A stretch of 64,000 nucleotides of DNA from Anaerolineales bacterium. GTDB lineage: Bacteria > Chloroflexota > Anaerolineae > Anaerolineales > Villigracilaceae. The notes beneath the pieces were generated by a model, which was not told where the DNA came from, did no database searches, and was given only the letters and a program-made list of their open reading frames with translations. Shown here one piece after another: positions 1 through 64,000 of this stretch. The translations under genes and the position numbers were made by a program. Location: assembly GCA_034434535.1 (NCBI GenBank), contig DAOTZC010000012.1, positions 510,128 through 574,127 of the forward strand. The letters run 5' to 3'. Numbering within the stretch: the first letter of the stretch is position 1; the number at the start of each line of letters is the position of its first letter.

Positions 1-267
1 CCGCTCATTCGACCTGCCATTGCCACTGTCATCGTCATGCACGCCATCGGCATCTGGAACGAAGTGATTGCGCCCACCATCTACCTGACCAACAAAGATT
101 ATTATCCCATTACGCGCGGCCTGATTGTCTTTCAGGGTGTTTATGGCAGCAACTGGCCCACTCTGGCCGCGGCCGTTCTTCTCCTCACCCTGCCTATGCT
201 GATTTTATTCCTCTTCTTGCAGCGCTACATCGTCTCCGGTCTGACCGCAGGCGCTGTGAAAGGATAA
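1..267 (+). CDS. sugar ABC transporter permease, 3' fragment (gene starts upstream of window)
   Basis: Frame 1 is open from base 1 to TAA at 265-267. The hydrophobic C-terminal TM tail (NWPTLAAAVLLLTLPMLILFLFLQRY) is typical of MalG-type permeases. The stop overlaps the next start (TAATG). Confidence 0.65.
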   Translation, partial: PLIRPAIATVIVMHAIGIWNEVIAPTIYLTNKDYYPITRGLIVFQGVYGSNWPTLAAAVLLLTLPMLILFLFLQRYIVSGLTAGAVKG

Positions 268-1082
268 TGCCTATGTTTCGCCGCCTCGTCTTACTTCTGT
301 TGAGCGCCGCGTTGCTGATGAACGTTTTTGCGTGTAGCACTGTATCTTCCCCTGCGCCGGAACGCCCCGGCTGGAAACTCGTCTGGCATGATGAATTCGA
401 TGGCAAAGCAATTGATCGTTCTAACTGGACGTACGACATCGGTGGTCATGGCTGGGGCAACGGCGAAATGCAATACTACACCGACCGCCCTGAAAATGCG
501 TATCTCAAAGATGGCTATCTGATCATTGAAGCCCGTCAGGAAAAATACGAAGGCTCTTACTACACATCTGCCCGTCTTAAGAGCCAGGGACTGCGCGAGT
601 TCCAGTATGGGCGTCTCGAGGCCCGTCTCAAAGTGCCGGAGGGGAAAGGCTTTTGGCCTGCGTTTTGGATGCTTGGCTCGAACTTCCCTCAGGTTGGCTG
701 GCCCGATTGCGGCGAAATTGACATCATGGAATATCTTGGCAAAGAACCCGACCTGATTCTTGGTACGCTGCATGGCCCTGGCTACTCTGGTGCGCTCGGC
801 GTGAGCAAATGGAACCGGCAAGACTATCACATTGCCGACGATTTTCACACTTTCGCTATCGAATGGGATGAAAATCAGATTACCTGGTTTTATGACGAGG
901 TTTCCTACCATACCGTCACCCGCGAAGATGTTGGCAGTCGCCCCTGGGTTTTTGACCAACCCTTTTTCTTCATCATCAACCTGGCGGTCGGAGGCACGCT
1001 CGGCGGCATGGTCAGCCCACAGACCGTTTTTCCGGCCCAATATTTGATAGATTACGTCCGCGTGTACGAAAAACAGCCCTGA
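267..1082 (+). CDS. GH16 endo-beta-1,3-glucanase (laminarinase-like) lipoprotein
   Basis: GH16 catalytic motif E-I-D-I-M-E within WPDCGEIDIMEY. Lipobox-like signal LLMNVFAC-S. Typical GH16 C-terminus (DYVRVY). Confidence 0.85.
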   Translation: MPMFRRLVLLLLSAALLMNVFACSTVSSPAPERPGWKLVWHDEFDGKAIDRSNWTYDIGGHGWGNGEMQYYTDRPENAYLKDGYLIIEARQEKYEGSYYTSARLKSQGLREFQYGRLEARLKVPEGKGFWPAFWMLGSNFPQVGWPDCGEIDIMEYLGKEPDLILGTLHGPGYSGALGVSKWNRQDYHIADDFHTFAIEWDENQITWFYDEVSYHTVTREDVGSRPWVFDQPFFFIINLAVGGTLGGMVSPQTVFPAQYLIDYVRVYEKQP

Positions 1083-1100
1083 GAGTTTGGAGAACGTCCC

Positions 1101-4100
1101 ATGCTCAAAACTCGCCCCATTTACCTCGGTGAAACCCTGCTCCCGCCGCCTCCCGCTGAAGCAAACGGCGAATACGTCCCTCTTTTGGGAGAACCCTGGT
1201 ACAAAATTGCTCACTATGACGCCTTGCCGCCTTTTTTCATGAGCATTGTCAGCAGCGGCAATCATTGGTTGTTCATATCATCAACCGGCGGGCTGACGGC
1301 AGGCCGCGCTCATGCCGACCAGGCGCTCTTTCCCTATTACACCGAAGATAAACTGACCGATAACAGCGAAAATACCGGACACAAAGCCATCTTGCGCCTG
1401 ACGCGCGGCGCGCAGACCTGGCTGTGGGAGCCGTTCTCCGTCCGGCAGCAGGGCGTTTATCGCATCGAACGCAATCTATACAAGAACATCCCTGGCACGG
1501 CAGTTCTTTTTGAAGAAGTTAATCATTCGCTCCAGTCTGTCTTCCGCTACGCCTGGCGCGCCAGCGCTCGCTTTGGGTTTGTCAAAACGGTCTGGCTACA
1601 GAACATCAGCCGCGAGACCACTTGTCGCGTGGAACTTCTGGACGGCTTGCAAAACCTGTTGCCTGCCCATGTCGATTCAGCCGTCCAAAACCAGTATAGT
1701 TGTCTGCTTGATGCCTATAAGCGCAGCGAACTAGACTCTTCAACCGGTTTAGGAATTTTCAGCCTCAACTCGCGCCTGACCGACCTGGCGGAGCCGAGCG
1801 AATCACTTCGAGCCACATCCGTCTTTCAGGTGGGGTTGAATCCGCTTGGTTTTCTGCTCGCCTCGCGGCAGTTGGATGCTTTCCGCTTTGGCGGCGAACT
1901 TCAGCCGGAAAGCGAAGCGCGCGGCCAGCGCGGCGCGTATTTTGTTCATGCTCAACTATCATTCGATGCGGGTCAGGAACATGCCTGGCACCTGGTCGCC
2001 GATGTACATCAAGACCATGCGGCTCTTATGGAATTGCGCCGATTTTTGCGCACTCCTGCCGCCGCTCAACGCCAGAACATCGAGCAGGACATCGCTTTTA
2101 CTGCTTCTAACCTGCAAAAAATTGTTGCAAGCGCCGATGGAGCGCAGGTTTCTCAAAATCAACTTGCCACTGCTCACCATTTTGCCAATGTTCTCTTCAA
2201 CGTCATGCGTGGCGGCGTGTTTACACACCAGTATTGGATAGAAAAATCTGACCTGCTCAATTATTTGGAAACCCACCAGCGCGGAATCGTCCAGCAGCAA
2301 TCCGAATTCTTTGACCCTTTGCCCGAGCGCTTTACGCTTGCTGACCTTCAGCGCTGCATTGCCCAAACGCCCCTGGCCTTGCGCCGACTTCTGCTTACCT
2401 ATCTACCCCTGGCGTTCAGCCGTCGTCACGGCGACCCCAGCCGCCCCTGGAACCGCTTCTCGATCGACTTGCAAAATCCTGATGGTTCGCAGCGCTTGAA
2501 TTACGAAGGAAACTGGCGCGATATTTTTCAGAACTGGGAAGCGCTGGCTTACTCGTATCCCGATTATGTCGAAGCGATGATAGGCGTTTTTCTGAGCGCC
2601 ACCACCGCCGATGGCTACAATCCCTATCGCATCACCCGCGCCGGGGTGGATTGGGAAGTTCCTGAAGAAGGCAATCCCTGGGCAAATATTGGTTATTGGA
2701 GCGACCATCAAATTATTTACCTGCAAAAATTGATGGAAGTCAGCCAGCGCATGCATCCTGGTGCGCTGCGTACCTGGCTGTCTCAGCCGCTTTGGAGTTA
2801 TGCCAACGTTCCTTACCGCATCAAGCCCTACGCTGACCTGCTCAAAGACCCCTACCATACCATTGTTTTCGATGATGTTCTGCACGCCCAGATTGAGCGC
2901 GATGTCTGTGTGTATGGTACAGATGCCCGCCTTTTGCGCGCTCCCGACGGAAAGCCGCTTCTGGCTTCTTTAACCGAAAAATTACTCACCCTCTTGCTTG
3001 CCAAACTGGTCAACTTTGTTCCTGAAGGCGGCATTTGGATGAATACCCAACGCCCCGAATGGAATGACGCCAATAACGCTCTGGTTGGGCGCGGGCTTTC
3101 TGTGGTTACGCTGAGTTATCTGCGGCGTTTTCTGGTTTTTTTCCAGCGCCTTTTGGAAGGCCAAACTGATTCTTTCGCCGTGCGCGTCGAAGTGGTGGAA
3201 TGGCTTCGCGCCATCAGGACGGCTTTGCAACGGTTTGAGCATTTACTGGCGGGAGAGTTCACTCCCGCCGCGCGCCGCGCCATGATGAATCAACTTGGTC
3301 AGGCAGGCAGTGATTATCGCTGGAAGGTCTATGAAAACGGTTTTTCTGAGACCTTTACCTGCCTCCCAGCCGGGGAATTGCGGTCTTTTCTCCTGCTTTC
3401 CCAGCAGTACGTGGAACAGAGCTTGCGCGCCAACCGCCGCTCCGATTCCCTCTATCATTCTTACAATTTATTGCGCCTGCAAGATGATGAAGCCCACATT
3501 GACCGGTTGTATGAAATGCTCGAAGGGCAGGTTGCCATTTTGTCCTCGGGCATGCTCTCTGCCCGGGAATCGCTCGATTTATTGCGCAGTCTCCGGCGCA
3601 GTGCGCTCTACCGCTCTGACCAGCACAGTTACATTCTCTATCCCGATAAATCTCTGACTGGCTTTCTGGAAAAGAACTGTATCTTCCCTGAAGATATTTC
3701 CACGCTGCAATTACCGGCATTGCTGGCTGAGCATGGCGAATCCTCGCTTTTTATTCGTGATTTGAACGGACAATTCCATTTCAGCGGCGGCATTCGTAAC
3801 GAACGTGATGTGCGCCGCGCGCTGGACGCTTTGCAAACTCAACCAGCTTTTGCTTCACTCGCGCAGGCCGAAAGCCAGGCTATTTTAGATTTGTTTGAGC
3901 GCGTTTTCCACCATGCCGGGTTTACTGGCCGCTCTGGCTCATTTTTTGCTTACGAAGGGCTGGGCAGCATCTACTGGCACATGGTTGCCAAACTCTTGCT
4001 GGCCGTTCAGGAAACCGCTCAACGATTCGAGCAACATCCTCTTGGCCTGGAACTACGCGCCGCTTATGAAGAAATTCGCGCAGGCATGGGTTATCACAAA

Positions 4101-4559
4101 TCCCCGGCGGAATATGGCGCTTTTCCCACCGACCCGTATTCACATACCCCCAAGCACAATGGCGCGCGTCAGCCGGGCATGACCGGCGCAGTAAAAGAAG
4201 AAATTCTCACCCGCCAGGCTGAAACCGGCCTACTTTTTGTGGATGGGAAATTAACCTTCAGCCCCTTTTTGCTTTCCAAAACCGAATTATTGAACGAACC
4301 CCGCGAATTTTCTTATCTGGATGTGACCGGCGAGGAGCAAATCCTGACTTTGCCGGCTGGTTCTCTGGCCTGTTTTGTTTGCCAAACTCCCGTCATCCTG
4401 CGGTTTGGCGCGCGAGACGAGGTGACTCTTCACCGCGCCGATGAAACCATTCAAACTCTGGCGGGGCGCGCGCTGGACGAAGAAACCAGCCGCCACATTT
4501 TCTCCCGCGATGGGAGCATTCGTCAGGTCTGGGTGACATTTTCCGCCGAAAGTCTCTGA
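1101..4559 (+). CDS. 1152-aa cytoplasmic protein, candidate GH94/GH149/GH161-like glycoside (beta-glucan) phosphorylase
   Basis: RBS GGAGAA lies upstream and there is no signal peptide. GNWRDIFQN (R473/D474 at 2517-2522) resembles the RDxxQD motif. PEWNDANNAL (3057-3068) resembles the catalytic DWNDxLN motif I recall from cellobiose-phosphorylase-type enzymes. The gene sits directly after a GH16 laminarinase and an ABC sugar permease. Confidence 0.5.
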   Translation: MLKTRPIYLGETLLPPPPAEANGEYVPLLGEPWYKIAHYDALPPFFMSIVSSGNHWLFISSTGGLTAGRAHADQALFPYYTEDKLTDNSENTGHKAILRLTRGAQTWLWEPFSVRQQGVYRIERNLYKNIPGTAVLFEEVNHSLQSVFRYAWRASARFGFVKTVWLQNISRETTCRVELLDGLQNLLPAHVDSAVQNQYSCLLDAYKRSELDSSTGLGIFSLNSRLTDLAEPSESLRATSVFQVGLNPLGFLLASRQLDAFRFGGELQPESEARGQRGAYFVHAQLSFDAGQEHAWHLVADVHQDHAALMELRRFLRTPAAAQRQNIEQDIAFTASNLQKIVASADGAQVSQNQLATAHHFANVLFNVMRGGVFTHQYWIEKSDLLNYLETHQRGIVQQQSEFFDPLPERFTLADLQRCIAQTPLALRRLLLTYLPLAFSRRHGDPSRPWNRFSIDLQNPDGSQRLNYEGNWRDIFQNWEALAYSYPDYVEAMIGVFLSATTADGYNPYRITRAGVDWEVPEEGNPWANIGYWSDHQIIYLQKLMEVSQRMHPGALRTWLSQPLWSYANVPYRIKPYADLLKDPYHTIVFDDVLHAQIERDVCVYGTDARLLRAPDGKPLLASLTEKLLTLLLAKLVNFVPEGGIWMNTQRPEWNDANNALVGRGLSVVTLSYLRRFLVFFQRLLEGQTDSFAVRVEVVEWLRAIRTALQRFEHLLAGEFTPAARRAMMNQLGQAGSDYRWKVYENGFSETFTCLPAGELRSFLLLSQQYVEQSLRANRRSDSLYHSYNLLRLQDDEAHIDRLYEMLEGQVAILSSGMLSARESLDLLRSLRRSALYRSDQHSYILYPDKSLTGFLEKNCIFPEDISTLQLPALLAEHGESSLFIRDLNGQFHFSGGIRNERDVRRALDALQTQPAFASLAQAESQAILDLFERVFHHAGFTGRSGSFFAYEGLGSIYWHMVAKLLLAVQETAQRFEQHPLGLELRAAYEEIRAGMGYHKSPAEYGAFPTDPYSHTPKHNGARQPGMTGAVKEEILTRQAETGLLFVDGKLTFSPFLLSKTELLNEPREFSYLDVTGEEQILTLPAGSLACFVCQTPVILRFGARDEVTLHRADETIQTLAGRALDEETSRHIFSRDGSIRQVWVTFSAESL

Positions 4560-4638
4560 TTGGCGCGGCAGGTCAGGTTTCGGCCCCGGCGCGTGGATTG
4601 ACGGGATTGCCCTGAAAAAAACTTCGCCCTGCTGGTAA

Positions 4639-4665
4639 AATCCCTCCATCACGCTTCGAGGGATT
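4639..4665 (+). promoter_or_regulatory. stem-loop pairing the RBS of the downstream kinase-like gene
   Basis: AATCCCTC (4639-4646) is the exact reverse complement of GAGGGATT (4658-4665), with an 11-nt loop. The right arm contains the only Shine-Dalgarno-like GAGGG, 6 nt before ATG 4669. Confidence 0.3.
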
Positions 4666-4668
4666 CGC

Positions 4669-6015
4669 ATGGGCGCAACATGGCCGCAATGGGCAAAAAA
4701 AATGCGTCGGGTGTTTCAGTTTCCGGTGCATGGCGATAAGAACGTCCGCCGTCAATGGCTGGCGGGGGTCTTGTTGTTGTTCTTGTTCATCCTGGCGCTT
4801 TTGGCGCTGGTCAATGCCATCTTTTATTTTTGGCCGTTCAACAATCCCGATAACCTTTCTTACACGCTCTTTGTTGCGGCCATGACCGGCTTGCTGGCCT
4901 TGTTGTGGGCCGTCAACCGCAGCCTGTCGTTCAGCCGTTTTACCCGCCCGCTGACTGTCCTCCTGCTGGCGGTTGGCATCCTCTTTTCCGACTCGCCTGA
5001 AAGCGTGGTGTGGGGGTCTTCCTTTAGCCTGTTTGCGCTGCCCATCCTCAGCGCCAGTTTTATCCTTTCTCCAGCGGCCAGTTTTGTGGTGGCCTTGCTC
5101 ATCAACCTCGAAGTGCAAATTTTTGCCAGCCTCACCGTTCCAGGGCGTGAGATTTATCCCATTTACGATGGCATCAGCCTGCTCGCGATTGCCGGGGTGG
5201 CCTGGCTGGCCGCCGCCAGCCTGGAAAGCGTCCTCGACCACCTGGAGGAACTGGTGGCCGAGCGGACGGAAAGTCTCAAGAAAACCGTCGCACGCCTCAC
5301 CGAAGCGACGCAGACGATTCAGGCATATTCAGAGCAGATGGAATTGACCAATACCCGTCTGGAACAGGCCAACCTGTTCAAAAACCTGTTCCTTGCCTCC
5401 TTCCGCGACGAGTTGGAAGCCCCGCTGACAGCCATTTTGCAGGCCAGCGCCAATGTCTCCGACGAACTATCCACTGGTATTCTGCGCAACCCCGAACTGG
5501 CGCGCATTCATCGCAACGGACGTTTTTTGCAGGCTCTTATCAACTACATCCTCGACCTGGGCGACCTGGAGATGGGGACGCTGAAACTGGAGCGGACCTC
5601 GGTGGACCTGATTCCTCTCCTCCGCTCAACCGCCCAACTGCTTGATGAACAATTGGCGCTTAAGAAACAGCAGTTAAATCTCGATATTCCTCAGCAAACT
5701 GCTTACGCTTTTGTTGACCGCCGCCGCATCGAGCAGGTTTTAGTCAACCTGTTGAGTACGGCCAGCAAATTCAGCCCGGCGGGGAGCGAAATTTCCGTCT
5801 CACTACATGAGCGACCCAATGGCGTGTGGCAACTCTCCGTGCGCGATTCTGGCCCCGGCATCAGCCCGGAGCATGTCAACCGCATGTTTCAGCCCTTCAA
5901 GCGGCTGGGAGTCTCGCGCCGAATTCTTGAAATGCACGAAGGCAAACTCTGGCTCGATACGCTTACCGGTGGCGGGGCCAATTTCATCCTTCAGTTGCCT
6001 GCCAGCCGCGCCTGA
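4669..6015 (+). CDS. membrane sensor histidine-kinase-like protein with degenerate H-box, N-box and ATP lid (probable pseudokinase)
   Basis: About 5 N-terminal TM helices, a coiled coil, then a DHp-like FLASFRDELEAPLTAI where the phospho-His position is Asp247 (gac 5407-5409). The N-box reads NLLSTASKF, with Thr364 (5758-5760) in place of the Mg-binding Asn. The G1 box DSGPGI is kept. The segment between the F-box (FQPFKR) and the G2 region is missing. Confidence 0.75.
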   Translation: MGATWPQWAKKMRRVFQFPVHGDKNVRRQWLAGVLLLFLFILALLALVNAIFYFWPFNNPDNLSYTLFVAAMTGLLALLWAVNRSLSFSRFTRPLTVLLLAVGILFSDSPESVVWGSSFSLFALPILSASFILSPAASFVVALLINLEVQIFASLTVPGREIYPIYDGISLLAIAGVAWLAAASLESVLDHLEELVAERTESLKKTVARLTEATQTIQAYSEQMELTNTRLEQANLFKNLFLASFRDELEAPLTAILQASANVSDELSTGILRNPELARIHRNGRFLQALINYILDLGDLEMGTLKLERTSVDLIPLLRSTAQLLDEQLALKKQQLNLDIPQQTAYAFVDRRRIEQVLVNLLSTASKFSPAGSEISVSLHERPNGVWQLSVRDSGPGISPEHVNRMFQPFKRLGVSRRILEMHEGKLWLDTLTGGGANFILQLPASRA

Positions 6016-6029
6016 ACAACTCAAATTCT

Positions 6030-6911
6030 ATGAACCTTGCATCCAATCTCGCCATTGCCGCCGGTATCATCGTCGAAATTCTGCTACTCTGGGAGACCTC
6101 CGACCGCCAAAAGAAAAACCAATCCACGTCGGGTTTCTTTTCGCCGGGTCTGAGCCGCTTGCAGGAGGTTATCGGCCTGGTACTGCTCGTTTCCTGGGGG
6201 GGCATTGCCCTGGCGGACTATTTCGACCCGCCCTTGAGCCTGGCGGCCTTGAGCGCGATTCAGAACGCCATAATGGGGTTCTCGTTCATGTTCCTGTTTA
6301 TCTTTGGCATGGTCAGCCCCAAACTCCTGCCGCGCGTCAATGAGCAGACCATCGTTGCCATCAGCCTGGTAGCTTTCTACGGCCTGTTCAGCCTGGCGAA
6401 GCTGGAATGGTTCTGGCTTACCGCCCTGCTCCTGCCTGCGCTGGGCGTGTTTGGAATGGCGCTGACGACCCGCGTCATCCACCCCTATCTTAAGAGCCTC
6501 TTGTATTTCTGGTATCTCGTTTGCCTGCTCATCATGGCCCTCCAGAACAACTTCGAGATGTTCATTCGGCCTACTTCTGAACTCGAATTAACGCTCCTCG
6601 ATTATTTCATCGGCGGCGCGGCGGGCATTTTCCTGCTCTTGCACAGCATTTTCCTGGCGCGTTTTTTCCTCATGCTCACCGCCCTCATCCGGCCTGCCAA
6701 TCGTCATCTCATTGTTCTTGCTATGCCACAACTCTTCGATGACCAGCAGATTCCACGCCTGAAGTTCCTGGTCATCCTGGCGCTTTTTGGCGCCATTCTC
6801 GCGCTCAACCGGCTGACCGGACTGCTTCCCTCCATCAGCGCCCTCAACCTCCTGATTTTGCTGGCGGTTCATTTTATGGAGCGCCCGTTCCAGTTGACCG
6901 AAAGGCTCTAA
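6030..6911 (+). CDS. polytopic integral membrane protein, unknown function
   Basis: 293 aa with about 8 hydrophobic helices and no recognisable motif. Lies 15 nt after the kinase-like gene. Confidence 0.55.
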   Translation: MNLASNLAIAAGIIVEILLLWETSDRQKKNQSTSGFFSPGLSRLQEVIGLVLLVSWGGIALADYFDPPLSLAALSAIQNAIMGFSFMFLFIFGMVSPKLLPRVNEQTIVAISLVAFYGLFSLAKLEWFWLTALLLPALGVFGMALTTRVIHPYLKSLLYFWYLVCLLIMALQNNFEMFIRPTSELELTLLDYFIGGAAGIFLLLHSIFLARFFLMLTALIRPANRHLIVLAMPQLFDDQQIPRLKFLVILALFGAILALNRLTGLLPSISALNLLILLAVHFMERPFQLTERL

Positions 6912-6915
6912 CCTC

Positions 6916-7473
6916 ATGCGCGTCAAACGCTGGCCCCGCTCTCTTTCGGAACTTGCGCTTCTCCCTGATGTCCTGCTCTGGTTTTTGGCGGCTCTCGCGC
7001 CGCTCATGTTCCTGTTCAGCCTCATTGCCGGGTTCGACCAGGCTGCGCAGCATCGCGGCTTGCTGGCCGACCTGGCCGCGCATGGGCGGGTCGTCTCCGC
7101 CGAAATTAATCAAATTGATTTCGAGAGCCAGCGAGGCCGCATTACTCTGTTCTACCCTGCCGAAAATGAGCAACGAGAACTTGCCGTCATTCGCATTCTG
7201 GAGTTTTACCCTGCCGATTGGCTCAACCGTCTTGAAAAAGGGCAAACCCTTGAACTGCTCTGCGTCCCGCCCGGCCCTTACCGTCATGCTTACGAGGCCG
7301 TTCCGCTTCAGTATTACCCTGCCTTTCAGCGTCATCCCGGCATCACCCGCGATATTTGGGCTGTATTCCTGTTCTTTTTGCTGGTCGCCATCTACCGGCC
7401 ACACTTTCTGTTTCTTGGCTTCGTCCCTGTTACCGATATGAGCGTGACGTTATTGAGTGAAAACCCATCATGA
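6916..7473 (+). CDS. membrane-anchored protein, unknown function
   Basis: N-terminal TM (LLWFLAALAPLMFLFSLIAGF), a soluble beta-rich middle part, and a C-terminal TM (IWAVFLFFLLVAIY). The stop overlaps the start of the next gene (ATGA at 7470-7473). Confidence 0.5.
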   Translation: MRVKRWPRSLSELALLPDVLLWFLAALAPLMFLFSLIAGFDQAAQHRGLLADLAAHGRVVSAEINQIDFESQRGRITLFYPAENEQRELAVIRILEFYPADWLNRLEKGQTLELLCVPPGPYRHAYEAVPLQYYPAFQRHPGITRDIWAVFLFFLLVAIYRPHFLFLGFVPVTDMSVTLLSENPS

Positions 7474-8645
7474 TTTTTCTGTTTGTCCTCTCCACTCTCG
7501 CTTTTCTGGCGGCTTTGCTCATTCTCTATTGGCTGCACAACCAGGCCTGGCTCGATGTTCACACTCCGCATGTCGTCCCGCCTGCCGCCGGGCCGCTGGT
7601 CTCGCTCATCGTCCCGGCCCGCAACGAGGAAAAGAACATCCGTCGCTGCGTCCAATCCCTGCTTGCCCAGGATTACCCCAGCCTTGAAATCCTGGTTTTG
7701 GAGGACCGCTCGACCGACCTGACTCCCGTCATCTTGGCCGAACTCGCCGCCCAGGACCCCCGTCTCGTTATTTTAGCAGGGCGCGACCTGCCCCCTGGCT
7801 GGGCCGGTAAACCCCATGCCCTCTACCAGGCTGCCAAATCCGCCTCTGGCGAATGGCTTTTATTCGTGGATGCCGACACTTTTCTCGACCCGAACGCCGT
7901 CTCCGCCGCCCTGGCTTCGGCCCAAAAAAACGGGGCCGATTTGTACACCATCATGACCGAGCAAATCACCGGCTCATTCTGGGAGCGGGCCGTCATGCCG
8001 CTGGTCATGACCGCGCTCTCGGTGGGGTTCTCTCCCCGCAAGGTCAACGACCCCCACACCCGCGACGCCATCGCCAACGGCCAGTTCATCCTGATTAAGC
8101 GGCCTGTCTATGAAGCCATCGGCGGCCATGAAAAACTCAAAAACCAGATAGTCGAGGACAAAGCCATCTCCGAGCAGGTAAAATGGAATGGCTACCGCCT
8201 GGTGGTGGCAGATGGGCGCGGGATTGCCCAAACCCGCATGTACACCGACCTGCCCTCCATGTGGGAAGGCTGGACCAAAAACATCTACCTCGGCCTGGCC
8301 GATAAGCCTGCCATGTTGCTACTGGGCGCGTTTGGCGCGTTTTTGGCGCTGATGGCCGCGCTGGTCATGCCAGTCTGGCCTTTGCTGGGGCTGTTGTGGT
8401 ATCTTCAGGGCGGCGGTTGGATGTCGCTGGTTGTCATCTTTCAGGCGTTGGCAGTTTGGGCTGCGTTGCTCTATTTTCGGATGCGCGTCAATGACCAAAT
8501 GGACATTCCCCGCTGGTATGCCTTCACCACTCCGCTTGGCGCGGGCATCTTCGCCGCCATGATGTTCACCTCCGCCTGGAAAGTCCTCTCCGGTCAGGGC
8601 GTCACCTGGAAGGGACGCGCCTACGACCCTAAAACGGTTCGCTAA
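7470..8645 (+). CDS. membrane-integrated family 2 glycosyltransferase
   Basis: SLIVPARNEEKNIRRCVQSLLAQDYPSLEILVLEDRSTD (GT-A N-terminus), DxD-like FVDAD, N-terminal TM plus about 4 C-terminal TMs. Translationally coupled on both sides. Confidence 0.8.
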   Translation: MIFLFVLSTLAFLAALLILYWLHNQAWLDVHTPHVVPPAAGPLVSLIVPARNEEKNIRRCVQSLLAQDYPSLEILVLEDRSTDLTPVILAELAAQDPRLVILAGRDLPPGWAGKPHALYQAAKSASGEWLLFVDADTFLDPNAVSAALASAQKNGADLYTIMTEQITGSFWERAVMPLVMTALSVGFSPRKVNDPHTRDAIANGQFILIKRPVYEAIGGHEKLKNQIVEDKAISEQVKWNGYRLVVADGRGIAQTRMYTDLPSMWEGWTKNIYLGLADKPAMLLLGAFGAFLALMAALVMPVWPLLGLLWYLQGGGWMSLVVIFQALAVWAALLYFRMRVNDQMDIPRWYAFTTPLGAGIFAAMMFTSAWKVLSGQGVTWKGRAYDPKTVR

Positions 8646-9784
8646 TGAAAAATTTTATGGAAACAAACGCAATCCCAAAGGTTTTATTGGTTGACCTCTC
8701 GCATCAATTCGGCGGCTCCAGCACCCGTGTTTTGGGATTATTATCTGCTCTGCCGAAAGGGCGGGCCGGGTTGGCGGCCATCCAGGGCAGCCCCGTGTTC
8801 GAGCAGGCCAAACGCATGGGGTTGGCTGCGCACCCGGTGGGGACGGGAAAGACCGATTGGCGCATCCTGCCTAATCTGGTTCGTCTCATCCGCGAACAGG
8901 GCTATCAGGTGTTGGATACGCAAAATATTCAATCCAAATTTTGGGGCAGTCTGGCCTCATTGTGGAGCGGCGCGGCGCTGGTTTCCACCCTCAACAGCTG
9001 GTATGACTTCGAGCATGGTGGCCGTTGGAAGGGAAAACTGTATACGGCGCTTGAACTGGCGACGAATTTTCGGCTGGGCGGTTACATCGTCGTCTCCGAA
9101 ACTGTCCGCGATGCCGTGCAAGCGGCGCACAGGAAGTCGCCGGTGGCTCTGATTTACAATGCGATTGGGCTGGATGCGAATTCAATCAACGGAGACAGGC
9201 AATGGCTGGCCGAAACCTTTGGGATTCCGCGGGATGCCCTGGTTTGCCTGGCGGTTGGCAGGCTGGTGTGGGCCAAAGGCTATGAAGACTTGCTGGATGC
9301 AATGCGCATAGTCGTTGTGGAAAATTCATCCATCTACTGCCTGGTGCTTGGGGATGGGGAATTGCGGGCAAGTCTGGAAGAGAAAATCCGCCAGGATAAC
9401 CTGGCGAACCGCGTTATCCTGGCCGGATATCAGCCGCGCGATACGGTTTTGGCCGCGCTCAAAGCCAGCGATATTTTCGTCATGCCATCCCGTCAGGAGG
9501 GAACGCCGCTTGCCCTGCTTGAAGCTGCCGCCATGGGAGTTCCCATCCTGGCAAGCGCTTGCGGTGGCATCCCAGAGATGGTCACGGATGGGGAACAGGC
9601 CCTGCTCGTCCCCCCGGGCAATTCAACGGTGCTGGCGCAAGCCCTGCTTCAACTTGCCAAAGACCCTGAATTGCGCGCGCGGCTCGTTCGGAATGCCAGG
9701 ACGCGGGTTCAGCAGTCGTTCAGTTTGGAAGCCCAGGCCCGGGCGACGTTGGAGGTGTATCAAAAAGTGCTTGTTCATCATTGA
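8645..9784 (+). CDS. GT4-family (GT-B) glycosyltransferase
   Basis: C-terminal EX7E-type region PSRQEGTPLALLEAAAMGVPILASACGGIPEMV. The start overlaps the preceding stop (TAATG). Confidence 0.85.
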   Translation: MKNFMETNAIPKVLLVDLSHQFGGSSTRVLGLLSALPKGRAGLAAIQGSPVFEQAKRMGLAAHPVGTGKTDWRILPNLVRLIREQGYQVLDTQNIQSKFWGSLASLWSGAALVSTLNSWYDFEHGGRWKGKLYTALELATNFRLGGYIVVSETVRDAVQAAHRKSPVALIYNAIGLDANSINGDRQWLAETFGIPRDALVCLAVGRLVWAKGYEDLLDAMRIVVVENSSIYCLVLGDGELRASLEEKIRQDNLANRVILAGYQPRDTVLAALKASDIFVMPSRQEGTPLALLEAAAMGVPILASACGGIPEMVTDGEQALLVPPGNSTVLAQALLQLAKDPELRARLVRNARTRVQQSFSLEAQARATLEVYQKVLVHH

Positions 9785-9831
9785 ATTTTCATAATTTGGA
9801 TAAAAATAAAGAAATTTGGGGCTTTTAAGTC

Positions 9832-9859
9832 TTGCCATGACCAAAAAATCGGCTATAAT
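9832..9859 (+). promoter_or_regulatory. sigma70-like promoter for the synthase-type EPS operon
   Basis: TTGCCA (9832-9837), a 16-nt spacer, then perfect TATAAT (9854-9859), in an A/T-rich 218-bp intergenic region. Confidence 0.45.
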
Positions 9860-10002
9860 CTTTATTCCAGTGAGCTTTCAAATTTGATAGGTGGTTTGAT
9901 GATGCGTTCGTGAATGTTGATATGGGGGTGTTGGGGAGCAAAACGGATGATGAATGTTTTCTCCTCGTGATGGATAAACGTCAAAGGGAAAAGAGAGAGG
10001 CT

Positions 10003-11163
10003 ATGGAATTTAACCTGTTTCTACGCACGTTGCAGCGCGGATGGTGGATAATTGTCTTGTCAATTTTTATCGCAACCAACGTCTCGCTGGCAATTTCATA
10101 CATAACGCCGCCTGTCTATCAAACGACTGCCCGTTATGTCGTTTCGCCCAACGCTGGTCTTTTTTCCAGCAGTTGGGAATTGCTATCCAGCCTGGATACG
10201 CTAGACCGGCGCTCGATTGTGAACACTTATCGGGAGATGATTGCAAGTCCATCGGTTTATGAGCGGTCTCCAGAAATTCAGAAAATCAAACAGCAATCTT
10301 TAGATGATTTTGAAGTTTCTGTAGCAGTCATCCCCGATACCAATATCTTGCGGCTGACTGTAGAAGGCCCTGACCCTCGAAGGATTGTGGTGGTGGCCCA
10401 TGCTATCAGCACCGAAGTGCTGAGTTACATGAACGAGTTGAACCCAATTTATAACCTGAGCGTTCTCGAGGAACCCCAGTTACCCACTGCCCCTATTCGC
10501 CCCCAACCTCTTGAAAATGCTCTTTTGGCATCCCTGTTTGGAGGCATGGTGGGGCTGGTGCTGGCTTTTTCGCGCGAACAACTGCAAAATACGCTCGACA
10601 AATTGCGCGAACGCTCGATTATCGACCCGGTTTCATCCGCATATACTCGCGCTTATTTTGAGCGACGACTGCTTGAGGAAACTACCCAACATCCGGATGG
10701 CAATTTTGTGATGGGAATTATCAATCTGCGTGGTCTTGAGCAGGTCATGAACGTATTGCCCGAGCCGATTTTCAACCGCGTCCTTGGAACGGTTTCCAAA
10801 AAACTTAAGAATGAACTGCGCGGGCGGGATATTGTCGGACGCTGGAGCGACACGCAACTTGCAGTTATCCTTCCAGGAACGCCAGAATCAGCCGTAGAGC
10901 CGGCTTTTCGGCGCATTCAGGTCTATCTTTCCGAAGCCGTTCCGGTTGATAATGCCGGGGATATGGCTTTTAATCCCGACCCGTGTATTGGCGTTATTAT
11001 GCACAAACAGTTTGAGACGGTTGAGAGCATCATTGAGCGCGCGCAAATGGCTGTTGAAAAAGCCTCTGCTTTGTCTGAAGCGACCGTTGTATTTCTGAAA
11101 AATTCCTATTTTTCTGAAGAACGCATAGGCAGCACGATTGAGAAAAACGGAACCAGTGACTGA
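10003..11163 (+). CDS. polysaccharide co-polymerase (Wzz/PCP) fused to a degenerate GGDEF domain with intact RxxD I-site
   Basis: ATG 10003 is preferred over GTG 9910 because RBS GAGAGAGG lies 2 nt upstream. PCP features: TM1 WWIIVLSIFIATNVSLAI, P-rich LPTAPIRPQP, TM2 LLASLFGGMVGLVLAF. The C-terminal domain (about 10624-11073) aligns by eye to GGDEF: DPVSSAYTRAYF, RGRD (10819-10830), and SDTQL (10846-10860) in place of GG(D/E)EF, followed by AVILPGT. Confidence 0.75.
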   Translation: MEFNLFLRTLQRGWWIIVLSIFIATNVSLAISYITPPVYQTTARYVVSPNAGLFSSSWELLSSLDTLDRRSIVNTYREMIASPSVYERSPEIQKIKQQSLDDFEVSVAVIPDTNILRLTVEGPDPRRIVVVAHAISTEVLSYMNELNPIYNLSVLEEPQLPTAPIRPQPLENALLASLFGGMVGLVLAFSREQLQNTLDKLRERSIIDPVSSAYTRAYFERRLLEETTQHPDGNFVMGIINLRGLEQVMNVLPEPIFNRVLGTVSKKLKNELRGRDIVGRWSDTQLAVILPGTPESAVEPAFRRIQVYLSEAVPVDNAGDMAFNPDPCIGVIMHKQFETVESIIERAQMAVEKASALSEATVVFLKNSYFSEERIGSTIEKNGTSD

Positions 11164-11193
11164 TATCCTGCCAGGTTTTTGAGAGGACTGAAC

Positions 11194-13485
11194 ATGGGTA
11201 CAAATGACAATCGCATTTTAACGATGAGCGTATTGGCGCTCGCTCTTGTTGCATTACTGATAACAAATATTCATCCCGTTGCCGCTTTGGGGATTCAGAA
11301 TCAGTCGACCGACTCAACCGGGGATGCCTTTACGTTTGGTCAGCTTGGGTATGCCGAAAAAGTGATGATTAGCCCTTATGATTCGTTGCAAATTCTTTTT
11401 GGAGTGCCATCGAATTGGGCATTAATTCCTGGAACTGAACTTACTTTACGTTTCAACTATGCCAGTAACCAGGTTATATCGGCAGTCGATGGTCTTGGGG
11501 GCATTCCGGGGGGCACTCTGCGCGTTAGTTTCAATGGCGTAACCTTGAAAACCATTCTTCTCACTGCCAATGGCGATTTTGTCGAAACTATCTCTATTCC
11601 TTCGGATGCGCTGACCGCCAATTCGGTGGATGGGCGTCACCGCATCTCTTTTCTCTTTGATTCCCGCTTTAATTGCGACGATACTTCTGCCAACGCATCG
11701 CTCATCATCAGCGCTGGCTCATCCATCGCCTTGAATCATGAGATTGTCCCTATTACGCCAGACTTGACGATTTTTCCCCGTCCCATTTACCAGCCCGATT
11801 CAATTATCCCTTCACTCACGACCATTATTATTCCCGATAATCCATCCGAAGCGGAGATGCGGGCTGCCTTAACGGTTTCTGCCGGGTTGGGCGCTCTGAC
11901 AAATGGCAGATTGCAATATCGCATGGTTTCAGCCGCTCAGGTTTCTGAAGCCCAAAAATCGGATTCCAGTATCATCCTGGTTGGATTGCCCAAAAGCCTG
12001 CCTGTTTTAAAGAATATTGCTGTACCGTACCCTCTTCAAAATGACGTATGGGCTCTGGCTGGCATGGAGCCTGACGACGGCCTCGTGCAAATGGCTCTTT
12101 CACCCTGGAATCAAAACAATCTAGCTTTGGTCGTGAGTGGAAATTCTGAAGCAGGGCTGGTGAAGGCTGCGCAGGCCATCAGCGCTGGTAATCTGGTTCC
12201 AGCAGGCCGACCCGATGTTTCGGTCATCAGCGCGGTCAACCCTCTTTCTGTGAGTGATACCATTCCCCAAGACCAGACTCTCTTCAGCCTGGGTTACGAA
12301 AACAGGTCGCTTGGCGGTTTCGAGGGAACGTATTTATCTTATTTCTTCCCTGCCTCGGCTGAACAAGTGCTTTCGATTGGCGGGTATATTGATTTTGTAT
12401 CCTCGCACACTAATCTGCTCGATTTTGAACGCAGTGGAATTACGGTTTATCTGAACAGGACCTTCGTTGGCAGCATTAAATTTACGGGCGATGTTGACCA
12501 GGTGACTACGACCAGGCTGAATCTTCTGCCTGGCACCATTCGCCGCGGCAATAATTTGCTGGAAATTTACAGCGACCTGGTTCCAATTTATGACTGCTAC
12601 TCTCCTGATTTGTCCAGCAGCACGGTTGTCGTGAGCGGCCTGACCAATATCCATCTGCCGGTGACTGACCAACAAATTGAATTGAATACGCTCCTTAAGT
12701 TAAACGACTATCCGTCCATGTTCATGACAGACCGCAACCTGAGTGATTTGGCGTTCATTGTTGCCAGAAATGACCCAACCGGCTGGGAGGTGGCGTCGAA
12801 ACTCGCTTTTGATATTGGCGCAGCCGCCTCTATTCCCGTTGCGAACCTTGACGTATCTTATGGCGATTCTGTCCCCGCGCCTGTTCGCGATGAGCGCAGT
12901 CTGATACTGGTAGGACGTGCCAGCAAAATGCCCATCCTTGCTGAATTGAATGACAAACTACCGGCTCCTTTTGTGCCCGAGAGCGATGAAGCCACCCAGC
13001 CTGCTCTGCTGGTCAATTACCGCTTGCTGCCGGGCATCAGCGTTGGTTATTTGCAACTCATCCAGTCGCCCTGGAATGCGGCCAACAACATCCTGGTGGT
13101 TGCTGGAAATACCGATGCTGGCCTGCCAATGGCCGGGGAAAAATTGACCAGGTCGGAGTTCAGTTCTCAATTGAATGGGAATTTCGCGGTGCTTTACGCT
13201 GACCAGATTTTGACGACTGATACCCGCCTGGGACAATCCAAAGAGCCGGTCATTTCTGACCTGCCGGCGGAAGCCCTGGCGACCTCATCCCCGCCGACGC
13301 AGCCAACGCCGGATGTTTTTAGCGAAGCGGTTGAAATCGAAGCAACGCCCTCATGGGTATTGCCCTCCATCATTACTCTCAGCGCGGCAACGGTTATCAT
13401 GTTGTTTGTTCTTCTTGGACGGGCCTTCATGGCCAAGAAGGTTCCTGCCAAAAAACAAGTTGGCGAGAAATCTGCCGACGATTAG
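11194..13485 (+). CDS. BcsB-like periplasmic synthase subunit with C-terminal TM anchor
   Basis: ATG 11194 with RBS GAGAGGA (the TTG at 11179 is less likely). Signal anchor, two internally repeated modules (GTLRVSFNGVTLKTILL / SGITVYLNRTFVGSIKF and NNLALVVSGNSEAGL / NNILVVAGNTDAGL), and a single C-terminal TM (IITLSAATVIMLFVLLG). This is the BcsB/YdaN-like layout. Adjacent to a membrane GT2. Confidence 0.55.
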   Translation: MGTNDNRILTMSVLALALVALLITNIHPVAALGIQNQSTDSTGDAFTFGQLGYAEKVMISPYDSLQILFGVPSNWALIPGTELTLRFNYASNQVISAVDGLGGIPGGTLRVSFNGVTLKTILLTANGDFVETISIPSDALTANSVDGRHRISFLFDSRFNCDDTSANASLIISAGSSIALNHEIVPITPDLTIFPRPIYQPDSIIPSLTTIIIPDNPSEAEMRAALTVSAGLGALTNGRLQYRMVSAAQVSEAQKSDSSIILVGLPKSLPVLKNIAVPYPLQNDVWALAGMEPDDGLVQMALSPWNQNNLALVVSGNSEAGLVKAAQAISAGNLVPAGRPDVSVISAVNPLSVSDTIPQDQTLFSLGYENRSLGGFEGTYLSYFFPASAEQVLSIGGYIDFVSSHTNLLDFERSGITVYLNRTFVGSIKFTGDVDQVTTTRLNLLPGTIRRGNNLLEIYSDLVPIYDCYSPDLSSSTVVVSGLTNIHLPVTDQQIELNTLLKLNDYPSMFMTDRNLSDLAFIVARNDPTGWEVASKLAFDIGAAASIPVANLDVSYGDSVPAPVRDERSLILVGRASKMPILAELNDKLPAPFVPESDEATQPALLVNYRLLPGISVGYLQLIQSPWNAANNILVVAGNTDAGLPMAGEKLTRSEFSSQLNGNFAVLYADQILTTDTRLGQSKEPVISDLPAEALATSSPPTQPTPDVFSEAVEIEATPSWVLPSIITLSAATVIMLFVLLGRAFMAKKVPAKKQVGEKSADD

Positions 13486-13496
13486 GATAAGATGTC

Positions 13497-14672
13497 ATGG
13501 CTGTTCTGTTCTGGCTGGCTGTTTCGTTCGTAATATATACTTACCTGGGATATCCGCTACTGGTCTTCTTACTTTCCCGGTTAAGGCCAGCTCGTTTCCC
13601 AAAGACAAGTGAGTTACCGGTTGTGACCTTGTTGATTGCGGCTTACAACGAAGAGAAAGTTATCGCCCAAAAATTGGATAATTCATTAACGCTCGATTAC
13701 CCGCGCGAAAAACTCCAAATCATCGTTGCGGCGGATGGGTCTTCTGACAAAACTCCAGAAATCGTGCGGCAATTTGAGCCACAGGGTGTTGTGTTAAGTT
13801 ACATTCCTGAGCGAAACGGGAAAATGGCGGCCATTACCCGTGCAATGTCGCTGGCGTGCGGAGAAATCGTCATTTTTTCAGATGCCAACAACATGTATGA
13901 CCGACAGGCTATTCAGTGGCTGGTTGCGCCTTATGCCGATGGAAAAGTCGGCGCAACCACTGGCGCCAAGTTGATTATCGAAGATGGGCGTCCGTTGAGC
14001 TCGTCCGAAGGCTTTTACTGGAAATACGAATCTTGGATTAAAGAGAGCGAAACCCGTCTCAGTACCTGTACATCTGCGGTGGGGGAGATGCTGTCTATTC
14101 GTAAAGAATTGTTCGTCGCCCCAGAGCGCAGCATTGTGAACGATGACCGCTATATGGTCTTTGACCTGATTCGGCGCGGCTACCGCGTTTACTATACTCC
14201 TCGGGCGCGTTCCTACGAAACTGTTTCTAAATCTGCTGGCGACGAAATTGTGCGCCGCACGCGCATTACCGCTGGCGCATACCAGACAATGGCTATGGCA
14301 GCCAAACTGTTGCCGTTCGACCGTCCACTGGTTTTGTGGCAAATGGTTTCGCACAAGTTTTTCAGGGCTTTTGTGCCGTTTGTGATGCTGCTTGCTCTGC
14401 TTTCTAATTTTGCGTTGTTTTTTTGGCCCGCTCCGTCCAGTCTAAATGCTTTCTGGGCGGTTGCGCCCCCGTTCAACCAAATTTTTTTGGCTTTGCAGGG
14501 CTTATTTTATGGGTTAGCAGTGCTTGGCAATCTCTTTCCTGCGCGTGGCAAATTAGGGAAACTCCTGTATATTCCGACCTTCCTGGTCAATTCCAATTTG
14601 GCGGCCTTGTTAGGGTTGTATAGTTTTCTGACGAATAAAAACCCCCATCTTTGGAAGCGCGTCAATCGTTGA
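13497..14672 (+). CDS. membrane-embedded processive-type family 2 glycosyltransferase (PgaC/IcaA/YdaM-like synthase), no PilZ domain
   Basis: N-terminal TM; VVTLLIAAYNEEKVIAQKLDNSLTLDYP, AADGSSDKT, FSDANN (DxD-like), GEMLSIRKELF, VRRTRITAG at the Q/RxxRW position. About 4 C-terminal TMs. Confidence 0.8.
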   Translation: MAVLFWLAVSFVIYTYLGYPLLVFLLSRLRPARFPKTSELPVVTLLIAAYNEEKVIAQKLDNSLTLDYPREKLQIIVAADGSSDKTPEIVRQFEPQGVVLSYIPERNGKMAAITRAMSLACGEIVIFSDANNMYDRQAIQWLVAPYADGKVGATTGAKLIIEDGRPLSSSEGFYWKYESWIKESETRLSTCTSAVGEMLSIRKELFVAPERSIVNDDRYMVFDLIRRGYRVYYTPRARSYETVSKSAGDEIVRRTRITAGAYQTMAMAAKLLPFDRPLVLWQMVSHKFFRAFVPFVMLLALLSNFALFFWPAPSSLNAFWAVAPPFNQIFLALQGLFYGLAVLGNLFPARGKLGKLLYIPTFLVNSNLAALLGLYSFLTNKNPHLWKRVNR

Positions 14673-14691
14673 ACAGTCGTCCTTAGAGAGT

Positions 14692-15732
14692 TTGCGCATG
14701 GCATCCTGGCGAAAAAAAGTTCTCGACACTGGATTGAACCTGGCTATTCGGGCTGGGGTTTTTAACTTTTCGCGTTTTCTTGCACCTGAAACACTTACTG
14801 TTCTGAATTATCACCGGATTGACAATGCGGATTCCCCTGATTTCGACCTGTTCAAACCCAACGTCAGCGCCACCCCAGAAGAATTCGCCCGGCAGATGGA
14901 TTATCTTCAGGCACACTATAATGTCATCTCATGTGAACAACTGGACCACTGGCTTCAGGGCAAAGCGACTTTGCCTTCGCGCCCTGCCATTATCACGTTT
15001 GATGATGGGTATTCTGACAACCTTTTGAACGCTTTCCCCGTTTTGCAAGCCCGTAATTTGAGCGCCATTATTTTCCTGACCACCGGTTTTATTGGAACCA
15101 GACAGCCTTTTTATTGGGATAGCGTGGCTTATTGTTTTCATCATACTCGCCGTGACCATGCCGATTTACCTCTTTTAGGTGAGCGTCACTGGGCGGATGC
15201 TGCCTCTCGTGACAAGGTTATGCTCGCCTGGGTAGAAGCTCTAAAAAAAGTCCCCGAAACGCAAAAGCGCGTCCTGATTGAAAGGATTGGGGATTTTCTG
15301 GATGTGCCTATTCCAGAAGAAAGGTTTTCTAACCTGTACCTGACCTGGACCCAGGTGCGAGAGATGAGCCAGAAAGGGATGGAGTTTGGCTCTCATACCG
15401 TCAACCATCCCATTCTGACGCGCGTCTCGCCGGAAGAGGCGCGTTGCGAACTGATTGAATCGAAACGCCGCCTGGAGGAAGAAATTCAAAAGCCAGTCAC
15501 GAGCCTGGCGTATCCAAATGGGCAAGGGGCGGATTTTTCAAGGGCTGTCATGCGCATTGTGGCCGAAACCGGTTTCCGGTTGGCGTTCAGTCTGTTGCCA
15601 GGGCCAACGCGCTTGAGCACGGTCAAAAACAAACCATTGGACATTCGCCGGGTCTATATTGGGCGAAACCATTCTTTCCCCCGGTTTGTGGCTGCGCTGG
15701 CCGGGCTTCCGCGCCTGCTTAAGTGGCTTTGA
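14692..15732 (+). CDS. polysaccharide deacetylase (CE4/NodB-type)
   Basis: NodB motif 1 ITFDDGYSDN. The later SHTVNHP is consistent with the His-containing motifs. Sits downstream of the GT2 synthase, as in PNAG-type loci. Confidence 0.8.
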   Translation: MRMASWRKKVLDTGLNLAIRAGVFNFSRFLAPETLTVLNYHRIDNADSPDFDLFKPNVSATPEEFARQMDYLQAHYNVISCEQLDHWLQGKATLPSRPAIITFDDGYSDNLLNAFPVLQARNLSAIIFLTTGFIGTRQPFYWDSVAYCFHHTRRDHADLPLLGERHWADAASRDKVMLAWVEALKKVPETQKRVLIERIGDFLDVPIPEERFSNLYLTWTQVREMSQKGMEFGSHTVNHPILTRVSPEEARCELIESKRRLEEEIQKPVTSLAYPNGQGADFSRAVMRIVAETGFRLAFSLLPGPTRLSTVKNKPLDIRRVYIGRNHSFPRFVAALAGLPRLLKWL

Positions 15733-16957
15733 GCTGGTGGGCGTAAACATCTAATATGTTGCGGGCTATGGGGGGCCAGGCAAACCTGGTTTCTGATAAG
15801 TTTTTAGCGTAATGTCCCATTTCGGTGGCCCGGGCTTTGTCATTGATGATGGTTGTAATTGCCTTGCACAATTCTTTCGGGGAACCGGGGGTTACAAGAA
15901 AGCCACTTAACCCTTCATCCACCACGTCGGGGAAGGCGCCCACGTTGGTTGCCACCACTGGTTTGCCAAACGAGTAAGCCACTTGAACTGCGCCGCTTTG
16001 AGAGCTGTTCAGATAGGGTAAAACCACAACATCTGACCGGTGCATCAGTGGCGCTACTTCTTCCATCGCCAGGTAACGGCTGTCGAAGAGGATTGCATCT
16101 CGAAGCCTCAATTCTTCCACCTGTCTGAAAAGCGCATTCATATCCATGTACTTGGTAGGCATGCCAGCAATCAACAGGCGTGCCAGTGGATTTTGCGCAT
16201 GTACTCCCTCGAATGCCTTAATCAAATCGGGCAGGCCTTTGCTGGGCGTGAGCGTGCCAAAAAACAGAACCAATCGGTGTTCGTCGGTGAGCCCATATTT
16301 TGTTTGCATAGCGGCGAGCCGCGCTTCCATATCTGGCGGCTGGGGGAAGATTTGCTCGTTGCCGTGTACAATTTCGCGCAGCCGCCCGCGCGGAATCATT
16401 GGATATAGCGCGTGAAATTTGTTCAGGTTACTTGCGCCGTGCAGGAAAATGATGTCGAAGGATTGGAAGACGATGACCTTCATTCGGTCTGCAAGGCGTG
16501 CCATTATTCCCTGCGTTTCACGCGACTCAAACTCGTGACAAATTTGAGCCAGTCTTAGCCCACGCCATTTCATGTATTGCAGGAAGAAACCCTCGAAAGG
16601 AAATTCCACTTCGCCAAACTGTACGATGTCAGGCTGGGAACGAACCAAATAACGGGTGAGCCGCATTAACTGATAGACTAGCCGGATTGCCCGAATGCCT
16701 CGCCGCGCCGTCCAGAACAATTTTCGCGCGATGCTTTCCAGTTTGTTATGGGGTGGCCTGGTCAGCCGGGGGTCGGAGAGTGGCCAGAGTTTCAGGAACT
16801 GGTTGACTGTGAAGTTATGCGGAAACTTTTGCAATTCATAGCCCTGGCTGGTAATCAGGGTGACATCGGCGCCCTGTTCCGCCATGGCCTGGCATAGTTG
16901 GTAGGCGTAGTGAATCATGCCGCCTGCGCTGCGGGGTTCGACAACGAAAATTTTCAT
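15719..16957 (-). CDS. GT4-family glycosyltransferase
   Basis: Start set at ATG 16957 (MKIFVVEP...), which overlaps the upstream stop as ATGA. The ORF-track extension to 17101 lies inside the upstream gene. GT-B C-terminal region YLNSSQSGAVQVAYSFGKPVVATNVGAFPDVV. Confidence 0.8.
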   Translation of the reverse strand: MKIFVVEPRSAGGMIHYAYQLCQAMAEQGADVTLITSQGYELQKFPHNFTVNQFLKLWPLSDPRLTRPPHNKLESIARKLFWTARRGIRAIRLVYQLMRLTRYLVRSQPDIVQFGEVEFPFEGFFLQYMKWRGLRLAQICHEFESRETQGIMARLADRMKVIVFQSFDIIFLHGASNLNKFHALYPMIPRGRLREIVHGNEQIFPQPPDMEARLAAMQTKYGLTDEHRLVLFFGTLTPSKGLPDLIKAFEGVHAQNPLARLLIAGMPTKYMDMNALFRQVEELRLRDAILFDSRYLAMEEVAPLMHRSDVVVLPYLNSSQSGAVQVAYSFGKPVVATNVGAFPDVVDEGLSGFLVTPGSPKELCKAITTIINDKARATEMGHYAKNLSETRFAWPPIARNILDVYAHQLKAT

Positions 16958-18105
16958 GATGAACGCTTTCCTATCAGGGAATGGTATAGTACTTCGAGCG
17001 CTGTGATTTGCGCCTGAATGTTGAACTTTTTCTGGCAAATGGCCTGTCCGGCGGTTCCCCAGGCCTTTCGCAGGGCTGAATTTTCGGCCAATTGGGCGCA
17101 AGCATGGGCCAGAGCCGATACGTCTCCGGGCGGGAGCAGCCGGCCATTGACACCGTCTTCAATCATCTCTGGCACGCCGCCTACGTTCGAGGCGATAACT
17201 GCCTTTTGGGCGGCCATTGCTTCCATCAGCACGGTTGGCAGGGCTTCTGTTAATGTGGGTAAGACGAAAAAGTCGCATGCTGGCAAAATTTCATGAATAT
17301 CTTTACGTTGTCCGGCAAAAATAACCTGCGTTGTCAACCCCAGGTTGCGCGCCATTTCTTTTAGGGTGGGGCCGTGTTCACCATCCCCCACAATTAAATA
17401 TTGCAGGTTGGGATGGGTGTCTCTCAATTGCGCCATTGCCTGTAGCATGAACTGGATGCCTTTGGGTTCGCGCAGTACGGCGACTGTTACGGCGACGATG
17501 GAATCAGGCGCCAGACCGAATTCTTTTCGTTTGGCAATGCGCTCTTCCGTCGAAGTATCTTTATAAATGGACAGGTCAATTCCGTTGTAAAGGGTGATAA
17601 TTTTTTCGTCTGGAATTTTTCCGTCCCGAAGATAGTGCAGGCGGGTAATTTTTGAGACGCCGATGGACCGGTTGCAAAGATGCTTAAGCGCAGCCAGCGT
17701 GATTTGGTATCGCCATCGAGCGCGCTGCTCTTGCGGGTTATCAAGGGTGTGCAGAGTGGCGACGCATGGAATTCCCATGAGCCGGGCTGCCAGACTGCCC
17801 AGAATGATTGAAAATTCAAGCTGCGTGTGAACCAGTTGTGGTTGGTGACGGCGCAGATAGGTGATGATTTTATACAAATTGGTCGGATGCCGCAGGGTGG
17901 GGATGCTCAACAAATCTACAGGAATGCCAGCATTTTGCAGGTCTTTTGCGACGGGGTTGCCGCCGCGCTCTTGCAGCGCGCAGACGCGCAGGTCGAATCG
18001 CTCTCGGTCGAAACGCTCCAAAATGGCTAGCGTCAATCGTTCTGCGCCGCCGTGTCCCAAACTGTCTATCATCCAGATGATTTTGGGTTTCACTGCGTTA
18101 TCCAT
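16954..18105 (-). CDS. GT4-family glycosyltransferase
   Basis: IWMIDSLGHGGAERL N-terminus and PTLTEALPTVLMEAMAAQKAVIASNVGGVPEMIEDG (EX7E region). Confidence 0.85.
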   Translation of the reverse strand: MDNAVKPKIIWMIDSLGHGGAERLTLAILERFDRERFDLRVCALQERGGNPVAKDLQNAGIPVDLLSIPTLRHPTNLYKIITYLRRHQPQLVHTQLEFSIILGSLAARLMGIPCVATLHTLDNPQEQRARWRYQITLAALKHLCNRSIGVSKITRLHYLRDGKIPDEKIITLYNGIDLSIYKDTSTEERIAKRKEFGLAPDSIVAVTVAVLREPKGIQFMLQAMAQLRDTHPNLQYLIVGDGEHGPTLKEMARNLGLTTQVIFAGQRKDIHEILPACDFFVLPTLTEALPTVLMEAMAAQKAVIASNVGGVPEMIEDGVNGRLLPPGDVSALAHACAQLAENSALRKAWGTAGQAICQKKFNIQAQITALEVLYHSLIGKRSS

Positions 18106-19675
18106 GATGATTGTGGTGATTTTTAAGAGGGCGGGGTTGCATTGCCCGGAGTAAATCTTTGTTGATGGCTAGCGCCGACAGGATGTATCCGATTAAGAGC
18201 CAGATATAGCGGAAGAGCAAGCCATGTAAAAACAGGCCACTTATCAGGAAGGTGATGAGCGCGAAGGTCAGGGCAGTCATCCAGGAAGCCCAATCGGAGT
18301 CGGTAACATGCGCCTCATACTTTTTTCGCGCATGTATCATGTAGGCAAAAAGGTAGTAGAAGAAGATGGAAAAAGTGATGAACCCTATTATCCCCGTCTC
18401 CGAGAGAATTTCTACATAGAGCGAGTGTGGATGTCGGGCGATTTGGCTGGATGCCCTCATGCCAACGTTTACTAATCCAAGTTGGTTGGCATAGTCCCAA
18501 TAATTTGCGGAAAAATTGCCAAAGCCAACGCCCAGGAGAGGGTTATTTTGGAACATGGCTAACCCGGCGCGTATCTGATTGCTGCGCCCAACGAGCGAGT
18601 CATCCTGTTGGATGGCATACTCATTTTGCGGAGCAAAGAATACATTCAGCGACATCAGCCGCTGTGAATAATTTTCTGGTAAGACCGCAAAGAGAGAGAC
18701 AAGCGCCAGGCCTGCCATCATGATGTACAGGGGCTTGACTTTCATTTGCAATAAAATTAGCGGGATGACAATGCCTAATGCTACAAAAGCGCCCCGGCTA
18801 TTTGTATAAATCACTGCCAACAAAATGAGGAGAGATGCAATTGCCATGAGAAATTTCCGGCTGTTTTTTTTCTCGTACTTGAGCCGGTAAACAGCGATGG
18901 GGAAGGTTGCTGCAAGAGCCTGGCCCCACATGTTTGATTCGCCGATTGGTCCACCGTATCTCAGCATGCCACTGTCGTCGACTTGCCCAAAATTGCTTAA
19001 TTGCGCTAACCCCAGGAAAGTTTGGTCGAGCCCTAGTGCCATTTTGAGTACGCCGAGGCCAGCAACTACGGTCATCACAGTCAGGAAGAGCCTAAGACAG
19101 GTTTCCCACTTTTCGCGGGTATTTAAGGTGATGAATAAGATAACCCCAATCAGGATGTCTTTTGTAACATCAATGATGATATCAAAGGCTTCTCCTTTGT
19201 CAGGCGCGACAAACGTGGAGAGCACGATTGCCAGATAGAAGCCGAGCAAGGACCATTCAACACGGGTCATTTCAGGGAGATTGGAGAATTTTCCGGTGCG
19301 CAAAAGATAATTTGCCAGAATGCTGACGAAAATTACGGCAACCAGTGGTTTATTGACTCCCGGCAGACCTTCATCTGTTAATAAATCTGACGCATTGGTA
19401 AACACCATGATGGTGAGCAAATAAGCACCAAGTTCTGGTTTTTGGTAAATGGCCATCACGACGATGATGCCGATGATGGCCGCAAAGGCAAAAACCTTGA
19501 CTTCCATTGAACCAAACGAGATTCCAATGCCTCCAATTACGGAGGCAAGCAAAGCGGTGAGAATAAAAGGCACCCAGGAAATTTTGCGCATGTAAACTTC
19601 TGGCAGGTAGCGGCTCAGGTCGCTTTTTTCTTGCGATTTTTGGGGGAGCAGGGATGTACTGGTTTGTTCGGTCAT
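18098..19675 (-). CDS. Wzy-type polymerase / O-antigen-ligase family membrane protein
   Basis: About 12 TMs. Wzy_C-like loop NSRGAFVALGI ... HPHSLYVEILSETGIIGF. Has an 8-bp overlap with the downstream GT4 start. Confidence 0.75.
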   Translation of the reverse strand: MTEQTSTSLLPQKSQEKSDLSRYLPEVYMRKISWVPFILTALLASVIGGIGISFGSMEVKVFAFAAIIGIIVVMAIYQKPELGAYLLTIMVFTNASDLLTDEGLPGVNKPLVAVIFVSILANYLLRTGKFSNLPEMTRVEWSLLGFYLAIVLSTFVAPDKGEAFDIIIDVTKDILIGVILFITLNTREKWETCLRLFLTVMTVVAGLGVLKMALGLDQTFLGLAQLSNFGQVDDSGMLRYGGPIGESNMWGQALAATFPIAVYRLKYEKKNSRKFLMAIASLLILLAVIYTNSRGAFVALGIVIPLILLQMKVKPLYIMMAGLALVSLFAVLPENYSQRLMSLNVFFAPQNEYAIQQDDSLVGRSNQIRAGLAMFQNNPLLGVGFGNFSANYWDYANQLGLVNVGMRASSQIARHPHSLYVEILSETGIIGFITFSIFFYYLFAYMIHARKKYEAHVTDSDWASWMTALTFALITFLISGLFLHGLLFRYIWLLIGYILSALAINKDLLRAMQPRPLKNHHNHHG

Positions 19676-19718
19676 AATGGTTCCTTACGCGTGGATGTGC
19701 TTTAAGTAATGTTGGTTT

Positions 19719-21188
19719 CTATTGTTTGGGAGAGATGATGACCTGTACTAATCGCAGCAGGCTTTTTCCTTCCTGCCACCATATTATGCTGAGATAAGTG
19801 ATTGCGCCAGAGATAACGACGAGTGTCAATTGCAAAAAGACGTTTATATCGCTGGTCAGGGTGAGTACTCCAAAGGCGACTGGCGTCATACAGAGCGCGC
19901 CCAATATGGCGGGCTTGAGTTCTTTCAAAATATCTAGAAAGGACACTTTCAGAAAACGGGTTGCAACGTAGATGGTTATCGTTTGGTCAAGCGCAATTGC
20001 AATCAGGTATCCCCAGGCAAATCCAATCAGGCCGAATTGCGAACCAATCATCAGCGCCGGCACCAACACCAGAATGCTCATGAGATTGAGTTTGAAGAGG
20101 ATATCGGGACGGCCAATGGCCTTATAAACATCTCCCGCATGGTAGCCAACCGAGTAAACCAGCGCATACAGAGACAGAAGCCGTAATAAGGGAATGGCCT
20201 CCAGCCATTGTTCGCCGAAGAAGACGCGTACAATTGGGTCAGCCGCCACAAATAGTCCCAGGCAGAGCGGCATGACAATCAGTTGTACCAGGCGGATAGA
20301 GACCAGGAAGCCGCGCCGCAGTTCTTCAGGTTGGTCCTGGATGGACGAGAAGGCCGGGAAGAGCACAGAAGCGATAAGCCACAGGTTGCCCACAATGAGC
20401 ATTTCGGGTAGACGGTAGGAGATGCTGAACACACCCAAAGCGGCCACTCCCAGCATTCTGCCGATGATGAGGTAACTCAGGTTATCCACAAAAACTGTTA
20501 GAATATCCACCCCTGTGACTGAAGCGCCGAATTGGACTAATTGCCGTGCAATCGCAAAATTGACCGTTATGCGCGGTCGCCAGGGCTTAACCGCCCATGC
20601 TGCAATGACAGAAGCCAATGCGCCTGTCAGTTGCCCAAAAACGAGCGCCCAAACTCCAAAACCTGCGAAAGCCATCCATAAAGAGATGATTCCTTTGACA
20701 ATGGTATTGCTGATATCTGGAATGAATTTACGGCGATAGTCCAGGTCGCGCATCAAGAGATTGATATGCGTTGCGCCCAGCGCATTGAGGGTAAACGAAA
20801 GTCCCAGCCAGCGTAAGACGGGCGTGACTTGTGGCTCTTGGAAGTAGGCGGCAAACAAGGGCGCAATTGGAAGTACCAGCAGGGAAAGCCCGATGCCGAG
20901 CAGGGTATTGATTGTAAAAACAGTGTTGGCAGCCTCTTCCACATCGTCCCGCCGTTGAATCAGCGCCAGTCCCAACCCCAGGTCTTTAATGACCGAGAGG
21001 TAGTTGATGGCAACAACGGCAATGGCTACCAGTCCAAAATCTTCTTTGGTCAGCAAGCGCGCCAGCAAGGAGGTTGTCAGAAGAAGAATTCCCTTGCTGA
21101 CCCCAAACGTCAGAAAATTCCATATGACGCCTCGCCCGGCTTTGCGGGTGATAGAAGTATGGTTGTCCGATTGAATATTTTGGGTCAC
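19719..21188 (-). CDS. Wzx-type flippase (MOP/polysaccharide biosynthesis protein family)
   Basis: 489 aa, about 14 TMs. N-terminal GRGVIWNFLTFGVSKGILLLTTSLLARLLTKEDFG is typical of PST-family flippases. Confidence 0.8.
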   Translation of the reverse strand: MTQNIQSDNHTSITRKAGRGVIWNFLTFGVSKGILLLTTSLLARLLTKEDFGLVAIAVVAINYLSVIKDLGLGLALIQRRDDVEEAANTVFTINTLLGIGLSLLVLPIAPLFAAYFQEPQVTPVLRWLGLSFTLNALGATHINLLMRDLDYRRKFIPDISNTIVKGIISLWMAFAGFGVWALVFGQLTGALASVIAAWAVKPWRPRITVNFAIARQLVQFGASVTGVDILTVFVDNLSYLIIGRMLGVAALGVFSISYRLPEMLIVGNLWLIASVLFPAFSSIQDQPEELRRGFLVSIRLVQLIVMPLCLGLFVAADPIVRVFFGEQWLEAIPLLRLLSLYALVYSVGYHAGDVYKAIGRPDILFKLNLMSILVLVPALMIGSQFGLIGFAWGYLIAIALDQTITIYVATRFLKVSFLDILKELKPAILGALCMTPVAFGVLTLTSDINVFLQLTLVVISGAITYLSIIWWQEGKSLLRLVQVIISPKQ

Positions 21189-21190
21189 GT

Positions 21191-22399
21191 TTAACTCGTC
21201 GTTTCAGAATGTTCTGAGGGTAGAGGCTGCCCATTTCCTTTGGCTATTTTGTATCTACGCCGGAATAGGGTGTTTTTCAGCTTTCGCGCAATTTCCACGC
21301 TGGCAAGTGCTGCGCGGCCTGCTGGGGTGAGACAGAACATCCCCTCGCAAAGTTCTCGTCTTCTGGGCCATAAGTCATTCATATACGAATCTGGCCCGGC
21401 TGAACTGTCCATATATTCCAGGTCGGAAATATATTTATAACCATCTTCCAGGGCTTTTATCTCATTGATGGTGCCGGGCCCATATTTCGCATACTCAATA
21501 TCCCAGCCCACCTTGAAACCAAAACCTACCTTGCCTGATATTAAATTTGATGTGGATGCGATATTTTTGCCGTTTAGTCTTAATTCAGTGAAAAAAGCCC
21601 GGCCTTTTTGATTGAACCCGGTCATCATTTCGATAAAAAAGCGTAAATGGTTGGCGTTAGAATACAGGGAGGTTCCTCCCTCGCCTTTCCAGCCCATATG
21701 CTCCAGGTGGACGAATTCTTCAATAGATTTTTGCAGCGATTGCGTACCGCGCTGGACAACCCATTCCAGTGTTCCCAACTCTTGCAGTTTGCGCTGGTTT
21801 CGATAGTGGTTTTTCTTTTGCCCCCTGGAAAGGTGCGCCAATGGGTCTTGTTCTAATTGCCCTGGCAAGAAAATTGCTCTCGACCATTGTTCAAAGAGTT
21901 TCCATTTCATCCCAAAGTCGGTGGCTATGGCTTGGGCTTCTTCTGTAAAGAGACCCTCAACAGAGATGTTATTTAAATACAAGCCATGCCATGCATGCCG
22001 TTTGTTGGTTAAGTATCCATAAATTTCCTTCAGCGCATGGTGCGCATCTTCCTGGTCTATGAGAAAATCAGACAGGTAAGAATGCATGGACGCAAAAGCC
22101 GCCAGGTGCTTGAGCGGGAATTTTCGGGTTGGTTTTCGCGCCTGAAATAGAGCAACTCCGGCTAACTCGGGCAACCCTCCTGATGACTTTTCGACAAACA
22201 ACCCAAAAGTATTGTCGGAAGATTCCAGGTACCGCAAGGCTGGCAAAACAAAATGGGGCGACAAAAAAGCATTTGGAACAATGGCGCGTGCTTCCAGTTC
22301 ATCCCATGCGTCGATTAATCTGGAATTGATTTCGGTTGGTTTGAGAACCCGGACGGTGTAAGAATGATTTTTCTTCAGGTGGCTGGTATTTTGTGACAT
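21191..22399 (-). CDS. CelD/BioF2-like (FemAB-fold, GNAT-related) acyltransferase
   Basis: Start set at ATG 22399 (MSQNTSH...) to avoid overlap with the upstream gene. WDELEARAIVPNAFLSPHFVLPAL N-terminus and HLEHMGWKGEGGTS are typical of the EPS-associated CelD-like family, as I recall it. Confidence 0.55.
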   Translation of the reverse strand: MSQNTSHLKKNHSYTVRVLKPTEINSRLIDAWDELEARAIVPNAFLSPHFVLPALRYLESSDNTFGLFVEKSSGGLPELAGVALFQARKPTRKFPLKHLAAFASMHSYLSDFLIDQEDAHHALKEIYGYLTNKRHAWHGLYLNNISVEGLFTEEAQAIATDFGMKWKLFEQWSRAIFLPGQLEQDPLAHLSRGQKKNHYRNQRKLQELGTLEWVVQRGTQSLQKSIEEFVHLEHMGWKGEGGTSLYSNANHLRFFIEMMTGFNQKGRAFFTELRLNGKNIASTSNLISGKVGFGFKVGWDIEYAKYGPGTINEIKALEDGYKYISDLEYMDSSAGPDSYMNDLWPRRRELCEGMFCLTPAGRAALASVEIARKLKNTLFRRRYKIAKGNGQPLPSEHSETTS

Positions 22400-22430
22400 T
22401 GAATCACCCGGTATATATTTTGGGTACTGG

Positions 22431-24149
22431 TTAATTTGCGGTATCCTGGCGAAGCGTTTTGATGTCAATCAATGCGGAATTTGTTCCTATTGCTTGAATG
22501 ATGTGAGGGTACATCAGGTACAAATCGCGCATGGTTCGTGCATACCCTGCCAGGATAACTGTGTCGTGGTCTGTAATCTGCATCAGATGGTCGGTCAAAA
22601 CATTGATTTCCACGCTTTCCATCTCAGCATACAGCATGGTGAGATTTTCTCCCTGCTCGTTGGTATATTGACGCTCAACGAAAAGGCCACTTTCATCGGT
22701 TTGCAAATAATTATCCGACGTGTGGAACCCCATATTGTACAGGTTGTTCAGGTAATAATCAGGAGACCAACTGGTAACAACGATTGGGAGATTGAGACGC
22801 AAGGCTGTGTCGATTAATTCCTGGCGTTCTTGCGCCAGATTTTCTGCGAAAGTTTTCCACCCGCCCAGCAAGATGTAAGCATGTCCGTAAAGAGGCCGTA
22901 CCCCTTCGGGAGTGGGAAATGCCATGCCGGGTCCCAGGGTGACTGCCATCGAGGATTCATCTGTTTCCGGATAGTCGAAACGTCGAATTTCAAAGCCAGG
23001 TCCCCATGATGTGTTTTCTCTTGCAACACGAAGTCCAGCCATCCAGGGAGTGAGCAACCCAACCAGAAGCAGCATATAAACCAAATTCTTTTTGGATGGG
23101 TTATTTTGGGCATATTCCATGATTGCCTTGAAGCCTATGGTAAACAACAAGATAAGTGCTGGAAGGGCAGTGATAATAAATTTGGGTACGCCTGACCGGA
23201 GCCAGAGCAGACCGCTTAAAACGCTTGCTAGAATGACTAGCCCTATTAGACTGCGTTTTTGGGTCAGTCTGACCATGCCAGTCAGAATGAGCAGCGAGGC
23301 AGCGGGGGTAAACAGGGGGGTTAGATTCAAACCAGCGCGCAAGATGATTTCAGAGAGTGAAGCCTGACTTCCAGCCGATAACACTCCTACCTGATTAACA
23401 ACGTGTAAGACTGTGCCAAACGCAGCAAGAAAATCGTCTGGCCCGTAGCCGCTCAACAGAATGGCTGCCAGAAGCGTGAACAAAGCAAAGCCAGCCCACA
23501 GAAGAGCAAATTTTGCCTGCTCGACTTTTGTTTTATGGGTGGGTTGAACGAAAATGTCGGCGATGATGACCAGTATGTAAGCAGCAACGTTCCATCGGAA
23601 AGCGCCGCCCAATCCAAATAATATTGCCGAAAAGCTGTTCAGCACAAATTGACGCCAGACGCTTAAGTCAGGTTGACGGCAGGCATATCGCAGAATTAAA
23701 TGCGAGGTCAGGATAAAACACATTGCGACCAGCGTTGGGGCGTACACAAGACCAAGATAAAAAAACTCTGGCATAGATAGCAACACGCCAGCAGGCAGTA
23801 CCAGAGAAAAACCGGGAGAAATCTCTTCCCTGGTGTAGTCTCGCAGCCAATCGAATATCAGCAACAGGATGAGAACAAACATCACAACATTTGCCCAGCG
23901 GGTGATGCTGAATGCGATTACCCGTACCAGGCTTTCTCGAGGCGGGAGAACACTCAATACAACGTCCATCATGCCATGATAGGGAGAATATGCAGGCTGC
24001 ATGGCGCGGTTTCTTCCCATGACATGATACGCAACCGATGTGGCATCATCCCCATCGATGTACACATTTGTTCCGCTTAGTGTGTAAACAAGCCCAAAGG
24101 CAAGGGCTGGAAACAATATCCAAAGATACCTGGTGAGCGCGTTTTTCAT
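22431..24149 (-). CDS. large polytopic membrane protein, GT-C-like (polyprenyl-phosphate-sugar dependent glycosyltransferase candidate)
   Basis: Start set at ATG 24149 (MKNALTRYLW...). About 11 TMs, acidic first loop YIDGDDATS (a DxD-like feature of GT-C enzymes), and a C-terminal soluble domain of about 190 aa. Confidence 0.4.
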   Translation of the reverse strand: MKNALTRYLWILFPALAFGLVYTLSGTNVYIDGDDATSVAYHVMGRNRAMQPAYSPYHGMMDVVLSVLPPRESLVRVIAFSITRWANVVMFVLILLLIFDWLRDYTREEISPGFSLVLPAGVLLSMPEFFYLGLVYAPTLVAMCFILTSHLILRYACRQPDLSVWRQFVLNSFSAILFGLGGAFRWNVAAYILVIIADIFVQPTHKTKVEQAKFALLWAGFALFTLLAAILLSGYGPDDFLAAFGTVLHVVNQVGVLSAGSQASLSEIILRAGLNLTPLFTPAASLLILTGMVRLTQKRSLIGLVILASVLSGLLWLRSGVPKFIITALPALILLFTIGFKAIMEYAQNNPSKKNLVYMLLLVGLLTPWMAGLRVARENTSWGPGFEIRRFDYPETDESSMAVTLGPGMAFPTPEGVRPLYGHAYILLGGWKTFAENLAQERQELIDTALRLNLPIVVTSWSPDYYLNNLYNMGFHTSDNYLQTDESGLFVERQYTNEQGENLTMLYAEMESVEINVLTDHLMQITDHDTVILAGYARTMRDLYLMYPHIIQAIGTNSALIDIKTLRQDTAN

Positions 24150-24180
24150 GGTGCTCTCTCGCATGTTTTGCTGCATTGGT

Positions 24181-25362
24181 CTAACTGTTGCTAAAAACCG
24201 CAACCTTTTTGAGTTTTTTAAGCAGGCTGGAAAGCATTGGCACAGATTTTGCCCTGGTTTTTATCCAGTTTAGCCATTTCCACGTCATAAAAATTGCTCG
24301 ATTGCGAAACACTCTTACCCAGTACATTTCTTCTGCCGCGGTCGCCATGCTGGTTTTGTAATCTGCCTCGCCAGCCATGAAGTCATAGGCCAATTTTCCT
24401 GCGCGCGCGTTATACAAAATCGCATAGTAATGAGAAACCAGTCCAGGCCGGTACACGTTGCCTGGCAGGTAATTGAAGCCGCTCTGGTAAAAGTACACGC
24501 GGTTTTGGTCCATGAAGTTGTATAAGTAGCCAATTTCGGCGGTGGGCGTTGCAATCTGCAAGAGCTGTATCTCCCCGCTCGAAAATCGAGCGGTAATTAA
24601 ATCTTTATGAAATCGGTAAAAGTATTCATTCGAGAACGCACCCTCTATACCGCGCTGTCCCCATTCCCTTTCGTGGAAGGCTGCCAGGTTATCCAAAAAC
24701 TGGAGGGCTTCCTCAACGGTTTGCGCTGCTTGAAGGGTAATTTGACCGTGTTTTTCGTATTCTTTGATTGACCTTCGGATTTGACTGCGCTTGTTTGCGC
24801 TAATCAAATGCAGATAATCCATTCCCGCTTCACGCACCTGGCGCAGGTCCACATAGGGGGCGGCGGATTTTTGTTCGATGACGACAGGAAGTTTTTTCTC
24901 ATCGATAAATTCGCTGAACTGTTTGATGAATTGTGCCGAAAGACCGGGAAGATAAAATTCATTCCAGTCCAATCCATGCAGCGCGTGAAGCAGTCCTTTG
25001 GCGTCAATTTTTATGTTCGGTCGAATCAGTATGGTGTTATATTCTATGTAAATTTTATCGAAATATGGAATTCCAGTAGTGTTGAGCGAAACGACTTTAG
25101 TGCGAAGCAGTTTTATCCATTTCTTGCTTGAAAGGCCTGCAAAAAATGCCAGGACAGGCTCGTTCTTGTCCTCTTGAAATCCCACGACGAGCCGGACGCC
25201 GTGTTCGGCAGGCAGGCTGTTCAGCCATGTGGACATCCAGCCCCACGAGAGAAAATAATGATGTGGGCATTCTTTGAGCAGCCCCCGCCAGTATTGTTCT
25301 ATCAGGGCAATGTCTGTCTTGGGATGATATTCGGCAAATTTCAGTCGGTTCACCTGACCCAT
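24181..25362 (-). CDS. second CelD/BioF2-like (FemAB-fold) acyltransferase
   Basis: Start set at ATG 25362 (MGQVNRLKF...). Same family features as 21191-22399: WRGLLKECPHHYFLSWGW, FHEREWGQRGIEGAF. Confidence 0.55.
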   Translation of the reverse strand: MGQVNRLKFAEYHPKTDIALIEQYWRGLLKECPHHYFLSWGWMSTWLNSLPAEHGVRLVVGFQEDKNEPVLAFFAGLSSKKWIKLLRTKVVSLNTTGIPYFDKIYIEYNTILIRPNIKIDAKGLLHALHGLDWNEFYLPGLSAQFIKQFSEFIDEKKLPVVIEQKSAAPYVDLRQVREAGMDYLHLISANKRSQIRRSIKEYEKHGQITLQAAQTVEEALQFLDNLAAFHEREWGQRGIEGAFSNEYFYRFHKDLITARFSSGEIQLLQIATPTAEIGYLYNFMDQNRVYFYQSGFNYLPGNVYRPGLVSHYYAILYNARAGKLAYDFMAGEADYKTSMATAAEEMYWVRVFRNRAIFMTWKWLNWIKTRAKSVPMLSSLLKKLKKVAVFSNS

Positions 25363-25381
25363 GCTTTCTTTGGACGATATC

Positions 25382-26554
25382 CTACGGCCTGGTAATCTCT
25401 CCCAGAATGAGCGGGTTGTTTCCAATCATTGCTCGAAACAAAGCCAGAAGTTGTGGATTGTCTTGCACCCGCATCGTCGTGTTGTGGTTTGGGTTTTCGT
25501 CATTTTGCCAGGCCTCGTTCCACCAGGTAAACCCAATCAGATTTTCATACCGCATAGACAGGATGGTTTCCAATGCCTCGCGCGTCCATTCCACCTGGTC
25601 AACATAAGGATTGTCTTTTGCGCTTCCCATTTCTGCGACAATGATAGGTTTCTCTGGCGCCATTTTTATCATGCGCGGGTAGGTGTTTTCGATTTCGCTG
25701 CGAAACGAACCGTAATACATGCTGAAGGGCGTATGCGTCCCATACGCGCTAAAGCCTAGCCAATCAATCCATTCATCACCCGGATAATAGTTTTCAAACG
25801 CATTCCATTCCTGGTTTGGATAACTCTTGCCGCCTGCATGAAAGACCCAGGTGATATTGTCTGCTCCACTCTCGCGGCACAGCCGGATAATGTGACGGTA
25901 CGCATCGCGAAAGCGCTCTGGGCCATCGGGCAGATTGATGTTGCCATATCCGTCTGTTTGTCCGCCGCCGTTATAAACACCGGACCAGGGAAATGAATCA
26001 GAATTAACTTCTGTGCCGTATTCCGCAATCAGCGGCGTGCCAAAGTCACGGGCGGTCTGGCACCAGGCGCGCAGGTCCTTGTCAAATTCACCGGCCAGAA
26101 TATTTTGGAGGGTGTAGAGCGGCTCGTTGCGATGCGATTTGAAGTAGGATTGCATCATCAAACGCAAATATGGCACGCTTCCGGTCTGCCGAATCCAGCG
26201 CGCTGTTTCCAGTGGAAAGGCTTTGTCATCGAACCAGAAATGCGAAAAATACACCCAGGCAGCCTGCTTTCCTGCGGCGGATTCGTATTCCTGCAATGCT
26301 TCGGGGCTGACAACGACGTTCTCTCCCCCGCTCGGAAATACGCCGTGATACAGGTGCTTCTCTGGCGGGAGCGGGATGTCCTTCCCTGTTAGCCATGTCG
26401 CAGAGCCTGGCGTGGCTGTTAAGAGCATCTGAACCGGGGTGGGCGCATACGTTACAGGGGAATCGGCAGGTGGCGCCGGGTTGGGGCCTTGTTCGCGGCA
26501 GGAAGCCAACAAAAACAACCCGAAAAAGGCAAGAATCCGTAAGACGAAATTCAA
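25382..26554 (-). CDS. secreted clan GH-A glycoside hydrolase lipoprotein (GH26-like)
   Basis: Lipobox LFLLAS-C. AEYGTEVNSDSFPWSG resembles the GH26 acid/base segment HEMNGxWFWW. IIVAEMGSA is a plausible nucleophile segment. Confidence 0.5.
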   Translation of the reverse strand: MNFVLRILAFFGLFLLASCREQGPNPAPPADSPVTYAPTPVQMLLTATPGSATWLTGKDIPLPPEKHLYHGVFPSGGENVVVSPEALQEYESAAGKQAAWVYFSHFWFDDKAFPLETARWIRQTGSVPYLRLMMQSYFKSHRNEPLYTLQNILAGEFDKDLRAWCQTARDFGTPLIAEYGTEVNSDSFPWSGVYNGGGQTDGYGNINLPDGPERFRDAYRHIIRLCRESGADNITWVFHAGGKSYPNQEWNAFENYYPGDEWIDWLGFSAYGTHTPFSMYYGSFRSEIENTYPRMIKMAPEKPIIVAEMGSAKDNPYVDQVEWTREALETILSMRYENLIGFTWWNEAWQNDENPNHNTTMRVQDNPQLLALFRAMIGNNPLILGEITRP

Positions 26555-26632
26555 ATAATCACTCCCCAGGAACCCTGGTTACCTCTAAGTTTTCCTCGCG
26601 TTGGCTTGTTCCAGTTCAAGAAAAGATGCATT

Positions 26633-27301
26633 TTATTTTGCGCCACGTTGCTTGAACACCGCAATGACTGTCAGAAAGAGCAAACAAATATCCAGCCACA
26701 GGCTTCTTCTTTCAATATAAGCAATATCCAGCCGCAGACGGTCATCAAATTCCAAAGATGCTCGTCCGTAAACCTGCCATAATCCGGTAATGCCGGGCAG
26801 CACATCCAGCCGGGATGTGTGCCAGAGCTTATAAGTATCTGCGCCAAAAGAAGTCGGACGTGGGCCAACCAGGCTCATGTCGCCTTTTAGGACATTTAGC
26901 AGTTGAGGCAATTCATCCAAACTGGTTTTTCGCAGGATTTTACCAATCGGGGTGATGCGTGGGTCATTGGTAATTTTAAAATCAGGCCACTGTAATTCGT
27001 TCAAGTGGGCGTATTTCACTTTTAGTTCTTCTGCATTCGGCACCATCGAACGAAATTTATACATGCGAAAGCGTCGTCCGCCCCGACCAGTGCGCCATTG
27101 CGTAAAGATGGCTGGCGCGCCCGGCGAGGTAATTTTTATGACAAGCATAATCAAAAGAAAGATGGGGAGCCAAAACGGCATGGCCAGGATAACGATGGAC
27201 AAATCCATGACGCGTTTCATAAAATGATACGATTTACCCACGAAGATTCGTTTGTGGGGGCTGAATTTAGAAAGCCATGAGTATTCTGCGTAGTGATACA
27301 T
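26633..27301 (-). CDS. undecaprenyl-phosphate sugar-1-phosphate transferase (bacterial sugar transferase, WbaP/EpsL-type)
   Basis: Start set at ATG 27301 (RBS GGAGAA 6 nt upstream). RRFRMYKFRSM, DELPQLLNVLKGDMSLVGPRP and LPGITGLWQV are hallmark motifs. Confidence 0.85.
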   Translation of the reverse strand: MYHYAEYSWLSKFSPHKRIFVGKSYHFMKRVMDLSIVILAMPFWLPIFLLIMLVIKITSPGAPAIFTQWRTGRGGRRFRMYKFRSMVPNAEELKVKYAHLNELQWPDFKITNDPRITPIGKILRKTSLDELPQLLNVLKGDMSLVGPRPTSFGADTYKLWHTSRLDVLPGITGLWQVYGRASLEFDDRLRLDIAYIERRSLWLDICLLFLTVIAVFKQRGAK

Positions 27302-27385
27302 GATAGATTCTCCTTCTGTCACCCTTGATTTTGGAGTTCGAACAGTCACTTGAGCAAAAATCGAAACGCAATTTGCATGTTTTTA

Positions 27386-28261
27386 TCAGAGTTTTTCTGC
27401 ATCCTGCAAATGAGGTACATTCGATTTTTCAAATGGATGACCTTTGACGGACGATAGCTTGGTCTTTGCTGTATTGAGCAGCTCGTCAAAAGTCAAGGCT
27501 TCGTCAGGAAACGATGCTACGCTCCACTCCATAGAGGCCCCCATGATTTTTGTAAGAGCCTCGTTGATGCGTTCCGCCAGAAGCTTTGAATTTTCCCTGG
27601 TCGTTTCCGCGCATAAAATGACAAAATGTCCTTCAGGCGCGCGGAGTATCAAGTCTGTTTGGCGCAACTCATTGGTCATAATTTGCCCGATGCGCGCTGC
27701 CATAAAGTGGCGTAACAAATCTTGTTGCATCAGTTGGTAGGCTTGCTGATTTTCTTGCAAAGATGACTCTTCAGGTTTGAAAACTAGAACAGATAATGGG
27801 CGATGATGGCGGCGGCTGCGAGTCATCTCAATCTCAATCCGTTCGGTGGCTTGTCGCAGGTCAATCATGCGGTTGGTATAGGTTGAGGAAGCCAGGCTGT
27901 CCATGAGCGATTGCGCCAATCGAAGCTGAACGTTCAACTGATACGAAATCCAGACGGCAACCTCGACCAGAATAAATTCCACTCCCAGGATTTGAATATA
28001 AGCTAACCCATTGACCCTCACATAAAAGTAAGCCACCACAAGAAAGGTAACTGCCCAAAAACCCAGCAAAGCGTTTACCGACATCCAGCTCAGGCGCGGC
28101 ACGAACAGGTTGGTAAAAACAACCAGCACAATCAAAAAATAAAAATGGGATGGAAATTGAAAAATTGCTCCATAGTCGCTAAATACTTCACCTAAAGAGA
28201 ATACCAGTAACAGGTATGAAACCAATAATACAAAATTCTTTTTCAGCTCATCCATCTTCAT
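27386..28261 (-). CDS. membrane protein (about 5 TM) with degenerate GGDEF domain retaining RxxD I-site (YdaK/PelD-like c-di-GMP receptor candidate)
   Basis: N-terminal TMs. C-terminal domain: RRHHRPLSVLVFKPEES (in place of the DxDxFK strand), RQTD (27653-27664), then 5 residues, then PEGHF (27623-27637) in place of GG(D/E)EF, followed by VILCAETT. First gene of the Wzx/Wzy operon. Confidence 0.65.
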   Translation of the reverse strand: MKMDELKKNFVLLVSYLLLVFSLGEVFSDYGAIFQFPSHFYFLIVLVVFTNLFVPRLSWMSVNALLGFWAVTFLVVAYFYVRVNGLAYIQILGVEFILVEVAVWISYQLNVQLRLAQSLMDSLASSTYTNRMIDLRQATERIEIEMTRSRRHHRPLSVLVFKPEESSLQENQQAYQLMQQDLLRHFMAARIGQIMTNELRQTDLILRAPEGHFVILCAETTRENSKLLAERINEALTKIMGASMEWSVASFPDEALTFDELLNTAKTKLSSVKGHPFEKSNVPHLQDAEKL

Positions 28262-28356
28262 TCCCTTTATTTACGATGTTCCATGCCCATCAACCAACTT
28301 GCATCCCTTCTCCATTTGCAAACCCATAGTTATCTCCGTTTGCCAATGGAAACGAT

Positions 28357-28373
28357 GAATTGTTTAACAATTC
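28357..28373. promoter_or_regulatory. 17-bp perfect palindrome, candidate operator
   Basis: GAATTGTT-T-AACAATTC. The core TTGTTTAACAA fits the generic GntR-type pattern T-n-GT-nnn-AC-n-A. Lies about 95 bp upstream of the 28261 start in a 374-bp divergent intergenic region. Confidence 0.3.
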
Positions 28374-28567
28374 GCCCTTGTTTCAAAATCTAACTTTTAT
28401 TTCAAAATTACTGCTGCTACTTTGGTGGTTGCGTTCCCCATTTGTAACAAGCTATGCCACCCTGCTTATTGATATGTGCAATAAGCTACCATGATTTTTG
28501 AGATTATACACAAGGTTATTGGAAAATTCAAGTCAAATTTTCTGAATTGTCCAGGCATCTGATGCAA

Positions 28568-28596
28568 TTGACTTGTCTAGGCTTTTCTGCTAAACT
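28568..28596 (+). promoter_or_regulatory. sigma70-like promoter for the amidohydrolase/deaminase operon
   Basis: TTGACT (28568-28573), a 17-nt spacer, then TAAACT (28591-28596), about 40 nt before ATG 28636. Confidence 0.4.
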
Positions 28597-28635
28597 AGAA
28601 GTTGTCAGACAAATTTTGCGGCCCTGGAATGCCCC

Positions 28636-30021
28636 ATGTCCACCCTCTTGATTAAACACGCCTACCTTGCCACCTTTGACGACCACCAGACCGAGATTGC
28701 GGACGGTGGTCTTTTCATTCGCGATGGCTTCATCGAACTCGTAGGGCAAAATTCTATTTTGCCCACCACCGCCGATGAAGTTCTCGACCTCTCCGGCCAC
28801 GTTGTCCTCCCTGGGCTGGTTAACACCCATCATCACTTTTATCAGACCCTCACCCGCAACCTGCCTGCCGCGCAGGATGCCAACCTGTTCAACTGGCTCA
28901 AAACCCTTTACCCCATTTGGGCGCGGCTCCAGCCGGAGGATATTTTCACCTCCGCCCAAACCGCCCTGGCCGAACTGGCGCTCAGCGGCTGCACCACCGC
29001 TTCTGACCATCTCTACCTGTTCCCAAACGGTTCAAAGTTAGATGATGAAATCGAAGCCGGACTCTCGCTCGGAGTCCGACTTCACGCCTCGAGAGGCTCG
29101 ATGTCCCTGGGAGAATCGCAGGGCGGCCTCCCCCCTGACTCTGTGACCGACAACGAGGAACATATCCTGGCGGATAGCGAGCGCGTCATTCAGCGTTACC
29201 ATGACCCCAAACCGGGTTCAATGACCCAAATCGTCCTGGCGCCCTGTTCGCCATTTTCAGTGACAGGCAACCTGATGAAACAATCTGCTGCGCTGGCGCG
29301 TCAATACGGCGTTCACCTGCACACCCACCTGGCCGAAACCGAGGACGAGGAGCAGTTCTGCCTCCAGAAATTTGGCTACCGCCCGGTCGGGTATATGCAG
29401 TCTCTTAATTGGGTCGGCGGCGATGTCTGGTTCGCGCACTCGGTCTATGTCAACGCCGAAGAAATCAACGTTTTTGCGCGGCACCATTGCGGCGTGGCGC
29501 ACTGTCCCACCTCCAACATGCGCCTGGCCTCCGGCATCGCCCCCATTCGAGAGTATCTTGCCGCCGGGGTCAATGTCGGCCTGGGCGTAGATGGCTCCGC
29601 CAGCAATGACGGCTCGCACCTGCTGGCCGAAGTGCGCCAGGCCATGCTGCTCTCCCGTGTGCGCGAAGGTGTGACCGGCTTCTCGCTTTCCAATGACCCG
29701 ACGCGAAAACTCATGACTGCCCGCCAGGCCTTGTGGCTCGGCACGCGCGGCGGCGCGGCGGTGTTGGGACGCAGCGATATTGGCAGCCTCGAGGCGGGCA
29801 AATGCGCCGACTTTTTTGCCATTAACCTGAATACGCTCGACCTGGCGGGCGGCGCGGTTCACGACCCGCTGGCAGCGGTGGTCTTTTGCCAGCCGCGCCG
29901 GGTGGATTACACCGTGGTCGGTGGGAAATTTGTCGTCAGGGAGGGCCAACTCGTCACCGTGGATGAACGCGAACTGACCGCCCGCCATAACCGGGCCGCG
30001 AAACGGCTGATTTCCGGGTAG
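28636..30021 (+). CDS. amidohydrolase-superfamily deaminase (8-oxoguanine deaminase / chlorohydrolase-like)
   Basis: LPGLVNTHHHFYQTLTR metal-binding HxH segment, later HLAET and GVDGSASND, which are typical of this subgroup. Confidence 0.7.
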   Translation: MSTLLIKHAYLATFDDHQTEIADGGLFIRDGFIELVGQNSILPTTADEVLDLSGHVVLPGLVNTHHHFYQTLTRNLPAAQDANLFNWLKTLYPIWARLQPEDIFTSAQTALAELALSGCTTASDHLYLFPNGSKLDDEIEAGLSLGVRLHASRGSMSLGESQGGLPPDSVTDNEEHILADSERVIQRYHDPKPGSMTQIVLAPCSPFSVTGNLMKQSAALARQYGVHLHTHLAETEDEEQFCLQKFGYRPVGYMQSLNWVGGDVWFAHSVYVNAEEINVFARHHCGVAHCPTSNMRLASGIAPIREYLAAGVNVGLGVDGSASNDGSHLLAEVRQAMLLSRVREGVTGFSLSNDPTRKLMTARQALWLGTRGGAAVLGRSDIGSLEAGKCADFFAINLNTLDLAGGAVHDPLAAVVFCQPRRVDYTVVGGKFVVREGQLVTVDERELTARHNRAAKRLISG

Positions 30022-30056
30022 TTTCTCTCTATTCCATTCCGCGAAAGGAGTATGCC

Positions 30057-30401
30057 ATGTACGTCAAGGATTATCTCGAAGTTCCTGCCGAAGCGGCAGG
30101 CGCCGATGGCCTGACCGCCCGCTGGGTAATCAATGCGACACAGGGAGCAACGAATTTCGCCATGTGCATTTACGAACTCCAGCCCGGCAAAACCACGCCC
30201 TTTCACCAGCACGACCATGAACACGAATTGTTTGTTTTTGAAGGCTGCGGCCAGTTGACCACCCCGCATGGTGTGGTCGAAATTCGCCCTGGCGCGGCGA
30301 TTTTCATCCCCTCCGGCGAGCAACATCAGTTCAGCAACACCGGCAACTCGCTTTTGCGCATGGTCGGGGTGATGAATTTTGCCCCCGTCTTGCCAAAATA
30401 A
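30057..30401 (+). CDS. cupin domain protein
   Basis: Cupin motif 1 PFHQHDHEHELFVFEG and motif 2 GAAIFIPSGEQHQFSN. Confidence 0.75.
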   Translation: MYVKDYLEVPAEAAGADGLTARWVINATQGATNFAMCIYELQPGKTTPFHQHDHEHELFVFEGCGQLTTPHGVVEIRPGAAIFIPSGEQHQFSNTGNSLLRMVGVMNFAPVLPK

Positions 30402-30510
30402 GCATGATTGGCAAACAGCCAGACGCAGGCAAGAGCGGATGAACGCGGAGAAACCTGCCGCTTTTCGACCATCGCAAATCAAAAATCTGCAATCCTGAAT
30501 TCGGAGCCTC

Positions 30511-32295
30511 ATGCTTTCTCAAACCCTCGTCCACGTAGCCATGGGCCGCGCGCCCGCCGACCTGGTCATCAAAAACGGAAAGTGGGTTTGCGTCCAGACC
30601 GGGGAAATCATTCCGCATACCGATATTGCCATTGTGGATGGGCATATTGCCTATGTAGGCGAAAACGCCGCGCATACGATAGGTCCGCGCACGCGCATCA
30701 TCGAATCCGAAGGGCGCTACCTCGTCCCCGGTTTGCTCGATGGTCACATGCACGTTGAAAGCGGCATGGTGACAGTGACGGAGTTTGTCCGCGCCGTTGC
30801 GCCGCGCGGCACGACCGGCATGTTCATTGACCCGCACGAGATTGCGAATGTCTTCGGCTTGAAAGGCGTCAAACTGATGGTGGACGAAGCCGCCGTTCAG
30901 CCGATTCACGTTTGGGTGCAAATGCCCTCCTGCGTCCCCTCCGCGCCGGGTCTGGAGACGCCCGGCGCGTCCATCAGCCCCGCCGATGTGGCTGAAGCCA
31001 TGACCTGGCCGGGCATCATCGGTCTGGGCGAGATGATGAACTTCCCCGGCGTGGTGGAATCGGATGAGAAAATGCACGCCGAAATGCACTCTACCCGTCA
31101 CGCGGGCAAGACCATCGGCGGGCATTACCCAACCCCCGACCTGGGATTGGCCTTTCACGGTTACGCGGCGGGCGGCCCGGAAGACGACCACGAAGGCACT
31201 CGCGCCGAAGACGCCATCGCCCGCGCCCGGCAGGGCATGAAGCCCATGCTGCGCTATGGTTCGGCCTGGCATGATGTGGCCGAACAGGCGAAGGCCATCA
31301 CCGAACAGGGCCTCGACCCGCGCCGCTTCATCCTCTGCACCGATGACAGCCACGCCGCCACGCTGGCTCACGAAGGCCACATGGATAGAGTCATTCGCCA
31401 CGCCATCCGCGAAGGCTTGCCGCCGATGACGGCCATTCAGATGGCGACCCTCAACACCGCCGAGCATTTTGGCCTCAGCCGCGAAATCGGTCTGATTGCT
31501 CCCGGCCGCTGGGGCGATGTGGTGCTTGTCCGCGACCTGAATGACTTCCGCGCCGACCTGGTGATTGCCAAAGGCCGGGTGATTGCTCAGGATGGACAGT
31601 GGAAGCAGGAACTTCCTGCCTATCCATACCCGGATTGGGTCAGGCACAGTGTTAAACTCAAACGCGCGTTGACTGCCGATGATTTCAAAATAAGAATTAC
31701 CAATCACCAGTCGCCAGTTACTGCGAATGTCATTGGCGTCATCGAAAACCAGGCCCCCACTCGCCACCTGCGCCTGAAACTGACCCCTGAACATGGGGAA
31801 ATCCGCTCCTCGTTTTTCACTCGTCACGAAGCCCCCGATATTGCCAAAGCCGCCCTGGTCGAGCGCCATCATGCGACTGGCGGGGTGCAGGCGGCCCTGG
31901 TGAGCGGATTTGGCCTGAAAGCCCGGTGCGCCATCGCCACCACCGTTGCGCATGATAGCCACCACATGATTGTTCTCGGCACGGATGACGATTGCATGGC
32001 GCAGGCCGCCAACCGCCTGGCCAAAACCGGCGGCGGGCAGGTGGTGGTCAGAGACGGAGAAATCATCGGCGAGGTGAGCCTGCCGATTGCCGGGTTGATG
32101 TCAAACGAACGCGCCGAAGTGGTTGCTCAAAACGCCGAAACCGTGCTGGAGGGTTTCCGCGCCTGTGGCTGCACGCTCAACAACCCCAACATGCAGCTTT
32201 CTCTGCTTGCCCTGGTCGTCATCCCCGAACTGCGGATTTCCGATAAGGGTCTGGTGGATGTAACGAAGTTCGATTTTGTGCCGGTGATTGAGTAA
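30511..32295 (+). CDS. ade: adenine deaminase
   Basis: PGLLDGHMHVESGM and VAHDSHHMIVLGTDD match the characteristic adenine deaminase segments (B. subtilis AdeC/E. coli Ade type). The length of 594 aa also fits. Confidence 0.8.
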   Translation: MLSQTLVHVAMGRAPADLVIKNGKWVCVQTGEIIPHTDIAIVDGHIAYVGENAAHTIGPRTRIIESEGRYLVPGLLDGHMHVESGMVTVTEFVRAVAPRGTTGMFIDPHEIANVFGLKGVKLMVDEAAVQPIHVWVQMPSCVPSAPGLETPGASISPADVAEAMTWPGIIGLGEMMNFPGVVESDEKMHAEMHSTRHAGKTIGGHYPTPDLGLAFHGYAAGGPEDDHEGTRAEDAIARARQGMKPMLRYGSAWHDVAEQAKAITEQGLDPRRFILCTDDSHAATLAHEGHMDRVIRHAIREGLPPMTAIQMATLNTAEHFGLSREIGLIAPGRWGDVVLVRDLNDFRADLVIAKGRVIAQDGQWKQELPAYPYPDWVRHSVKLKRALTADDFKIRITNHQSPVTANVIGVIENQAPTRHLRLKLTPEHGEIRSSFFTRHEAPDIAKAALVERHHATGGVQAALVSGFGLKARCAIATTVAHDSHHMIVLGTDDDCMAQAANRLAKTGGGQVVVRDGEIIGEVSLPIAGLMSNERAEVVAQNAETVLEGFRACGCTLNNPNMQLSLLALVVIPELRISDKGLVDVTKFDFVPVIE

Positions 32296-32359
32296 TTCTT
32301 GATTCCATCATTTGCTCATTGATGAGATTGCTCGCTGATTACTGAAACCTGGAGTTCCC

Positions 32360-33097
32360 ATGCCCCATTTCCCTTTTCAACGCCTGCAAGCCGACCTTTC
32401 CGCGCTGATTGCCAAAATGCCCGCCGGGGCACGCCTGCCCTCCGAGCCAGACCTGGCCGCCGATTTGGGCGTCAGCCGCGCCACCCTGCGCGAAGCCATG
32501 CGCGCCTTTGAAACGCAGGGACTCATCCGCCGCCGCCAGGGGGCAGGAACTTTTGTGGTGGGCAAGCCGCCTGTCATCGAGAGCGGGCTGGAAGTGCTGG
32601 AATCCATGCTCACCCTGGCGCGCCGCTCCGGGTTGGATGTTGGCCCCGGCCCGGTGGCTGTCGAACAAATCCAGGCCGATAAGGACTGCGCGGCGGCGTT
32701 GGGCGTTGCCGAAGGAACCAGCCTGGTGCGCGTCTCGCGTACCATGCGCGCCGAATCGCGCCCGGTGGCCTATTTGATTGATACCCTGCCCGAAAACGTC
32801 TTACAGGCCGAGGAATTGACCAGCAAATTCAACGGCTCGGTGTTAGATTACCTGCTCCAGCGCGGCGACCCGCTCGTCACCAGCCGGGCCGAAATTACCG
32901 CCACCAACGCCAGCGCCGAAGTTGCCAAAATGCTCGAAATCCAGCGCGGCGATGTTTTGCTGAAACTGACGGCCAAACTCTACACTGCCAGCGGGCAGGT
33001 GGTTGATTTTTCGCACAGCTATTTTCTGCCCGGCTATTTCAAATTCCATGTTGTCCGCAAGGTGGGTGGGGGCAGTTCAGTAATCAGTAATCAGTAA
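32360..33097 (+). CDS. GntR-family transcriptional regulator, HutC/UTRA subfamily
   Basis: wHTH LPSEPDLAADLGVSRATLREAMRAFETQGLIRRRQGAGTFV plus a UTRA-like C-terminal half. The stop TAA lies inside the heptamer repeat. Confidence 0.85.
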   Translation: MPHFPFQRLQADLSALIAKMPAGARLPSEPDLAADLGVSRATLREAMRAFETQGLIRRRQGAGTFVVGKPPVIESGLEVLESMLTLARRSGLDVGPGPVAVEQIQADKDCAAALGVAEGTSLVRVSRTMRAESRPVAYLIDTLPENVLQAEELTSKFNGSVLDYLLQRGDPLVTSRAEITATNASAEVAKMLEIQRGDVLLKLTAKLYTASGQVVDFSHSYFLPGYFKFHVVRKVGGGSSVISNQ

Positions 33098-33110
33098 TCA
33101 GTAATCAGTG
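33077..33110. repeat. tandem heptanucleotide repeat (TCAGTAA)x4 plus partial copy
   Basis: Four exact copies at 33077-33104 followed by TCAGTG. This gives TAA in all three + frames and TGA in all three - frames. Confidence 0.95.
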
Positions 33111-33183
33111 TCTGGTGGCAATGCTTGAGTTACAAATTACCTCGCAAACCGCCAACTGGAAAACCGAAAAATAGGAGTCTCGT

Positions 33184-34416
33184 ATGCCAGAAAAAGTTGC
33201 AAAAATTAAGGCGCGCGTTGAACAGCACCGCGAAGAAATCATCCAGTTCATGCGCGACATCTGCGCCATCCCCAGCATCAACTCGCAAATTGGGCCGGTT
33301 GGAGAGCGCATTCAGGCCGAAATGCGCAAACTCGGCTATGACGAAGTCCGTTTTGACAAAATGGGCAATACCCTCGGGCGCATCGGCAATGGGCCGAAGG
33401 TCATCGTCTTTGACTCGCACATTGACACGGTGGACGTGGGCAACCCGGCGGAATGGGGTTGGGACCCCTTTGTTGGCAAGGTGGAAGATGGCATTTTTTA
33501 CGCGCGCGGCGCGTGCGATGAAAAAGGCTCAACGCCCGGCATGGTCTATGGACTGGCAATTGCCCGCGACCTCGGCCTGTTGGAAGGCTATACCGCCTAC
33601 TACTTCGGCAACATGGAAGAATGGTGTGATGGCATTGCCCCGAATGCGTTTGTGGAGGCCGACCCGCAGGTCAGGCCCGATTATGTCGTCATCGGCGAGC
33701 CGACCCGTATGCAGGTTTATCGTGGACACAAAGGCCGCATCGAGATGAAAATCACCGCCGAAGGCCGCTCGGCGCACGCTGCCTCGCACTATCTCGGCGA
33801 TAACGCCGTCTACAAGATGATTGCCGTCATTAACCAGATTCGCGAACTCGACCGCCGCTTCCGCTTTGGCATGGGCGGCCACCCCGAGCAGGGCAATCCC
33901 TCCATCGCCGTTACCAATGTCGAGGTGCGCACCGCCTCCCTCAACGCCGTGCCCGACCAGTTCACCATCTACATTGACCGCCGCATCACCCTCAACGAGC
34001 CGCGTGAGCATGTTCTGGCGCAAACGCGCGGCCTGATTGCCGATTACTTGCAGGATGAAATCAAGGTCGAGGAACTTTACTACAACGAACCATCCTACAC
34101 CGGCTTTGTTTTTCCCGTTTCCAAATATTACCCCGCCTGGCTGTTGGATGAATCCCATCACTTCGTCCGCGCCGGACAGCGCGCCATCGAAGCCCTGTGG
34201 GGCGAAGCGCGCAAAACCGGCACCTGGGACTTCTCGACCAACGGCACTTACTGGGCTGGCAAAGCGGGCATCCCCTCCATTGGCTTTGGCCCCGGCAACG
34301 AAAAAACCGCCCACACCAACCACGAATGCGTCCCGCTCGAAGATGTTGTCCAGGCCACTGCCTTCTACGCGCTTCTGCCTAAAATGCTGGCCGAAGAAGT
34401 GCATGTGAACGAGTAG
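33184..34416 (+). CDS. YgeY-like M20-family hydrolase (peptidase M20/ArgE/DapE fold)
   Basis: RBS AGGAG. FMRDICAIPS, DSHIDTV, GACDEKG, MEEWCDG, IGEPT, VYRGHKGRIEM, FSTNGT, GIPSIGFGPG. By eye it is collinear with my recollection of E. coli YgeY. Confidence 0.7.
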   Translation: MPEKVAKIKARVEQHREEIIQFMRDICAIPSINSQIGPVGERIQAEMRKLGYDEVRFDKMGNTLGRIGNGPKVIVFDSHIDTVDVGNPAEWGWDPFVGKVEDGIFYARGACDEKGSTPGMVYGLAIARDLGLLEGYTAYYFGNMEEWCDGIAPNAFVEADPQVRPDYVVIGEPTRMQVYRGHKGRIEMKITAEGRSAHAASHYLGDNAVYKMIAVINQIRELDRRFRFGMGGHPEQGNPSIAVTNVEVRTASLNAVPDQFTIYIDRRITLNEPREHVLAQTRGLIADYLQDEIKVEELYYNEPSYTGFVFPVSKYYPAWLLDESHHFVRAGQRAIEALWGEARKTGTWDFSTNGTYWAGKAGIPSIGFGPGNEKTAHTNHECVPLEDVVQATAFYALLPKMLAEEVHVNE

Positions 34417-34423
34417 GGCGGAA

Positions 34424-34457
34424 GGGAAACAGGTAAACAACGAGACAGGGAAACAGG
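34424..34457 (+). repeat. direct repeat GGGAAACAGG x2 (14-nt spacer) in a purine-rich post-stop element
   Basis: GGGAAACAGG at 34424-34433 and 34448-34457, starting 8 nt after the TAG of the M20 gene. A related element follows the ftsH stop (62528-62573). Confidence 0.8.
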
Positions 34458-34512
34458 GTCACTGAAAAACAAAACCGTCATCCACGCTTTTTCTCACAAA
34501 AGGAGGCTTGTC

Positions 34513-35466
34513 ATGCGTAGCTTTGCCGGTCGTGATATTCTCTCGCTCAAGGAATTTGAGCGCAACGAGTTCTTCCGCGTTTTTGAAGTGGCCGAAACGC
34601 TGGAACCAATTGCCCGCAACCGCCGCAACGCCGAACTGCTCAAAGAGAAGACGCTGGTTGCCGCCTTCTATCAGCCATCCACCCGCACGCGGCTGGCGCA
34701 CGAGGCCGCCATGCACCGCCTGGGCGGGCATGTGGTAGGGTTTGCCGACCCCAAAATGACCCGCGCCGGTGATTTCTACCAGGAATCCATCAAAGACACC
34801 GTCAAAATGCTCGAATACTATGGCGATGTCATCGTCATGCGCCACTTCCAGCAGGGCGCGCCGCACGAGGCCGCCAAATGGGCCAGCATTCCGGTCATCA
34901 ACGGCGGCGATGGCTGGGGCGAGCATCCCACCCAGATTCTCGCCGACCTGTACACCGTCCTGCGTGAAAAAGGCCGCATTGACGGCCTCAAGTGGCTGGC
35001 GGTGGGCGATATGCGCATGAGAACCATGCACTCGCTCGGCTATGCCCTCAGCCAGTTCGACTGCCCCATCACCTTTGTTGCCCCGCCCGACATGGGCCTG
35101 ACCCCCGAATTCAAAGCCGAAATGAAGCAGCTCAGCGTCAACTTCAGCGAAAAAGAACACGTTGAGCAGGCCATCGCCGAAGCCGATGTCATCCTGGTCG
35201 AACCGGTTGTTCAGCCCGATTACACCAAAAGCCGCGATGAACGCTCCGGCAGCGTGGGCCTGACCCCGGCCAATTACAAAATCACCCGTGAACTGCTCGA
35301 AACCAAAGCCAAATCTGACGCCATCCTGCTCCATTCCCTGCCGCGCATGGACGAAGTCCCCACCGATGTGGACATCACCCGCTGGTCGCGCTACTGGCAG
35401 GAAGCCTTCAATGGCGTCGTCATGCGCATGGCGCTGCTTGCGCTGGTTTTGGGAGCAATGGAGTAG
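34513..35466 (+). CDS. aspartate-carbamoyltransferase-like transcarbamoylase, atypical paralogue
   Basis: STRTR, VMRH, EHPTQ, RMRTMHS, HSLPR and NGVVMRMALLALVLG are collinear with PyrB. The TRVQKER segment reads EPVVQPD (about 35200-35220), and the KK loop reads AGDFYQ. Confidence 0.7.
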   Translation: MRSFAGRDILSLKEFERNEFFRVFEVAETLEPIARNRRNAELLKEKTLVAAFYQPSTRTRLAHEAAMHRLGGHVVGFADPKMTRAGDFYQESIKDTVKMLEYYGDVIVMRHFQQGAPHEAAKWASIPVINGGDGWGEHPTQILADLYTVLREKGRIDGLKWLAVGDMRMRTMHSLGYALSQFDCPITFVAPPDMGLTPEFKAEMKQLSVNFSEKEHVEQAIAEADVILVEPVVQPDYTKSRDERSGSVGLTPANYKITRELLETKAKSDAILLHSLPRMDEVPTDVDITRWSRYWQEAFNGVVMRMALLALVLGAME

Positions 35467-35514
35467 TCCCTCACCCCTGGCCCTCTCCCAGAGCGGGAGA
35501 GGGGAGAAAAACGC

Positions 35515-36033
35515 ATGAAAACCATCGAAATCCGCCGTCACTCCATCCGCAACAAACCCGGCCAGGATTTATCGGAACAGGGCGTGGCGTTGGCGCGTCT
35601 GGTAGGCCTGGAAATGGGCAAGTTTCACCGGGTCATCACCAGTCCCGCGCCGCGCGCCGTGCAAACCGCCCAGGCCATGGGCTTCGAGGTCGATGCCACT
35701 GAGCCGCTCATCGCCACGTATGGGGATGATGTGGAGATGGAATGTCCCTGGCCCGCCAGTTTTTCCGATTACGCAGCCGCCTACCGGCGAGGGGGCGCGG
35801 CCTTTTCCTACGCCCGACGCCTCGCTGGTTTCTATGACCAACTGGCCGAATCTCTGCCCGAGGGTGGCTCGGCGCTGGTAGTCAATCATGGCGGCGTGGT
35901 CGAACTCAGCGCCGTTGGCTGCCTTCCCGCCGCCGATTTCGCCGCGCTGGGAGATTACATCGAATGCTGCGAGGGCATTCGCCTGAGCTGGCAGGATGGC
36001 CAGTTTATCGATTTGCAAGTCTTACGCGTGTGA
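35515..36033 (+). CDS. histidine phosphatase (phosphoglycerate-mutase-like) family protein
   Basis: IRRHS (RHG-type motif), ITSPAPRAVQTA, VVNHGGVVE. Confidence 0.7.
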   Translation: MKTIEIRRHSIRNKPGQDLSEQGVALARLVGLEMGKFHRVITSPAPRAVQTAQAMGFEVDATEPLIATYGDDVEMECPWPASFSDYAAAYRRGGAAFSYARRLAGFYDQLAESLPEGGSALVVNHGGVVELSAVGCLPAADFAALGDYIECCEGIRLSWQDGQFIDLQVLRV

Positions 36034-36080
36034 CCCTCACACCTGATACTTGACAACTCACACAAAAGGAGTATTTCAAT

Positions 36081-37070
36081 ATGCAAACCAACTTCCGTGG
36101 TCGTGATTTTATCGGCGACCTCGACTTCACCAAAGAAGAAGTCGAAACCGTTCTCGATGTGGCCTGGGACCTGAAGCGCAAGCGCGCTCTCGGCGAACCG
36201 CACCCCTACCTGCGCGATAAAGTCCTCGCCATGTTGTTCTTTTTCTCCTCCACCCGCACGCGCGGCTCGTTCGAGGCTGGCATGGCGCAGTTGGGCGGCC
36301 ATGCGGCCTTCATTGACAGCAACACCACCCAAATTGCGCACGGCGATACCCCGGTCGAAATTGGCGAAATCTTTGGCCGCTATTTTGACGGCATCGCCAT
36401 CCGTCACTGCGACTTTGGCGATGGCAACAAGTACCTGAACGATGTTGCCAAAAACAGCCGCGCCCCCGTTCTGAACATGCAGTGCGACATCTATCATCCC
36501 TTCCAGTGCCTGGCCGACCTGATGACCATCATAGAAAAGAAAGGCCGCGACCTGCGCAAAAAGAAAATCGTTGTCTCGTGGGCCTATGCCGCCTCGTACC
36601 TCAAGCCCATTTCCGTGCCGCAGTCGCTCATCCTGCAAATGCCGCGCTTTGGCATGGATGTCACCCTGGCCTACCCGCCCGGCTTCCACCTTATGCCCGA
36701 GATTGTGGAACAGGCCAAAGAACAGGCCAGGATTGCCGGAACTGCCTTTGAAATCATCGAAGACCCCGACGGCATGACCGAAGCCTGCAAAGATGCCGAT
36801 GTCATCTACGCCAAGAGTTGGGGTCCGCTGCTGACCACCAATGACAAGGTGGAAGGCAAGAAACTGCAGGATTCCTTCAAAAACTGGCTGATGGATGACG
36901 ACAAACTGAAAGTTGCCAAACCCGATGCCATCTACATGCACCCCCTGCCCGCCGACCGCGATATTGAAGTCACCAGCGCCGTGCTGGATGGCCCGCACTC
37001 GGTGGTCTTTGACGAAGCCGAAAACCGCCTGCACGCTCAAAAAGCCGTCATGGCGCTGACGATGTCTTAG
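36081..37070 (+). CDS. YgeW-like (knotted-type) carbamoyltransferase
   Basis: STRTR, QIAHGDT, NMQCDIYHPFQCLADL, KKIVVSWAYAASYLKPISVPQS, RFGMDVTLAYPPGF, DADVIYAKSWGP and YMHPLPAD match my recollection of E. coli YgeW segment by segment. The canonical OTCase DxxxSMG motif is absent. Confidence 0.65.
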   Translation: MQTNFRGRDFIGDLDFTKEEVETVLDVAWDLKRKRALGEPHPYLRDKVLAMLFFFSSTRTRGSFEAGMAQLGGHAAFIDSNTTQIAHGDTPVEIGEIFGRYFDGIAIRHCDFGDGNKYLNDVAKNSRAPVLNMQCDIYHPFQCLADLMTIIEKKGRDLRKKKIVVSWAYAASYLKPISVPQSLILQMPRFGMDVTLAYPPGFHLMPEIVEQAKEQARIAGTAFEIIEDPDGMTEACKDADVIYAKSWGPLLTTNDKVEGKKLQDSFKNWLMDDDKLKVAKPDAIYMHPLPADRDIEVTSAVLDGPHSVVFDEAENRLHAQKAVMALTMS

Positions 37071-37100
37071 CGCGGAATTCATTCCACCGCCTGAGCGCAG

Positions 37101-37135
37101 AAGGTGACCGTTACCCGTCAGGAGACGGTCACCTT
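37101..37135 (+). terminator. stem-loop after the transcarbamoylase gene (weak terminator or operator)
   Basis: AAGGTGACCG (37101-37110) pairs with CGGTCACCTT (37126-37135), with a 15-nt loop and no clear T-tract. A related GTTACCGGTCAC lies 15 nt downstream. Confidence 0.3.
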
Positions 37136-37205
37136 TAGGTAAAAATTGATGTTACCGGTCACATTAAATCGAGTAAAATAGCGCTATCCAAATCGCTATT
37201 CGGAG

Positions 37206-38624
37206 ATGAAACCCATGACCATTTCTGCCCTGCAAGAAGAACGTGTTCCGCTTGCCAGCCGCATCTGGATTTCGCTGGCCGATGCTTCGGTTGCCATCCT
37301 GCAATCTCTGGTGGCTGCCGGGGCGCTAACCTATTACTTCGTTAACCTGCGCGGCCTCTCGACCTATTACACCGGCATTGTCTGGTTGCTTTTTGGCATC
37401 TGGAATGCGGTTAACGACCCGCTCTTTGGCTACATCAGCGACCGGACAAAGAGCAATCTTGGGCGGCGCATTCCTTACATCCGCTTTGGGACACCGATTT
37501 TCGTGCTGGGCTTTATCCTCTTCTGGTTAGATGTGCCGGGCGTCAACTCTCAGTTTGGCTTGTTTGTTCAAATGTTGTTGGCGCTCTTCATTTACGATGC
37601 GCTTTATACGGCCATTGCCACCAGCCTGTACATCATGCCCTATGAGGTTGCTATCTCGAACAAAGCGCGCTCCAGTATTTTCGTTTGGAAAATTATCTTT
37701 ATGGTATTTACCATTGTCGTTCCGGTTGCCATCGAAGGCACCATCAAGCCAGAAGTGGGCGACCTGGCCGGAATCAGTTTTTTTCGCTGGTTTATGATTC
37801 TGTTTTCGATTGGGATGGGCTTGATTATCTATTTCAGCACGTTTTTCTATAAAGAGAAACACTACACTCAGGAAGATGAACAGCCGGGCTTTTTCAGCGC
37901 CCTGTTCCAATGCTTCCGCAACCGCTCCTTTGTCATTTTCGAAGTCATCAGTTTCACGATTATTTTTGTGCAGACTTCGCTTATGCAGGGTCTGTGGTAC
38001 TACTTCGACGAAATTGATGTGACTCGCGTCCCGCTCTATGTTGCTTTGGCGGCTGGTATTATCGGCGGCGTCTTTCTGTGGATTAATCGCCGTGAACCAT
38101 GGGGAGTCAAACTTAGCACGCGTCTCTTCAGCCTGGCCTTTGCGCTTGGCTGTTTTCTCATCGTTTTGCTCGGCAAAAACACGGTAGCGGCCACTCTCGC
38201 CTTTTTCCTGTTTGGGATTGGTTTTGCCGGCGGCATGTACCTGATTCCACTGATGAACGGTGACGTGGTTGACATGGATGAACATCGTACCGGTTTGCGC
38301 CGCGAAGGGATGTATGCCGGGGTCAATAGCTTTATCACCAAACCAGCCATCAGCCTGGCCCAGTGGGTTTTGCTGACCCTGATGACGGCCTGGGGGTATG
38401 ACCAAACGTTGGGCAAAGGACTGCAATCGGCCAGCGCCGAAACCGGGATTTTACTCGGCTGGGCGCTGGTGCCGGGCATCTTGCTGTTCGTTTCCTTCCT
38501 GGTTCTTCATTGGTACCCGCTCGACGGCTCTGAATGGCTCGGCATCAAGGCCAAACTGGCTGAAATCCATAAAGAGAAAGAGCGAAAATACCTCGAATCG
38601 AAAGGGTATAAAATGGTGGATTAG
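37206..38624 (+). CDS. GPH-family (glycoside-pentoside-hexuronide:cation symporter) MFS transporter
   Basis: 12 TMs. The DRTKSNLGRRIPYI loop is typical of MelB/GPH transporters. Confidence 0.8.
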   Translation: MKPMTISALQEERVPLASRIWISLADASVAILQSLVAAGALTYYFVNLRGLSTYYTGIVWLLFGIWNAVNDPLFGYISDRTKSNLGRRIPYIRFGTPIFVLGFILFWLDVPGVNSQFGLFVQMLLALFIYDALYTAIATSLYIMPYEVAISNKARSSIFVWKIIFMVFTIVVPVAIEGTIKPEVGDLAGISFFRWFMILFSIGMGLIIYFSTFFYKEKHYTQEDEQPGFFSALFQCFRNRSFVIFEVISFTIIFVQTSLMQGLWYYFDEIDVTRVPLYVALAAGIIGGVFLWINRREPWGVKLSTRLFSLAFALGCFLIVLLGKNTVAATLAFFLFGIGFAGGMYLIPLMNGDVVDMDEHRTGLRREGMYAGVNSFITKPAISLAQWVLLTLMTAWGYDQTLGKGLQSASAETGILLGWALVPGILLFVSFLVLHWYPLDGSEWLGIKAKLAEIHKEKERKYLESKGYKMVD

Positions 38625-38667
38625 CGCCAAAAAAATCGAGCGGCTTGCCGCTCGATTTTTTTGGCGC
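38624..38667. terminator. bidirectional rho-independent terminator
   Basis: Perfect 20-bp inverted repeat GCGCCAAAAAAATCGAGCGG / CCGCTCGATTTTTTTGGCGC with loop CTTG. It has an A7 run on one side and a T7 run on the other. Confidence 0.85.
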
Positions 38668-38725
38668 ATCTGAATTCGCGATATAATCTTTCTGCTTTGG
38701 AATTTTTTATTGCCGAAAGGGAATT

Positions 38726-39211
38726 ATGCCGCATCGAAAACTTAACCTTGACCAGTTGGATTACGCCATCATCCAGGCTCTCCACGCTGACGCGCGCATG
38801 GCCGCCTCTGCGATTGCTCGTCAGACCGGCACCAATGAGCGCACCGTGCGCAAGCGCATCGACCGGCTGGTTGAGGATGGCGTTATTCGTTTGACTGCCA
38901 TCCTCAACCCGCTGGCTTTTGGCTATGTCACCGCTGCCGACATCTTGCTCGATGCTGACCCGGCCCACGAGGCGGAAATATTGCAAACGCTGATGTCGAT
39001 GCCTGAAATCACCTATCTTGCTTTTGGGCAGGGCAATACTGAAATGTCCATTGAAGCCCGCTTCAAAGATAACGATGCCTTGCGTGAATTCATTCGTCAT
39101 ACCCTGCCGACCATCCCTGGTCTGACGGTGACCCGCTATGCGCTTGTCCCACGCATCTTGCGAAACATCGATGAGTGGCTGCCACCCAGGGCCGATTTTG
39201 GGCTGGAATAA
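38726..39211 (+). CDS. Lrp/AsnC-family transcriptional regulator
   Basis: LDYAIIQALHADARMAASAIARQTGTNERTVRKRIDRLVEDGVI (HTH_AsnC) plus a RAM-like C-terminal half. Confidence 0.85.
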   Translation: MPHRKLNLDQLDYAIIQALHADARMAASAIARQTGTNERTVRKRIDRLVEDGVIRLTAILNPLAFGYVTAADILLDADPAHEAEILQTLMSMPEITYLAFGQGNTEMSIEARFKDNDALREFIRHTLPTIPGLTVTRYALVPRILRNIDEWLPPRADFGLE

Positions 39212-39237
39212 CGCCAGGAAACTTTTTAAGAGATTGC

Positions 39238-39792
39238 ATGAAACCCTGGAAGACTCTTTCTCGTCAATTGGTTCTGGACTTTAGCCGCTTTCTTTCCGTG
39301 GAAAGTCACACGGTCGAATTGCCCGATGGACAGGTCATCGAAAACTGGCCCTGGGTCATCATTCCTGAATTTGTGGATGTGCTGCCTGTGTTGGAAGATG
39401 GCCGCATTTTGTGTATGCGCCAGTTCAAATATGGCGTGGGCGAAGTTTCACTCTCCACCATGGGCGGCATGATTGACGCTGGGGAGACGCCTGAGCAGGC
39501 TGCCCGCCGCGAAATGCTCGAGGAGATGGGGTGCGAGGCGCGCGAGATGATTTTCCTGGGGAAATACGCCGTCGATGCCAACCGCCGTTGTGGCACGGCG
39601 TACTTGTTTCTGGCGCTGGATGCCCGCCAGGTGGCTGAACCCAACTCTGGTGACCTGGAAGAGCAGGAAATTATTCCCCTGACCCGTGAGGAGGTTCGCC
39701 AATCGATGTTGAATGGCGAGTTCAAGATGCTCTCGTGGACGACCACTGTTGGGTTGGGGTTGGCCTGGCTTGACCGAAATATCCCCCAATAG
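39238..39792 (+). CDS. NUDIX hydrolase
   Basis: Start set at ATG 39238 (after the Lrp stop at 39211). Nudix box GGMIDAGETPEQAARREMLEEMG. Confidence 0.8.
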   Translation: MKPWKTLSRQLVLDFSRFLSVESHTVELPDGQVIENWPWVIIPEFVDVLPVLEDGRILCMRQFKYGVGEVSLSTMGGMIDAGETPEQAARREMLEEMGCEAREMIFLGKYAVDANRRCGTAYLFLALDARQVAEPNSGDLEEQEIIPLTREEVRQSMLNGEFKMLSWTTTVGLGLAWLDRNIPQ

Positions 39793-39822
39793 CCCAGAGC
39801 CACGCTATCTCTTAATAATAAA

Positions 39823-39854
39823 AACTTCCCGAAGGCCAAACCCTTCGGGAAGTT
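39823..39854 (-). terminator. rho-independent terminator between convergent genes
   Basis: AACTTCCCGAAGG / CCTTCGGGAAGTT (13-bp stem). On the minus strand it is followed by TTTTATTATTA. Confidence 0.7.
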
Positions 39855-39871
39855 GATTAAGAACCAGAGAT

Positions 39872-41008
39872 TTATGGATATGTAGATATTGTTGCCGTTG
39901 CGGTTGGTGTTGGCGTTACTGTGGGAGGCGGCGTGACCGACGGTTGGACAGTGGGCGTAAAGGTTGCGCCTGGTACCACGATGCGCGACGTGAAACTTGG
40001 CCCAAACAGCGTGCCGGTGTCGGTCATCAGACGCCAGGTGCTGGTATAGGTGCCAGGCGCTGTGGGGGCGGTGAAGTCCAGGTAGTATTCGATGGTGCCG
40101 TTTGTTTTGATGGTTCCCCGACGCAATCGGTTGGTCGTATTATCCCGCAAAATGTCACCGCTGATGTACACGAACCTGAAATCGCTGTTCCATTCGCAAG
40201 TGCCGGTATTCTTGATGACCCAGGTCTTGCGGAAGGTATCGCCCGCTTTTATATTCACGCCGTCCTGTGGTGATGCGCTCACCAGCATGGCGTTATAGCA
40301 CCCAACTGCGCCAAAAGTCGCTGTGGGGGAGGGGAGAACGGTGCCCGTGCCGGGTGTAACCGGCGTGCCTGCTACCACGATTTGTACATAAACTAAACCG
40401 CCAAAAGCCTGACCGGTGTCGGTAGAAAGCGTCCAATAGCCAACATAGGTTTTAGAGGTCGAGGGCGCAGTCAGCGTCACTGAGATATCTGCTGTTGCGC
40501 CTGGGTTGACGGTCTGATTGATGGGGGTCGATACGCCGCCCATCGCATCGCCTCGTACGAAAGTCAGTTTGTAATTCGTGTTCCAGGCGCAGGTGCCTGT
40601 GTTTTGCACCTTCCAGGTTTTGGTGAAGGTCGTTCCTGGGGCAATTTGCTGGTTGTCGGGGATGGTGACATCAGCAACATATGCCGAATTGTTGCATCCT
40701 ACCGCGCCTGCCCCACCCGTGCTACCGCCCGAAATGGGCGGAAGGGCGGTGGCAGCCGGGGTATTTGTGACTCCGAGCGTAGGGGTGATGGTCACCGTTT
40801 CAGTCGGAGAGGGGGTAAGCGTAGGACTGGGTTGGGCAGCGGCAGTGCCAGTCAGTTGGGCTTCTACCGTTTGGGCAGCCGAAGTATAAACTGCCTCGAT
40901 GCCGATTTCTGTAGGGGTTGGTTGGCTGTTTGCTGTGTTGCACGCAGAAAGCGCCAGGGCGCTTATCATCAGGGTCAGGAAAATTTTGATATGTGGTTTG
41001 TCTGCCAT
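39872..41008 (-). CDS. secreted lipoprotein with two tandem NBR1-like Ig-fold domains and Pro/Thr linkers
   Basis: ATG 41008 with RBS GGAGG. Lipobox LALSA-C. Two repeats each carry C...W(K/V)(V/I)xNTGTC(A/E)WN and a later Y(V/T)xxW(T/R)L motif, as in N_BRCA1_IG-type domains. Confidence 0.6.
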   Translation of the reverse strand: MADKPHIKIFLTLMISALALSACNTANSQPTPTEIGIEAVYTSAAQTVEAQLTGTAAAQPSPTLTPSPTETVTITPTLGVTNTPAATALPPISGGSTGGAGAVGCNNSAYVADVTIPDNQQIAPGTTFTKTWKVQNTGTCAWNTNYKLTFVRGDAMGGVSTPINQTVNPGATADISVTLTAPSTSKTYVGYWTLSTDTGQAFGGLVYVQIVVAGTPVTPGTGTVLPSPTATFGAVGCYNAMLVSASPQDGVNIKAGDTFRKTWVIKNTGTCEWNSDFRFVYISGDILRDNTTNRLRRGTIKTNGTIEYYLDFTAPTAPGTYTSTWRLMTDTGTLFGPSFTSRIVVPGATFTPTVQPSVTPPPTVTPTPTATATISTYP

Positions 41009-41099
41009 GGAACCTCCAGATAGGTGGGTATACCATAACAAGACGAACCTGGCAAAGGAAAAGTTCCAAAAACTTATGTTTTTTTAATGTGAAATCGGT

Positions 41100-42074
41100 T
41101 TATGGTCTCCATTCTAAAAAGACTTGCAGTACTCTTAAATTCATCTCGAATTCTGTATCGCGGTGATTGGTCAATTCTATATCTATCGCGGGGATGTTGC
41201 GGGTGTTGGCGGCCCAGTCGGTCAGGTTGCCGGTGTAATCGCATCCGGTATCGATGGGCGGCCAGGGGTAAGTGGTGACTTCGGATACTGCCTGAGCGAG
41301 ACGGATGGAGGGGGGAAAATCGGGTCGGCCCCCGGCGAAGATGCCAAGCGCTGCGCTGTGATAACTGATAATTGCTGCCGGTTTGACCTGGTCGATGAAC
41401 GCGATTAACGCCTGCACTTCTGGTTCGGAACCGGCATATTCGCCGCCCGTGATAGGACGCCAAATCCAACAGCCGTCACGCGGCCAGTCAGCTTTCCAGT
41501 TGTAAGGCCAATTGCGGTTCAAGTCGACATTGTTGGCATTAGCGCGTCCATCCACGCCGATTTTGCGAGCATAGCCATCTGGGTTCAGGTTGGGCAGGAT
41601 GTAAAGGCTGGTATCGGAGGGGATGTGCTCTGGGTGGTCGCCGAGGTAGGCAATCAGTTCGTTTGCAAGCGCAATGGTGTTATGTTCGTAGCCGCCATGA
41701 ATGCCTGCCACAATCAGTTTGACGGATGGCCCATTCCCAAAGCGGTGAACTTCCAGGGAGCGTCCTTCTACCGATTTGCCAATCTCCCGCACGTTAGCCG
41801 GGCGCACTGCCCAGGGGGTCAGGCTTGGGGCAGGGGAGGGGGTGGGCCAGGGCGTAATGGTGGCTCTTCTCGTTGGGGCTGGCCAAGGGGTGACGGTTGG
41901 CCTGGGGGTGCGGGTCGGATGTTTTAACGGTGCAAAGGCTTGTGCGGGGTTGGATTCGGCCCGAGCTTGGGGCAGGTTGGTTAACCAGAGCCAGCCTCCG
42001 GCCAGGAGAAGGCACAGGAGCAGGTTTCCTATCCATAAAACTGCCGCCAACCCGTGCAGGTGTTTTCCGCTCAT
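41100..42074 (-). CDS. M14-family zinc carboxypeptidase, membrane-anchored
   Basis: ATG 42074 overlaps the cinA stop (ATGA); the TTG at 42098 is the alternative. N-terminal TM, Pro-rich linker, HxxE zinc motif in AGIHGGYEHNT, and a later ISYHSA. Confidence 0.7.
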   Translation of the reverse strand: MSGKHLHGLAAVLWIGNLLLCLLLAGGWLWLTNLPQARAESNPAQAFAPLKHPTRTPRPTVTPWPAPTRRATITPWPTPSPAPSLTPWAVRPANVREIGKSVEGRSLEVHRFGNGPSVKLIVAGIHGGYEHNTIALANELIAYLGDHPEHIPSDTSLYILPNLNPDGYARKIGVDGRANANNVDLNRNWPYNWKADWPRDGCWIWRPITGGEYAGSEPEVQALIAFIDQVKPAAIISYHSAALGIFAGGRPDFPPSIRLAQAVSEVTTYPWPPIDTGCDYTGNLTDWAANTRNIPAIDIELTNHRDTEFEMNLRVLQVFLEWRP

Positions 42075-43231
42075 CCATTTACCCGGCTGCGCAGCCAATC
42101 CAGGGCGGAATTTACGCCCCAGGCGGCGACATTTTTGGGATGTCCGCCGTAGCCGCGTTTTTCTGCGAATTGGGCATGATGGGTGATGAGGAAGAATTCG
42201 GCTTCGGATGCGCCTGTGGCTGGCGTGACCGCTACTCCAAGCGCGATGCTCGCTCCGGTGGTGTTTTTCTGGGCGGATACTGTCTCTGCGAACGACTGGT
42301 CTTTTGCCAGGGCGGGCAGGATTTGCCCGCCGAGGAAGGCGCCGTTGTTGGAACTGGAGAGCCGACGGGAGAGTTCGCCCCCTGTGCCGATTTCGACCAC
42401 GGTGAGCGTGTAACCAAATGAGTGGAGCGCGCGTAAAACGACGGATTCGAGCGTTTCGTCATTTACGCCGTAGATGACATTGCCCAATTTTTGGCGGATG
42501 GCGGTTTCGACCTGGGCGATGAGTGAATCGGCCTCTTCTTCGCTTGCGGCTTTGGCGGTGATGCGGATATCGACTACGCCGTAATGTGCTGCCAGGCCAA
42601 CGGTAGGGTTGGCGAGTTTTTCAAATTCACCGATGTGTTCGTCAATGACGCTTTCGCCCATCCCGGCGGTGTGCAGGATGCGGGCCTTGATGAGGCCGTT
42701 CAGGTAGTAGCGCGTTCGCAAGTAGGGGAAGACTTCGTTTTCTGCTAAGTATTCCATTTCTCTCGGCACGCCCGGCAGGGAGATGACGCATTTTGAGCCG
42801 TTTTCTACAATGAATGCTGGGGCGGTGCCGACGGGGTTTTTAATGGGGATAGCCCCCATGGGAATGTACGCTTGACGCTTTTGGTTTTCGGTGGGAAAGC
42901 GCCCAAAGCGTTGCATTCGTTCGACAATCTGGTCCCATAGTTCGGGCAGGTAAATGGTTGAGACGCCAAAGGCCAGGGCCACGGCTTCGCGGGTTGGGTC
43001 GTCGACGGTTGGGCCGAGGCCGCCGGTGGTGATGATAATGTCGGCGCGCTGGAGCGTCTCGCGGATGACTTCGGCGATGCGGTTGGTGTTATCGCCGACG
43101 GTGGAGGTGCGGAAGACATCCACGTTTAAATTTCGCAGTTCGCGTGCCAGCCAGGCCGAATTGGTATCAACGATTTCGCCGAGCAGGATTTCTGTTCCAA
43201 TGGTGATGATTTCAGCAGCGGGCATATACAA
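42071..43231 (-). CDS. cinA: CinA-family competence/damage-inducible protein (MoCF-binding N-domain)
   Basis: TTG start at 43231. AEIITIGTEILLGEIVDTNSAWLARELRNLNVDVFRTSTVGDN and IIITTGGLGPTVDDPTREA are hallmark CinA N-domain segments. Confidence 0.8.
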   Translation of the reverse strand: MYMPAAEIITIGTEILLGEIVDTNSAWLARELRNLNVDVFRTSTVGDNTNRIAEVIRETLQRADIIITTGGLGPTVDDPTREAVALAFGVSTIYLPELWDQIVERMQRFGRFPTENQKRQAYIPMGAIPIKNPVGTAPAFIVENGSKCVISLPGVPREMEYLAENEVFPYLRTRYYLNGLIKARILHTAGMGESVIDEHIGEFEKLANPTVGLAAHYGVVDIRITAKAASEEEADSLIAQVETAIRQKLGNVIYGVNDETLESVVLRALHSFGYTLTVVEIGTGGELSRRLSSSNNGAFLGGQILPALAKDQSFAETVSAQKNTTGASIALGVAVTPATGASEAEFFLITHHAQFAEKRGYGGHPKNVAAWGVNSALDWLRSRVNG

Positions 43232-43400
43232 TGTTCGATTTTGGGCTTGGGATGGCTAAGTTGGTCATCGGTGATTGGTAACTGCTTTCCGGTTGTTTGT
43301 TTGCGTTTGCAGTTCCATCTCCTTTCGCTATTTTACCGTATTCAGTCCGATTTACGAGAAATTGTGAAACTCGATATGCTTTTTTTATGACAAGATGCGC

Positions 43401-43429
43401 TTGCCGAGGAGGGGGATTTGGTCTACACT
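43401..43429 (+). promoter_or_regulatory. sigma70-like promoter for the moaD-like/aor pair
   Basis: TTGCCG (43401-43406), a 17-nt spacer, then TACACT (43424-43429). RBS GGAGAA at 43443-43448 precedes ATG 43455. Confidence 0.4.
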
Positions 43430-43454
43430 TGTTCTATCAGATGGAGAATGGCCG

Positions 43455-43706
43455 ATGCGCGTGCGCGTCAAACTGATTGCCAACTATATGAAATTGTTAC
43501 CGCCCGGTACGAAGGGTAACACGACGGAATTGGATGCTCCGCCTGGCGCGTCGATTGGGGATTTGCTGGGGCCGATGGGCGTTCCGCTGGATGATACGAC
43601 CGTTTTGCTGTTGAATGGCTACCAGGCTGAAGCAGATGCGCTGCTGGCGGAGGGCGATATTGTGACGGCGTTTTCGGCGATTGCGGGAGGGGGAGCGGAT
43701 GGATGA
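43455..43706 (+). CDS. MoaD/ThiS-family ubiquitin-fold protein with extension beyond the GG motif
   Basis: 83 aa from ATG 43455. The beta-grasp-like pattern ends ...DIVTAFSAIAGGGADG. Lies directly upstream of aor. Confidence 0.55.
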   Translation: MRVRVKLIANYMKLLPPGTKGNTTELDAPPGASIGDLLGPMGVPLDDTTVLLLNGYQAEADALLAEGDIVTAFSAIAGGGADG

Positions 43707-43808
43707 ATGGATGTTTTATCGGATAAACGCATTTCTGGATAGCCAGATACCCAGAACCGGTTGACTGGATAACCGGCAACCCAAATCATTAACACGAAGG
43801 AGATGAAT

Positions 43809-45629
43809 ATGTACGGCTGGCACGGACGACTTTTGCGCGTGGATTTGACCAACCAGAAAGTTTCCATCGAAAATATTTCCCCAAAAGTTCTAAAAGACTA
43901 TATTGGCGGGCGCGGGCTGGCGATTCGTTACCTGTATGATGAGGTTGACCCGCAAGTCGACCCTTTCGCGCCGGAGAATAAACTCATCTTCACGACCGGC
44001 CCATTAACGGCCACCACTGCTCCGACCGGCAACCGCTATATGGTCGTTACAAAATCTCCGTTGACGGGGGCGCTCGCGCATTCGAACTCGGGTGGTGATT
44101 TCCCGACCTGGATGAAGCGCACCGGTTTCGATATGTACATTTTCGAGGGTAAGGCCAAAAGCCCCGTTTATGTTTGGGTCAACGAGGACGAGGTGGAAAT
44201 TCGCCCGGCAGAGCATTTGTGGGGGAAAGAAGTGCCAGAAACGACCGATGCTCTGTTAGCAGAGACCATGCCCGAGGCGAAAGTCGCCTGCATTGGCCCG
44301 GCAGGCGAGAAACTGGTCCTGATGGCTGGTATTATGAACGATTACCATCGCGCTGCGGCCCGTTCTGGCGTGGGGGCGGTTATGGGCAGTAAGAATCTCA
44401 AGGGTGTGGTGGCGATGGGTAAGAAGAACCCGGCTTTTTATGATGACGCTGGGATGCGTGCCTTGAGCGTGGAGCTCTCGAAAGAAGTTGGCGCGGATGT
44501 TAAGAAAGGCTCGAATCTGCGCATTTATGGTACGGCTTATGTGCCGCAAGTGACCAATGCGCTTGGCATTCTGCCAACCCGAAATTTTCAGACTGGCGTT
44601 TTCGAGGGTACCGACAAAATCGATGGCGTGGCGCTTAAGAATTCGTATCTGATTACTCATAAGCCCTGTTATCGCTGCCCCATTTCGTGTGGGCGGTTGA
44701 CCGAAGTCCCCGAAGGCAAATATGCGGGGAAGGGCGAAGGGCCGGAATACGAAACCATTGCTTCGCTCGGAACGGCCTGTGGTCTCGATAACCTGGCCGG
44801 GTTGCTGAAAGCCAACTATCGCTGCAACGAACTTGGCCTGGATACCATTTCGACCGGCCTGACGATTGCCGCCGCGATGGAGATGTACGAAAAGGGCATT
44901 ATCACTGATGAGCAAACGGGCATGCCGCTGCGCTTTGGAGATGCCGATGCGGTGATTGAGATGGTCAACCGAATAGGGTATCGTCAAGGGTTTGGGGATA
45001 TCCTGGCCCAGGGCAGTTATCGGCTTGGAGAGCGTTATGACCACCCGGAAATGTCTGTTACTGCCCGCAAGCAGGAATTCCCCGGCTATGACCCGCGCGG
45101 CGCGCAGGGTATGGGCTTGCTTTACGCCACTTCGAACAAGGGCGCTTCGCATATGGAGGGCGATGTGGCCTACGAGGAAGTCTTCGGTGTGCCGGTCAAA
45201 GCCGACCCGCTCTCGACTGAGGGCAAGGCCGAACTGGTGGCCCGCTTCCAGGATGCCTTTGCGCTGATTGATTCGGGTGGCGTGTGCGTTTTCTTTGCCA
45301 TTCGCTATGCGTTTACGAAAGAGATGATGGTTTGGCCCAATCGTCTGTCGCAACTGCTCAATCTGACCACTGGCGCGAACTATACGCCTGCCGAAGCCTT
45401 GCAGGCTGCTGAGCGGGTCTACACTTTGGAGCGGATGTTCTTGCTGAAAGCCGGTTCGGGGCCAGAGCAAGATACGCTTTCGCCGCGTCTGCTTAATGAA
45501 CCACTGCCCGAAGGCCCCGCTAAAGGCCGTGTGGTTGATTTGGATAAGATGTTGCCTGAATATTATGCCTATCGCAATTGGCCGGGTGGCATTCCGGCCC
45601 CAGAGAAACTGGCGGCATTAGGTTTGTAA
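43809..45629 (+). CDS. aor: tungsten-type aldehyde:ferredoxin oxidoreductase (AOR family)
   Basis: Canonical N-terminus MYGWHGRLLRVDLT. ATG 43809 lies 6 nt after GGAG, whereas ATG 43803 abuts the RBS. [4Fe-4S] ligands CYRCPISC plus GVCVF. Confidence 0.9.
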   Translation: MYGWHGRLLRVDLTNQKVSIENISPKVLKDYIGGRGLAIRYLYDEVDPQVDPFAPENKLIFTTGPLTATTAPTGNRYMVVTKSPLTGALAHSNSGGDFPTWMKRTGFDMYIFEGKAKSPVYVWVNEDEVEIRPAEHLWGKEVPETTDALLAETMPEAKVACIGPAGEKLVLMAGIMNDYHRAAARSGVGAVMGSKNLKGVVAMGKKNPAFYDDAGMRALSVELSKEVGADVKKGSNLRIYGTAYVPQVTNALGILPTRNFQTGVFEGTDKIDGVALKNSYLITHKPCYRCPISCGRLTEVPEGKYAGKGEGPEYETIASLGTACGLDNLAGLLKANYRCNELGLDTISTGLTIAAAMEMYEKGIITDEQTGMPLRFGDADAVIEMVNRIGYRQGFGDILAQGSYRLGERYDHPEMSVTARKQEFPGYDPRGAQGMGLLYATSNKGASHMEGDVAYEEVFGVPVKADPLSTEGKAELVARFQDAFALIDSGGVCVFFAIRYAFTKEMMVWPNRLSQLLNLTTGANYTPAEALQAAERVYTLERMFLLKAGSGPEQDTLSPRLLNEPLPEGPAKGRVVDLDKMLPEYYAYRNWPGGIPAPEKLAALGL

Positions 45630-45671
45630 AAAACAACATCCCGAAGGCTCGAACCTTCGGGATGTTGTTTT
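45630..45671. terminator. bidirectional rho-independent terminator
   Basis: 17-bp stem AAACAACATCCCGAAGG / CCTTCGGGATGTTGTTT between the convergent aor and livF, with flanking A and T runs. Confidence 0.85.
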
Positions 45672-45696
45672 GTGGTGATTGCGCGTCTCGCGCCGC

Positions 45697-46410
45697 TTAC
45701 TCCACGCCCAAATAGGCATGCTGAACGGTGGGGTTGGCTTTCAGATTCGCAGCGGTATCTGCGATGACGATTTGCCCGGTTTGCAATACATAACCGCGGT
45801 GAGCAATTGAAAGTGCCATGAGCGCGTTTTGTTCCACCAGCAGGATGGTGGTGCCTTTTTCGTTCATTTGTTTGATGATGTCGAAAATCAATTCCACCAG
45901 TAAGGGGGCGAGGCCCATCGAAGGCTCGTCGAGCATGAGAATTTTCGGGTTAAGCATTAGACCGCGCGCGGTGGCGAGCATTTGTTGTTCGCCGCCAGAG
46001 AGCGTGCCGCCTTTCTGGTCGATTCGTTCTTTAAGGCGCGGGAACAACTCAAAGGCATATTCCATGCGGCGTTTCACCTCCGCAGGGTCGTTGATGGTGA
46101 AAGCGCCCATTTCCATATTTTCTTTGACGGTTAACTTGGGGAAAATTCCACGGCCTTCTGGGACGTGTCCTACTCCGGCCTGGACAATTTTATGCGGTTC
46201 CATCTGTGAGATGTCTTTGCCACCGAGCAGAATTTTGCCCTGTTTGGGATGCAAAAGTCCGGAGATGGTGCGCAAAGTGGTCGATTTGCCAGCCCCGTTG
46301 GCGCCAATCAGCGTGACGATTTCACCTTCGTTCACTTCGAACGAGATGCCTTTAAGAGCGTGGATGCGCCCGTAGTAGCTGTGGACGTTTTCTAGGGTGA
46401 GCAGGCTCAT
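45697..46410 (-). CDS. livF: branched-chain amino acid ABC transporter ATP-binding protein (LivF-type), operon 1
   Basis: Walker A GANGAGKST, signature LSGGEQQML, Walker B ILMLDEPS. YLG C-terminus typical of LivF. Confidence 0.85.
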   Translation of the reverse strand: MSLLTLENVHSYYGRIHALKGISFEVNEGEIVTLIGANGAGKSTTLRTISGLLHPKQGKILLGGKDISQMEPHKIVQAGVGHVPEGRGIFPKLTVKENMEMGAFTINDPAEVKRRMEYAFELFPRLKERIDQKGGTLSGGEQQMLATARGLMLNPKILMLDEPSMGLAPLLVELIFDIIKQMNEKGTTILLVEQNALMALSIAHRGYVLQTGQIVIADTAANLKANPTVQHAYLGVE

Positions 46411-47213
46411 TGGACTCTCTCCTCGTGCTGATTGGCAACGGTGCCGCGTCCAAGATAGGCTTCGATGACACGCTGGTTGGAGCGGATTTCGGTGGGCGTG
46501 CCTTCGGCAATCTTTTCGCCGTAGTCCATGACGCTAATGCGCTCGGAGATGTTCATAACCACGCGCATATCATGTTCGATAAGCAATACGGTTACGCCTT
46601 TTTCGTCTCGGATACGGCGGAACAAACGGATTGCGTCTTCTGTTTCCTGGGGATTCATCCCGGCTGTGGGTTCGTCGAGCAACAACAGGAGCGGGTCGGC
46701 GGCCAGGGCGCGGGCGATTTCAACGCGGCGTTGCCCGCCATAGGGCAGGTTTTTGGCCAATTCGTTGCCAACACCCTTAAGACCCACATACCGGAGCAGT
46801 TCCTCGGCTTTCTTTTCAGCTGCGCGCTCCTCGTTTTTGAACGATGGCAGGTTTGCCAGGATTTCGAAGGGATTTTGCTTCAATTGAGTGTGCATCCCAA
46901 CCAGCACGTTTTCGATGACTGACATTTCGCCAAACAGTCGGATATTTTGAAAGGTGCGCGAAATGCCACGCGCGGCAATCTGGTCGGTGCGCAGGCCAAG
47001 CAACGATTTGCCATTGAATTCGATTTGCCCTTCCTCAGGCTTGTAGATGCCGGTCAGGGTATTGAAGAAGGTTGTCTTTCCGGCGCCGTTTGGGCCGATG
47101 ATGCTAACGATTTCCCCTTTTTTCAGGTGAAAGGACATCTTGTTGACGGCGGTCAGGCCGCCAAAGCGTTTGACGACATCCGTCGTGTTGAGCAGTGTCG
47201 AAGAGCTGTGCAT
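46407..47213 (-). CDS. livG: branched-chain amino acid ABC transporter ATP-binding protein (LivG-type), operon 1
   Basis: [33 protein letters not shown]. Has a 4-bp overlap with livF. Confidence 0.85.
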   Translation of the reverse strand: MHSSSTLLNTTDVVKRFGGLTAVNKMSFHLKKGEIVSIIGPNGAGKTTFFNTLTGIYKPEEGQIEFNGKSLLGLRTDQIAARGISRTFQNIRLFGEMSVIENVLVGMHTQLKQNPFEILANLPSFKNEERAAEKKAEELLRYVGLKGVGNELAKNLPYGGQRRVEIARALAADPLLLLLDEPTAGMNPQETEDAIRLFRRIRDEKGVTVLLIEHDMRVVMNISERISVMDYGEKIAEGTPTEIRSNQRVIEAYLGRGTVANQHEERVQ

Positions 47214-47225
47214 AGTGTCCTCGCC

Positions 47226-48581
47226 CTATCCTTCCCGTTTTTCTTCCGATTCATCCAGGGCCAGGTCTCGCTGCCGCCGCCTGGCTGGGATGATACCGCC
47301 GGGCCGGAATATCATCATTACTATCAGGATAATACCAAACAGGAGGCGCTGGTATTTGGCCGGGTCAAGTTGCGTGGAGAGGTCTCTCCAGGCGAAGTTG
47401 ATGATGGGGATGACCGCATCGCTCTGACGCAATTGGCTCAAATAGAGCGAAAACCCTTGTAAGATTTGCAAGTTGAGGATGGTGACGGTGGTTGCGCCAA
47501 GGATGACGCCGGGGATGCTGCCCAGGCCACCCAGAATGACCATGGAAAGCACGCCGATGGATTGCATAAATGAGAAGGATTCGGGGCTTACAAAGGTGCG
47601 GCTGGCGGCCATGAGCGCACCCATGACCCCTGCGAATGAGGCTCCGGCAGCAAAAGCGCCGAGTTTCAGGCTGACGAGCGGCACGCCCATGGCAACGGCG
47701 GCGGTTTCATCTTCGCGAATGGCGGTCCAGGCGCGTCCGATTTTGGAGTCTTCGAGGCGCAGCGTTACCACGATAATTACGAGGATGATGACCAGAGCCA
47801 GGAGGTAAAACATGACATTGTAGAGGGTGGATGTTTCAACCTGGCGTCCTACAATGGGTTGAAATACGGCATTGAAGCTATCCACCACAAATTGTGGTAG
47901 CGTGGGGCGCTGAATGGGGGTTATGCCTTGCGGGCCATTGGTGAAGTTGAGCGGCTTATCGAGGTTATTGGCGAGTTGACGGATGACCTCGCCGAAGCCG
48001 AGCGTTACGATGGCCAGGTAATCTCCTCGCAGGCGCAGGACAGGGGAACCAAGCAGGATGCCGGTCAGGGCGGCCACGATGATGGCAAGGAACATGAACA
48101 GGTAGAAAGCATCACCGGGCAACAAGAAGGGCAAGTCGGGAGGCTGGGTTCCCGGCGCAAAGGGCAGGACATAGTATTGCTGTGAGCCAAAGAATGCCCA
48201 CAGGTAAGCGCCAACTGCGTAAAACGCAACGTACCCCAGGTTAAGCAACCCGGCAAAACCGACTACGATATTCAGGCCAAGCGCTAGCGCAACAAAAACG
48301 CTAATCTGGAAAATGATTTCCAGGTAGAAAATGTTGCGTACTCCAAGGATGGGGATAACGACCAATGCCATGAATATGCCCAGCCCGAGTTTGAAGCGGT
48401 TTTCTGTTTTCAGGGCATACAAAGTTGCGAAAGATGTGAGCAAGAGGAGAAACGCGAGATTGGAGCGCGGACTGAGGTAGACCAGGATGGTGCCCAGGAG
48501 AGCATGTGCTAGGGTGAGGATGTAGGGCCATTTCCCTTGCTGGGTCAATTGTAGCAGTTTGGTCAGTGAGAAGCGGGCCAT
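47226..48581 (-). CDS. livM: branched-chain amino acid ABC transporter permease (LivM-type), operon 1
   Basis: Polytopic. GLNIVVGFAGLLNLGYVAFYAVGAY is typical of LivM. Confidence 0.8.
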   Translation of the reverse strand: MARFSLTKLLQLTQQGKWPYILTLAHALLGTILVYLSPRSNLAFLLLLTSFATLYALKTENRFKLGLGIFMALVVIPILGVRNIFYLEIIFQISVFVALALGLNIVVGFAGLLNLGYVAFYAVGAYLWAFFGSQQYYVLPFAPGTQPPDLPFLLPGDAFYLFMFLAIIVAALTGILLGSPVLRLRGDYLAIVTLGFGEVIRQLANNLDKPLNFTNGPQGITPIQRPTLPQFVVDSFNAVFQPIVGRQVETSTLYNVMFYLLALVIILVIIVVTLRLEDSKIGRAWTAIREDETAAVAMGVPLVSLKLGAFAAGASFAGVMGALMAASRTFVSPESFSFMQSIGVLSMVILGGLGSIPGVILGATTVTILNLQILQGFSLYLSQLRQSDAVIPIINFAWRDLSTQLDPAKYQRLLFGIILIVMMIFRPGGIIPARRRQRDLALDESEEKREG

Positions 48582-48589
48582 GGTTCCTC

Positions 48590-49765
48590 CTAGGCTTTTT
48601 GGGAAACGTTTTCGCCCATTAGGCCTTGCGGGCGGAAAATCAGGACCAGGATGAGAATACCAAACGCAAAAATATCTTTGTATTCTGCGCCTGCCGCGCC
48701 CATCGTGAAGGCGGACAGGTATGAGCCTGCAAAAGTTTCCAGCATCCCAAGCACGATTCCACCTAATAAGGCGCCAGTCAGATTACCAATGCCGCCCATT
48801 ACAGCGGCAGTGAACGCTTTGATGCCCGGGAAGAACCCGACGAAAGGGTCGATGCGGGTAAATTTGGCTGCGTACAATACGCCGGCGGCTCCTCCCAGTG
48901 AACCGCCAATTAAAAAGGTCAGGGATATGATGCGATTGACATCTACGCCCATCAGGCTGGCTGTGGGACGGTCTTGAGCAACCGCCCGAATGGCCTTGCC
49001 AATCTTGGTGGCGTTAACCAGGTAGTTTAAGATGACCAGCATAATTACTGCTGCGAGAATGACAATCAGAGACTTGATGGAAATGCCGAGCATGATGGCA
49101 GTTCCACCCATGTTCATTTCTCCAAAGAGTAATCGCTCGTCAAAATTGCCAAAAGTAGGGAAGATGCGGTTGAACTGGCCGGTGGTCAGGCTTTCTACCA
49201 GGCGAATCATATCCTGAAGAAAGAAGGAAACACCAATGGCCGAAATGAGCGGGACCAGCCGTGCCGCGCCTCGTAACGGGCGGTAGGCGATTCTTTCAAC
49301 TGCCATTGCGAGGCTTCCGGCGGCGACCATCCCGGCTAAAATGGCTAAAACCAGCCACAGGTACGCTGTGCCGAGTGGAGCGGTCCCCAGAATACCCGCT
49401 GTATCCAGTGCAATCAGTATTTCTACGCCCACGAAGGCGCCAACAGCAAAGATTTCACTGTGCGCAAAGTTGATAAATTCCAACACGCCATAGACCATTG
49501 TGTAGCCCAGGGCAATGGCGGCATAAACGAAGCCGATTGTCAGACCGTCAATCAGAACCTGGGGCAGGTTGACCAGGACATAAGTAAACAGGGAAACGTT
49601 GAATCGGGACACAACGCTTTGCCCTGCGGCAGATTTGTCGAGGAGCAGCGCCAGCAGTAAAACGATGATAGAAAGGAAAACCGCGCTCCCAACCGAAAAG
49701 ACCAACATTTGCCCCAGCGGACGCAACAACTCGCGGGTATTGATGGTGCTGAAGAATCGTTTCAT
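48590..49765 (-). CDS. livH: branched-chain amino acid ABC transporter permease (LivH-type), operon 1
   Basis: Start set at ATG 49765 (MKRFFST...). The ORF-track extension to 50068 runs into the binding-protein gene. GLTIGFVYAAIALGYTMVYG is typical of LivH. Confidence 0.8.
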   Translation of the reverse strand: MKRFFSTINTRELLRPLGQMLVFSVGSAVFLSIIVLLLALLLDKSAAGQSVVSRFNVSLFTYVLVNLPQVLIDGLTIGFVYAAIALGYTMVYGVLEFINFAHSEIFAVGAFVGVEILIALDTAGILGTAPLGTAYLWLVLAILAGMVAAGSLAMAVERIAYRPLRGAARLVPLISAIGVSFFLQDMIRLVESLTTGQFNRIFPTFGNFDERLLFGEMNMGGTAIMLGISIKSLIVILAAVIMLVILNYLVNATKIGKAIRAVAQDRPTASLMGVDVNRIISLTFLIGGSLGGAAGVLYAAKFTRIDPFVGFFPGIKAFTAAVMGGIGNLTGALLGGIVLGMLETFAGSYLSAFTMGAAGAEYKDIFAFGILILVLIFRPQGLMGENVSQKA

Positions 49766-49788
49766 AGACCATCCCAAATGTGAAATTT

Positions 49789-49816
49789 CTCCCGGCATCC
49801 CATGAGATGCCGGGAG
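49789..49816 (-). promoter_or_regulatory. intra-operon stem-loop between binding-protein and permease genes
   Basis: 11-bp perfect stem CTCCCGGCATC / GATGCCGGGAG with a 6-nt loop, 20 nt downstream of the binding-protein stop. Confidence 0.5.
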
Positions 49817-49835
49817 TTGTGAGGCGCGAAGGGTT

Positions 49836-51035
49836 TTACGGAGCGGGAGGCGCAATGTCGAGGGTTTCGACAATCGTGTTCTCAGCCCATTTTGCCGGGT
49901 CGGGCGAGACGACCTGGATAATGAAATATTGAGCAGAAACCGGGTCGCCGATGCTGTTGAAGGTGAAATTGCCGGTGATGCCGTTATACCCTTGCAAAGC
50001 GCGGATAGCCTGGGTGACTTCGGCACGGGTAGGCATTTCGCCGTTCTTGGCTTTGGCAGCGTTTTCAATGGCTTTCAAGCAGATGCCCATTGCGTCATAG
50101 CCCTGAGCAGCAAAGGGTTGTGGGTCAGAGCCAAATTTGGCTTTGAAGTCGGTAATAAATTTGGCAGTGCCAGGATAAACGGAAGCCGGGCCGGAAACGG
50201 TGGAATAGAACGTGCCAGCACCTTGCACGAGTGCATCGCCGCCGATTTTGGCTGCGTCAGGGCTGTCGAAGCCGTCGTCGCTCAGGAACATGCCCATGTA
50301 TCCTTTTTCGCGAGCTTGCTTGAAGAGAACAGCCGCCTGAAAAGCCATGCCGCCGAAGTACAAAACATCGGGGTTGGCGGCCAGGATGGGCGAGAGAATG
50401 GCATCGAAGTTGGCTTTTTCTTCGGTTCCTTCAAATCCCAGTACCTGCATTCCCAGTCGTTCTGCTTCTTGCTTAAAGAATTCTGCGATGCCCTGTCCGT
50501 ATGCGGTCTTGTCGTGAACCACAAAGACAGATTTCATGCCTTTGTTGAAGGCAAAGTTTGCGCCGACTACGCCTTGCACGTCGTCACGTCCCACAATGCG
50601 GTTGACTTCGGCATAGCCGCGGGTGGTGACTTTTGGATTGGTGTTAGCAGGAGAAACGTTTGCCAGCCCGGCGTTATGATATTCCTCGGACGATGGAATT
50701 TGCACGCCGGAATTGTAGTGGCCGACTACGCACAAGATGGCCGGGTCTGACACAATTTGCTTGGCATTGGCAACGCCGGTGTCGGGGTTGGCCATGTCAT
50801 CGAAGGGGGCTAGTTCAACCTTGAAGCCCATTTCGGTCAGTGCTCCGCTCATTTGCTCCAGACCGAGTTCGGCGCCGCGTTTGATGTCTACGCCCACGAC
50901 AGACTGGTCGCCAGAGAGGGGAGATTGGGTGGCAATTTTGATGGTTTTGGTCGCTGCACCGCCTCCACCGCAAGCGGTCAACACCATGCTGGCAATGACC
51001 AGTATCGAAACGAGAAACAACATGCGCTTAGACAT
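49836..51035 (-). CDS. Liv-type periplasmic substrate-binding lipoprotein, operon 1
   Basis: ATG 51035 with RBS AGGAGG. Lipobox MVLTA-CGGGG. Type-I PBP fold pattern (IKIATQSPLSG..., VVGHYNSG). Confidence 0.85.
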   Translation of the reverse strand: MSKRMLFLVSILVIASMVLTACGGGGAATKTIKIATQSPLSGDQSVVGVDIKRGAELGLEQMSGALTEMGFKVELAPFDDMANPDTGVANAKQIVSDPAILCVVGHYNSGVQIPSSEEYHNAGLANVSPANTNPKVTTRGYAEVNRIVGRDDVQGVVGANFAFNKGMKSVFVVHDKTAYGQGIAEFFKQEAERLGMQVLGFEGTEEKANFDAILSPILAANPDVLYFGGMAFQAAVLFKQAREKGYMGMFLSDDGFDSPDAAKIGGDALVQGAGTFYSTVSGPASVYPGTAKFITDFKAKFGSDPQPFAAQGYDAMGICLKAIENAAKAKNGEMPTRAEVTQAIRALQGYNGITGNFTFNSIGDPVSAQYFIIQVVSPDPAKWAENTIVETLDIAPPAP

Positions 51036-51099
51036 TCTTCTTCCTCCTGTGAACATGAATGTGAGACGATTTTCGCAGCCCGGCGGGCTACACAGAAGA

Positions 51100-51128
51100 A
51101 TACTACAGTTTTTTAGAACAAAGGTCAA
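51100..51128 (-). promoter_or_regulatory. sigma70-like promoter for Liv operon 1
   Basis: On the minus strand: TTGACC (51123-51128), a 17-nt spacer, then TAGTAT (51100-51105), about 65 nt upstream of ATG 51035. Confidence 0.45.
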
Positions 51129-51184
51129 GTGAATTAAGTAATAATTTTTACTTGTCTGACAATTGTCTTCTTGTTGTTCCTTTT

Positions 51185-51218
51185 ACTTTTCTGCCGCGTC
51201 TTGGCGCGGCAGAAAAGT
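51185..51218. terminator. GC-rich stem-loop separating the two Liv operons
   Basis: 14-bp stem ACTTTTCTGCCGCG / CGCGGCAGAAAAGT, 10 nt downstream of the 51228 stop. There is no clean T-tract outside the stem. Confidence 0.45.
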
Positions 51219-51227
51219 CTTATGCAA

Positions 51228-51581
51228 TCAGGTTCGCAATTGAGCGCGGATGTCTGGCTGGTCAAGCCGTAAGAGCAGGTAGAGCGAGAGTCCCATGCTC
51301 AAGAGTGCAGTAACTGCAAAGGCCGGGTTGGCCACTCCTTTTTCGCTGATGGAATTCGAGAAGAACATCATCAGTTTGGTAATAAAATTTAGGCCTTGCA
51401 GGAATATCATTAAAGTCAGTGCGAGCGGTTTTCCACGTTGCAGGAAATAGCCTGTTGCCAACAAAAGCATCGCCGCCACCAACACGGCCCCAATTCCACT
51501 GATTAGGGTTGAGGGCGGCAGGATAAGGGGCGCCAGGGTTGGCAAGACAAAAAATAGCAAAATGCGGTTGTTGATTTTCAT
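51228..51581 (-). CDS. small 4-TM membrane protein, unknown function
   Basis: 117 aa with four hydrophobic helices. Lies 17 nt downstream of livF (operon 2), so it is probably cotranscribed. Confidence 0.5.
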   Translation of the reverse strand: MKINNRILLFFVLPTLAPLILPPSTLISGIGAVLVAAMLLLATGYFLQRGKPLALTLMIFLQGLNFITKLMMFFSNSISEKGVANPAFAVTALLSMGLSLYLLLRLDQPDIRAQLRT

Positions 51582-51598
51582 CTTGGTCCTCCTGGCTG

Positions 51599-52309
51599 CT
51601 AGTGCCCGCCGAGGTAGGCTTCAATTACACTGGGGTTGTGCAACACTTCTTCGGCATTGCCCTCCAGCGTGATTTGGCCAGTTTCCAGAACGTAGGCACG
51701 GTCGGCAATTGAGAGCGCCATTTGTGCGTTCTGTTCGACTAACAAAACACTGGTTCCCTGCTTGTTAATGTTCTGGATAATTTCGAAGATTTGTTCGACC
51801 AGGATGGGAGAAAGTCCCATGGATGGTTCATCCAGCAACAGCATGGTAGGATGCGACATGAGGGCGCGTGCGATAGCAAGCATCTGTTGCTCACCGCCTG
51901 AGAAGGTACCGCCTAATTGATTTTGGCGTTCGCGCAGTCGTGGAAACAAGGTAAAAACGTTTTCGAGGTCTTGCTTGAATAGTTTTTTGTCTCGTTGAGT
52001 GTATGCACCCATTTCCAGGTTTTCCATCACGGTCAGGGTGGCGAAGATTTTTCGGCCTTCTGGTACTTGTACAATCCCTTTTTGGACGGTTTGCTCGGCG
52101 GGAATCATGGTGATGTCTTCACCGCGAAAGATGACATTTCCTTCGCGTGGCTGCAACAGCCCGGAGATAGTGGAAAGGGTGGTGCTTTTGCCTGCGCCAT
52201 TGGCGCCAATGAGGGCTACAATTTCCCCCTCATTGACATGGAAGTTGATGCCCTTTAAGGCATGGATGGCCCCGTAATAGACATGGAGGTTTTTTACTTC
52301 AAGCATCAT
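51599..52309 (-). CDS. livF: LivF-type ABC ATP-binding protein, operon 2
   Basis: GANGAGKST, FSGGEQQML, LLLLDEPS. By eye, roughly 60% identical to the operon-1 copy. Confidence 0.85.
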   Translation of the reverse strand: MMLEVKNLHVYYGAIHALKGINFHVNEGEIVALIGANGAGKSTTLSTISGLLQPREGNVIFRGEDITMIPAEQTVQKGIVQVPEGRKIFATLTVMENLEMGAYTQRDKKLFKQDLENVFTLFPRLRERQNQLGGTFSGGEQQMLAIARALMSHPTMLLLDEPSMGLSPILVEQIFEIIQNINKQGTSVLLVEQNAQMALSIADRAYVLETGQITLEGNAEEVLHNPSVIEAYLGGH

Positions 52310-53139
52310 TGGGCTTTACTCCGTCGAAACTTTTCAGCGAGTTCGGCTGCGCCTCGTCCCAGGTAGGCCTCGACCACGCGTGGGTTTGACTGAATTTCTC
52401 GCGGTTCGCCGTAAGCGATTTTTTCGCCGAAATCCATCACTGTGATTTTCTCGCATACGCCCATTACCACACGCATCTGGTGTTCAATGAGCAAAATCGT
52501 TAGGCTGAAACGGTCGCGAATGAAATGAATGAGGTCCATGAGCGCAACCGATTCGGCAGGGTTCATCCCGGCTGCGGGTTCGTCGAGGCACAGCAGTTTA
52601 GGGTTGGCTGCCAGGGCGCGGGCAATTTCGAGGCGGCGTTGTTCACCATAGGGCAGGTTGCGGGCAATTTCACCCTGTCGGTCTTCGAGCCGGAAGATGC
52701 TCAGAAAATCTTGCGCTTTTTCGAGCAGTTCTTTTTCCTTGGCCTCGAATTTTCTGCTGCGTAGAATGGCATCCTGCATACTATACCCAGCATGAGAGTG
52801 GTAAGCGATGCAGACGTTTTCAAGCACAGTCAGATTGGGAAATAAACGGATGTTCTGGAAGGTGCGAGCGATGCCCATTTGATTGATAACATGCGGAGCC
52901 AACCCGTTGATTTCTTGCCCATTGAAAGTGATTTTGCCGCTCGTTGGCACATAGACCCCGGTGATGAGGTTGAACACGGTGGTTTTTCCCGCGCCGTTTG
53001 GTCCAATCAGGCCGGCCAGGTCACCCGGGTTGAGTTCCAATTCCATGTTATTCACTGCGCGCAGGCCGCCAAAGTTTTTGCTAAGACCTTCCACCTTGAG
53101 CAATGGCCCAGACACCGAAAGTTGAGTGTTGGCTGTCAT
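52306..53139 (-). CDS. livG: LivG-type ABC ATP-binding protein, operon 2
   Basis: [33 protein letters not shown]. Has 4-bp overlaps on both sides. Confidence 0.85.
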
Positions 53140-54401
53140 GGCTGCACCTCAGCGATTTTCTCTGCTTCAATTTTTTCTTTTTCTGGATGACGGGGTTTGG
53201 GCAACACCTGGCGCAGAAAGGGGATTTCGTAGTCGCCGAAGATGCCTTTGGGTCTGAGCAGCATAATGACCAGCAACAAGAGTGGATAAACCACAAAACG
53301 CCAGGTCTCAAACCCCTGAGGAAGGAAGATGCGCAAAATGCCTTCCAGTACCAGCGCCCAGGCGAATGATGCAAAGATGGTGCCTGTGATACTCCCCAGT
53401 CCTCCAAAGACGATGATAATCATTGGGTCGAAGGATTTGATGAAGTTGAAGGTGTTGGGGTGCAGGAATCCGTTGATGTGAGCATATAAGCCTCCTGCCA
53501 ATCCGGCCAGGAAGCTGCCCAGCACAAAGGCGACAATTTTGTATTCTGCAACATCGATGCCCATCGCTTTGGCGGCGATTTCATCCTCGCGTACTGAAAT
53601 GATGGCGCGTCCATAGCTGGAGCGCAACAGGTTGCGAACCAGGACGATGACCACCATCAGAAAGAAGAATACCCAGAACAGCGTGGTGATTTTTGGGATG
53701 CCAATCATGCCGCGCGCGCCCTTCATTTCAACAAATCCGAGCAGGGTATCGGAGTTGTCGAGCAGGATTTTGACAATAACCGTGAATCCCAACGTTGCTA
53801 TTCCGAAATAGTCCGAGCCAAGCGAGAGGATAGGCAGTCCGAACAGGTAACTGATTTCAGCCGCCAGTATGGCACTGAATAGAACAGCCACGATGAAGAC
53901 AATTTGAAGCGCGATTGCCGCCGGAAGCATGTTGAGCAACGCTGTAACGGCTGGAGTAGCGGTAATTCCAACCCAGAACGCCAGCGCAGACCATGCGATG
54001 GTTGAGGTGAGATAAATTGTGAACGCAGAAAGTGGGTCGATGCCCCGTACTTTTGCGATGCGTTGGTGTAGCCATAAGATAGATGCGCCACTGAGCGCGG
54101 TTGCCAGGAAGAGTATCACCAGGCCATCTGCGCTTTTATTGACCGTCCAGCGATAGGTGACATCGGCGGCAGCGTAAGCTCCAATGGCGTAGAACCCCCA
54201 CTGCCCAAGCGAAAATTGACCGTTGAACCCGTAAATCAAGTTCAGCCCTATGCTGACGATGGCCATTACCGCACCGATGCGGATGATGGTGTCCCAGAAA
54301 GAATTAAGCAATCCGGTGCTGACCAGGATTTGCAATACTACATAAATGGCGACGGAACTGCCCAGAAACCATAGCGTAGGTTTGGAGAGTTTGCTCATCA
54401 T
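53136..54401 (-). CDS. livM: LivM-type permease, operon 2
   Basis: Start set at ATG 54401 (MMSKLSKP...). GLNLIYGFNGQFSLGQWGFYAIGAY. Confidence 0.8.
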   Translation of the reverse strand: MMSKLSKPTLWFLGSSVAIYVVLQILVSTGLLNSFWDTIIRIGAVMAIVSIGLNLIYGFNGQFSLGQWGFYAIGAYAAADVTYRWTVNKSADGLVILFLATALSGASILWLHQRIAKVRGIDPLSAFTIYLTSTIAWSALAFWVGITATPAVTALLNMLPAAIALQIVFIVAVLFSAILAAEISYLFGLPILSLGSDYFGIATLGFTVIVKILLDNSDTLLGFVEMKGARGMIGIPKITTLFWVFFFLMVVIVLVRNLLRSSYGRAIISVREDEIAAKAMGIDVAEYKIVAFVLGSFLAGLAGGLYAHINGFLHPNTFNFIKSFDPMIIIVFGGLGSITGTIFASFAWALVLEGILRIFLPQGFETWRFVVYPLLLLVIMLLRPKGIFGDYEIPFLRQVLPKPRHPEKEKIEAEKIAEVQP

Positions 54402-54405
54402 AGGA

Positions 54406-55524
54406 TTATGCCTTTTCGCGCTCTGGTTCGCCAAACAGCCCGGTTGGACGTACCAGCAACACCACAATCAGGATGCTGAAAGCAATTGCATCACGTAAGG
54501 GGGTGGAGATATAAGCAGCAGAAAGCACCTCGGCTTGACCCATAATGAGTGCGCCCAGCAAGGCGCCTGGCAGGCTGCCAATGCCCCCAAGAACGGCGGC
54601 CACAAACGCTTTCAGGCCGGGCAAGATGCCCATGACGAAGAAGATTTGCGAGAATGCAATGGCATAAAGCACGCCGGCGGCTCCGGCCAGGGCGGCGCCG
54701 ATGGCAAATGTGGTTGAGATAACTGCGTCTGCGTTGATGCCCATCAAACGCGCGGTCTGTTTATCATAGGCGACCGTGCGCATGGCTTTGCCAATGCGGG
54801 TTTTGTGAACAATGAACTGCAGCGCCACTACGAGCAAAATCGAAGTGACGATAATAATCAGGGCAATGTTCGATAACAGGATTGTCCCTTCAGGCGGAGC
54901 ATCGCCGCTGAGTTGAGTGATTCCGTTTGCGCCAATAGCCCAGGTCACTACCTCAATAGGGCGTTTGTAGGTGATGAAATTGGCGCTGAAGACAAAATCT
55001 AACGCAGCGAAATACTCTAAAAAGAAGGAGACGCCAATTGCTGTAATCAAGGCTGAAATTCGAGGGGCGTTGCGGAGTGGTTTGTACGCCACGCGCTCAA
55101 TTACGATTGCCAGGAGTGCGCAGGCAATCATGGCAACCACAATGACGGTCAGGACGCCGATGACGTTGGACAGATTTTCGGACATGGCCGGGAAGACGCT
55201 GGTTGGCCAAAGATGCAACTGGAAACGCGTGATGGAATAGAAACTGACAAACGAACCAACCATGAAAACATCACCATGGGCGAAGTTAATCAGGCGAACA
55301 ATCCCATAAACCATGGTGTAGCCCAGAGCGATTAAGGCATACACGAAGCCCAGTTGCAACCCGTTGACGACTTGCTGCAGAAAGAGGAGCGGGTCAGCCA
55401 TCAGAGCAGTCGCAATTCGCCAGACTGCCAGTGCAGTCAAAAGCAAAAGGAACGCTTTTCCCAGCCAACGTTTTTGGATGACTGTTTGAAAGAATGTAGA
55501 GTTGGTAGATGTGTTCATGTCCAT
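54406..55524 (-). CDS. livH: LivH-type permease, operon 2
   Basis: GLQLGFVYALIALGYTMVYG. Polytopic. Confidence 0.8.
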   Translation of the reverse strand: MDMNTSTNSTFFQTVIQKRWLGKAFLLLLTALAVWRIATALMADPLLFLQQVVNGLQLGFVYALIALGYTMVYGIVRLINFAHGDVFMVGSFVSFYSITRFQLHLWPTSVFPAMSENLSNVIGVLTVIVVAMIACALLAIVIERVAYKPLRNAPRISALITAIGVSFFLEYFAALDFVFSANFITYKRPIEVVTWAIGANGITQLSGDAPPEGTILLSNIALIIIVTSILLVVALQFIVHKTRIGKAMRTVAYDKQTARLMGINADAVISTTFAIGAALAGAAGVLYAIAFSQIFFVMGILPGLKAFVAAVLGGIGSLPGALLGALIMGQAEVLSAAYISTPLRDAIAFSILIVVLLVRPTGLFGEPEREKA

Positions 55525-55533
55525 CCTGGGATG

Positions 55534-55567
55534 AAAAAGAAGGGGCAGTCATGGCGACCGCCCCTTC
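55534..55567 (-). terminator. intra-operon attenuator/terminator hairpin after the binding-protein gene
   Basis: GAAGGGGC / GCCCCTTC stem (55539-55567), followed on the minus strand by TTTTT (55534-55538), between the binding-protein stop (55583) and the livH start (55524). Confidence 0.55.
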
Positions 55568-55582
55568 GGTATACTGCATCAG

Positions 55583-56725
55583 TTACGGAGCGATGCTCTC
55601 GGTGAAGCTGATTTTGCCGTCCTTCACCTGCATCACCACTGCCGCTTTGACCGGGTTATGCTGGGCATCGAAGGTAATTTTGCCAGAAACCGCATCATAT
55701 TCCAGGGCGGCCAGAGCGTCTTTCACCAACGCCGGGTCATCCTTGCCAGCCTTTTCAATAGCGGCCAGCAAAAGATTGGTGGCATCGTAAGCCAGTGCGG
55801 CCAGGGCATCCGGGCGAGCGCCATACTTGGCTTCGTAACGTTTTACGAAGTCCTGCACAATCGGGCGGGTATCTTCGGACGAATAGTGGTTCGAGAAGAA
55901 GCCGCCATCGGCAGCGGCCAGGTCGAGGTCGGCAGAGTCCCAACCGTCGCCGCCCATCATCACCGCCGTCACGCCGCGTTCCTTGGCCTGTGCGCCAACC
56001 AGGTTGACGATGTTGTAGTAATCGGGCAGGAACAGTACATCGGCTTTGCTGTCTGCCACTTTGGTCAGGATGGCGGAGAAGTCGGTGTCATCCTTGGTGT
56101 AAGCTTCTTTGCCCACAATGGTGCCACCGCCCTCAGTAAACGACTTTTCAAAGGCTTCGGCCAGCCCCAGAACGTAGTCGTTGCCTTTATCGAACATAAT
56201 GAAAGCAGTTTTGTGACCCTGTCCAAGAGCGAATTTCGCCATGACCAGGCCCTGGAAGGGGTCAATGAAGCAGGCGCGGAAAACATATTGTTTCGTGGTG
56301 CCGTCCTGGTTGAGGGTCACCTGGGTGTTGGTGGAGGTGGGGCTGATTTGCACCACGCCTTTGGCCTCAGTGATTTCCGAAATCGGAATCGATGCGCTCG
56401 AGCAGACTTCGCCCACAATGTACTTGACCTTATCCTGGTCAATTACCTTGTTGGCGGCATTTACCGCCGGGTCGGCTGAGCACTGGCTGTCAGCAATGAC
56501 TGGTTCGATTTTCTGGCCAAGCACGCCACCTTTGGCATTCCACTCTTCGATGGCGAGCAGGGCGCCATCACGCGTGGATTCGCCGAAGGTCTGCACCTGT
56601 CCGCTCAAAGGTGCCAGAATCGCAATCTTGATTGGGCCGCTGGCTGCGCCACCACCACTGCAAGCGGTTAGCATCAAGCTGGCAACCACCAACAAAGATA
56701 GTACAACGAACAGACGTTTAGACAT
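55583..56725 (-). CDS. Liv-type periplasmic substrate-binding lipoprotein, operon 2
   Basis: Lipobox LMLTA-CSGGG. IKIAILAPLSG..., IVGEVCSS. Only distantly similar to the operon-1 binding protein. Confidence 0.85.
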   Translation of the reverse strand: MSKRLFVVLSLLVVASLMLTACSGGGAASGPIKIAILAPLSGQVQTFGESTRDGALLAIEEWNAKGGVLGQKIEPVIADSQCSADPAVNAANKVIDQDKVKYIVGEVCSSASIPISEITEAKGVVQISPTSTNTQVTLNQDGTTKQYVFRACFIDPFQGLVMAKFALGQGHKTAFIMFDKGNDYVLGLAEAFEKSFTEGGGTIVGKEAYTKDDTDFSAILTKVADSKADVLFLPDYYNIVNLVGAQAKERGVTAVMMGGDGWDSADLDLAAADGGFFSNHYSSEDTRPIVQDFVKRYEAKYGARPDALAALAYDATNLLLAAIEKAGKDDPALVKDALAALEYDAVSGKITFDAQHNPVKAAVVMQVKDGKISFTESIAP

Positions 56726-56899
56726 ACTTCTTCCTCCTCAGAACTGATTGGTTTTATCGCATGCGCGAAATTTTCAAGCAGATTTGCCGATAATCTGCTT
56801 TTTCACAAAGGTTGTCGACAAACTAACCAAAATCATACAATTTATTTTCGAAAAAAGCAAGAACTTTTGTGACAGGCGTTGGGCATTTACCCGTTTGGG

Positions 56900-57391
56900 T
56901 TATGTTGCTTGTTGTCCGTAGAGCACTCTCTCGCGTACGCGCAAATCGGTGTTGCGAATTTTCATGGCCAGGTCGGCGGCCAGGTTATACATCAGCCGAT
57001 AGCCCAGTTGAGGATATGTTTCGCACAGCATAATGAGTTTGTCACGCGGGATGACCAGCAGGCGGGTATCTTTGTTTTTTGCCTGGGCAGTGGCAGAGCG
57101 CAATCCCTCATCAACCAGGGCCACTTCTCCAAAGGATTGACCCCGCCGCAGGGTGGTCAAGACGATTTTTTCGGTTTTTCCTTTTGTGCCGACAAGCCCA
57201 GGGTCAACAATGATGTTTACCTCGCCCTGGATGATGACGTATAGTTCCTTGCTGGTGCTGTTTTCTTCGAAAATGGTTTCGCCTGCATTGAAGGATTTTT
57301 GCTGACACAGGTTGGCGACCAATTCTAATTGCGTTTGCGTGAACTGATAGAAGATGTCGCTTTGTTTGAGATAAGTAATGAGTTCACTCAT
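56900..57391 (-). CDS. stand-alone cyclic-nucleotide-binding (CAP effector-domain) protein
   Basis: IFEENSTSKELYVIIQGEV ... GQSFGEVALVDEGLRSATAQA is the cNMP-binding signature. There is no HTH or other output domain (163 aa). Confidence 0.8.
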   Translation of the reverse strand: MSELITYLKQSDIFYQFTQTQLELVANLCQQKSFNAGETIFEENSTSKELYVIIQGEVNIIVDPGLVGTKGKTEKIVLTTLRRGQSFGEVALVDEGLRSATAQAKNKDTRLLVIPRDKLIMLCETYPQLGYRLMYNLAADLAMKIRNTDLRVRERVLYGQQAT

Positions 57392-57482
57392 TTTCGCCTC
57401 AGTCTGTTGTGAAATACGAGACTAGTGTAGCATAAACCAGATACTGAAACAACGGGCAAGATGCGCACTGCGGGTATTCGCG

Positions 57483-58892
57483 TTAAGGAAAGACTTTCTC
57501 CAGCCACTCTAGCGGGTTGACCTGAGTGCCATTGGCCCATACTTCCCAGTGCAGGTGAGCGCCAGTGACGCGGCCTGTGCCGCCGACTACTCCAATCAGT
57601 TCGCCTTTCCTGACGACTTGCCCTACCGTTACTTTGATTTGCGACTGATGCCAGATGCCACTGTAAACCCCCCAACCATGGTCGATAATGGTGGCATTCC
57701 CGCGTACAGTCAAAAAGTCGGCAAAGATAATCACGCCATCTGCAGGGGCCAGGATGGGCAATCCCTCACCGCCGCAAAAATCCACTCCACTGTGAAACGA
57801 TGAATATTCTTCCCCGGTTCCAGAGCCAATATAGGTGCGCCGGTTTCCGTAGCGCGACGTGAAGCAGTTGGGGTCGTAAGCAGGCGCCTGAAAAATTCCC
57901 TGCCAGTAGCGGGTGGGCGTGGCCGGTTGGGTCAGTTCGAGAATTTTTTGCGTTTCCGGCTCGGTCACAGCCGGGTCAATCGTTTCGGGTTCTACCAAAA
58001 GCACCGGGTCATTCGGGTAAAACCCGGATTGAACGATAACCATTTGTTCATAACTCTGCCGTGAACCATCGGGCAAGGTGGCCTCTAGCCGCAGGGGATA
58101 TGGCCCTGGCGTGAGCATAGCGTGAATCCCTTGCAGGGTCACGTAACTTCCATCCTCCTGCGGAAAGAAGTTGAGCGGCTTATCTACCAGTATCCCTGCC
58201 AGCGAGACTCCTGGCTGAGTCTGGATGACGATTTTGCTGGTGCCTCCCTGGGTCATTGGCAATGGTGTGACTTGCACGTTGATAAATGCCGAAGGCATTC
58301 CGTTTGCTTTGCTCGTGTTCGTTTCTCCGGTTGGCGCATACAGAACATCGCCGGGCAGGGCCGCCCAGGTACCGGAGAGTTCGTTGATAGTTTTTAAGGT
58401 CCACGGGTCGCTGTCGGTGCGAATGGCGGCTTCGAGCAGGGTTTCGCCTGGGGCTAAATTGACACGATTTTGCAGCGGGGTGAAATTTTCCTGCTGGGGC
58501 AATATAACACCCATTCCTGCGTACAGTTCCGATGGGCTGGTGATATGGTTCAGTTTGCGCACAAAAGATTCAGCAACGCGGTTGCGGCGGCTCAGACTGC
58601 GCAAGGTATCACCATAATTGAGAACTTCGGTCGTCAACACTCCGCTGATGCCTTCCAGGCCGGGGATGATGATGCGCGCCCCAACTGCAATACTGTTGGG
58701 GTCACTGATGTTGTTGGCAGACATCAGTTCCGTCAGGGTCACGCCAAAGCGGCTGGCGATGGTCGAGAGAAAATCGCCGGGTTGGACAATGTAAATGGGG
58801 CCAGAGGGGGGGGTCGAATCTTGGGCCTGGGCCAGATTCATGGGCAAGAACACGGCTAGAAGCAGAGAAACAAGAACGAGTCTTTTAATCAT
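57483..58892 (-). CDS. secreted LysM-domain M23 metallopeptidase
   Basis: Start ATG 58892 (MIKRLVLVSLLLAVFL signal). LysM YIVQPGDFLSTIASRFGVTLTELMSANNI plus a second degenerate LysM. M23 motifs HSGVD and GAHLHWEV. Confidence 0.85.
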   Translation of the reverse strand: MIKRLVLVSLLLAVFLPMNLAQAQDSTPPSGPIYIVQPGDFLSTIASRFGVTLTELMSANNISDPNSIAVGARIIIPGLEGISGVLTTEVLNYGDTLRSLSRRNRVAESFVRKLNHITSPSELYAGMGVILPQQENFTPLQNRVNLAPGETLLEAAIRTDSDPWTLKTINELSGTWAALPGDVLYAPTGETNTSKANGMPSAFINVQVTPLPMTQGGTSKIVIQTQPGVSLAGILVDKPLNFFPQEDGSYVTLQGIHAMLTPGPYPLRLEATLPDGSRQSYEQMVIVQSGFYPNDPVLLVEPETIDPAVTEPETQKILELTQPATPTRYWQGIFQAPAYDPNCFTSRYGNRRTYIGSGTGEEYSSFHSGVDFCGGEGLPILAPADGVIIFADFLTVRGNATIIDHGWGVYSGIWHQSQIKVTVGQVVRKGELIGVVGGTGRVTGAHLHWEVWANGTQVNPLEWLEKVFP

Positions 58893-59259
58893 GGTCAAAA
58901 GCAATATGGTCACCCGGCTGCAGGTCGCCATGCCGGGCGGGATGATATTCGATGACGTAACGCGCGGGTTTGGATGGCCCGTAGAAAGGTCGCCAGGCTT
59001 TTGCAAGCACGGTATCTACCACGATGTCCTCGCTGTTAACCCAGGCCACTGCCAGGTCTGTCCAAACGAACAGCATGTGGATGGATGTGTCAATCCGACT
59101 GTCGCGCGTTTCCACCAACACGAGACCTTCATCATATCCCAGGTTGGAACGAAACGTGAATCCTTGCAGGCGGGCGCGGAACGATTGACACCACTTTCCG
59201 CGGATGGGTGTAATTGTCGGGTTGCTCAAATTTCGGATAGTAATCGGATGGTCTTTCAT
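58885..59259 (-). CDS. DUF192-like small protein
   Basis: 124 aa. Its 8-bp overlap with the M23 start suggests translational coupling. The pattern LQGFTFR...GLVLV...IHMLFVWTDLAVAWV...YVIE resembles the DUF192/COG1430 family as I recall it. Confidence 0.45.
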   Translation of the reverse strand: MKDHPITIRNLSNPTITPIRGKWCQSFRARLQGFTFRSNLGYDEGLVLVETRDSRIDTSIHMLFVWTDLAVAWVNSEDIVVDTVLAKAWRPFYGPSKPARYVIEYHPARHGDLQPGDHIAFDHD

Positions 59260-59266
59260 GCGCTCT

Positions 59267-59301
59267 AAAAAAGATGGCGGCCTGTGTTGATGAAGGCCGC
59301 C
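59267..59301 (-). terminator. rho-independent terminator immediately after the response-regulator gene
   Basis: GGCGGCCT / AGGCCGCC stem (59276-59301), followed on the minus strand by ATC then TTTTTT (59267-59272). It ends only 7 nt before the DUF192 start codon. Confidence 0.65.
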
Positions 59302-59308
59302 TCGGTTT

Positions 59309-59701
59309 TTAATCTTTCTTTTTGCGCTCCAGCACTCGTTCTACGCTGGAGAGCAGATCTTCCGGGCTGAATGGTTTGGAGATGTAGTCATCCACTTTGG
59401 CAATTTGCAATCCGAGTACTTTGTCAATATTCTGCGCTTTGGCAGTCACGACAATGACTGGAATATCCCTGGTTTTTTCGTCCGCTTTCATTTGCTGGTA
59501 TACTTCCCAACCATCTATATCCGGCATCATCAGATCGAGCAAGACCAGGTCAGGTTTCTTTTCGTGGACCTTTTTTAGCCCTTCTTCACCGCCCGTTGCT
59601 CCTTCCACCTCGAACCCTTTCCGCTCCAGGATGATACGAATAAGGTCAATCATTTCGGTTTCATCCTCGATGCATAGGATATGGCGGTTTGAACTATTCA
59701 T
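59309..59701 (-). CDS. single-domain response regulator (CheY-like receiver)
   Basis: ILCIEDE, phospho-acceptor context DLVLLDLMMPDIDG, VVTAK. No output domain. Confidence 0.9.
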   Translation of the reverse strand: MNSSNRHILCIEDETEMIDLIRIILERKGFEVEGATGGEEGLKKVHEKKPDLVLLDLMMPDIDGWEVYQQMKADEKTRDIPVIVVTAKAQNIDKVLGLQIAKVDDYISKPFSPEDLLSSVERVLERKKKD

Positions 59702-59749
59702 AACAAATATCCTTTTTGCGATGCTGTATTAAGTTTACCATAAGCAAGG

Positions 59750-60523
59750 ATGTCTCAGAACATGAAAATTATTACATGGAACGTGAATGGGATTCGCGCG
59801 GCATTGGGAAAAAATCTCAAGTCGTGGTTGTTCGAGCAATCGCCGGATGTGTTTTGTCTGCAAGAGATTAAGGCCACTCCTCAGCAATTGACTGACGAAC
59901 AACGGGATTTTCCTGGTTATCGCGCCATATGGAATCCTGCTCAGCGACCTGGCTACAGTGGAGTGGCGACCTTCTCGAAACAGGAGCCAATCGAAGTCCG
60001 GTTGGGATTAGATGAAGAGCGGTTCGATGTTGAGGGGCGCGTTATCTGCACCCGGCACGATGATTTTCTCCTCTACAACATTTATTTTCCGAATGGACAG
60101 CGCGGCTATGACCGGGTGGAGTACAAACTCGATTTTTACGCCCGTCTGCTGGAAATTTGTGACTCTTTGCATGCGGCGGGCGAGAACATCATTCTCACTG
60201 GCGACTTCAACACCGCTCATCAGCCAATTGACCTGGCCCGTCCTGACGAAAATGAAACCACTTCTGGTTTCTTGCCCGAAGAGCGCGCCTGGGTACAGAA
60301 ATATCTCGAACATGGTTTTGTGGATGTATACCGTCACATGTACCCGGAACGGGTTCAATACACCTGGTGGACATATCGCATGGCGGCGCGTCAGCGCAAC
60401 ATTGGCTGGCGCATCGATTATTTTCTGGTTTCGGAGAGCCTGGCCGGGCGTGTGCGCGATGTCATCATTCACGATGGTGTGACTGGTTCAGACCACTGCC
60501 CGGTAGAACTGGTGATTCTTTGA
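59750..60523 (+). CDS. xth: exodeoxyribonuclease III
   Basis: MKIITWNVNGIRA, CLQEIK, LTGDFNTAH, SDHCPV. ATG 59762 (MKIITWN...) is an alternative start. Confidence 0.9.
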   Translation: MSQNMKIITWNVNGIRAALGKNLKSWLFEQSPDVFCLQEIKATPQQLTDEQRDFPGYRAIWNPAQRPGYSGVATFSKQEPIEVRLGLDEERFDVEGRVICTRHDDFLLYNIYFPNGQRGYDRVEYKLDFYARLLEICDSLHAAGENIILTGDFNTAHQPIDLARPDENETTSGFLPEERAWVQKYLEHGFVDVYRHMYPERVQYTWWTYRMAARQRNIGWRIDYFLVSESLAGRVRDVIIHDGVTGSDHCPVELVIL

Positions 60524-60600
60524 ATTTGGATGGTTTTTGGAAGGAATATATTAGAAAATCATATAAAGTAATTTATTTGCAAACCAATTGTGATAGTGCA

Positions 60601-60611
60601 TGGTATATAAT
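60601..60611 (+). promoter_or_regulatory. possible extended -10 promoter element upstream of ftsH
   Basis: TGgTATATAAT (TGn + TATATA / TATAAT). No convincing -35 at proper spacing. RBS AGGAGG at 60627-60632. Confidence 0.3.
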
Positions 60612-60637
60612 CCCTCTGACCGTTATAGGAGGTCTGT

Positions 60638-62524
60638 GTGAATAACTCTCGAAACCAGTCATTTCTCATCTATGCCTTACTGTTCATTGCCATTATTGCA
60701 ATGGTACTCTTTCAGGTTCGCCAACCGTCTAACACAGAATCGCCGTTGACCATCAACCAGGTCGCTGCCGATATTAAAGCCGGGAAAGTCAAACGGATTG
60801 TGGCTGAATCGGATAACCGCCTGCGTGTGATTTACCCGGGCAGCAGCGGCTCTGAAGTAGAAAGAACCGCTCATAAGGAAGATGGGACATCGTTGCTCAA
60901 TCAACTCGTGCTATTAGGCGTCACCCCGGAACAACTTGCTCCTGAAAAATTGCAAATTGTCATCAATCCACCCAGTTCGTGGATGACCGTCTTGAGCGTG
61001 CTTGGCTATATTTTGCCGTTCATCTTGATTATTGCCTTATTCTTCTGGATTTTCCGGCAGGCGCAGGGTTCGAACAATGCCGCCATGTCGTTTGGTAAAT
61101 CGCGGGCGCGCATGTTTAGCGGTGAGCACCCAACCGTCACTTTTGAAGATGTGGCCGGGGCGGATGAGTCGAAAGAAGAACTCAAAGAGGTGGTCGAATT
61201 TTTGCGCGAACCGCAGAAGTTCATTCAATTGGGCGCGCGCATTCCGAAGGGCGTCTTGCTGGTTGGGCCTCCTGGCACGGGCAAGACTCTGCTTGCCAAG
61301 GCCGTTTCTGGTGAAGCGGGTGTGCCGTTCTTCTCGATTTCCGGCTCGGAATTTGTGGAAATGTTTGTGGGCGTAGGTGCCAGCCGCGTGCGTGACCTGT
61401 TTGACCAGGCCAAGCGTCATTCGCCCTGCATTATTTTTGTGGATGAAATTGACGCTGTTGGGCGCCAGCGCGGCGCGGGGCTGGGTGGTTCGCATGATGA
61501 GCGCGAGCAAACCCTCAACCAGATGCTGGTCGAAATGGATGGGTTTGATACCGATACCAACATCATCGTTGTGGCGGCTACCAACCGCCCCGATATTCTT
61601 GACCCTGCTTTGCTGCGCCCGGGTCGTTTTGACCGGCGGGTGACCCTTGACCGTCCCGATGTGAAAGGCCGCGAGGCTATTTTGCGGGTGCATGTTAAAG
61701 GCAAGCCGCTCGACCCGCAAGTAGATTTGGCATCTATTGCACGCGGCACGCCCGGTTTTGTGGGGGCCGATTTGGAAAATCTGGTCAATGAAGCCGCAAT
61801 TCTGGCAGCACGCCGCAACAAGCGTTCGATTGGTCAGGCTGAATTGGAAGAAGCGATTGAGCGCGTGGTAATGGGGCCGGAGCGCAAATCACGTCTGATT
61901 AGCGACGAAGAAAAGCGCATCATTGCCTATCACGAGGCCGGTCATGCAGTGGTCGCCAATGCCATTGCCGAAGCCGACCCGGTGCAAAAAGTCACCATCG
62001 TTGGGCGCGGGCAGGCTGGCGGCGTGACCTGGTTCCGACCAGAAGAAGACCGCATTTTGATGTCGCGCAAGAAGATGTTTGCTACTCTGGCTTACGCTCT
62101 GGGTGGCCGCGCTGCCGAGGAACTGGTCTTTGATGATATTACTTCTGGCGCTTCTGGCGATATTGAGCAGGTGACGCGCATGGCTCGCACGATGGTCACT
62201 CGCCTGGGCATGAGCGAAGAATTGGGCAACCGGGTGTATGGCCAAAAGGAAGAACTGATTTTCCTGGGCCGTGAAATTTCGGAACAGCGCGATTACTCTG
62301 AGGCCGTGGCTGAGCAAATTGACCGCGAAGTGCGCCGGATTGTCGATGAAGCCCACAAACGCGCCCAATCCATCCTGAGGCAATATCGCAAGCAATTGGA
62401 TGATGTTGCCAATTTGCTGCTCGAAAAAGAAACCATCACGCGCGAAGAGTTTGAAAAAGTCTTTCCGCCGCCTTTCCCCAAGAAAAGCGGCACCCCGCAA
62501 TTGGCGTGGGCTGCTGTGGAATAA
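60638..62524 (+). CDS. ftsH: ATP-dependent zinc metalloprotease FtsH
   Basis: GTG start 5 nt after AGGAGG. Two N-terminal TMs, Walker [22 protein letters not shown] region, zinc motif HEAGHA. Confidence 0.95.
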
Positions 62525-62573
62525 AGCGCGGAAGGAAATACGGAAACGCGGAAACAGGTAGAAACCGGAAAAC

Positions 62574-62606
62574 AAAAGAGCCTCCTGAACATCAGGAGGC
62601 TCTTTT
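62574..62606. terminator. bidirectional rho-independent terminator
   Basis: 15-bp stem AAAAGAGCCTCCTGA / TCAGGAGGCTCTTTT with loop ACA, between the convergent ftsH and fadD-like genes. Confidence 0.85.
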
Positions 62607-62624
62607 ATTCTTCTGTTTACCTGT

Positions 62625-64000
62625 CTACTTCTCTGTTTCCTTATGCTGCCTCACCAACTCGCGGCGCAGGATTTTCCCAACGGTGGTTTTGGGCAGTTCT
62701 GCGCGGAACTCGACATGGGTGGGTACTTTGTAAGCCGCCAGCTTTTCCTTACACCAGGCCTTAATTTCGTCCTCCGTCAGACTTTCGTCTTTTTTGACAA
62801 CCCAGGCCTTCACGGTTTCGCCGCGATACGGGTCGGGGATGCCCGCTACGCCGCATTCCAGCACTTTTGGATGGGCGATGATGACCTCTTCTACTTCGCG
62901 CGGCCAGACCTGGAATCCGCCCGGCTTGATGAGTTCCTTTTTGCGGTCCACAATGTAGAAATATCCGTCCTCATCCATGCGGGCGATATCGCCAGTGAAT
63001 AGCCAGGGTCCGCCGCCGTCGCCCAGGTCGCGCAGAGTGTTGGCGGTTTCTGTGGGCATGTTATGATACCCTTTCATCACCTGTGGCCCGCGAATCACCA
63101 GCTCGCCGATTTCGCCCAGACCCAATTCGGTCATGCCATCATCCAGGCTGATAATTTTGCACTCCACATCCGAAAGCGGCATTCCAATGGAGCCGGTTTT
63201 GTTCGTTCCAAACAGCGGGTTGCAGTGGGTTGCGGTTGGCGCTTCCGAAAGGCCAAAGCCCTCAAACAGTTTTCCGCCAGTGAGCGCTTCGAATTTCTCT
63301 TTTGTTTCGCGCAGGAGCGGCGCCGAGCCGGAAATGCAAGCCTTGATGGAACGGAGATTGTACTTGCCCGCCGCCACGTCAGGGTGGTTGTTGAGCGCGT
63401 TGTACAGCGTTGGCACGCCCGGGAAAATGGTAGGGCGGTACTTGTTGATATTTTCCAGCACGTCTTTCAGGTCACGCGGGTTGGGGACCATCACCATTGT
63501 TGCCCCGGCGGCCAGGGCAAAGTTCATACCTGCCACCATGCCATACACATGGAAAAGCGGAATCGCCATCAGCACAATATCTTTGCCGGGTTCCAGTGCT
63601 TTGCCCATCCAGGTCTTAATCTGGAGCGAATTGGCAACAATATTGCGGTGCAGCGCCACCGCGCCTTTGGAGACGCCGGTCGTGCCGCCTGAATACTGAA
63701 ACAGGCAGGTATCCTCCGGCCCAATCTCCAGTTTGGGCCGGTCGGCAGGCGTATATTTTTTCAACAGGTCTTGCAGCCATACATCCCCCGCCTGCAGGCC
63801 GCCCTCAATGCGGAAGCCGCCTTTCTTCTCCTTTGCCAGCGTGAACAAAAGCCGCAACACGGGCGGCAGAGTTTCTTTCAGGTTGGTGACAATCAGCGTC
63901 TTGATTTTGGTCTTGGGCTGGGCAGTTTTGATGGTCTTATAGAAATTCGTCATCACGAACATAACCTCGATGCCCGCATCGTTCACCTGGTGTTCGATTT
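62625..64000 (-). CDS. long-chain acyl-CoA synthetase (AMP-binding, FadD-like), 5' end outside window
   Basis: AMP-binding motif YSGGTTGVSKGA, GYGMVAG-type region, C-terminal GKILRRELV. The frame stays open to the window edge. Confidence 0.85.
   Translation of the reverse strand, partial: IEHQVNDAGIEVMFVMTNFYKTIKTAQPKTKIKTLIVTNLKETLPPVLRLLFTLAKEKKGGFRIEGGLQAGDVWLQDLLKKYTPADRPKLEIGPEDTCLFQYSGGTTGVSKGAVALHRNIVANSLQIKTWMGKALEPGKDIVLMAIPLFHVYGMVAGMNFALAAGATMVMVPNPRDLKDVLENINKYRPTIFPGVPTLYNALNNHPDVAAGKYNLRSIKACISGSAPLLRETKEKFEALTGGKLFEGFGLSEAPTATHCNPLFGTNKTGSIGMPLSDVECKIISLDDGMTELGLGEIGELVIRGPQVMKGYHNMPTETANTLRDLGDGGGPWLFTGDIARMDEDGYFYIVDRKKELIKPGGFQVWPREVEEVIIAHPKVLECGVAGIPDPYRGETVKAWVVKKDESLTEDEIKAWCKEKLAAYKVPTHVEFRAELPKTTVGKILRRELVRQHKETEK

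Follow-up and report, generated by a model that had tools for sequence, protein, structure and literature searches.

A polysaccharide co-polymerase of Anaerolineales carries a degenerate GGDEF domain with a conserved I-site and is a probable receptor of c-di-GMP

To our knowledge, c-di-GMP has been described as a post-translational regulator of polysaccharide synthesis almost only in synthase-dependent systems: BcsA, Alg44, PelD, PgaCD, PssE and YdaK. In pathways of the Wzx/Wzy type, tyrosine phosphorylation is considered to exert control at the polysaccharide co-polymerase (PCP). Receptors that switch on exopolysaccharide (EPS) synthesis through the I-site of a degenerate GGDEF domain are an established class; in PelD the c-di-GMP site is made of an RxxD motif plus a downstream Arg. 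The I-site was defined in PleD as RxxD plus R390, PelD of P. aeruginosa is an inner-membrane degenerate GGDEF receptor which binds c-di-GMP and is required for Pel synthesis, and a PilZ-domain receptor takes part in alginate production (PMC7288161). In Listeria monocytogenes, PssE binds c-di-GMP with a Kd of 0.79 uM and is essential for the EPS made by PssC (GT2) and PssD (BcsB-like) (PMC4125290). YdaK has the motif SDERI with an RxxD five residues upstream, and the substitutions R202A or D205A abolish EPS production (PMC5422440).

We analyzed a gene in which a PCP is joined to a degenerate GGDEF domain (Wzz-dGGDEF). On balance we favor the view that it encodes the PCP of an Anaerolineales EPS cluster, with a cytoplasmic, enzymatically dead GGDEF domain acting as c-di-GMP receptor; what is new is the fusion partner rather than the principle. 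Literature searches combining Wzz and GGDEF, PCP and GGDEF, or Anaerolineae and GGDEF returned nothing on a Wzz-GGDEF fusion, in agreement with a previous sequence-only reading, which knew of no characterised example. Coordinates are collected in Table 1, where the window is the whole 64-kb stretch of DNA that was analyzed. The mechanical open reading frame spans 9910-11163 with an ATG at 10003; the MEF/MEI start is common to all homologues, and public collections contain an identical 386-aa protein (P0001) starting at this ATG.

Table 1. Coordinates and supporting evidence of the features of the Wzz-dGGDEF locus
Feature	Position	Strand	Evidence
Upstream GT2 (HpnB/CruG-like, 7470-8645) and GT4 (8645-9784)	7470-9784	+	
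Promoter-like site TTGCCA-16-TATAAT, 11/12	9832-9859	+	AT-rich 218-bp gap upstream of the Wzz-dGGDEF gene
Wzz-dGGDEF gene (386 aa), PCP plus degenerate GGDEF domain	10003-11163	+	ORF, Pfam, TIGRFAM, homologues
TM1, residues 14-34, after a short basic cytoplasmic N-terminus	10042-10104	+	Sequence; both models give a helix at 2-34
Extracytoplasmic PCP alpha/beta domain, residues 35-157	10105-10473	+	Pfam Wzz, TIGR01006, Foldseek
Pro-rich segment PQLPTAPIRPQP, residues 158-169	10474-10509	+	Sequence; GNVR/PCP C-terminal motif matches
TM2 LLASLFGGMVGLVLAF, residues 174-189	10522-10569	+	Aligns with TM2 of WzzB 6rbg and Wzc 7nhr
Cytoplasmic stalk helix, residues 190-207, continuous with TM2	10570-10623	+	Models: one helix, 169-204
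Degenerate GGDEF domain, residues 208-357	10624-11073	+	PF00990, DgcR profile match, Foldseek
IINLRGLEQV, residues 239-248, strand that binds metal in cyclases (DxDxFK there), with N241 for the Asp	10717-10746	+	DgcR alignment
RGRD, RxxD of the primary I-site, R273 and D276	10819-10830	+	Invariant in 120/120 homologues
SDTQL, residues 282-286, GG(D/E)EF position, dead active site	10846-10860	+	DgcR alignment, homologues
R304, third I-site residue, 18 residues past the motif	10912-10914	+	Invariant in 120/120; aligns with a DgcR Arg at equal offset
BcsB-like protein of 768 aa, anchored in the membrane at its C-terminus, 15 bp downstream of the Wzz-dGGDEF gene	11179-13485	+	PF03170 at 1.5e-36
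Membrane GT2, PgaC/IcaA-like, minimal cellulose-synthase-like fold, without PilZ	13497-14672	+	
Polysaccharide deacetylase, PgaB/IcaB-like N-terminal domain	14692-15732	+	
Terminator-like hairpin after the deacetylase gene	15771-15794	+	Consensus scan only
GT4, GT4, Wzy_C polymerase-like (18098-19675), Wzx flippase (19719-21188)	15719-21188	-	Kept in relatives
Bac_transf priming phosphoglycosyl transferase	26633-27349	-	
4TM-dGGDEF, predicted to be a second c-di-GMP receptor, with about 4 TM helices and a degenerate GGDEF, YdaK/PssE-like	27386-28261	-	Sequence

Profile searches bear out the first reading of the N-terminal part as a PCP. Its layout is TM1, an outside domain (~135 aa), a Pro-rich segment and TM2, followed by the cytoplasmic GGDEF-fold domain. 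Pfam places Wzz (PF02706) at residues 7-87, with 41.9 bits for a cut-off of 25.5, and gives a weak GNVR match at residues 151-192, which are the Pro-rich segment and TM2; TIGR01006 (CpsC-type PCP) covers residues 6-198 with an E-value of 2.4e-16, under its full-length equivalog cut-off. A sequence-only search of the PDB returned marginal PCP matches for this part (0.0039-0.04) together with spurious TAL-effector matches, so that a fold search was needed. With the structure model of residues 1-203 (pLDDT 80), the 50 Foldseek matches listed in the PDB were all PCPs (KpsE, Wzc, WzzE and WzzB, E 1e-7 to 3e-5). The PCP fold and membership of the Wzz/PCP superfamily are thus confirmed. Residues P164 and P167 of the Pro-rich segment are invariant among homologues and the stalk is highly conserved (FSREQLQN...LRERS); from the positive-inside rule, both ends of the protein are presumably cytoplasmic (N-in/C-in).

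The C-terminal part was examined in the same way. GGDEF (PF00990) is found at residues 206-355 with 45.6 bits (cut-off 23.8), TIGR00254 scores 38.6 (cut-off 37.4), and a PDB profile search matches the solved cyclase DgcR at 1.3e-14. The separate model of this part matches diguanylate cyclases only, the best fold matches being the stalk-plus-GGDEF cyclases SiaD and DgcB; for isolated GGDEF domains the target-normalised TM-score is 0.79-0.86 and the rmsd ~2.1-2.5 Å. The profile searches and structure prediction proposed by the sequence-only reading therefore agree with its assignment of both halves, including a GGDEF domain at about 10624-11073. Closest by sequence and fold are DgcR (6zxm), SiaD (7e6g), PleD and DgcB, the resemblance extending to the stalk helix and to the RGRDxVGRW segment: RGRDIVGRW of our protein matches RGRDVVGRW of real cyclases (there followed by GGEEF) up to the motif.

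These four enzymes are active, whereas our protein has lost the GG(D/E)EF motif together with the Asp for metal binding and the Asn for guanine binding. The domain opens with DPVSSAYTRAYF (residues 208-219), and the profile alignment with DgcR sets its register as follows: RgrD against RksD, dksql against GGEEF, and inlrGle against iDiDkFK. This is the register proposed by eye, with IINLRGLEQV in place of DxDxFK and SDTQL in place of GG(D/E)EF, and the loss of catalytic features extends to the family: N241 is N in 111 of the 120 close homologues, the Lys of DxDxFK is replaced by Glu, residues vary at the guanine-binding Asn position, positions 282-285 drift with entropies of 1.2-3.1 bits (120 homologues), and no GG[DE]EF occurs in the 106 distant representatives (taken at 50% identity or less). 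On these residues Wzz-dGGDEF is not an active diguanylate cyclase. Degenerate GGDEF domains include GTP sensors; this role was rejected together with that of cyclase, all catalytic and substrate residues being gone.

The RxxD motif has a different fate. RGRD lies upstream of the degenerate motif with five residues between D276 and S282, exactly as read at first, and its retention at the canonical I-site position is upheld by the DgcR register and by its conservation. R273, D276 and R304 are all invariant in the 120 close homologues. Among the distant representatives RxxD is kept in 86 of the 106, and D276, present in 99, surpasses every other residue of the domain in conservation. Since the triad is invariant in 120/120 while positions 282-285 vary, the I-site pattern is not due to chance. 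We take R273, D276 and R304 to be the counterparts of R359, D362 and R390 of PleD. The I-site, a predicted c-di-GMP site, is thus intact and under strict conservation. About 20 of the 106 distant representatives are devoid of RxxD (e.g. P0184, with KEET), which indicates that the fusion can persist without the I-site. In PleD, R313 cross-links adjacent domains; Gln mostly stands at the corresponding position here (manual alignment), so that ligand-driven cross-linking is only putative.

The distribution of genes around Wzz-dGGDEF was then considered. Wzz-dGGDEF, the BcsB-like protein, the GT2 and the deacetylase form a co-directional block with gaps of 11-19 bp, whose order is kept, down to 47% identity, in the Anaerolineales loci reaching that far, except L024 and L029; the BcsB-like gene adjoins Wzz-dGGDEF in all those reaching that far downstream, except L015 and L026. 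Locus L024 belongs to plasmid AP024711 of Leptolinea sp. HRD-7, which is in culture, and its homologue has the motif RSND...KTQL. In their intergenic DNA the relatives L006, L009 and L010 keep both promoter-like hexamers, whereas L011 and L025 keep them in part; the total of promoter-like matches in the region is not above chance. No c-di-GMP riboswitch or other known RNA was detected by Rfam at gathering threshold in the whole window, the 218-bp leader included. Wzz-dGGDEF is the sole PCP of a complete Wzx/Wzy-type cluster, with Wzx, Wzy_C and Bac_transf. The latter is always paired in relatives with 4TM-dGGDEF, in which RQTD occupies residues 200-203, PEGHF takes the place of the motif and R231 follows at +18. 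The sequence-only reading had not noticed R304, the BcsB-like/GT2/deacetylase module or this second degenerate-GGDEF receptor.

Through this module and the second receptor, the system is related to Pss of Listeria and to Yda of B. subtilis, both of which have been characterised. As in the published descriptions of PssE and YdaK, a dead GGDEF domain is anchored in the membrane with an RxxD five residues before its motif (SDERI in YdaK, SDTQL here), and a single operon holds a PilZ-less PgaC/IcaA-like GT2, a BcsB-like protein and a dGGDEF protein. The differences are threefold: PssE and YdaK have plain TM anchors (four in YdaK) and no PCP, whereas the anchor here is a full Wzz-type co-polymerase; Pss/Yda clusters are devoid of Wzx, Wzy and priming transferase, all three of which are present here; and a separate YdaK-like protein, 4TM-dGGDEF, comes in addition to the Pss/Yda plan. 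PelD also differs from Wzz-dGGDEF, with four TM and a GAF before its dGGDEF domain, a synthase-dependent Pel system and no PCP domain. Alg44, the alginate co-polymerase with a cytoplasmic PilZ domain, follows the same concept as proposed here for Wzz-dGGDEF: a cytoplasmic c-di-GMP receptor is linked across the membrane with a co-polymerase module on the extracytoplasmic side, so that polymerisation is controlled post-translationally. It differs by a PilZ instead of a dGGDEF domain, by an MFP/HlyD partner instead of a Wzz-type PCP, by a reversed domain order and by being synthase-dependent.

On the PCP-2 side, Wzc (PCP-2a, with a fused BY-kinase) and CpsC/CapA (PCP-2b, with separate CpsD/CapB) share the same plan of TM1, outside domain, Pro-rich segment, TM2 and cytoplasmic module. 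The likeness includes the best family match (TIGR01006, CpsC type), the fold matches to Wzc and the Wzx/Wzy cluster; the cytoplasmic module is a dGGDEF domain here, not a P-loop tyrosine kinase. The sequence-only reading had used PCP-2a as its comparison: the placement of the cytoplasmic module, which is that of the BY-kinase, stands, but the PCP part is nearest to the short Gram-positive PCP-2b type (CpsC/CapA) and not to PCP-2a. Its statement that no BY-kinase occupies the cytoplasmic position also holds, the domain found there having the GGDEF fold. No BY-kinase, fused (2a) or adjacent (2b), is encoded in the 64-kb window, where no kinase-like P-loop protein was found among the ORFs scanned, Walker A (GxGK[ST]) is absent from every ORF of 150 aa or more, and neither a Tyr-rich tail nor a phosphatase gene was seen. 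A P-loop ATPase beside the distant relative P0137 (L034) was rejected as BY-kinase, being ParA/BcsQ-like (KGGVAKTT) with no Tyr cluster. A regular-expression scan of the window found no active GGDEF, EAL or HD-GYP gene, and GG[DE]EF matches in 34 fetched loci were restricted to L030 and L031 (unrelated, non-Anaerolineales).

Judged from its residues and architecture, Wzz-dGGDEF is a probable c-di-GMP-gated co-polymerase and as such would be an architectural variant of the I-site receptor class of PelD, PssE and YdaK. On an increase in its cellular level, c-di-GMP would occupy the I-site, probably in the form of an intercalated dimer. The cytoplasmic domains would then be oriented or paired differently, and the rigid stalk-TM2 helix would transmit this change to the PCP oligomer, which would turn on polymerisation and/or export by Wzy with Wzx and by the presumably co-transcribed BcsB-like/GT2/deacetylase module. 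The dGGDEF domain would hold the place of the BY tyrosine kinase of PCP-2 proteins, and probably its regulatory role, and may act in the manner of PssE, YdaK and PelD, whose degenerate GGDEF domains belong to separate receptor proteins. The complete scheme, i.e. a ring of dead GGDEF domains that binds c-di-GMP, sets the oligomeric or conformational state of the Wzz-type co-polymerase and directly gates a hybrid Wzx/Wzy plus BcsB-like/GT2/deacetylase machine, replacing a tyrosine phosphorylation cycle, is put forward as a tentative proposal. The second I-site-type receptor, 4TM-dGGDEF, could be the real c-di-GMP switch of the cluster.

It is also conceivable, though rather unlikely, that Wzz-dGGDEF only activates the adjacent PilZ-less GT2 with its BcsB-like protein, in the manner of PssE and YdaK, the PCP part serving mainly as anchor or scaffold and Wzy polymerisation not being the target. 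The compact four-gene block, with its own promoter-like and terminator-like sites and its conservation in all but two of the loci reaching that far, would fit such a role, as would the PgaC/IcaA-like nature of the GT2 and the logic shared by Pss and Yda, where a PilZ-less GT2 and a BcsB-like protein accompany a dGGDEF receptor. However, distant members adjoin Wzx/Wzy genes without the GT2 (L032) or without both the GT2 and the BcsB-like gene (L033), the PCP domain is conserved as much as the dGGDEF domain in the homologue alignment, and the GT2, read by eye from its translation, has RRTRI at the QxxRW position of processive synthases and no clear QxxRW. Moreover, 4TM-dGGDEF fits the role of synthase activator at least equally well.

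A ligand-independent scaffold, in which the dGGDEF domain would be a protein-protein interaction or oligomerisation module sensing no nucleotide, appears improbable. Degenerate GGDEF domains with non-signalling roles do exist: the GGDEF domain of S. aureus GdpS is reported to recruit DgkB (PMC11962490). The loss of RxxD in about one fifth of the distant representatives and the lack of cyclase genes nearby point in the same direction, but the strictest conservation falls on the c-di-GMP-contacting triad, while elsewhere the former active site is free to drift. It is very improbable that the site binds a different nucleotide, such as (p)ppGpp, GTP or a cyclic dinucleotide other than c-di-GMP, or that the protein is still a cyclase through an unusual active site: PDB 9g85 and 9g86 are reported to hold PleD with c-di-GMP and (p)ppGpp together, but the metal-binding Asp and the Lys are replaced here by Asn and Glu, the Asn position is variable, GG[DE]EF is found in none of the 106 distant representatives, and the conserved triad corresponds to the canonical site for c-di-GMP (PMC7288161).

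The Wzz-dGGDEF family is large, seems confined to Anaerolineales and is a hallmark of this order. Its members carry only the database label "diguanylate cyclase"; this annotation is almost certainly an error and makes the cyclase counts of the phylum too high. If the co-polymerase is indeed gated by c-di-GMP, it would be the first direct post-translational control point of this messenger at the co-polymerase of a Wzy-dependent pathway, and a PCP with a c-di-GMP receptor at the kinase position would join two regulatory worlds. As a receptor, Wzz-dGGDEF would also offer a simple system for the study of how a cytoplasmic signal alters PCP function. The Anaerolineales include filamentous bacteria, for the most part uncultured, that abound in sludge, digesters and sediments, and in these habitats the formation of flocs and granules is determined by matrix polymers. 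The ecological relevance of Wzz-dGGDEF lies in the matrix polymers of these bacteria, which probably switch on the assembly of slime polymers by c-di-GMP rather than by tyrosine phosphorylation.

The gene under study, Wzz-dGGDEF (a Wzz-type polysaccharide co-polymerase, PCP, fused to a degenerate GGDEF domain), lies in a mechanical ORF of the plus strand at 9910-11163, whose biological start is the ATG at 10003: the 386-residue product of this ATG is identical to a protein in public assemblies (P0001), and the same Met-Glu start is found in all homologues. Pfam detects both Wzz (PF02706, residues 7-87, 41.9 bits for a curated cut-off of 25.5) and GGDEF (PF00990, residues 206-355, 45.6 bits for a cut-off of 23.8), with a weak GNVR match on the Pro-rich segment and TM2. 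Among NCBIfam models, TIGR01006, the CpsC-type chain-length determinant, aligns with residues 6-198, and several diguanylate cyclase models align with the C-terminal part. The protein is a member of both the Wzz/PCP superfamily and the GGDEF domain family. Its PCP half is of the short CpsC/CapA type and, since it is without the bacterial tyrosine kinase (BY-kinase) that is fused to or separate from other co-polymerases, it is neither PCP-2a nor PCP-2b in the defining sense.

Predicted structures were then compared with the PDB. In the full-length AlphaFold model (pLDDT 74.6), TM1 forms one helix (residues 2-34), the outside domain is mixed alpha/beta, helix 169-204 is unbroken through TM2 and a cytoplasmic stalk, and the cytoplasmic end is a beta-alpha domain. 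Foldseek gives only diguanylate cyclases among the 50 matches listed for this model, including SiaD, PleD, DgcB, DgcR, WspR and SadC, and isolated GGDEF domains reach a target-normalised TM-score of 0.86 (rmsd about 2.1-2.5 Å). Residues 1-203 modelled separately (pLDDT 80.4) retrieve, among the matches listed, only the polysaccharide co-polymerases KpsE, Wzc, WzzE and WzzB (E 1e-7 to 3e-5); by sequence alone the same residues give marginal PDB matches. As modelled, the GGDEF-fold domain is joined rigidly to TM2.

A 32-member family profile aligns to the solved cyclase DgcR (E 1.3e-14) with RgrD on RksD, dksql on GGEEF and inlrGle on iDiDkFK. In this register SDTQL therefore occupies the GG(D/E)EF site and N241 that of the metal-binding Asp; the Lys of cyclases is replaced by Glu, and the family varies at the position of the guanine-binding Asn. 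The protein is not a diguanylate cyclase, and it very probably lacks any cyclase activity. Conservation was measured on 120 homologues clustered at 90% identity: R273, D276, R280, W281 and R304 are invariant, and the entropy at positions 282-285 is 1.2-3.1 bits. R304 comes 18 residues after SDTQL, at the distance found for the DgcR Arg and presumably also for R390 of PleD. The primary I-site (the inhibitory, c-di-GMP-binding site) of GGDEF domains consists of RxxD (R359 and D362 of PleD) and R390, and is completed by R313 of a neighbouring domain (PMC7288161). As R273, D276 and R304 match this definition, the full intramolecular triad is present, and no other part of the domain is as strongly constrained; in a manual alignment the position of R313, the residue by which neighbouring domains are cross-linked in PleD, is mostly Gln here. 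A pattern scan found RGRDVVGRW-GGEEF in two real cyclases, against RGRDIVGRW-SDTQL here, which at the sequence level shows a clean swap of the catalytic motif only. The sequence-only reading had proposed a PCP fused to a catalytically dead GGDEF domain keeping RxxD. Every motif that it named was found at its position, its GGDEF register and its lost catalytic features were reproduced with DgcR, and both domains were recovered by Pfam as well as by fold. We regard the PCP plus GGDEF architecture as practically certain.

The same reading knew of no characterised PCP-GGDEF fusion, and the searched literature, queried for Wzz, co-polymerase or Anaerolineae together with GGDEF, held nothing on this architecture. 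The database survey that it called for uncovered a large family. A first search gave at least 270 clusters, all Wzz plus GGDEF and about 376-390 residues long, whose only names are "diguanylate cyclase (GGDEF)-like protein" and "capsular polysaccharide biosynthesis protein". When 1.84 billion representatives were searched with a profile, 271 proteins scored E ≤ 1e-30. Both halves are present in 106 of the best 150 of these, among which GG[DE]EF never occurs (0/106), RxxD occurs in 86, D276 in 99 and the whole triad in 54. Longer members share the architecture and add C-terminal tails (P0236, P0244, P0225 and P0133), which are an HTH, an E3_binding domain of the peripheral-subunit-binding kind, or part of a DUF4096 transposase; the transposase tail is probably an artefact of a fused gene call. 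Anaerolineales or other Chloroflexota account for every named member and for all but three of the 26 genome loci. They include Candidatus Villigracilis and the isolate Leptolinea sp. HRD-7, in which a 212-kb plasmid bears the homologous cluster (L024). Of the other three loci, one is a 3.5-kb contig binned with Flavobacteriales, in our view wrongly, and two (L030 and L031) are unrelated true cyclases. The family is large, uncharacterised and lineage-restricted.

Features of the cluster and of its surroundings
Feature	Position	Strand	Remarks
ORF, 1152 aa	1101-4559	+	no Pfam match; recurs upstream of cluster in L009 only
ORF, 293 aa	6030-6911	+	no Pfam match; recurs upstream of cluster in close relatives
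ORF, 185 aa	6916-7473	+	no Pfam match; recurs likewise
GT2	7470-8645	+	HpnB/CruG-like
GT4	8645-9784	+	
AT-rich gap/leader	9785-10002	+	218 bp
Promoter-like site	9832-9859		TTGCCA-16-TATAAT, plus strand
Wzz-dGGDEF	10003-11163	+	
BcsB-like protein	11179-13485	+	PF03170; 768 aa, C-terminal anchor
Membrane GT2	13497-14672	+	PgaC/IcaA-like, no PilZ domain
Deacetylase	14692-15732	+	PgaB/IcaB-like
Two GT4 genes, Wzy_C, Wzx	within 15719-28261	-	
Two Acetyltransf_6 proteins	within 15719-28261	-	paralogues flanking the 590-aa ORF
GH26; priming transferase Bac_transf	within 15719-28261	-	
ORF, 590 aa	22431-24203	-	no Pfam or NCBIfam match
4TM-dGGDEF, second degenerate GGDEF protein	27386-28261	-	291 aa, about 4 TM helices
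Two N_BRCA1_IG (Ig-like) domains, 389 aa	39872-41041	-	adjoins M14 carboxypeptidase; unrelated
Two tandem branched-chain-amino-acid-type ABC transporter gene sets	45697-56725	-	ATPase and permease pairs, one Peripla_BP_6 binding protein; unrelated

The promoter-like site is near-consensus and kept in relatives, and in a consensus scan the deacetylase gene is followed by a terminator-like hairpin; together these scans suggest a four-gene transcription unit from Wzz-dGGDEF to the deacetylase. Downstream of the promoter-like site, close relatives share a conserved segment, GATGTTTTCTCCTCGT...AATAAACGTCAAA...AAAGAGAGAGG, and the gap is possibly a regulatory leader. No Rfam RNA was matched in the 64-kb window, leader included, nor was any BY-kinase, active cyclase, EAL or HD-GYP gene found there. 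The G+C content of the EPS cluster (0.47-0.51 over 10001-28000) is lower than that of its flanks (0.53-0.57 upstream, 0.58-0.60 at 30-36 kb), which, like the plasmid location in Leptolinea, may point to mobility or exchange of the cluster. The 3' ends of the deacetylase gene and of the GT4 ORF convergent with it share 14 bp (15719-15732). As listed, the two minus-strand GT4 ORFs have 148 bp in common (16954-17101), probably because the mechanical start of the downstream one (TTG at 17101) is placed too far upstream. The 590-aa ORF matched no counterpart in any fetched locus.

Among the Anaerolineales loci reaching that far, the order Wzz-dGGDEF, BcsB-like, GT2, deacetylase is kept down to 47% identity, except in L024 and L029. 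Distant loci differ: L032 carries Bac_transf, Wzz-dGGDEF, BcsB-like, Wzx, Wzy, GT4 and deacetylase; L033 carries Wzz-dGGDEF (I-site lost), Wzx, acetyltransferase, Wzy and GT4; L034 carries Wzz-dGGDEF, a ParA/BcsQ-like ATPase, Wzy, GT2 and BcsB-like. The Wzx/Wzy set therefore accompanies the gene throughout the family, and the BcsB-like/GT2 module is a frequent addition. The regulated target may be Wzy-dependent polymerisation; it may also be the GT2/BcsB-like module, whose GT2 has as its best solved relative a minimal cellulose-synthase-like fold. BcsB is usually seen as belonging to synthase-dependent systems alone; in the window, L032 and L034 the BcsB-like protein lies inside a Wzx/Wzy-type cluster, and in L032 it stands between the PCP and Wzx/Wzy, without a neighbouring GT2 synthase. 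The L034 ATPase (9613-10377, Walker A KGGVAKTT, weak CBP_BcsQ match) recalls the BcsQ of cellulose systems.

In the 4TM-dGGDEF protein RQTD stands five residues ahead of PEGHF, with an Arg at +18; its homologues conserve these three features, so the cluster is predicted to carry two I-site c-di-GMP receptors. The protein resembles PssE and Bacillus subtilis YdaK in architecture; YdaK has four TM helices, a degenerate GGDEF domain with the motif SDERI, and R202 and D205 required for EPS (PMC5422440). In relatives 4TM-dGGDEF is always paired with Bac_transf, the pair lying directly upstream on the same strand in most lineages.

We consider it likely that Wzz-dGGDEF binds c-di-GMP, which would be held by R273, D276 and R304. 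Binding would re-orient or pair the cytoplasmic domains, and the stalk-TM2 helix would relay this change to the PCP oligomer, with activation of polymerisation and/or export as the result. PssE, YdaK and PelD are I-site receptors licensing EPS synthesis, and the same working is proposed here; the isolated degenerate GGDEF domain of PssE binds c-di-GMP with a Kd of 0.79 uM and a stoichiometry of two per protein, and PssE is essential for EPS from a PgaC-like GT2 and a BcsB-like protein (PMC4125290). Alg44 is alike in concept: there too a c-di-GMP receptor domain and a co-polymerase are fused across the membrane. The I-site receptor principle is already well established and closely analogous operons are characterised; the literature searched offers no characterisation of the Wzz-GGDEF fusion or of a c-di-GMP input, as predicted here, to the co-polymerase in a Wzx/Wzy-type cluster. 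With somewhat less assurance than for binding itself, we favour the full reading, in which c-di-GMP at the I-site would gate the PCP, the degenerate GGDEF domain taking by position and logic the place of the BY-kinase of PCP-2 proteins.

Follow-up and report, generated by a model that had tools for sequence, protein, structure and literature searches.

The window, a 64,000-nucleotide stretch of DNA from an Anaerolineales bacterium, carries a polysaccharide locus with a gene for a small membrane protein that ends in a degenerate GGDEF domain. The genes and the upstream site were assigned as follows.

27386..28261, minus strand: open reading frame of 291 aa, encoding the protein with four transmembrane helices and a degenerate GGDEF domain (4TM degenerate-GGDEF protein)
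28503..28531, minus strand: promoter-like site TTGAAT-17-TATAAT (consensus scan, 10 of 12 matches; weak evidence)
26633..27349, minus strand: small monotopic phosphoglycosyl transferase, Bac_transf (Pfam PF02397, 4.4e-64)
15719..26554, minus strand: rest of the co-directional operon (Pfam)
19719-21188, minus strand: Wzx (Pfam)
18098-19675, minus strand: Wzy (Pfam)
11179..15732, plus strand: BcsB-like protein, synthase-like GT2 and polysaccharide deacetylase, a Pss/Yda-like set (Pfam, GT2 sequence)
9910..11163, plus strand: Wzz co-polymerase fused to a second degenerate GGDEF domain (Pfam Wzz 41.9 bits, cut-off 25.5; GGDEF 45.7 bits)

The 4TM degenerate-GGDEF protein probably starts at M3 (28255) and would then be 289 aa long; this start is used by public gene calls (289 aa) and is conserved in 95%. 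For the transferase, a start at 27301 (222 aa) is probable. The 4TM degenerate-GGDEF gene comes first in the strand order, and a divergent amidohydrolase gene lies beyond the promoter-like site. The original prediction had the receptor heading an 11-gene operon; its first position was confirmed, but 10 co-directional genes were counted from 28261 to 15719. The genes between 15719 and 26554 on the minus strand also encode a GH26-like lipoprotein, two Acetyltransf_6 proteins, a 590-aa membrane protein and two GT4 enzymes. An Rfam scan of the whole window returned no family at gathering score, with neither a c-di-GMP riboswitch nor another RNA element.

The protein itself was divided into a membrane module and a cytoplasmic domain, with the following features.

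27932..28261, minus strand: N-terminal membrane module, four TM helices, approximately residues 3-110 (AF2 helices and hydropathy)
27446..27889, minus strand: cytoplasmic GGDEF-fold domain, residues ~125-272, catalytically degenerate (Foldseek, PDB profile, Pfam)
27809..27820, minus strand: RSRR, R148-R151, in the first helix of the domain (aligned with the cyclase RxxR)
27653..27664, minus strand: RQTD, R200-D203, RxxD primary I-site motif (alignment to 3IGN, 5EUH, 5LLW and 6ZXM)
27623..27637, minus strand: PEGHF, residues 209-213, replacing GG(D/E)EF, dead A-site (HMMER alignment to GGEEF)
27569..27571, minus strand: R231, 31 residues after R200 (aligned with the Arg of 'ceRi'/'geRv' in 3IGN/5LLW)
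27488..27517, minus strand: ASFPDEALTF, residues 249-258, family signature (conservation in the unbiased set)

The AF2 model, which was of moderate confidence (pLDDT 74.8), placed helices at residues 3-22, 38-53, 62-84 and 86-127, the last being TM4 plus its stalk continuation. The hydropathy profile was consistent with four TM helices. About five had been predicted ahead of a GGDEF-like domain; the GGDEF fold held, but the helix number was corrected to four by AF2 and hydropathy. W69 was conserved in the membrane module. Searching Pfam at E<=10 gave no sensor domain matching this module, and only the GGDEF and GGDEF_2 models were hit.

The cytoplasmic domain was modelled as a GGDEF fold, with 4URG as the best Foldseek match in the PDB (E 7e-9, TM-score 0.72), so the original prediction was upheld on one of the points by which it could have been refuted. 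There were 82 matches at E<=1e-3, and the best 50 of the 82 were all GGDEF proteins, 4URG being followed by c-di-GMP-bound GcbC (5EUH), 3IGN, PleD and WspR. A family profile searched against the PDB (4.6e-9) matched GGDEF domains only. The Pfam GGDEF model PF00990 scored 22.2 bits (E 1.3e-4), just under its gathering score of 23.8, and a match to it is precomputed for some homologues. The family comprised 57 clusters, with 394 representatives (50% identity) at E<=1e-30, and was nearly restricted to Chloroflexota. Automatic annotation labels its members, and those of the Wzz fusion family described below, 'hypothetical', 'GGDEF domain-containing protein' or 'diguanylate cyclase'.

HMMER alignments to the c-di-GMP-bound cyclase domains 3IGN, 5EUH, 5LLW and 6ZXM were used to locate the catalytic site. 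As predicted, PEGHF aligned with the GGEEF of all four domains. VLVFKPEES, expected in place of the DxDxFK strand, aligned with 'vmFDiDhFK', K162 and E164 replacing both Asp. GG[DE]EF was found at the motif position in 0 of 85 species-level sequences and 0 of 141 representatives, the position being variable. The catalytic-site equivalents ranked between 30 and 135 in conservation among the 147 domain positions. With the metal and GTP residues lost, the catalytic site is dead. An active diguanylate cyclase of unusual motif, making c-di-GMP on the spot, might still be considered, since some relatives are annotated as 'GGDEF domain-containing protein' or 'diguanylate cyclase'. However, the metal Asp pair, the GG(D/E)EF hairpin and the positions aligned with GTP-contact residues are all replaced and unconserved in the family. 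We regard an active cyclase as next to inconceivable, and this reading was rejected on the loss of the motif and the metal site.

We were particularly interested in whether the I-site had been kept. Many GGDEF domains carry a lone RxxD, and its presence alone says little. Conservation was measured in an unbiased set, the 141 full-length representatives that an unfiltered HMMER scan had yielded. D203 was present in 140 of the 141 and R200 in 139, ranking 1 and 2 among the 147 domain positions, and the I-site pattern was repeated in 39 sequences of <70% identity from GTDB genomes. The placement of RQTD five residues upstream of PEGHF, claimed in the original prediction, was verified by our own arithmetic and by alignment onto the RxxD I-site. 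Likewise, the proposal of an intact I-site in a dead GGDEF domain agrees with an RxxD that is near-invariant and a catalytic site that is dead and variable across the family.

Two further groups of arginines were examined. The R231 position held R in 122, H in 10 and K in 3 of the 141 representatives, and R231 also aligned with an Arg of 6ZXM; we place it on the helix that follows the motif and take it to be the equivalent of the PleD I-site arginine R390, with which the 3IGN, 5LLW and 6ZXM alignments are consistent. In the RSRR helix, R150 was found in 138 of 141, R148 in 125 and the nearby E145 in 130. R148/R150 presumably correspond to PleD R313, again consistent with the 3IGN, 5LLW and 6ZXM alignments, and RSRR is a candidate for the secondary I-site arginines that would cross-link the domain through a c-di-GMP dimer. 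The domain most likely binds c-di-GMP at this I-site.

The ASFPDEALTF signature was also strongly conserved, with F251 in 138, P252 in 139 and T257 in 128 of the 141 sequences of the unbiased set, and is a candidate partner surface. Its conservation in the loci L010-L089 is biased, because the signature had served as the search pattern there.

The Wzz fusion on the opposite strand carries the second degenerate GGDEF domain, with its own motif.

10819-10830, plus strand: RGRD of the Wzz fusion, RxxD motif

A start at 10003 is probable, giving 386 aa. The AF2 model showed a helix at 2-34, a domain of ~135 aa and a helix at 169-206, so that two TM helices flank an extracytoplasmic domain, as in members of the PCP family. 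The cytoplasmic domain was recognised as a GGDEF fold (Foldseek 3IGN, TM 0.86), with SDTQL replacing GGDEF. A Wzz-degenerate GGDEF protein was present in 41 of the 51 loci with enough DNA, the orthologues sitting within the same operons of relatives. In this family the Asp of RxxD is invariant, the Arg is present in 38 of 45 sequences, an Arg 31 residues downstream is kept in 98%, and the A-site is degenerate in all. The family contains at least 269 clusters at 90% identity. Recent paralogy of the two degenerate GGDEF families was considered and rejected (hhalign probability 46%, E 2e-4, 15% identity). Among the ORFs of the locus and of the related operons, none had a kinase-type Pfam family, and hence no tyrosine kinase was seen. 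Our literature search gave nothing relevant on a Wzz/PCP-GGDEF fusion or on a degenerate GGDEF domain in a Wzx/Wzy pathway.

These data bear on whether the domain needs a nucleotide at all. The 4TM degenerate-GGDEF protein could work without a nucleotide, as a membrane scaffold or adaptor for the assembly complex, its GGDEF fold serving only as a protein-interaction module. In favour of this, conservation of the family-specific surface motif ASFPDEALTF equals that of RxxD, with no nucleotide role known for it, and the sampled neighbourhoods of the loci contain no cyclase gene. However, without a ligand the top conservation of R200/D203, together with R231 and R148/R150, would be unexplained, and the unrelated second degenerate GGDEF domain of the locus keeps the same residues. 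Solved structures of cyclases show RxxD at the surface, as a ligand site outside the core. A pure scaffold is considered improbable.

The source of the ligand was approached by a regular-expression search and by phmmer with the 3IGN and 5LLW domains, covering all ORFs of the window and of 89 related loci. No diguanylate cyclase was found in the 64-kb window or in about 1.35 Mb around the 89 loci, whose GGDEF-like ORFs belonged to the two degenerate families only. The literature on c-di-GMP in Anaerolineae was uninformative, and a census search returned nothing for Chloroflexi. With no canonical GGDEF gene in ~1.4 Mb of sampled neighbourhoods, the hosts might make little or no c-di-GMP, and the I-site pocket might bind another guanine nucleotide such as (p)ppGpp, GTP or another cyclic dinucleotide; PDB entries 9G85 and 9G86 contain PleD with c-di-GMP together with (p)ppGpp. 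Against this, the known I-site degenerate GGDEF receptors PssE, YdaK and PelD bind c-di-GMP via RxxD, and we give a different ligand only a slim chance.

The gene neighbourhood was then compared among the loci. In 77 of 79 loci Bac_transf was the next gene downstream, on the receptor's strand, with protein identity down to 25%, and in ~17 loci the receptor and transferase genes overlapped by 4 nt. The receptor gene lay within an EPS locus in 77 of the 79. The pair stayed together where its strand partners change: in L092 and L093 it heads the strand with BcsB and GT2, and Wzx and Wzy are convergent. The two outliers without the transferase were L074, in which a BcsB-like gene follows directly, and L084, near a GT2 gene. 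The original prediction had taken the Wzx/Wzy operon as the setting of the receptor. As a conserved association this could not be maintained, the conserved partner being the adjacent phosphoglycosyl transferase, with Wzx/Wzy convergent in L092/L093.

The BcsB-like/GT2/deacetylase set, in which the synthase-like GT2 has hydrophobic segments at its N- and C-terminal ends, was the other candidate target. If the receptor bound c-di-GMP at its I-site and acted on the GT2 and BcsB-like pair of the locus, its adjacency to the transferase would reflect co-expression only. Such a pair is the partner type on which YdaK and PssE act, and PssE is nearly the same in size and motif position (208 vs 209). 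Orthologues of the pair and the deacetylase belong to the conserved gene set and are co-directional with the receptor-transferase pair in L092, L093 and L052, and in L074 the family member is followed at once by the BcsB-like gene. On the other hand, BcsB or GT2 was detectable in at least 24 of the 51 loci that extend 9 kb or more downstream, a minimum given that many matches sit at the locus edge, compared with an adjacent transferase in 77 of 79. Moreover, in the window the pair is on the opposite strand and 13 kb off, directly after the Wzz fusion, which makes the fusion the more natural YdaK-like partner for BcsB/GT2. We therefore consider the GT2/BcsB pair a rather unlikely target of the 4TM receptor. 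The same set qualifies the contrast drawn earlier between synthase-dependent precedents and a Wzx/Wzy system here: Wzx and Wzy are present, but the contrast is not a clean one, since the locus adds the Pss/Yda-like BcsB/GT2/deacetylase genes and the Wzz-degenerate GGDEF fusion.

With a dead domain that has kept only its c-di-GMP pocket, and a constant place beside the priming enzyme in about 80 Chloroflexota species, the 4TM degenerate-GGDEF protein is probably a second-messenger switch, for a type of pathway in which none is known. Starting from its GGDEF fold, the loss of catalytic residues, the extreme I-site conservation and the adjacency with the transferase, we lean, by somewhat more than even chances, towards an I-site c-di-GMP receptor acting as a gate on the priming step, in which we infer both the binding and the transferase contact. 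In such a receptor, c-di-GMP would be bound at the I-site, probably as an intercalated dimer, and this dimer could link two protomers, contacting R200/D203/R231 in the first and the R148/R150 helix in the other. Ligand binding would then be signalled to a membrane partner via the long stalk helix that continues TM4. As this partner, the best candidate is the small monotopic phosphoglycosyl transferase whose gene comes next downstream, and the gated step would then be the first committed one, the transfer of sugar-1-phosphate to undecaprenyl phosphate. The effect may be either activation or relief of inhibition, its sign being presumed. The Wzz fusion could impose the same signal at polymerisation or export, its GGDEF domain occupying the place of the tyrosine kinase in monoderm Wzx/Wzy systems. 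As a more tentative and rather doubtful extension, a Wzx/Wzy-type pathway in Chloroflexota might be gated post-translationally by c-di-GMP at two points, through two unrelated I-site receptors: one beside the priming transferase, the other on Wzz, where it would replace the tyrosine-kinase module that controls such pathways elsewhere. Two-point gating, if true, would amount to the PCP/BY-kinase control logic run by a second messenger.

Post-translational control of EPS by c-di-GMP has firm precedents in synthase-dependent machines, among them those for cellulose, alginate, Pel, PNAG and Pss/Yda. The remark in the original prediction that receptor control of Wzx/Wzy systems is less documented agrees with the literature, which describes synthase-dependent systems and in which post-translational control of Wzx/Wzy pathways, widespread as they are, is described as 'incompletely understood' by a 2025 study (PMC12802240). 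The receptor-transferase pair and the Wzz-GGDEF fusion provide a concrete hypothesis, testable in vitro. If true, it would explain second-messenger gating of the first step, which consumes undecaprenyl phosphate, and of the polymerisation step, and would give roles to two families, the 4TM family (394 representatives) and the Wzz fusion (at least 269 clusters). The hosts are filamentous Anaerolineae from communities of sludge, sediment and hot springs, in which matrix production is important.

By sequence and fold, the nearest relatives of the 4TM degenerate-GGDEF protein are canonical diguanylate cyclases. It shares RxxD, the downstream Arg and the RxxR helix with the product-inhibited cyclases PleD, WspR, DgcR, GcbC and 3IGN. 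In contrast to these, its catalytic half-site is destroyed, which leaves the inhibitory site as the only nucleotide site. PelD of Pseudomonas aeruginosa is likewise a membrane protein with a degenerate GGDEF domain, an RxxD and an EPS setting, but a GAF domain precedes its very divergent GGDEF domain, whereas the protein here is without a GAF domain, and PelD serves the Pel synthase; the locus holds no pel genes. PelD is an inner-membrane protein that binds c-di-GMP at RxxD and turns on an EPS machine (references cited in PMC12802240). The protein had been described as YdaK/PelD-like. The PelD half of this description was dropped and a PelD family assignment rejected, because Pfam (no PelD-specific or GAF match at E<=10), the PDB profile search and Foldseek found nothing PelD-specific: fold and profile searches returned canonical cyclases only, and PelD was absent from the profile matches and from the best 50 Foldseek matches. 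YdaK and PssE stood as the closest analogues by architecture.

PssE (Listeria monocytogenes Lmo0531) and YdaK (Bacillus subtilis) are of similar size and have a ~100-residue N-terminal membrane region followed by one GGDEF domain. Compared by architecture and motif position only, they share with the protein here an EPS locus with a BcsB-like protein, a GT2 and a deacetylase or hydrolase. The RxxD of PssE lies five residues before its dead motif, 208-DKDDA (PMC4125290), just as it does here before position 209. Each PssE protein takes up two c-di-GMP molecules (Kd 0.79 uM), and EPS formation requires PssE (PMC4125290); YdaK has the same mode of action (PMC9800504). However, both serve GT2/BcsB synthase machines without PGT, Wzx or Wzy, whereas the gene here goes with a phosphoglycosyl transferase gene, its locus includes Wzx and Wzy, and its family is almost confined to Chloroflexota.

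Dedicated, pathway-encoded regulators that control the first Wzx/Wzy enzyme post-translationally, the role proposed here, are known from two other systems. Myxococcus EpsW activates the priming transferase EpsZ by direct contact, and the Staphylococcus CapB1 kinase phosphorylates the small transferase CapM (PMC12802240). In contrast to the protein here, their input is phosphorylation, through a response regulator or a tyrosine kinase, and there is no sequence relation. The holdfast pathway of Caulobacter is of the Wzx/Wzy type. Its polysaccharide synthesis is subject to post-translational control by the c-di-GMP effector HfsK, a FemX-like double-GNAT acyltransferase (PMC5362036). The operon here contains the two Acetyltransf_6 genes, but in HfsK the effector is the enzyme itself and not a degenerate GGDEF receptor. 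What is new in the present locus is the transferase as invariant neighbour of the receptor, the second degenerate GGDEF domain on Wzz, and a Pss/Yda-like set without a tyrosine kinase.

The reading frame at 27386-28261 on the reverse strand was confirmed and encodes a product of 291 aa, in which RQTD (residues 200-203, 27653-27664) and PEGHF (residues 209-213, 27623-27637) lie exactly where the original prediction had placed them. The true start is likely M3 at 28255; public gene calls use this residue, and it is 95% conserved. About five TM helices had been expected; the AF2 model, for which 44 family members were aligned (pLDDT 74.8), has four (3-22, 38-53, 62-84 and 86-127), hydropathy is consistent with this number, and the last helix continues beyond the membrane as a stalk. 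We refer to the product as the 4TM protein. In two related loci (L025 10001-10561 and L052 9992-10528) the family ORF ends at ~180 aa, before RxxD, which would reflect either a frameshift/pseudogene or an assembly error.

The Pfam GGDEF match of the 4TM protein was below threshold (22.2 bits versus 23.8, E 1.3e-4), and several diguanylate cyclase models of NCBIfam matched weakly and partially. Among the 50 matches listed by Foldseek against the PDB, only canonical GGDEF domains were found, led by 4URG (E 7e-9, TM 0.72) and followed by GcbC, 3IGN, PleD, WspR and DgcR, indicating that the domain does model as a GGDEF fold. In HMMER alignments with the c-di-GMP-bound GGDEF structures 3IGN and GcbC 5EUH, RQTD took the RxxD position of the I-site (the c-di-GMP pocket), PEGHF lay opposite GGEEF of the catalytic A-site, and 'LVFKPEESS' lay opposite 'vmFDiDhFK', with K162 and E164 occupying both metal-binding Asp positions. 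The equivalences from a family profile compared with 5LLW, 3IGN, DgcR 6ZXM and 5EUH were identical. These motif and metal-site losses exclude an active cyclase. The proposed likeness to PelD holds as an analogy only: PelD was absent from the 50 Foldseek matches listed and from a profile search of PDB sequences, and Pfam at E<=10 gave neither a PelD-type nor a GAF model for the 4TM protein.

A lone RxxD is common among GGDEF domains, so selection was examined across the family, in three sequence sets that all agree. In the first (57 homologues from a word search, 44 members aligned), R200, D203, E145, R148, S149 and R150 were invariant. The second comprised 80 loci from GTDB species representatives, retrieved via the pattern ASFPxEA[LV][TS]F, whose own conservation is biased in this set because it was the retrieval pattern; among 39 sequences of <70% identity, R200 and D203 were invariant and R231 was Arg in 35. 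For the third, 1.84 billion representatives were scanned with HMMER without filtering, giving 394 proteins at E<=1e-30; lengths were about 160-320 aa among the 150 matches listed, 140 of which (>=255 aa) were aligned with the window protein. D203 was present in 140/141 and R200 in 139/141, ranking first and second of 147 domain positions, with R150 in 138/141, R148 in 125/141 and R231 in 122/141 (plus 10 His and 3 Lys). Positions aligned with catalytic or GTP-contact residues (K162, E164, S167, N171, D181, 209-213, K266) ranked 30 to 135 of 147, and GG[DE]EF occurred in none of the 141 aligned sequences. By offset, we take the PleD equivalents to be R359/D362 for R200/D203, R390 for R231 and R313, of the secondary I-site, for R148; this assignment fits the alignments to 3IGN, 5LLW and 6ZXM. 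At the sequence level, a domain that no longer catalyses and is kept for ligand binding at the I-site would be expected to look like this. Set beside this I-site pattern, a ligand-free scaffold appears quite improbable. Neither the window nor ~1.35 Mb of sequence surrounding related loci showed a diguanylate cyclase gene, and that the ligand is another guanine nucleotide would be in keeping with this; we rate that possibility slightly lower still.

The gene neighbourhood was then compared. The main features of the window are:

9910-11163, forward strand: Wzz (polysaccharide co-polymerase) fused to GGDEF, in the cluster beside the 4TM/PGT operon
11179-15732, forward strand: BcsB-like protein, synthase-like GT2 and polysaccharide deacetylase, in the Wzz-fusion cluster
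21191-22468, reverse strand: Acetyltransf_6 gene, 4TM/PGT operon
24181-25425, reverse strand: Acetyltransf_6 gene, 4TM/PGT operon
26633-27349, reverse strand: small priming phosphoglycosyl transferase (PGT, Bac_transf)

The PGT gene comes next after the 4TM gene, with a gap of about 36-84 nt. The rest of the strand encodes a GH26-like lipoprotein, the two Acetyltransf_6 proteins, a 590-aa membrane protein conserved in close relatives, Wzx and Wzy, and two GT4; ten co-directional genes were counted rather than the eleven predicted. The 4TM gene is preceded by a promoter-like site (28531-28503), and its upstream neighbour, an amidohydrolase gene, is divergent. With regard to the two Acetyltransf_6 genes, the FemX-like double-GNAT acyltransferase HfsK of Caulobacter acts as a c-di-GMP effector in its own right (PMC5362036). 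The EPS-locus ORFs at 1101-4559(+), 6030-7473(+) and 22431-24203(-) (1152, 293, 185 and 590 aa), large or conserved, had no significant Pfam match. Over the whole 64 kb, Rfam gave no family at gathering score, and no tRNA, riboswitch (including c-di-GMP) or other known RNA. Close to the locus, at a distance of a few kb, a histidine kinase gene is found repeatedly (window 4669-6015(+), L009 372-1601, L015 9046-9768, L092 3102-4904), with differing sensor domains (cNMP-binding in L009, GAF in L092) and no response regulator seen; it may be a further regulatory input.

Among loci with >=700 nt of downstream DNA, the PGT gene was directly 3' of the 4TM gene on the same strand in 77/79, at GGDEF-protein identities as low as 25% and with a 4-nt overlap in ~17. 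The family is almost wholly from Chloroflexota (Anaerolineae, Chloroflexaceae, Caldilineaceae, Thermomicrobiaceae); one Methylococcales MAG match (L089 9563-11155), with an adjacent PGT, may reflect lateral transfer or a binning error. The two loci without an adjacent PGT were L074 (Anaerolineaceae, 9731-13268), with a BcsB-like gene in its place, and L084 (the cyanobacterium Scytonema, 9734-13687), with a radical-SAM gene and GT2 nearby. In L092/L093 the order is degenerate GGDEF, PGT, (GT4), Wzz fusion, BcsB, GT2, deacetylase, with GT4, GT4, Wzy and Wzx convergent to that strand; therefore, it is the degenerate GGDEF-PGT pair that stays constant, and the genes sharing its strand vary. In 51 loci with >=9 kb downstream, Wzy and Wzx were each found in 47, the Wzz fusion in 41, and BcsB or GT2 in at least 24. 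A credible, if unlikely, alternative is that the 4TM protein targets the GT2 plus BcsB pair, as in the YdaK/PssE type. The BcsB-like/GT2/deacetylase set is the gene content of the synthase-dependent Listeria pss and Bacillus yda operons, and the GT2 has hydrophobic segments at both termini; here this content shares a locus with PGT, Wzx and Wzy.

The GGDEF domain of the Wzz fusion is also dead, with GIINLRG for the DxDxFK strand and SDTQL for GGDEF, and keeps RGRD five residues upstream of SDTQL. Its AF2 model (pLDDT 79.5) has TM1, a ~135-aa outer domain, TM2 with stalk and a GGDEF fold (TM 0.86, rmsd 2.1 A to 3IGN). Orthologues (34-59% identity) lie inside the 4TM/PGT operons of distant relatives, usually between PGT or GT4 and Wzy-Wzx. 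Across 45 sequences, the A-site was degenerate in all, the Asp of RxxD was invariant, its Arg was present in 38, and an Arg 31 residues downstream was 98% conserved. The Arg of RxxD is lost in a seven-member subclade with ELPGRD (L061, L064, L069, L073, L075, L077, L082). In the same loci the 4TM protein has LR(V/T)VD and SRHFHRALS variants, which looks like clade-specific co-variation. By hhalign, the relationship between the two degenerate families is no more than remote (probability 46%, 15% identity), yet their RxxD and downstream Arg align. The Wzz fusion family is large (at least 269 clusters) and mis-annotated, under pipeline labels such as 'diguanylate cyclase-like' and 'capsular polysaccharide biosynthesis protein'.

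Building on the observed fold, dead A-site, I-site conservation and gene adjacency, we lean somewhat towards the 4TM protein being an I-site c-di-GMP receptor that gates priming via PGT, with the Wzz fusion as a second control point. We infer that c-di-GMP, probably a dimer, would bind at R200/D203/R231 and may link this site to the R148/R150 helix of another protomer. The dimer is modelled on PssE, which binds two c-di-GMP per protein with a Kd of 0.79 uM (PMC4125290). Via the stalk and TM4, the ligand-induced change would reach the neighbouring monotopic PGT by a presumed contact, gating priming on undecaprenyl phosphate with an effect of either sign, and the Wzz fusion would relay the same signal to polymerisation or export.

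Among EPS machines, degenerate-GGDEF I-site receptors have precedents in PelD, PssE and YdaK; in B. velezensis, defects in biofilm, colonisation and biocontrol were rescued by deleting ydaK (PMC9800504). Four features are new: such a receptor is paired obligatorily with a phosphoglycosyl transferase, Wzx and Wzy are present, the Wzz co-polymerase carries a further degenerate GGDEF, and a tyrosine kinase is absent, no domain of this type being found in the operons of the window or of the relatives examined. Our literature search found no description of any of the four. There are precedents for regulators of priming transferases: EpsW~P, which activates EpsZ, and CapB1, which phosphorylates CapM (PMC12802240). 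In monoderm systems, CapA/CapB-type kinase control occupies the place taken here by the Wzz fusion.

Follow-up and report, generated by a model that had tools for sequence, protein, structure and literature searches.

The window, a 64-kb stretch of DNA from an anaerobic Anaerolineae bacterium (Chloroflexota), contained a purine-catabolic cluster of plus-strand genes at 28636-38624 (Table 1). The 8-oxoguanine deaminase gene was the first gene of the cluster, and a hairpin with a 20-bp stem between A and U runs (ΔG −36.5 kcal/mol, z = −9.3) marks its end. The four open reading frames of the block at 33184-37070 were correctly delimited, and each had a Shine-Dalgarno-like sequence. The cupin gene had been overlooked in the initial annotation. 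The GntR/UTRA protein, whose gene immediately preceded ygeY in the majority of related loci, is probably the regulator of the cluster.

Table 1. Features of the purine-catabolic cluster and the basis of each assignment.
Feature	Position	Strand	Basis
8-oxoguanine deaminase family amidohydrolase	28636..30021	+	NF006055, 661.7 bits (cut-off 532)
Cupin, 114 aa, HxHxxxE...H	30057..30401	+	Cupin_2, 50.9 bits
Adenine deaminase	30511..32295	+	TIGR01178, 511.8 bits (cut-off 472.5); Adenine_deam_C domain
GntR/HutC-type (UTRA) transcriptional regulator	32360..33097	+	GntR and UTRA domains
YgeY-family M20 amidohydrolase, subgroup Y1, 410 aa	33184..34416	+	TIGR03526 and NF009555 above cut-offs
Pseudo-ATCase, Nocardioides type, 317 aa	34513..35466	+	OTCace_N and OTCace domains; active-site residues
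Small histidine-phosphatase-superfamily protein, 172 aa	35515..36033	+	His_Phos_1, 33 bits
Short-form YgeW-like (YTC) carbamoyltransferase, 329 aa	36081..37070	+	OTCace_N and OTCace domains; YgeW motifs
MFS_2/GPH-type transporter	37206..38624	+	PF13347, 181 bits
Strong bidirectional intrinsic-terminator hairpin	38624..38667	.	Fold energy

When the carbamate kinase of a relative and E. coli YqeA were used as tblastn queries, no match was obtained in the window, and E. coli YgeX, HyuA, YgfK and XdhD likewise gave none; the lack of a visible carbamate kinase, YgeX, HyuA and XdhD had been stated before and holds for the window. UacX, LLM reductase and SsnA were also absent from it, the E. coli SsnA query giving only a weak match (24%) to the 8-oxoguanine deaminase gene.

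The M20 protein scored 450 bits on TIGR03526 and 421.6 bits on NF009555, above the curated cut-offs of 321.5 and 321, respectively, and 109-167 bits with the ArgE and DapE models. A full-length alignment with E. coli YgeY gave 39% identity. Its proposed membership of the YgeY family was borne out by these scores, and the protein is predicted to hydrolyse an N-carbamoyl (ureido) group.

The pseudo-ATCase passed TIGR00670 narrowly (250.3 bits against 236.95) and stayed below the threshold of NF002032. The carbamoyl-phosphate site was kept (STRTR and the equivalents of R105, HPTQ and L267/P268), as was the equivalent of R167; the aspartate-site residues S80, K84, R229 and Q231 were replaced, and HPLP had become HSLP. 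These changes were invariant in 32 orthologues. The protein was 67% identical to Nocardioides A1SH59, compared with 35% to a genuine ATCase, and its motifs (HSLP and VxP) were of the Nocardioides type and not of the UGTCase type. Residue roles are well established in E. coli ATCase, and on that basis the loss of K84, R229 and Q231, with the carbamoyl-phosphate site and R167 retained, fits an N-carbamoyl-α-amino acid whose β substituent is no longer a carboxylate. The enzyme is predicted to cleave the α (2-)ureido group by phosphorolysis.

The 329-aa enzyme fell below the cut-off of every NCBIfam model, those of OTC and AOTC included (226.8 against 288 bits for AOTC), and scored 188 and 198 bits with the YgeW equivalog models, whose cut-offs are 500 and 453. 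Its identity to E. coli YgeW was 35-37%, and the two had in common the substrate-site motifs QCDIxHPxQ, (S/T)WAYxxSYxKPxSVPQ and KSWxP; the terminal helices and the 120s and 240s insertions of YgeW were missing, and the SMG loop of OTC was absent. Two proteins that a published tree labels YTC were close to the enzyme: Anaerolinea thermophila E8MZ16, with an identity of at least 73%, and Nocardioides A1SH60, with at least 63%. In 198 of 200 replicates, neighbour-joining grouped the enzyme with E. coli YgeW and left ArgI, PyrB and SMG-type OTCs on the other side of the split. Judged by its sequence, the enzyme is a short-form YTC within the YgeW clade and not a YgeW equivalog. The initial annotation, which had matched it to YgeW, was right as to motifs and clade, while the missed equivalog cut-offs and the missing helices and insertions speak against full equivalence. 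Neither this enzyme nor the M20 protein grouped with ordinary ornithine or putrescine transcarbamoylases or with ArgE/DapE, and the earlier description of both transcarbamoylases as atypical is supported. The short YTC is predicted to phosphorolyse the 3-ureido group of 2,3-diureidopropanoate.

Related loci were then compared: 80 Chloroflexota loci were fetched, and most gene-content counts refer to 64 Anaerolineae loci, which are not phylogenetically independent as regards co-occurrence. The gene order recurred across the 80 loci; it is widely conserved and is neither unique to the source genome nor a chance juxtaposition. The carbamate kinase gene arcC, above its profile cut-offs, directly followed the YTC gene in 54 of the 64 loci. 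YgeY, the pseudo-ATCase or both were present in 63, the pseudo-ATCase with YTC and arcC and without YgeY in 12, and both YgeY and the pseudo-ATCase in 28; in 16 of 17 loci, YgeY of the Y1 subgroup was accompanied by the ATC-like gene. These two genes appear to have entered the window jointly, by gene replacement. The 8-oxoguanine deaminase was found upstream of the module in 39/64 loci, and the adenine deaminase was present in 36/64. In five Anaerolineales loci (L040, L042, L044, L055 and L068), the module was accompanied by the Mo and FAD subunits of XDH and by YgfK (909 bits against 835), and in L042 and L055 also by SsnA (554 bits against 444). Orthologues of HyuA and YgeX were found in none of the 80 Chloroflexota loci. 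The cultured relative A. thermophila UNI-1 has, beside the YTC orthologue E8MZ16, a UacX-clade dehydrogenase (E8N002; UacX is Q181U4).

The orthologous pair was also found in three Actinomycetota loci (L083, L084 and L085), with identities of 69-71% for the pseudo-ATCase and 62-66% for YTC. These urate clusters contained XdhD-like, YgfM-like and SsnA-like genes, an F420 LLM reductase and two PALP enzymes; L083 and L084 also had HyuA-like genes and homologues of the 8-oxoguanine deaminase (45% identical; 589 bits on NF006055 for that of L084), and L084 had a carbamate kinase as well. Unlike the window, the three loci had no YgeY, and no M20 gene was found within 10 kb; hence, the two transcarbamoylases are the sole candidates there for both ureido groups. 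A protein of L083 was 91% identical to that of Nocardioides sp. JS614, in which Barba et al. noted a pseudo-ATCase (A1SH59) beside a ygeW homologue (A1SH60) in 2013 and left the function open (PMC4016543). The JS614 pair belongs to the same two families, has the HSLP and VxP motifs and lies in a purine-catabolic neighbourhood; it differs in phylum, and in the window the two genes of the pair are separated by a histidine-phosphatase gene and preceded by a ygeY gene. The occurrence of the module inside XDH/YgfK/SsnA/HyuA clusters of relatives supports the link to anaerobic purine/urate catabolism that had been drawn from the window.

Taken together, these findings make it fairly probable that the block at 33184-37070 serves the reductive (2,8-dioxopurine) urate pathway at its ureide-cleaving end, where phosphorolysis by the pseudo-ATCase would duplicate or replace hydrolysis by YgeY. 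The genes missing from the window (XdhD, YgfK/UacX/LLM, SsnA, HyuA, YgeX and carbamate kinase) and the lack of HyuA and YgeX orthologues in the 80 Chloroflexota loci weigh against this reading. YgeW has been reported to phosphorolyse 2,3-diureidopropanoate, giving ATP with YqeA, and YgeY to take off the other ureido group; the two 2025 papers conflict on the group taken by YgeW (PMC12507026; bioRxiv 10.1101/2025.04.24.650524). For the present block, we infer the substrate, the division of the ureido groups among the enzymes and the reaction direction as follows. The deaminases would feed bases inward (8-oxoguanine to urate, adenine to hypoxanthine), and 2,3-diureidopropanoate or a close relative would reach the block. 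The short YTC, working in reverse, would release carbamoyl phosphate from the side-chain (3-)ureido group by phosphorolysis, and the α (2-)ureido group left over would be hydrolysed by YgeY or, alternatively, phosphorolysed by the pseudo-ATCase to a second carbamoyl phosphate. Each carbamoyl phosphate would yield ATP via a carbamate kinase, necessarily encoded outside the window in this genome. Each transcarbamoylase probably converts one ureido group to carbamoyl phosphate, from which ATP is gained.

Like the E. coli and Clostridium sporogenes YgeW-YgeY-YqeA system (PMC12507026; bioRxiv 10.1101/2025.04.24.650524; PMC12990295), the window has a YgeY-family M20 protein beside a YgeW-clade transcarbamoylase; most of its relatives have carbamate kinase directly downstream, purine genes lie alongside, and in some relatives the cluster also includes XDH, YgfK and SsnA. 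The window differs in the short form of its YTC, with HPLP instead of HCLP, in the added ATCase-derived transcarbamoylase, histidine phosphatase, cupin and MFS_2 transporter, and in lacking HyuA, YgeX, SsnA, YgfK, XdhD and carbamate kinase. The knotted transcarbamoylases AOTCase and SOTCase, which act on N-α-acylated diamino acids, share a proline-rich loop and an extended 120s loop with the short YTC (PMC4581275); the latter stays below the AOTC cut-off and lies in a catabolic context lacking arginine-biosynthesis genes. The pathway, proposed earlier as an undescribed variant, has in part been described: the YgeW/YgeY/YqeA steps were published in 2025 and the gene pair was noted in 2013. The module represents a known system in variant form, with a predicted new activity, ureide phosphorolysis by the pseudo-ATCase, which, if true, would be a second ATP-yielding ureido cleavage.

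The same pathway might be divided differently, with the short YTC acting on the 2-ureido group, as Li et al. propose for YgeW, and the pseudo-ATCase and Y1-type YgeY forming an obligate pair on the 3-ureido product albizziin or a side product. According to Li et al., albizziin is the product of YgeW and is converted to pyruvate by YgeY together with YgeX. The pairing in 16 of 17 loci and the joint retention in 28 of 64 are explained by coupling of the two enzymes no less well than by alternative routes, and the apparent joint replacement in the window also speaks for this division. This division is nevertheless unlikely, since the pseudo-ATCase occurs without YgeY in 12 Chloroflexota and three Actinomycetota loci, and by family logic an ATCase-derived site points to an α-N-carbamoyl amino acid and an OTC-, AOTC- or YgeW-derived site to a side-chain ureido group. 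That logic draws on the family descriptions in PMC4581275 and on the general properties of these enzymes.

Rather more doubtful is a different ureide, either of the allantoin type (allantoate, ureidoglycine or oxalurate; compare the Rubrobacter UGTCase) or 4-ureido-5-imidazolecarboxylate of the clostridial xanthinase route. The redox and ring-opening genes of the reductive pathway are missing from the window, a cupin gene is present, and ureidoglycine aminohydrolase also uses the cupin fold. Moreover, a related pseudo-ATCase subgroup has been assigned ureidoglycine carbamoyltransferase activity; its member from Rubrobacter xylanophilus (Rxyl_2847) is likewise ATCase-derived, has lost the RxQ aspartate motif and is proposed to act phosphorolytically on a ureide derived from purines, beside carbamate kinase and in place of an amidohydrolase. 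However, Rxyl_2847 has H[ST]LP and Gx[SC] where the window protein has HSLP and VQP, and it acts on allantoate in an aerobic context of uricase and allantoinase. No allantoinase or hydantoinase was matched, by family or tblastn, in the window or among the conserved genes of relatives, a result specific to these two enzyme families; XdhD, YgfK or LLM, SsnA and HyuA surround the orthologous modules, and the cupin gene recurred in only three of the 80 loci.

It is very unlikely that the block merely consists of housekeeping anabolic enzymes (PyrB, an ornithine or acetylornithine transcarbamoylase for arginine, and an ArgE-like deacylase) lying by chance beside purine genes. TIGR00670 was just passed, public annotations read ATCase and OTC or AOTC, and both transcarbamoylases are highly conserved (80-96% identity). 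Against this stand the replaced aspartate site, the missed OTC and AOTC cut-offs, the YgeY score of the M20 protein, the catabolic context with adjacent carbamate kinase in relatives and no arg or pyr genes nearby, and the separate OTC of Nocardioides (A1SJJ1) in the published tree. Least probable of all is the biosynthesis of a doubly carbamoylated metabolite, which the initial annotation had offered in view of two carbamoyl-transfer steps and a phosphatase. The presence of two transcarbamoylases in a window that lacks carbamate kinase would suit it, and antibiotic pathways with diaminopropionate transcarbamoylases making β-ureidoalanine give a precedent (PMC4581275): arcC follows the YTC gene in relatives, the context of deaminases, XDH, SsnA and HyuA is catabolic, and carbamoyl-phosphate synthetase, NRPS and other biosynthetic genes are absent nearby.

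The histidine phosphatase and the cupin are putative accessory proteins of the cluster. The former exceeded the His_Phos_1 gathering score (21.7), and its RHS and NHGG motifs were conserved in 21 orthologues. Its gene was found in 18/64 related loci and was absent from the XDH/SsnA-type and the examined Actinomycetota clusters; a PDB sequence search gave no match. The MFS_2/GPH transporter gene occupied the position of the carbamate kinase gene in relatives, and its only orthologue, in L014 (87%), was placed between the YTC gene and arcC.

A compact run of genes extends along the plus strand from position 28636 to 39792. The initial annotation had described here a YgeY/YgeW-type module enlarged by a second transcarbamoylase and a histidine phosphatase and short of several usual partners, and HMM scores, open reading frames and tblastn searches of the 64 kb located these genes and left the partners missing. 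With a relative's carbamate kinase and E. coli proteins as the queries, tblastn of the 64 kb gave no match to carbamate kinase, YqeA, YgeX, HyuA, YgfK or XdhD, so that the remark that no carbamate kinase is visible holds for the window. E. coli SsnA gave only a weak match of 24%, to the 8-oxoguanine deaminase gene. A complete reductive urate set (XdhD/YgfM, YgfK/UacX/LLM reductase, SsnA, HyuA, and YgeX) was not found within the window.

Features of the gene run in window coordinates
Feature	Position	Strand	Evidence or remark
8-oxoguanine deaminase	28636-30021	+	NF006055, 661.7 bits (cut-off 532)
114-aa cupin (Cupin_2), between the two deaminase genes	30057-30401	+	not listed in the initial annotation
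Adenine deaminase	30511-32295	+	TIGR01178, 511.8 bits (cut-off 472.5)
GntR/UTRA regulator	32360-33097	+	domain matches
YgeY-family M20 hydrolase	33184-34416	+	TIGR03526, 450 bits (cut-off 321.5)
ATCase-like transcarbamoylase (pseudo-ATCase)	34513-35466	+	
172-aa histidine-phosphatase-superfamily protein	35515-36033	+	His_Phos_1, 33 bits (gathering score 21.7)
329-aa transcarbamoylase (short YTC)	36081-37070	+	
MFS_2/GPH transporter	37206-38624	+	PF13347, 181 bits
Strong bidirectional terminator hairpin	38624-38667		dG -36.5 kcal/mol, z = -9.3

The M20 hydrolase also exceeded the cut-off of a second YgeY model, NF009555 (421.6 against 321), and its next best model, DapE-ArgE, gave 166.7, under that model's own cut-off. 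It shared 39% identity with E. coli YgeY across 394 residues. Its assignment to the YgeY family is thereby confirmed.

The 329-aa transcarbamoylase had been matched to YgeW segment by segment, and this proved a fair lead at the level of the clade. The protein reached no NCBIfam cut-off: it fell short of the YgeW models TIGR03316 (188 against 500) and NF005538 (197.9 against 453), of two ornithine transcarbamoylase (OTC) models (258.7 against 306 and 241.8 against 280.85), and of the AOTC (226.8 against 288) and PTC (203.7 against 500) models. Its best PDB sequence match was Pyrococcus OTC. Nevertheless, the segments NMQCDIYHPFQ, SWAYAASYLKPISVPQS and KSWGP align with NLQCDIDHPTQ, TWAYSPSYGKPLSVPQG and KSWAP of YgeW, and the two proteins have in common NxQCDIxHPxQ, the proline-rich loop (S/T)WAYxxSYxKPxSVPQ, RFGMDVTLA, and DADxxYxKSWxP. 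Identity was 35-37% to E. coli YgeW and 30% to ArgI. The DxxxSMG ornithine loop is missing, KSWGP standing in the SMG position, and with all cut-offs missed an ordinary OTC, AOTC or putrescine transcarbamoylase was rejected. A proline-rich loop and an extended 120s loop form the sequence signature of knotted transcarbamoylases (Shi et al., PMC4581275); both features are present, the 120s loop being 4-5 residues longer than that of ArgI.

YgeW has about 390-400 residues; its two termini carry additional helices, and its 240s loop has two more (PMC4581275). Aligned with E. coli YgeW, the 329-aa protein is short of extensions of ~14 aa at the N-terminus and ~20 aa at the C-terminus, lacks insertions of ~11 aa in the 120s loop and ~16 aa in the 240s loop, and carries HPLP where YgeW carries HCLP. 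When 1.84 billion representative proteins were scanned, relatives of 330-350 aa came up as a graded series. A neighbour-joining tree built from them and from E. coli references put the protein in a 7-member clade with E. coli YgeW, and the split of the two from ArgI, PyrB and all 23 SMG-type OTCs was recovered in 198 of 200 replicates. Independent support for this placement comes from the alignment and tree of Barba et al. (2013; PMC4016543). There, Anaerolinea thermophila E8MZ16 and Nocardioides A1SH60, which are at least 73% and at least 63% identical to the 329-aa protein, are labelled YTC and form a subclade with a bootstrap value of 100 beside other YgeW-type proteins. Taken together, motifs, orthologues and tree assign the protein to the YgeW clade, and scores, length and missing extensions speak against a YgeW equivalog; as far as its sequence goes, it is a short-form member of that clade. 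An AlphaFold2 model built on a shallow alignment of 25 close homologues was poor (pLDDT 58.9).

The ATCase-like protein narrowly passed TIGR00670 (250.3 against 236.95) and missed NF002032 (219 against 263). Its carbamoyl-phosphate site is intact. At the positions of E. coli ATCase, K84 is replaced by Y and S80 by R, R229 and Q231 are also changed, the RxQ motif gives way to VQP or KSR depending on the alignment, and HPLP becomes HSLP; the aspartate-site changes and HSLP are invariant in 32 orthologues. The loss of K84, R229, Q231 and HPLP speaks against an aspartate-binding PyrB. Such proteins were defined as a class, the "pseudo-ATCases", by Barba et al. (PMC4016543). The labels in their tree file distinguish an HPLA marine group, an H[ST]LP group of Rubrobacter and C. 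ljungdahlii, and an HSLP group of Nocardioides. These labels also resolve a mismatch in that paper, in which the pseudo-ATCase subgroup numbers of Table 1 disagree with the text and Fig. 5. The type combining HSLP with VxP is represented by A1SH59 of Nocardioides sp. JS614, labelled ATC_III_HSLP (PMC4016543). The window protein has all motifs of this type, with STRTR for STRT, then HPTQ, HSLP, and VQP for VxP, and it was 67% identical to A1SH59 (E = 3e-153) and 35% identical to a genuine ATCase taken from the same alignment. Next to the gene for A1SH59 are a ygeW homologue and then xdhABC and hyuA, in a paper that assigns A1SH59 no function (PMC4016543). The second atypical transcarbamoylase of the initial annotation accordingly has a published, uncharacterised precedent. 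In the window the YTC gene lies one gene downstream of the pseudo-ATCase gene, and in many relatives the two are adjacent. Among the papers searched for pseudo-ATCases and pathway intermediates, no other was found to deal with such a paralogue, and neither of the two 2025 papers on anaerobic urate catabolism (PMC12507026; bioRxiv 10.1101/2025.04.24.650524) mentions one.

The short YTC has thousands of relatives. The best 120 share at least 81% identity with it; they belong to Anaerolineae MAGs, where their annotation reads OTC or AOTC. We fetched 80 genome loci and took counts from the 64 with enough flanking sequence. The gene order recurs across these loci and is not unique to the window: 8-oxoguanine deaminase, adenine deaminase, GntR regulator, YgeY and, optionally, pseudo-ATCase are followed by an optional histidine phosphatase, YTC, carbamate kinase, a 668-aa membrane protein, and a BMP-type ABC transporter. 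YgeY with a YgeW-type transcarbamoylase and purine-catabolic neighbours was found in the window and in 51 of the 64 loci. The carbamate kinase gene arcC lies directly downstream of the YTC gene in 54 of them (NF009007, 417.5 bits against a cut-off of 266), and its absence from the window is a feature of the lineage. In one relative (L014), an MFS_2 gene with 87% identity separates the YTC gene from arcC, and another (L024), like the window, has an AsnC gene after the YTC gene. The 668-aa multi-pass protein, which has no Pfam or NCBIfam match, lies between the carbamate kinase and the BMP-type (nucleoside-like) transporter in 35 loci, about 1-4 kb past arcC in L001-L003, L028, L050 and others.

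Both YgeY and pseudo-ATCase are present in 28 of the 64 loci, YgeY only in 23, pseudo-ATCase only in 12 (all 12 with arcC), and neither in one. A clean choice between YgeY and pseudo-ATCase was set aside as the meaning of these counts, because YgeY orthologues form three lineages that track the pseudo-ATCase (alongside Y1 in 16 of 17, Y2 in 12 of 14, and Y3 in 0 of 26), and the counts thus reflect few evolutionary events. The window YgeY belongs to Y1. For the deaminases, the regulator, the phosphatase, the transporter and the AsnC gene, the nearest relatives lie in Y3-type loci that have no pseudo-ATCase (L014, L019, L024, L038). The locus is a mosaic, and the combination of a Y1 YgeY with Y3-like flanking genes suggests that YgeY and the pseudo-ATCase were replaced or moved in together as a cassette (33184-35466). 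This apparent joint transfer, together with the way YgeY lineages follow the pseudo-ATCase, fits a reading of the two as a coupled pair at least as well as one of alternatives.

It was not until 2025 that the anaerobic urate pathway was solved. Urate is reduced to 2,8-dioxopurine, a second reduction follows, and ring opening by SsnA and then HyuA gives 2,3-diureidopropanoate; YgeW phosphorolyses one ureido group, yielding ATP with YqeA, YgeY hydrolyses the other, and YgeX converts diaminopropionate to pyruvate (PMC12507026; bioRxiv 10.1101/2025.04.24.650524). These papers also note an F420 variant in Chloroflexota, and which ureido group is taken by YgeW and which by YgeY is disputed between them. 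Five Anaerolineales loci (L040, L042, L044, L055, L068) carry the module with XDH FAD and Mo subunits, carbamate kinase, two PALP enzymes, an alpha/beta hydrolase, and YgfK (TIGR03315, 909 bits against 835), and two of them (L042 and L055) also carry SsnA (NF005540, 554 bits against 444). Their identity to the window was 76-81% for YgeY, 77-78% for the pseudo-ATCase, and 82-85% for YTC. The Chloroflexota loci yielded no orthologue of HyuA or YgeX; the place of YgeX may be taken by the ThrC-like and CysK-like PALP enzymes.

A search with A1SH59 revealed a large family of 317-aa proteins in Actinomycetota, of which three contexts were examined: a Nocardioides-like contig, Fodinibacter luteus, and Jatrophihabitans (L083-L085). 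All three contain two PALP enzymes, an SsnA-like amidohydrolase, an F420-dependent LLM oxidoreductase, pseudo-ATCase, short YTC, a YgfM-like FAD subunit, and an XdhD-like protein that matches E. coli XdhD at 35% identity along its full length. Two of the contexts have an 8-oxoguanine deaminase; L083 and L084 encode a HyuA-like hydantoinase (39-41% identical), and Fodinibacter (L084) also encodes a carbamate kinase. No M20/YgeY gene lies within 10 kb in any of them. By their gene content, these are clusters of the reductive urate type. The link to anaerobic purine/urate catabolism drawn in the initial annotation is hence supported by the presence of the module inside the XDH/YgfK/SsnA and XdhD/LLM/SsnA/HyuA clusters of relatives. 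The YgeY/YgeW-type module itself is sound as an observation, and its interpretation as a variant ureide or carbamoyl-compound pathway is partly supported. For the window taken by itself the gain is smaller: it provides a new, mosaic example of the variant of the reductive urate pathway that has two transcarbamoylases.

In ATCase structures, the ligands that are lost in the pseudo-ATCase are those assigned to the beta-carboxylate. The ligand of the alpha-carboxylate (R167 equivalent) is retained. Protein families, changed second-substrate sites, a conserved gene order and a catabolic setting are what was observed, and from them a mechanism may be proposed. The short YTC would phosphorolyse the side-chain (3-)ureido group, like YgeW and in agreement with the assignment of Liu et al., in a step analogous to the phosphorolysis of citrulline or N-acylcitrulline by its OTC and AOTC relatives. 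For the pseudo-ATCase the proposed target is the alpha (2-)ureido group, carried by 3-amino-2-ureidopropanoate or by the diureide itself, which it would phosphorolyse; YgeY would remove this group by hydrolysis. The ATCase-derived site should take the alpha-ureido group and the OTC/AOTC-derived site the side-chain one. We tentatively propose, rating it a little short of an even chance, that the Nocardioides-type pseudo-ATCase is a new N-alpha-carbamoyl-2,3-diaminopropionate (or 2,3-diureidopropanoate 2-ureido) phosphorylase, which with the short YTC converts both ureido groups of the diureide derived from urate to carbamoyl phosphate. The strongest support for two phosphorolyses comes from the Actinomycetota clusters lacking YgeY and from the stand-alone units of pseudo-ATCase, YTC and arcC. 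The pair of genes has been known since 2013 with no function attached, and the new element is the specific assignment of the pseudo-ATCase. A ureidoglycine carbamoyltransferase of the Rxyl_2847 type (H[ST]LP with Gx[SC], and allantoinase and uricase as neighbours) is unlikely: the window protein has VQP and not GxS, and no allantoinase or hydantoinase match was found in the window or among the conserved genes of the related loci. A clostridial xanthinase pathway was weighed solely by the absence of expected gene types.

If the proposed phosphorylase activity is real, the reductive urate pathway would yield twice as much substrate-level ATP with the two transcarbamoylases, YgeY would no longer be needed, and the specificity of the pseudo-ATCase would settle the dispute over the ureido group attacked by YgeW-type enzymes. 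The variant, widespread in Anaerolineae and Actinomycetota, with two different transcarbamoylases and an Actinomycetota form lacking YgeY, offers a natural experiment. Confirmation would define a new carbamoyltransferase activity, would re-annotate thousands of proteins labelled aspartate or ornithine carbamoyltransferase, and would mean that this branch supplies environmental anaerobes with up to two ATP per urate.

As for the accessory genes, the histidine phosphatase belongs by score and motifs to branch 1 of its superfamily. It occurs in 18 of 64 loci, with RRHS at residues 7-10 (the catalytic RH motif) and NHGG kept in 21 orthologues, and it gave no PDB sequence match. Orthologues of the cupin occur in only 3 of the 80 related loci, unrelated small ORFs occupying the same spot elsewhere, and the cupin was accordingly rejected as a core part of the pathway. 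A nucleotide or nucleoside feeder function for the phosphatase, the cupin and the MFS_2 transporter is a guess.

An Rfam scan of the whole window revealed no riboswitch or other RNA family, and a promoter and terminator scan gave counts no different from those of shuffled sequence; only the hairpin at the end of the MFS_2 gene stood out on folding. Past this hairpin lie AsnC-type and Nudix genes. The AsnC-type regulator gene (38726-39211) and the Nudix hydrolase ORF (39175-39792) overlap by 37 nt, with a GTG start as called, and neither is kept beside the module in relatives, except AsnC in L024. Between the YTC and MFS_2 genes, a 13-bp hairpin (37097-37133; dG about -25 kcal/mol, z = -3.8) has no U-run and might serve for processing or for partial termination. 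TCAGTAA, a heptamer repeated in perfect tandem 4.7 times (33077-33109), spans the GntR stop codon and the GntR-YgeY spacer, and slippage at this repeat would alter the C-terminus of the regulator.

The flanks of the gene run are unrelated to the module. Upstream, on the minus strand, lies a polysaccharide-synthesis cluster, in which one protein with Wzz chain-length and GGDEF domains is followed by a BcsB-like protein (9910-13485); a 1152-aa ORF at 1101-4559 has no Pfam match. The downstream flank encodes a carboxypeptidase, CinA, ABC transporters, a protein with two N_BRCA1_IG domains (39872-41041), and an aldehyde:ferredoxin oxidoreductase (43803-45629), the last being consistent with an anaerobic host.
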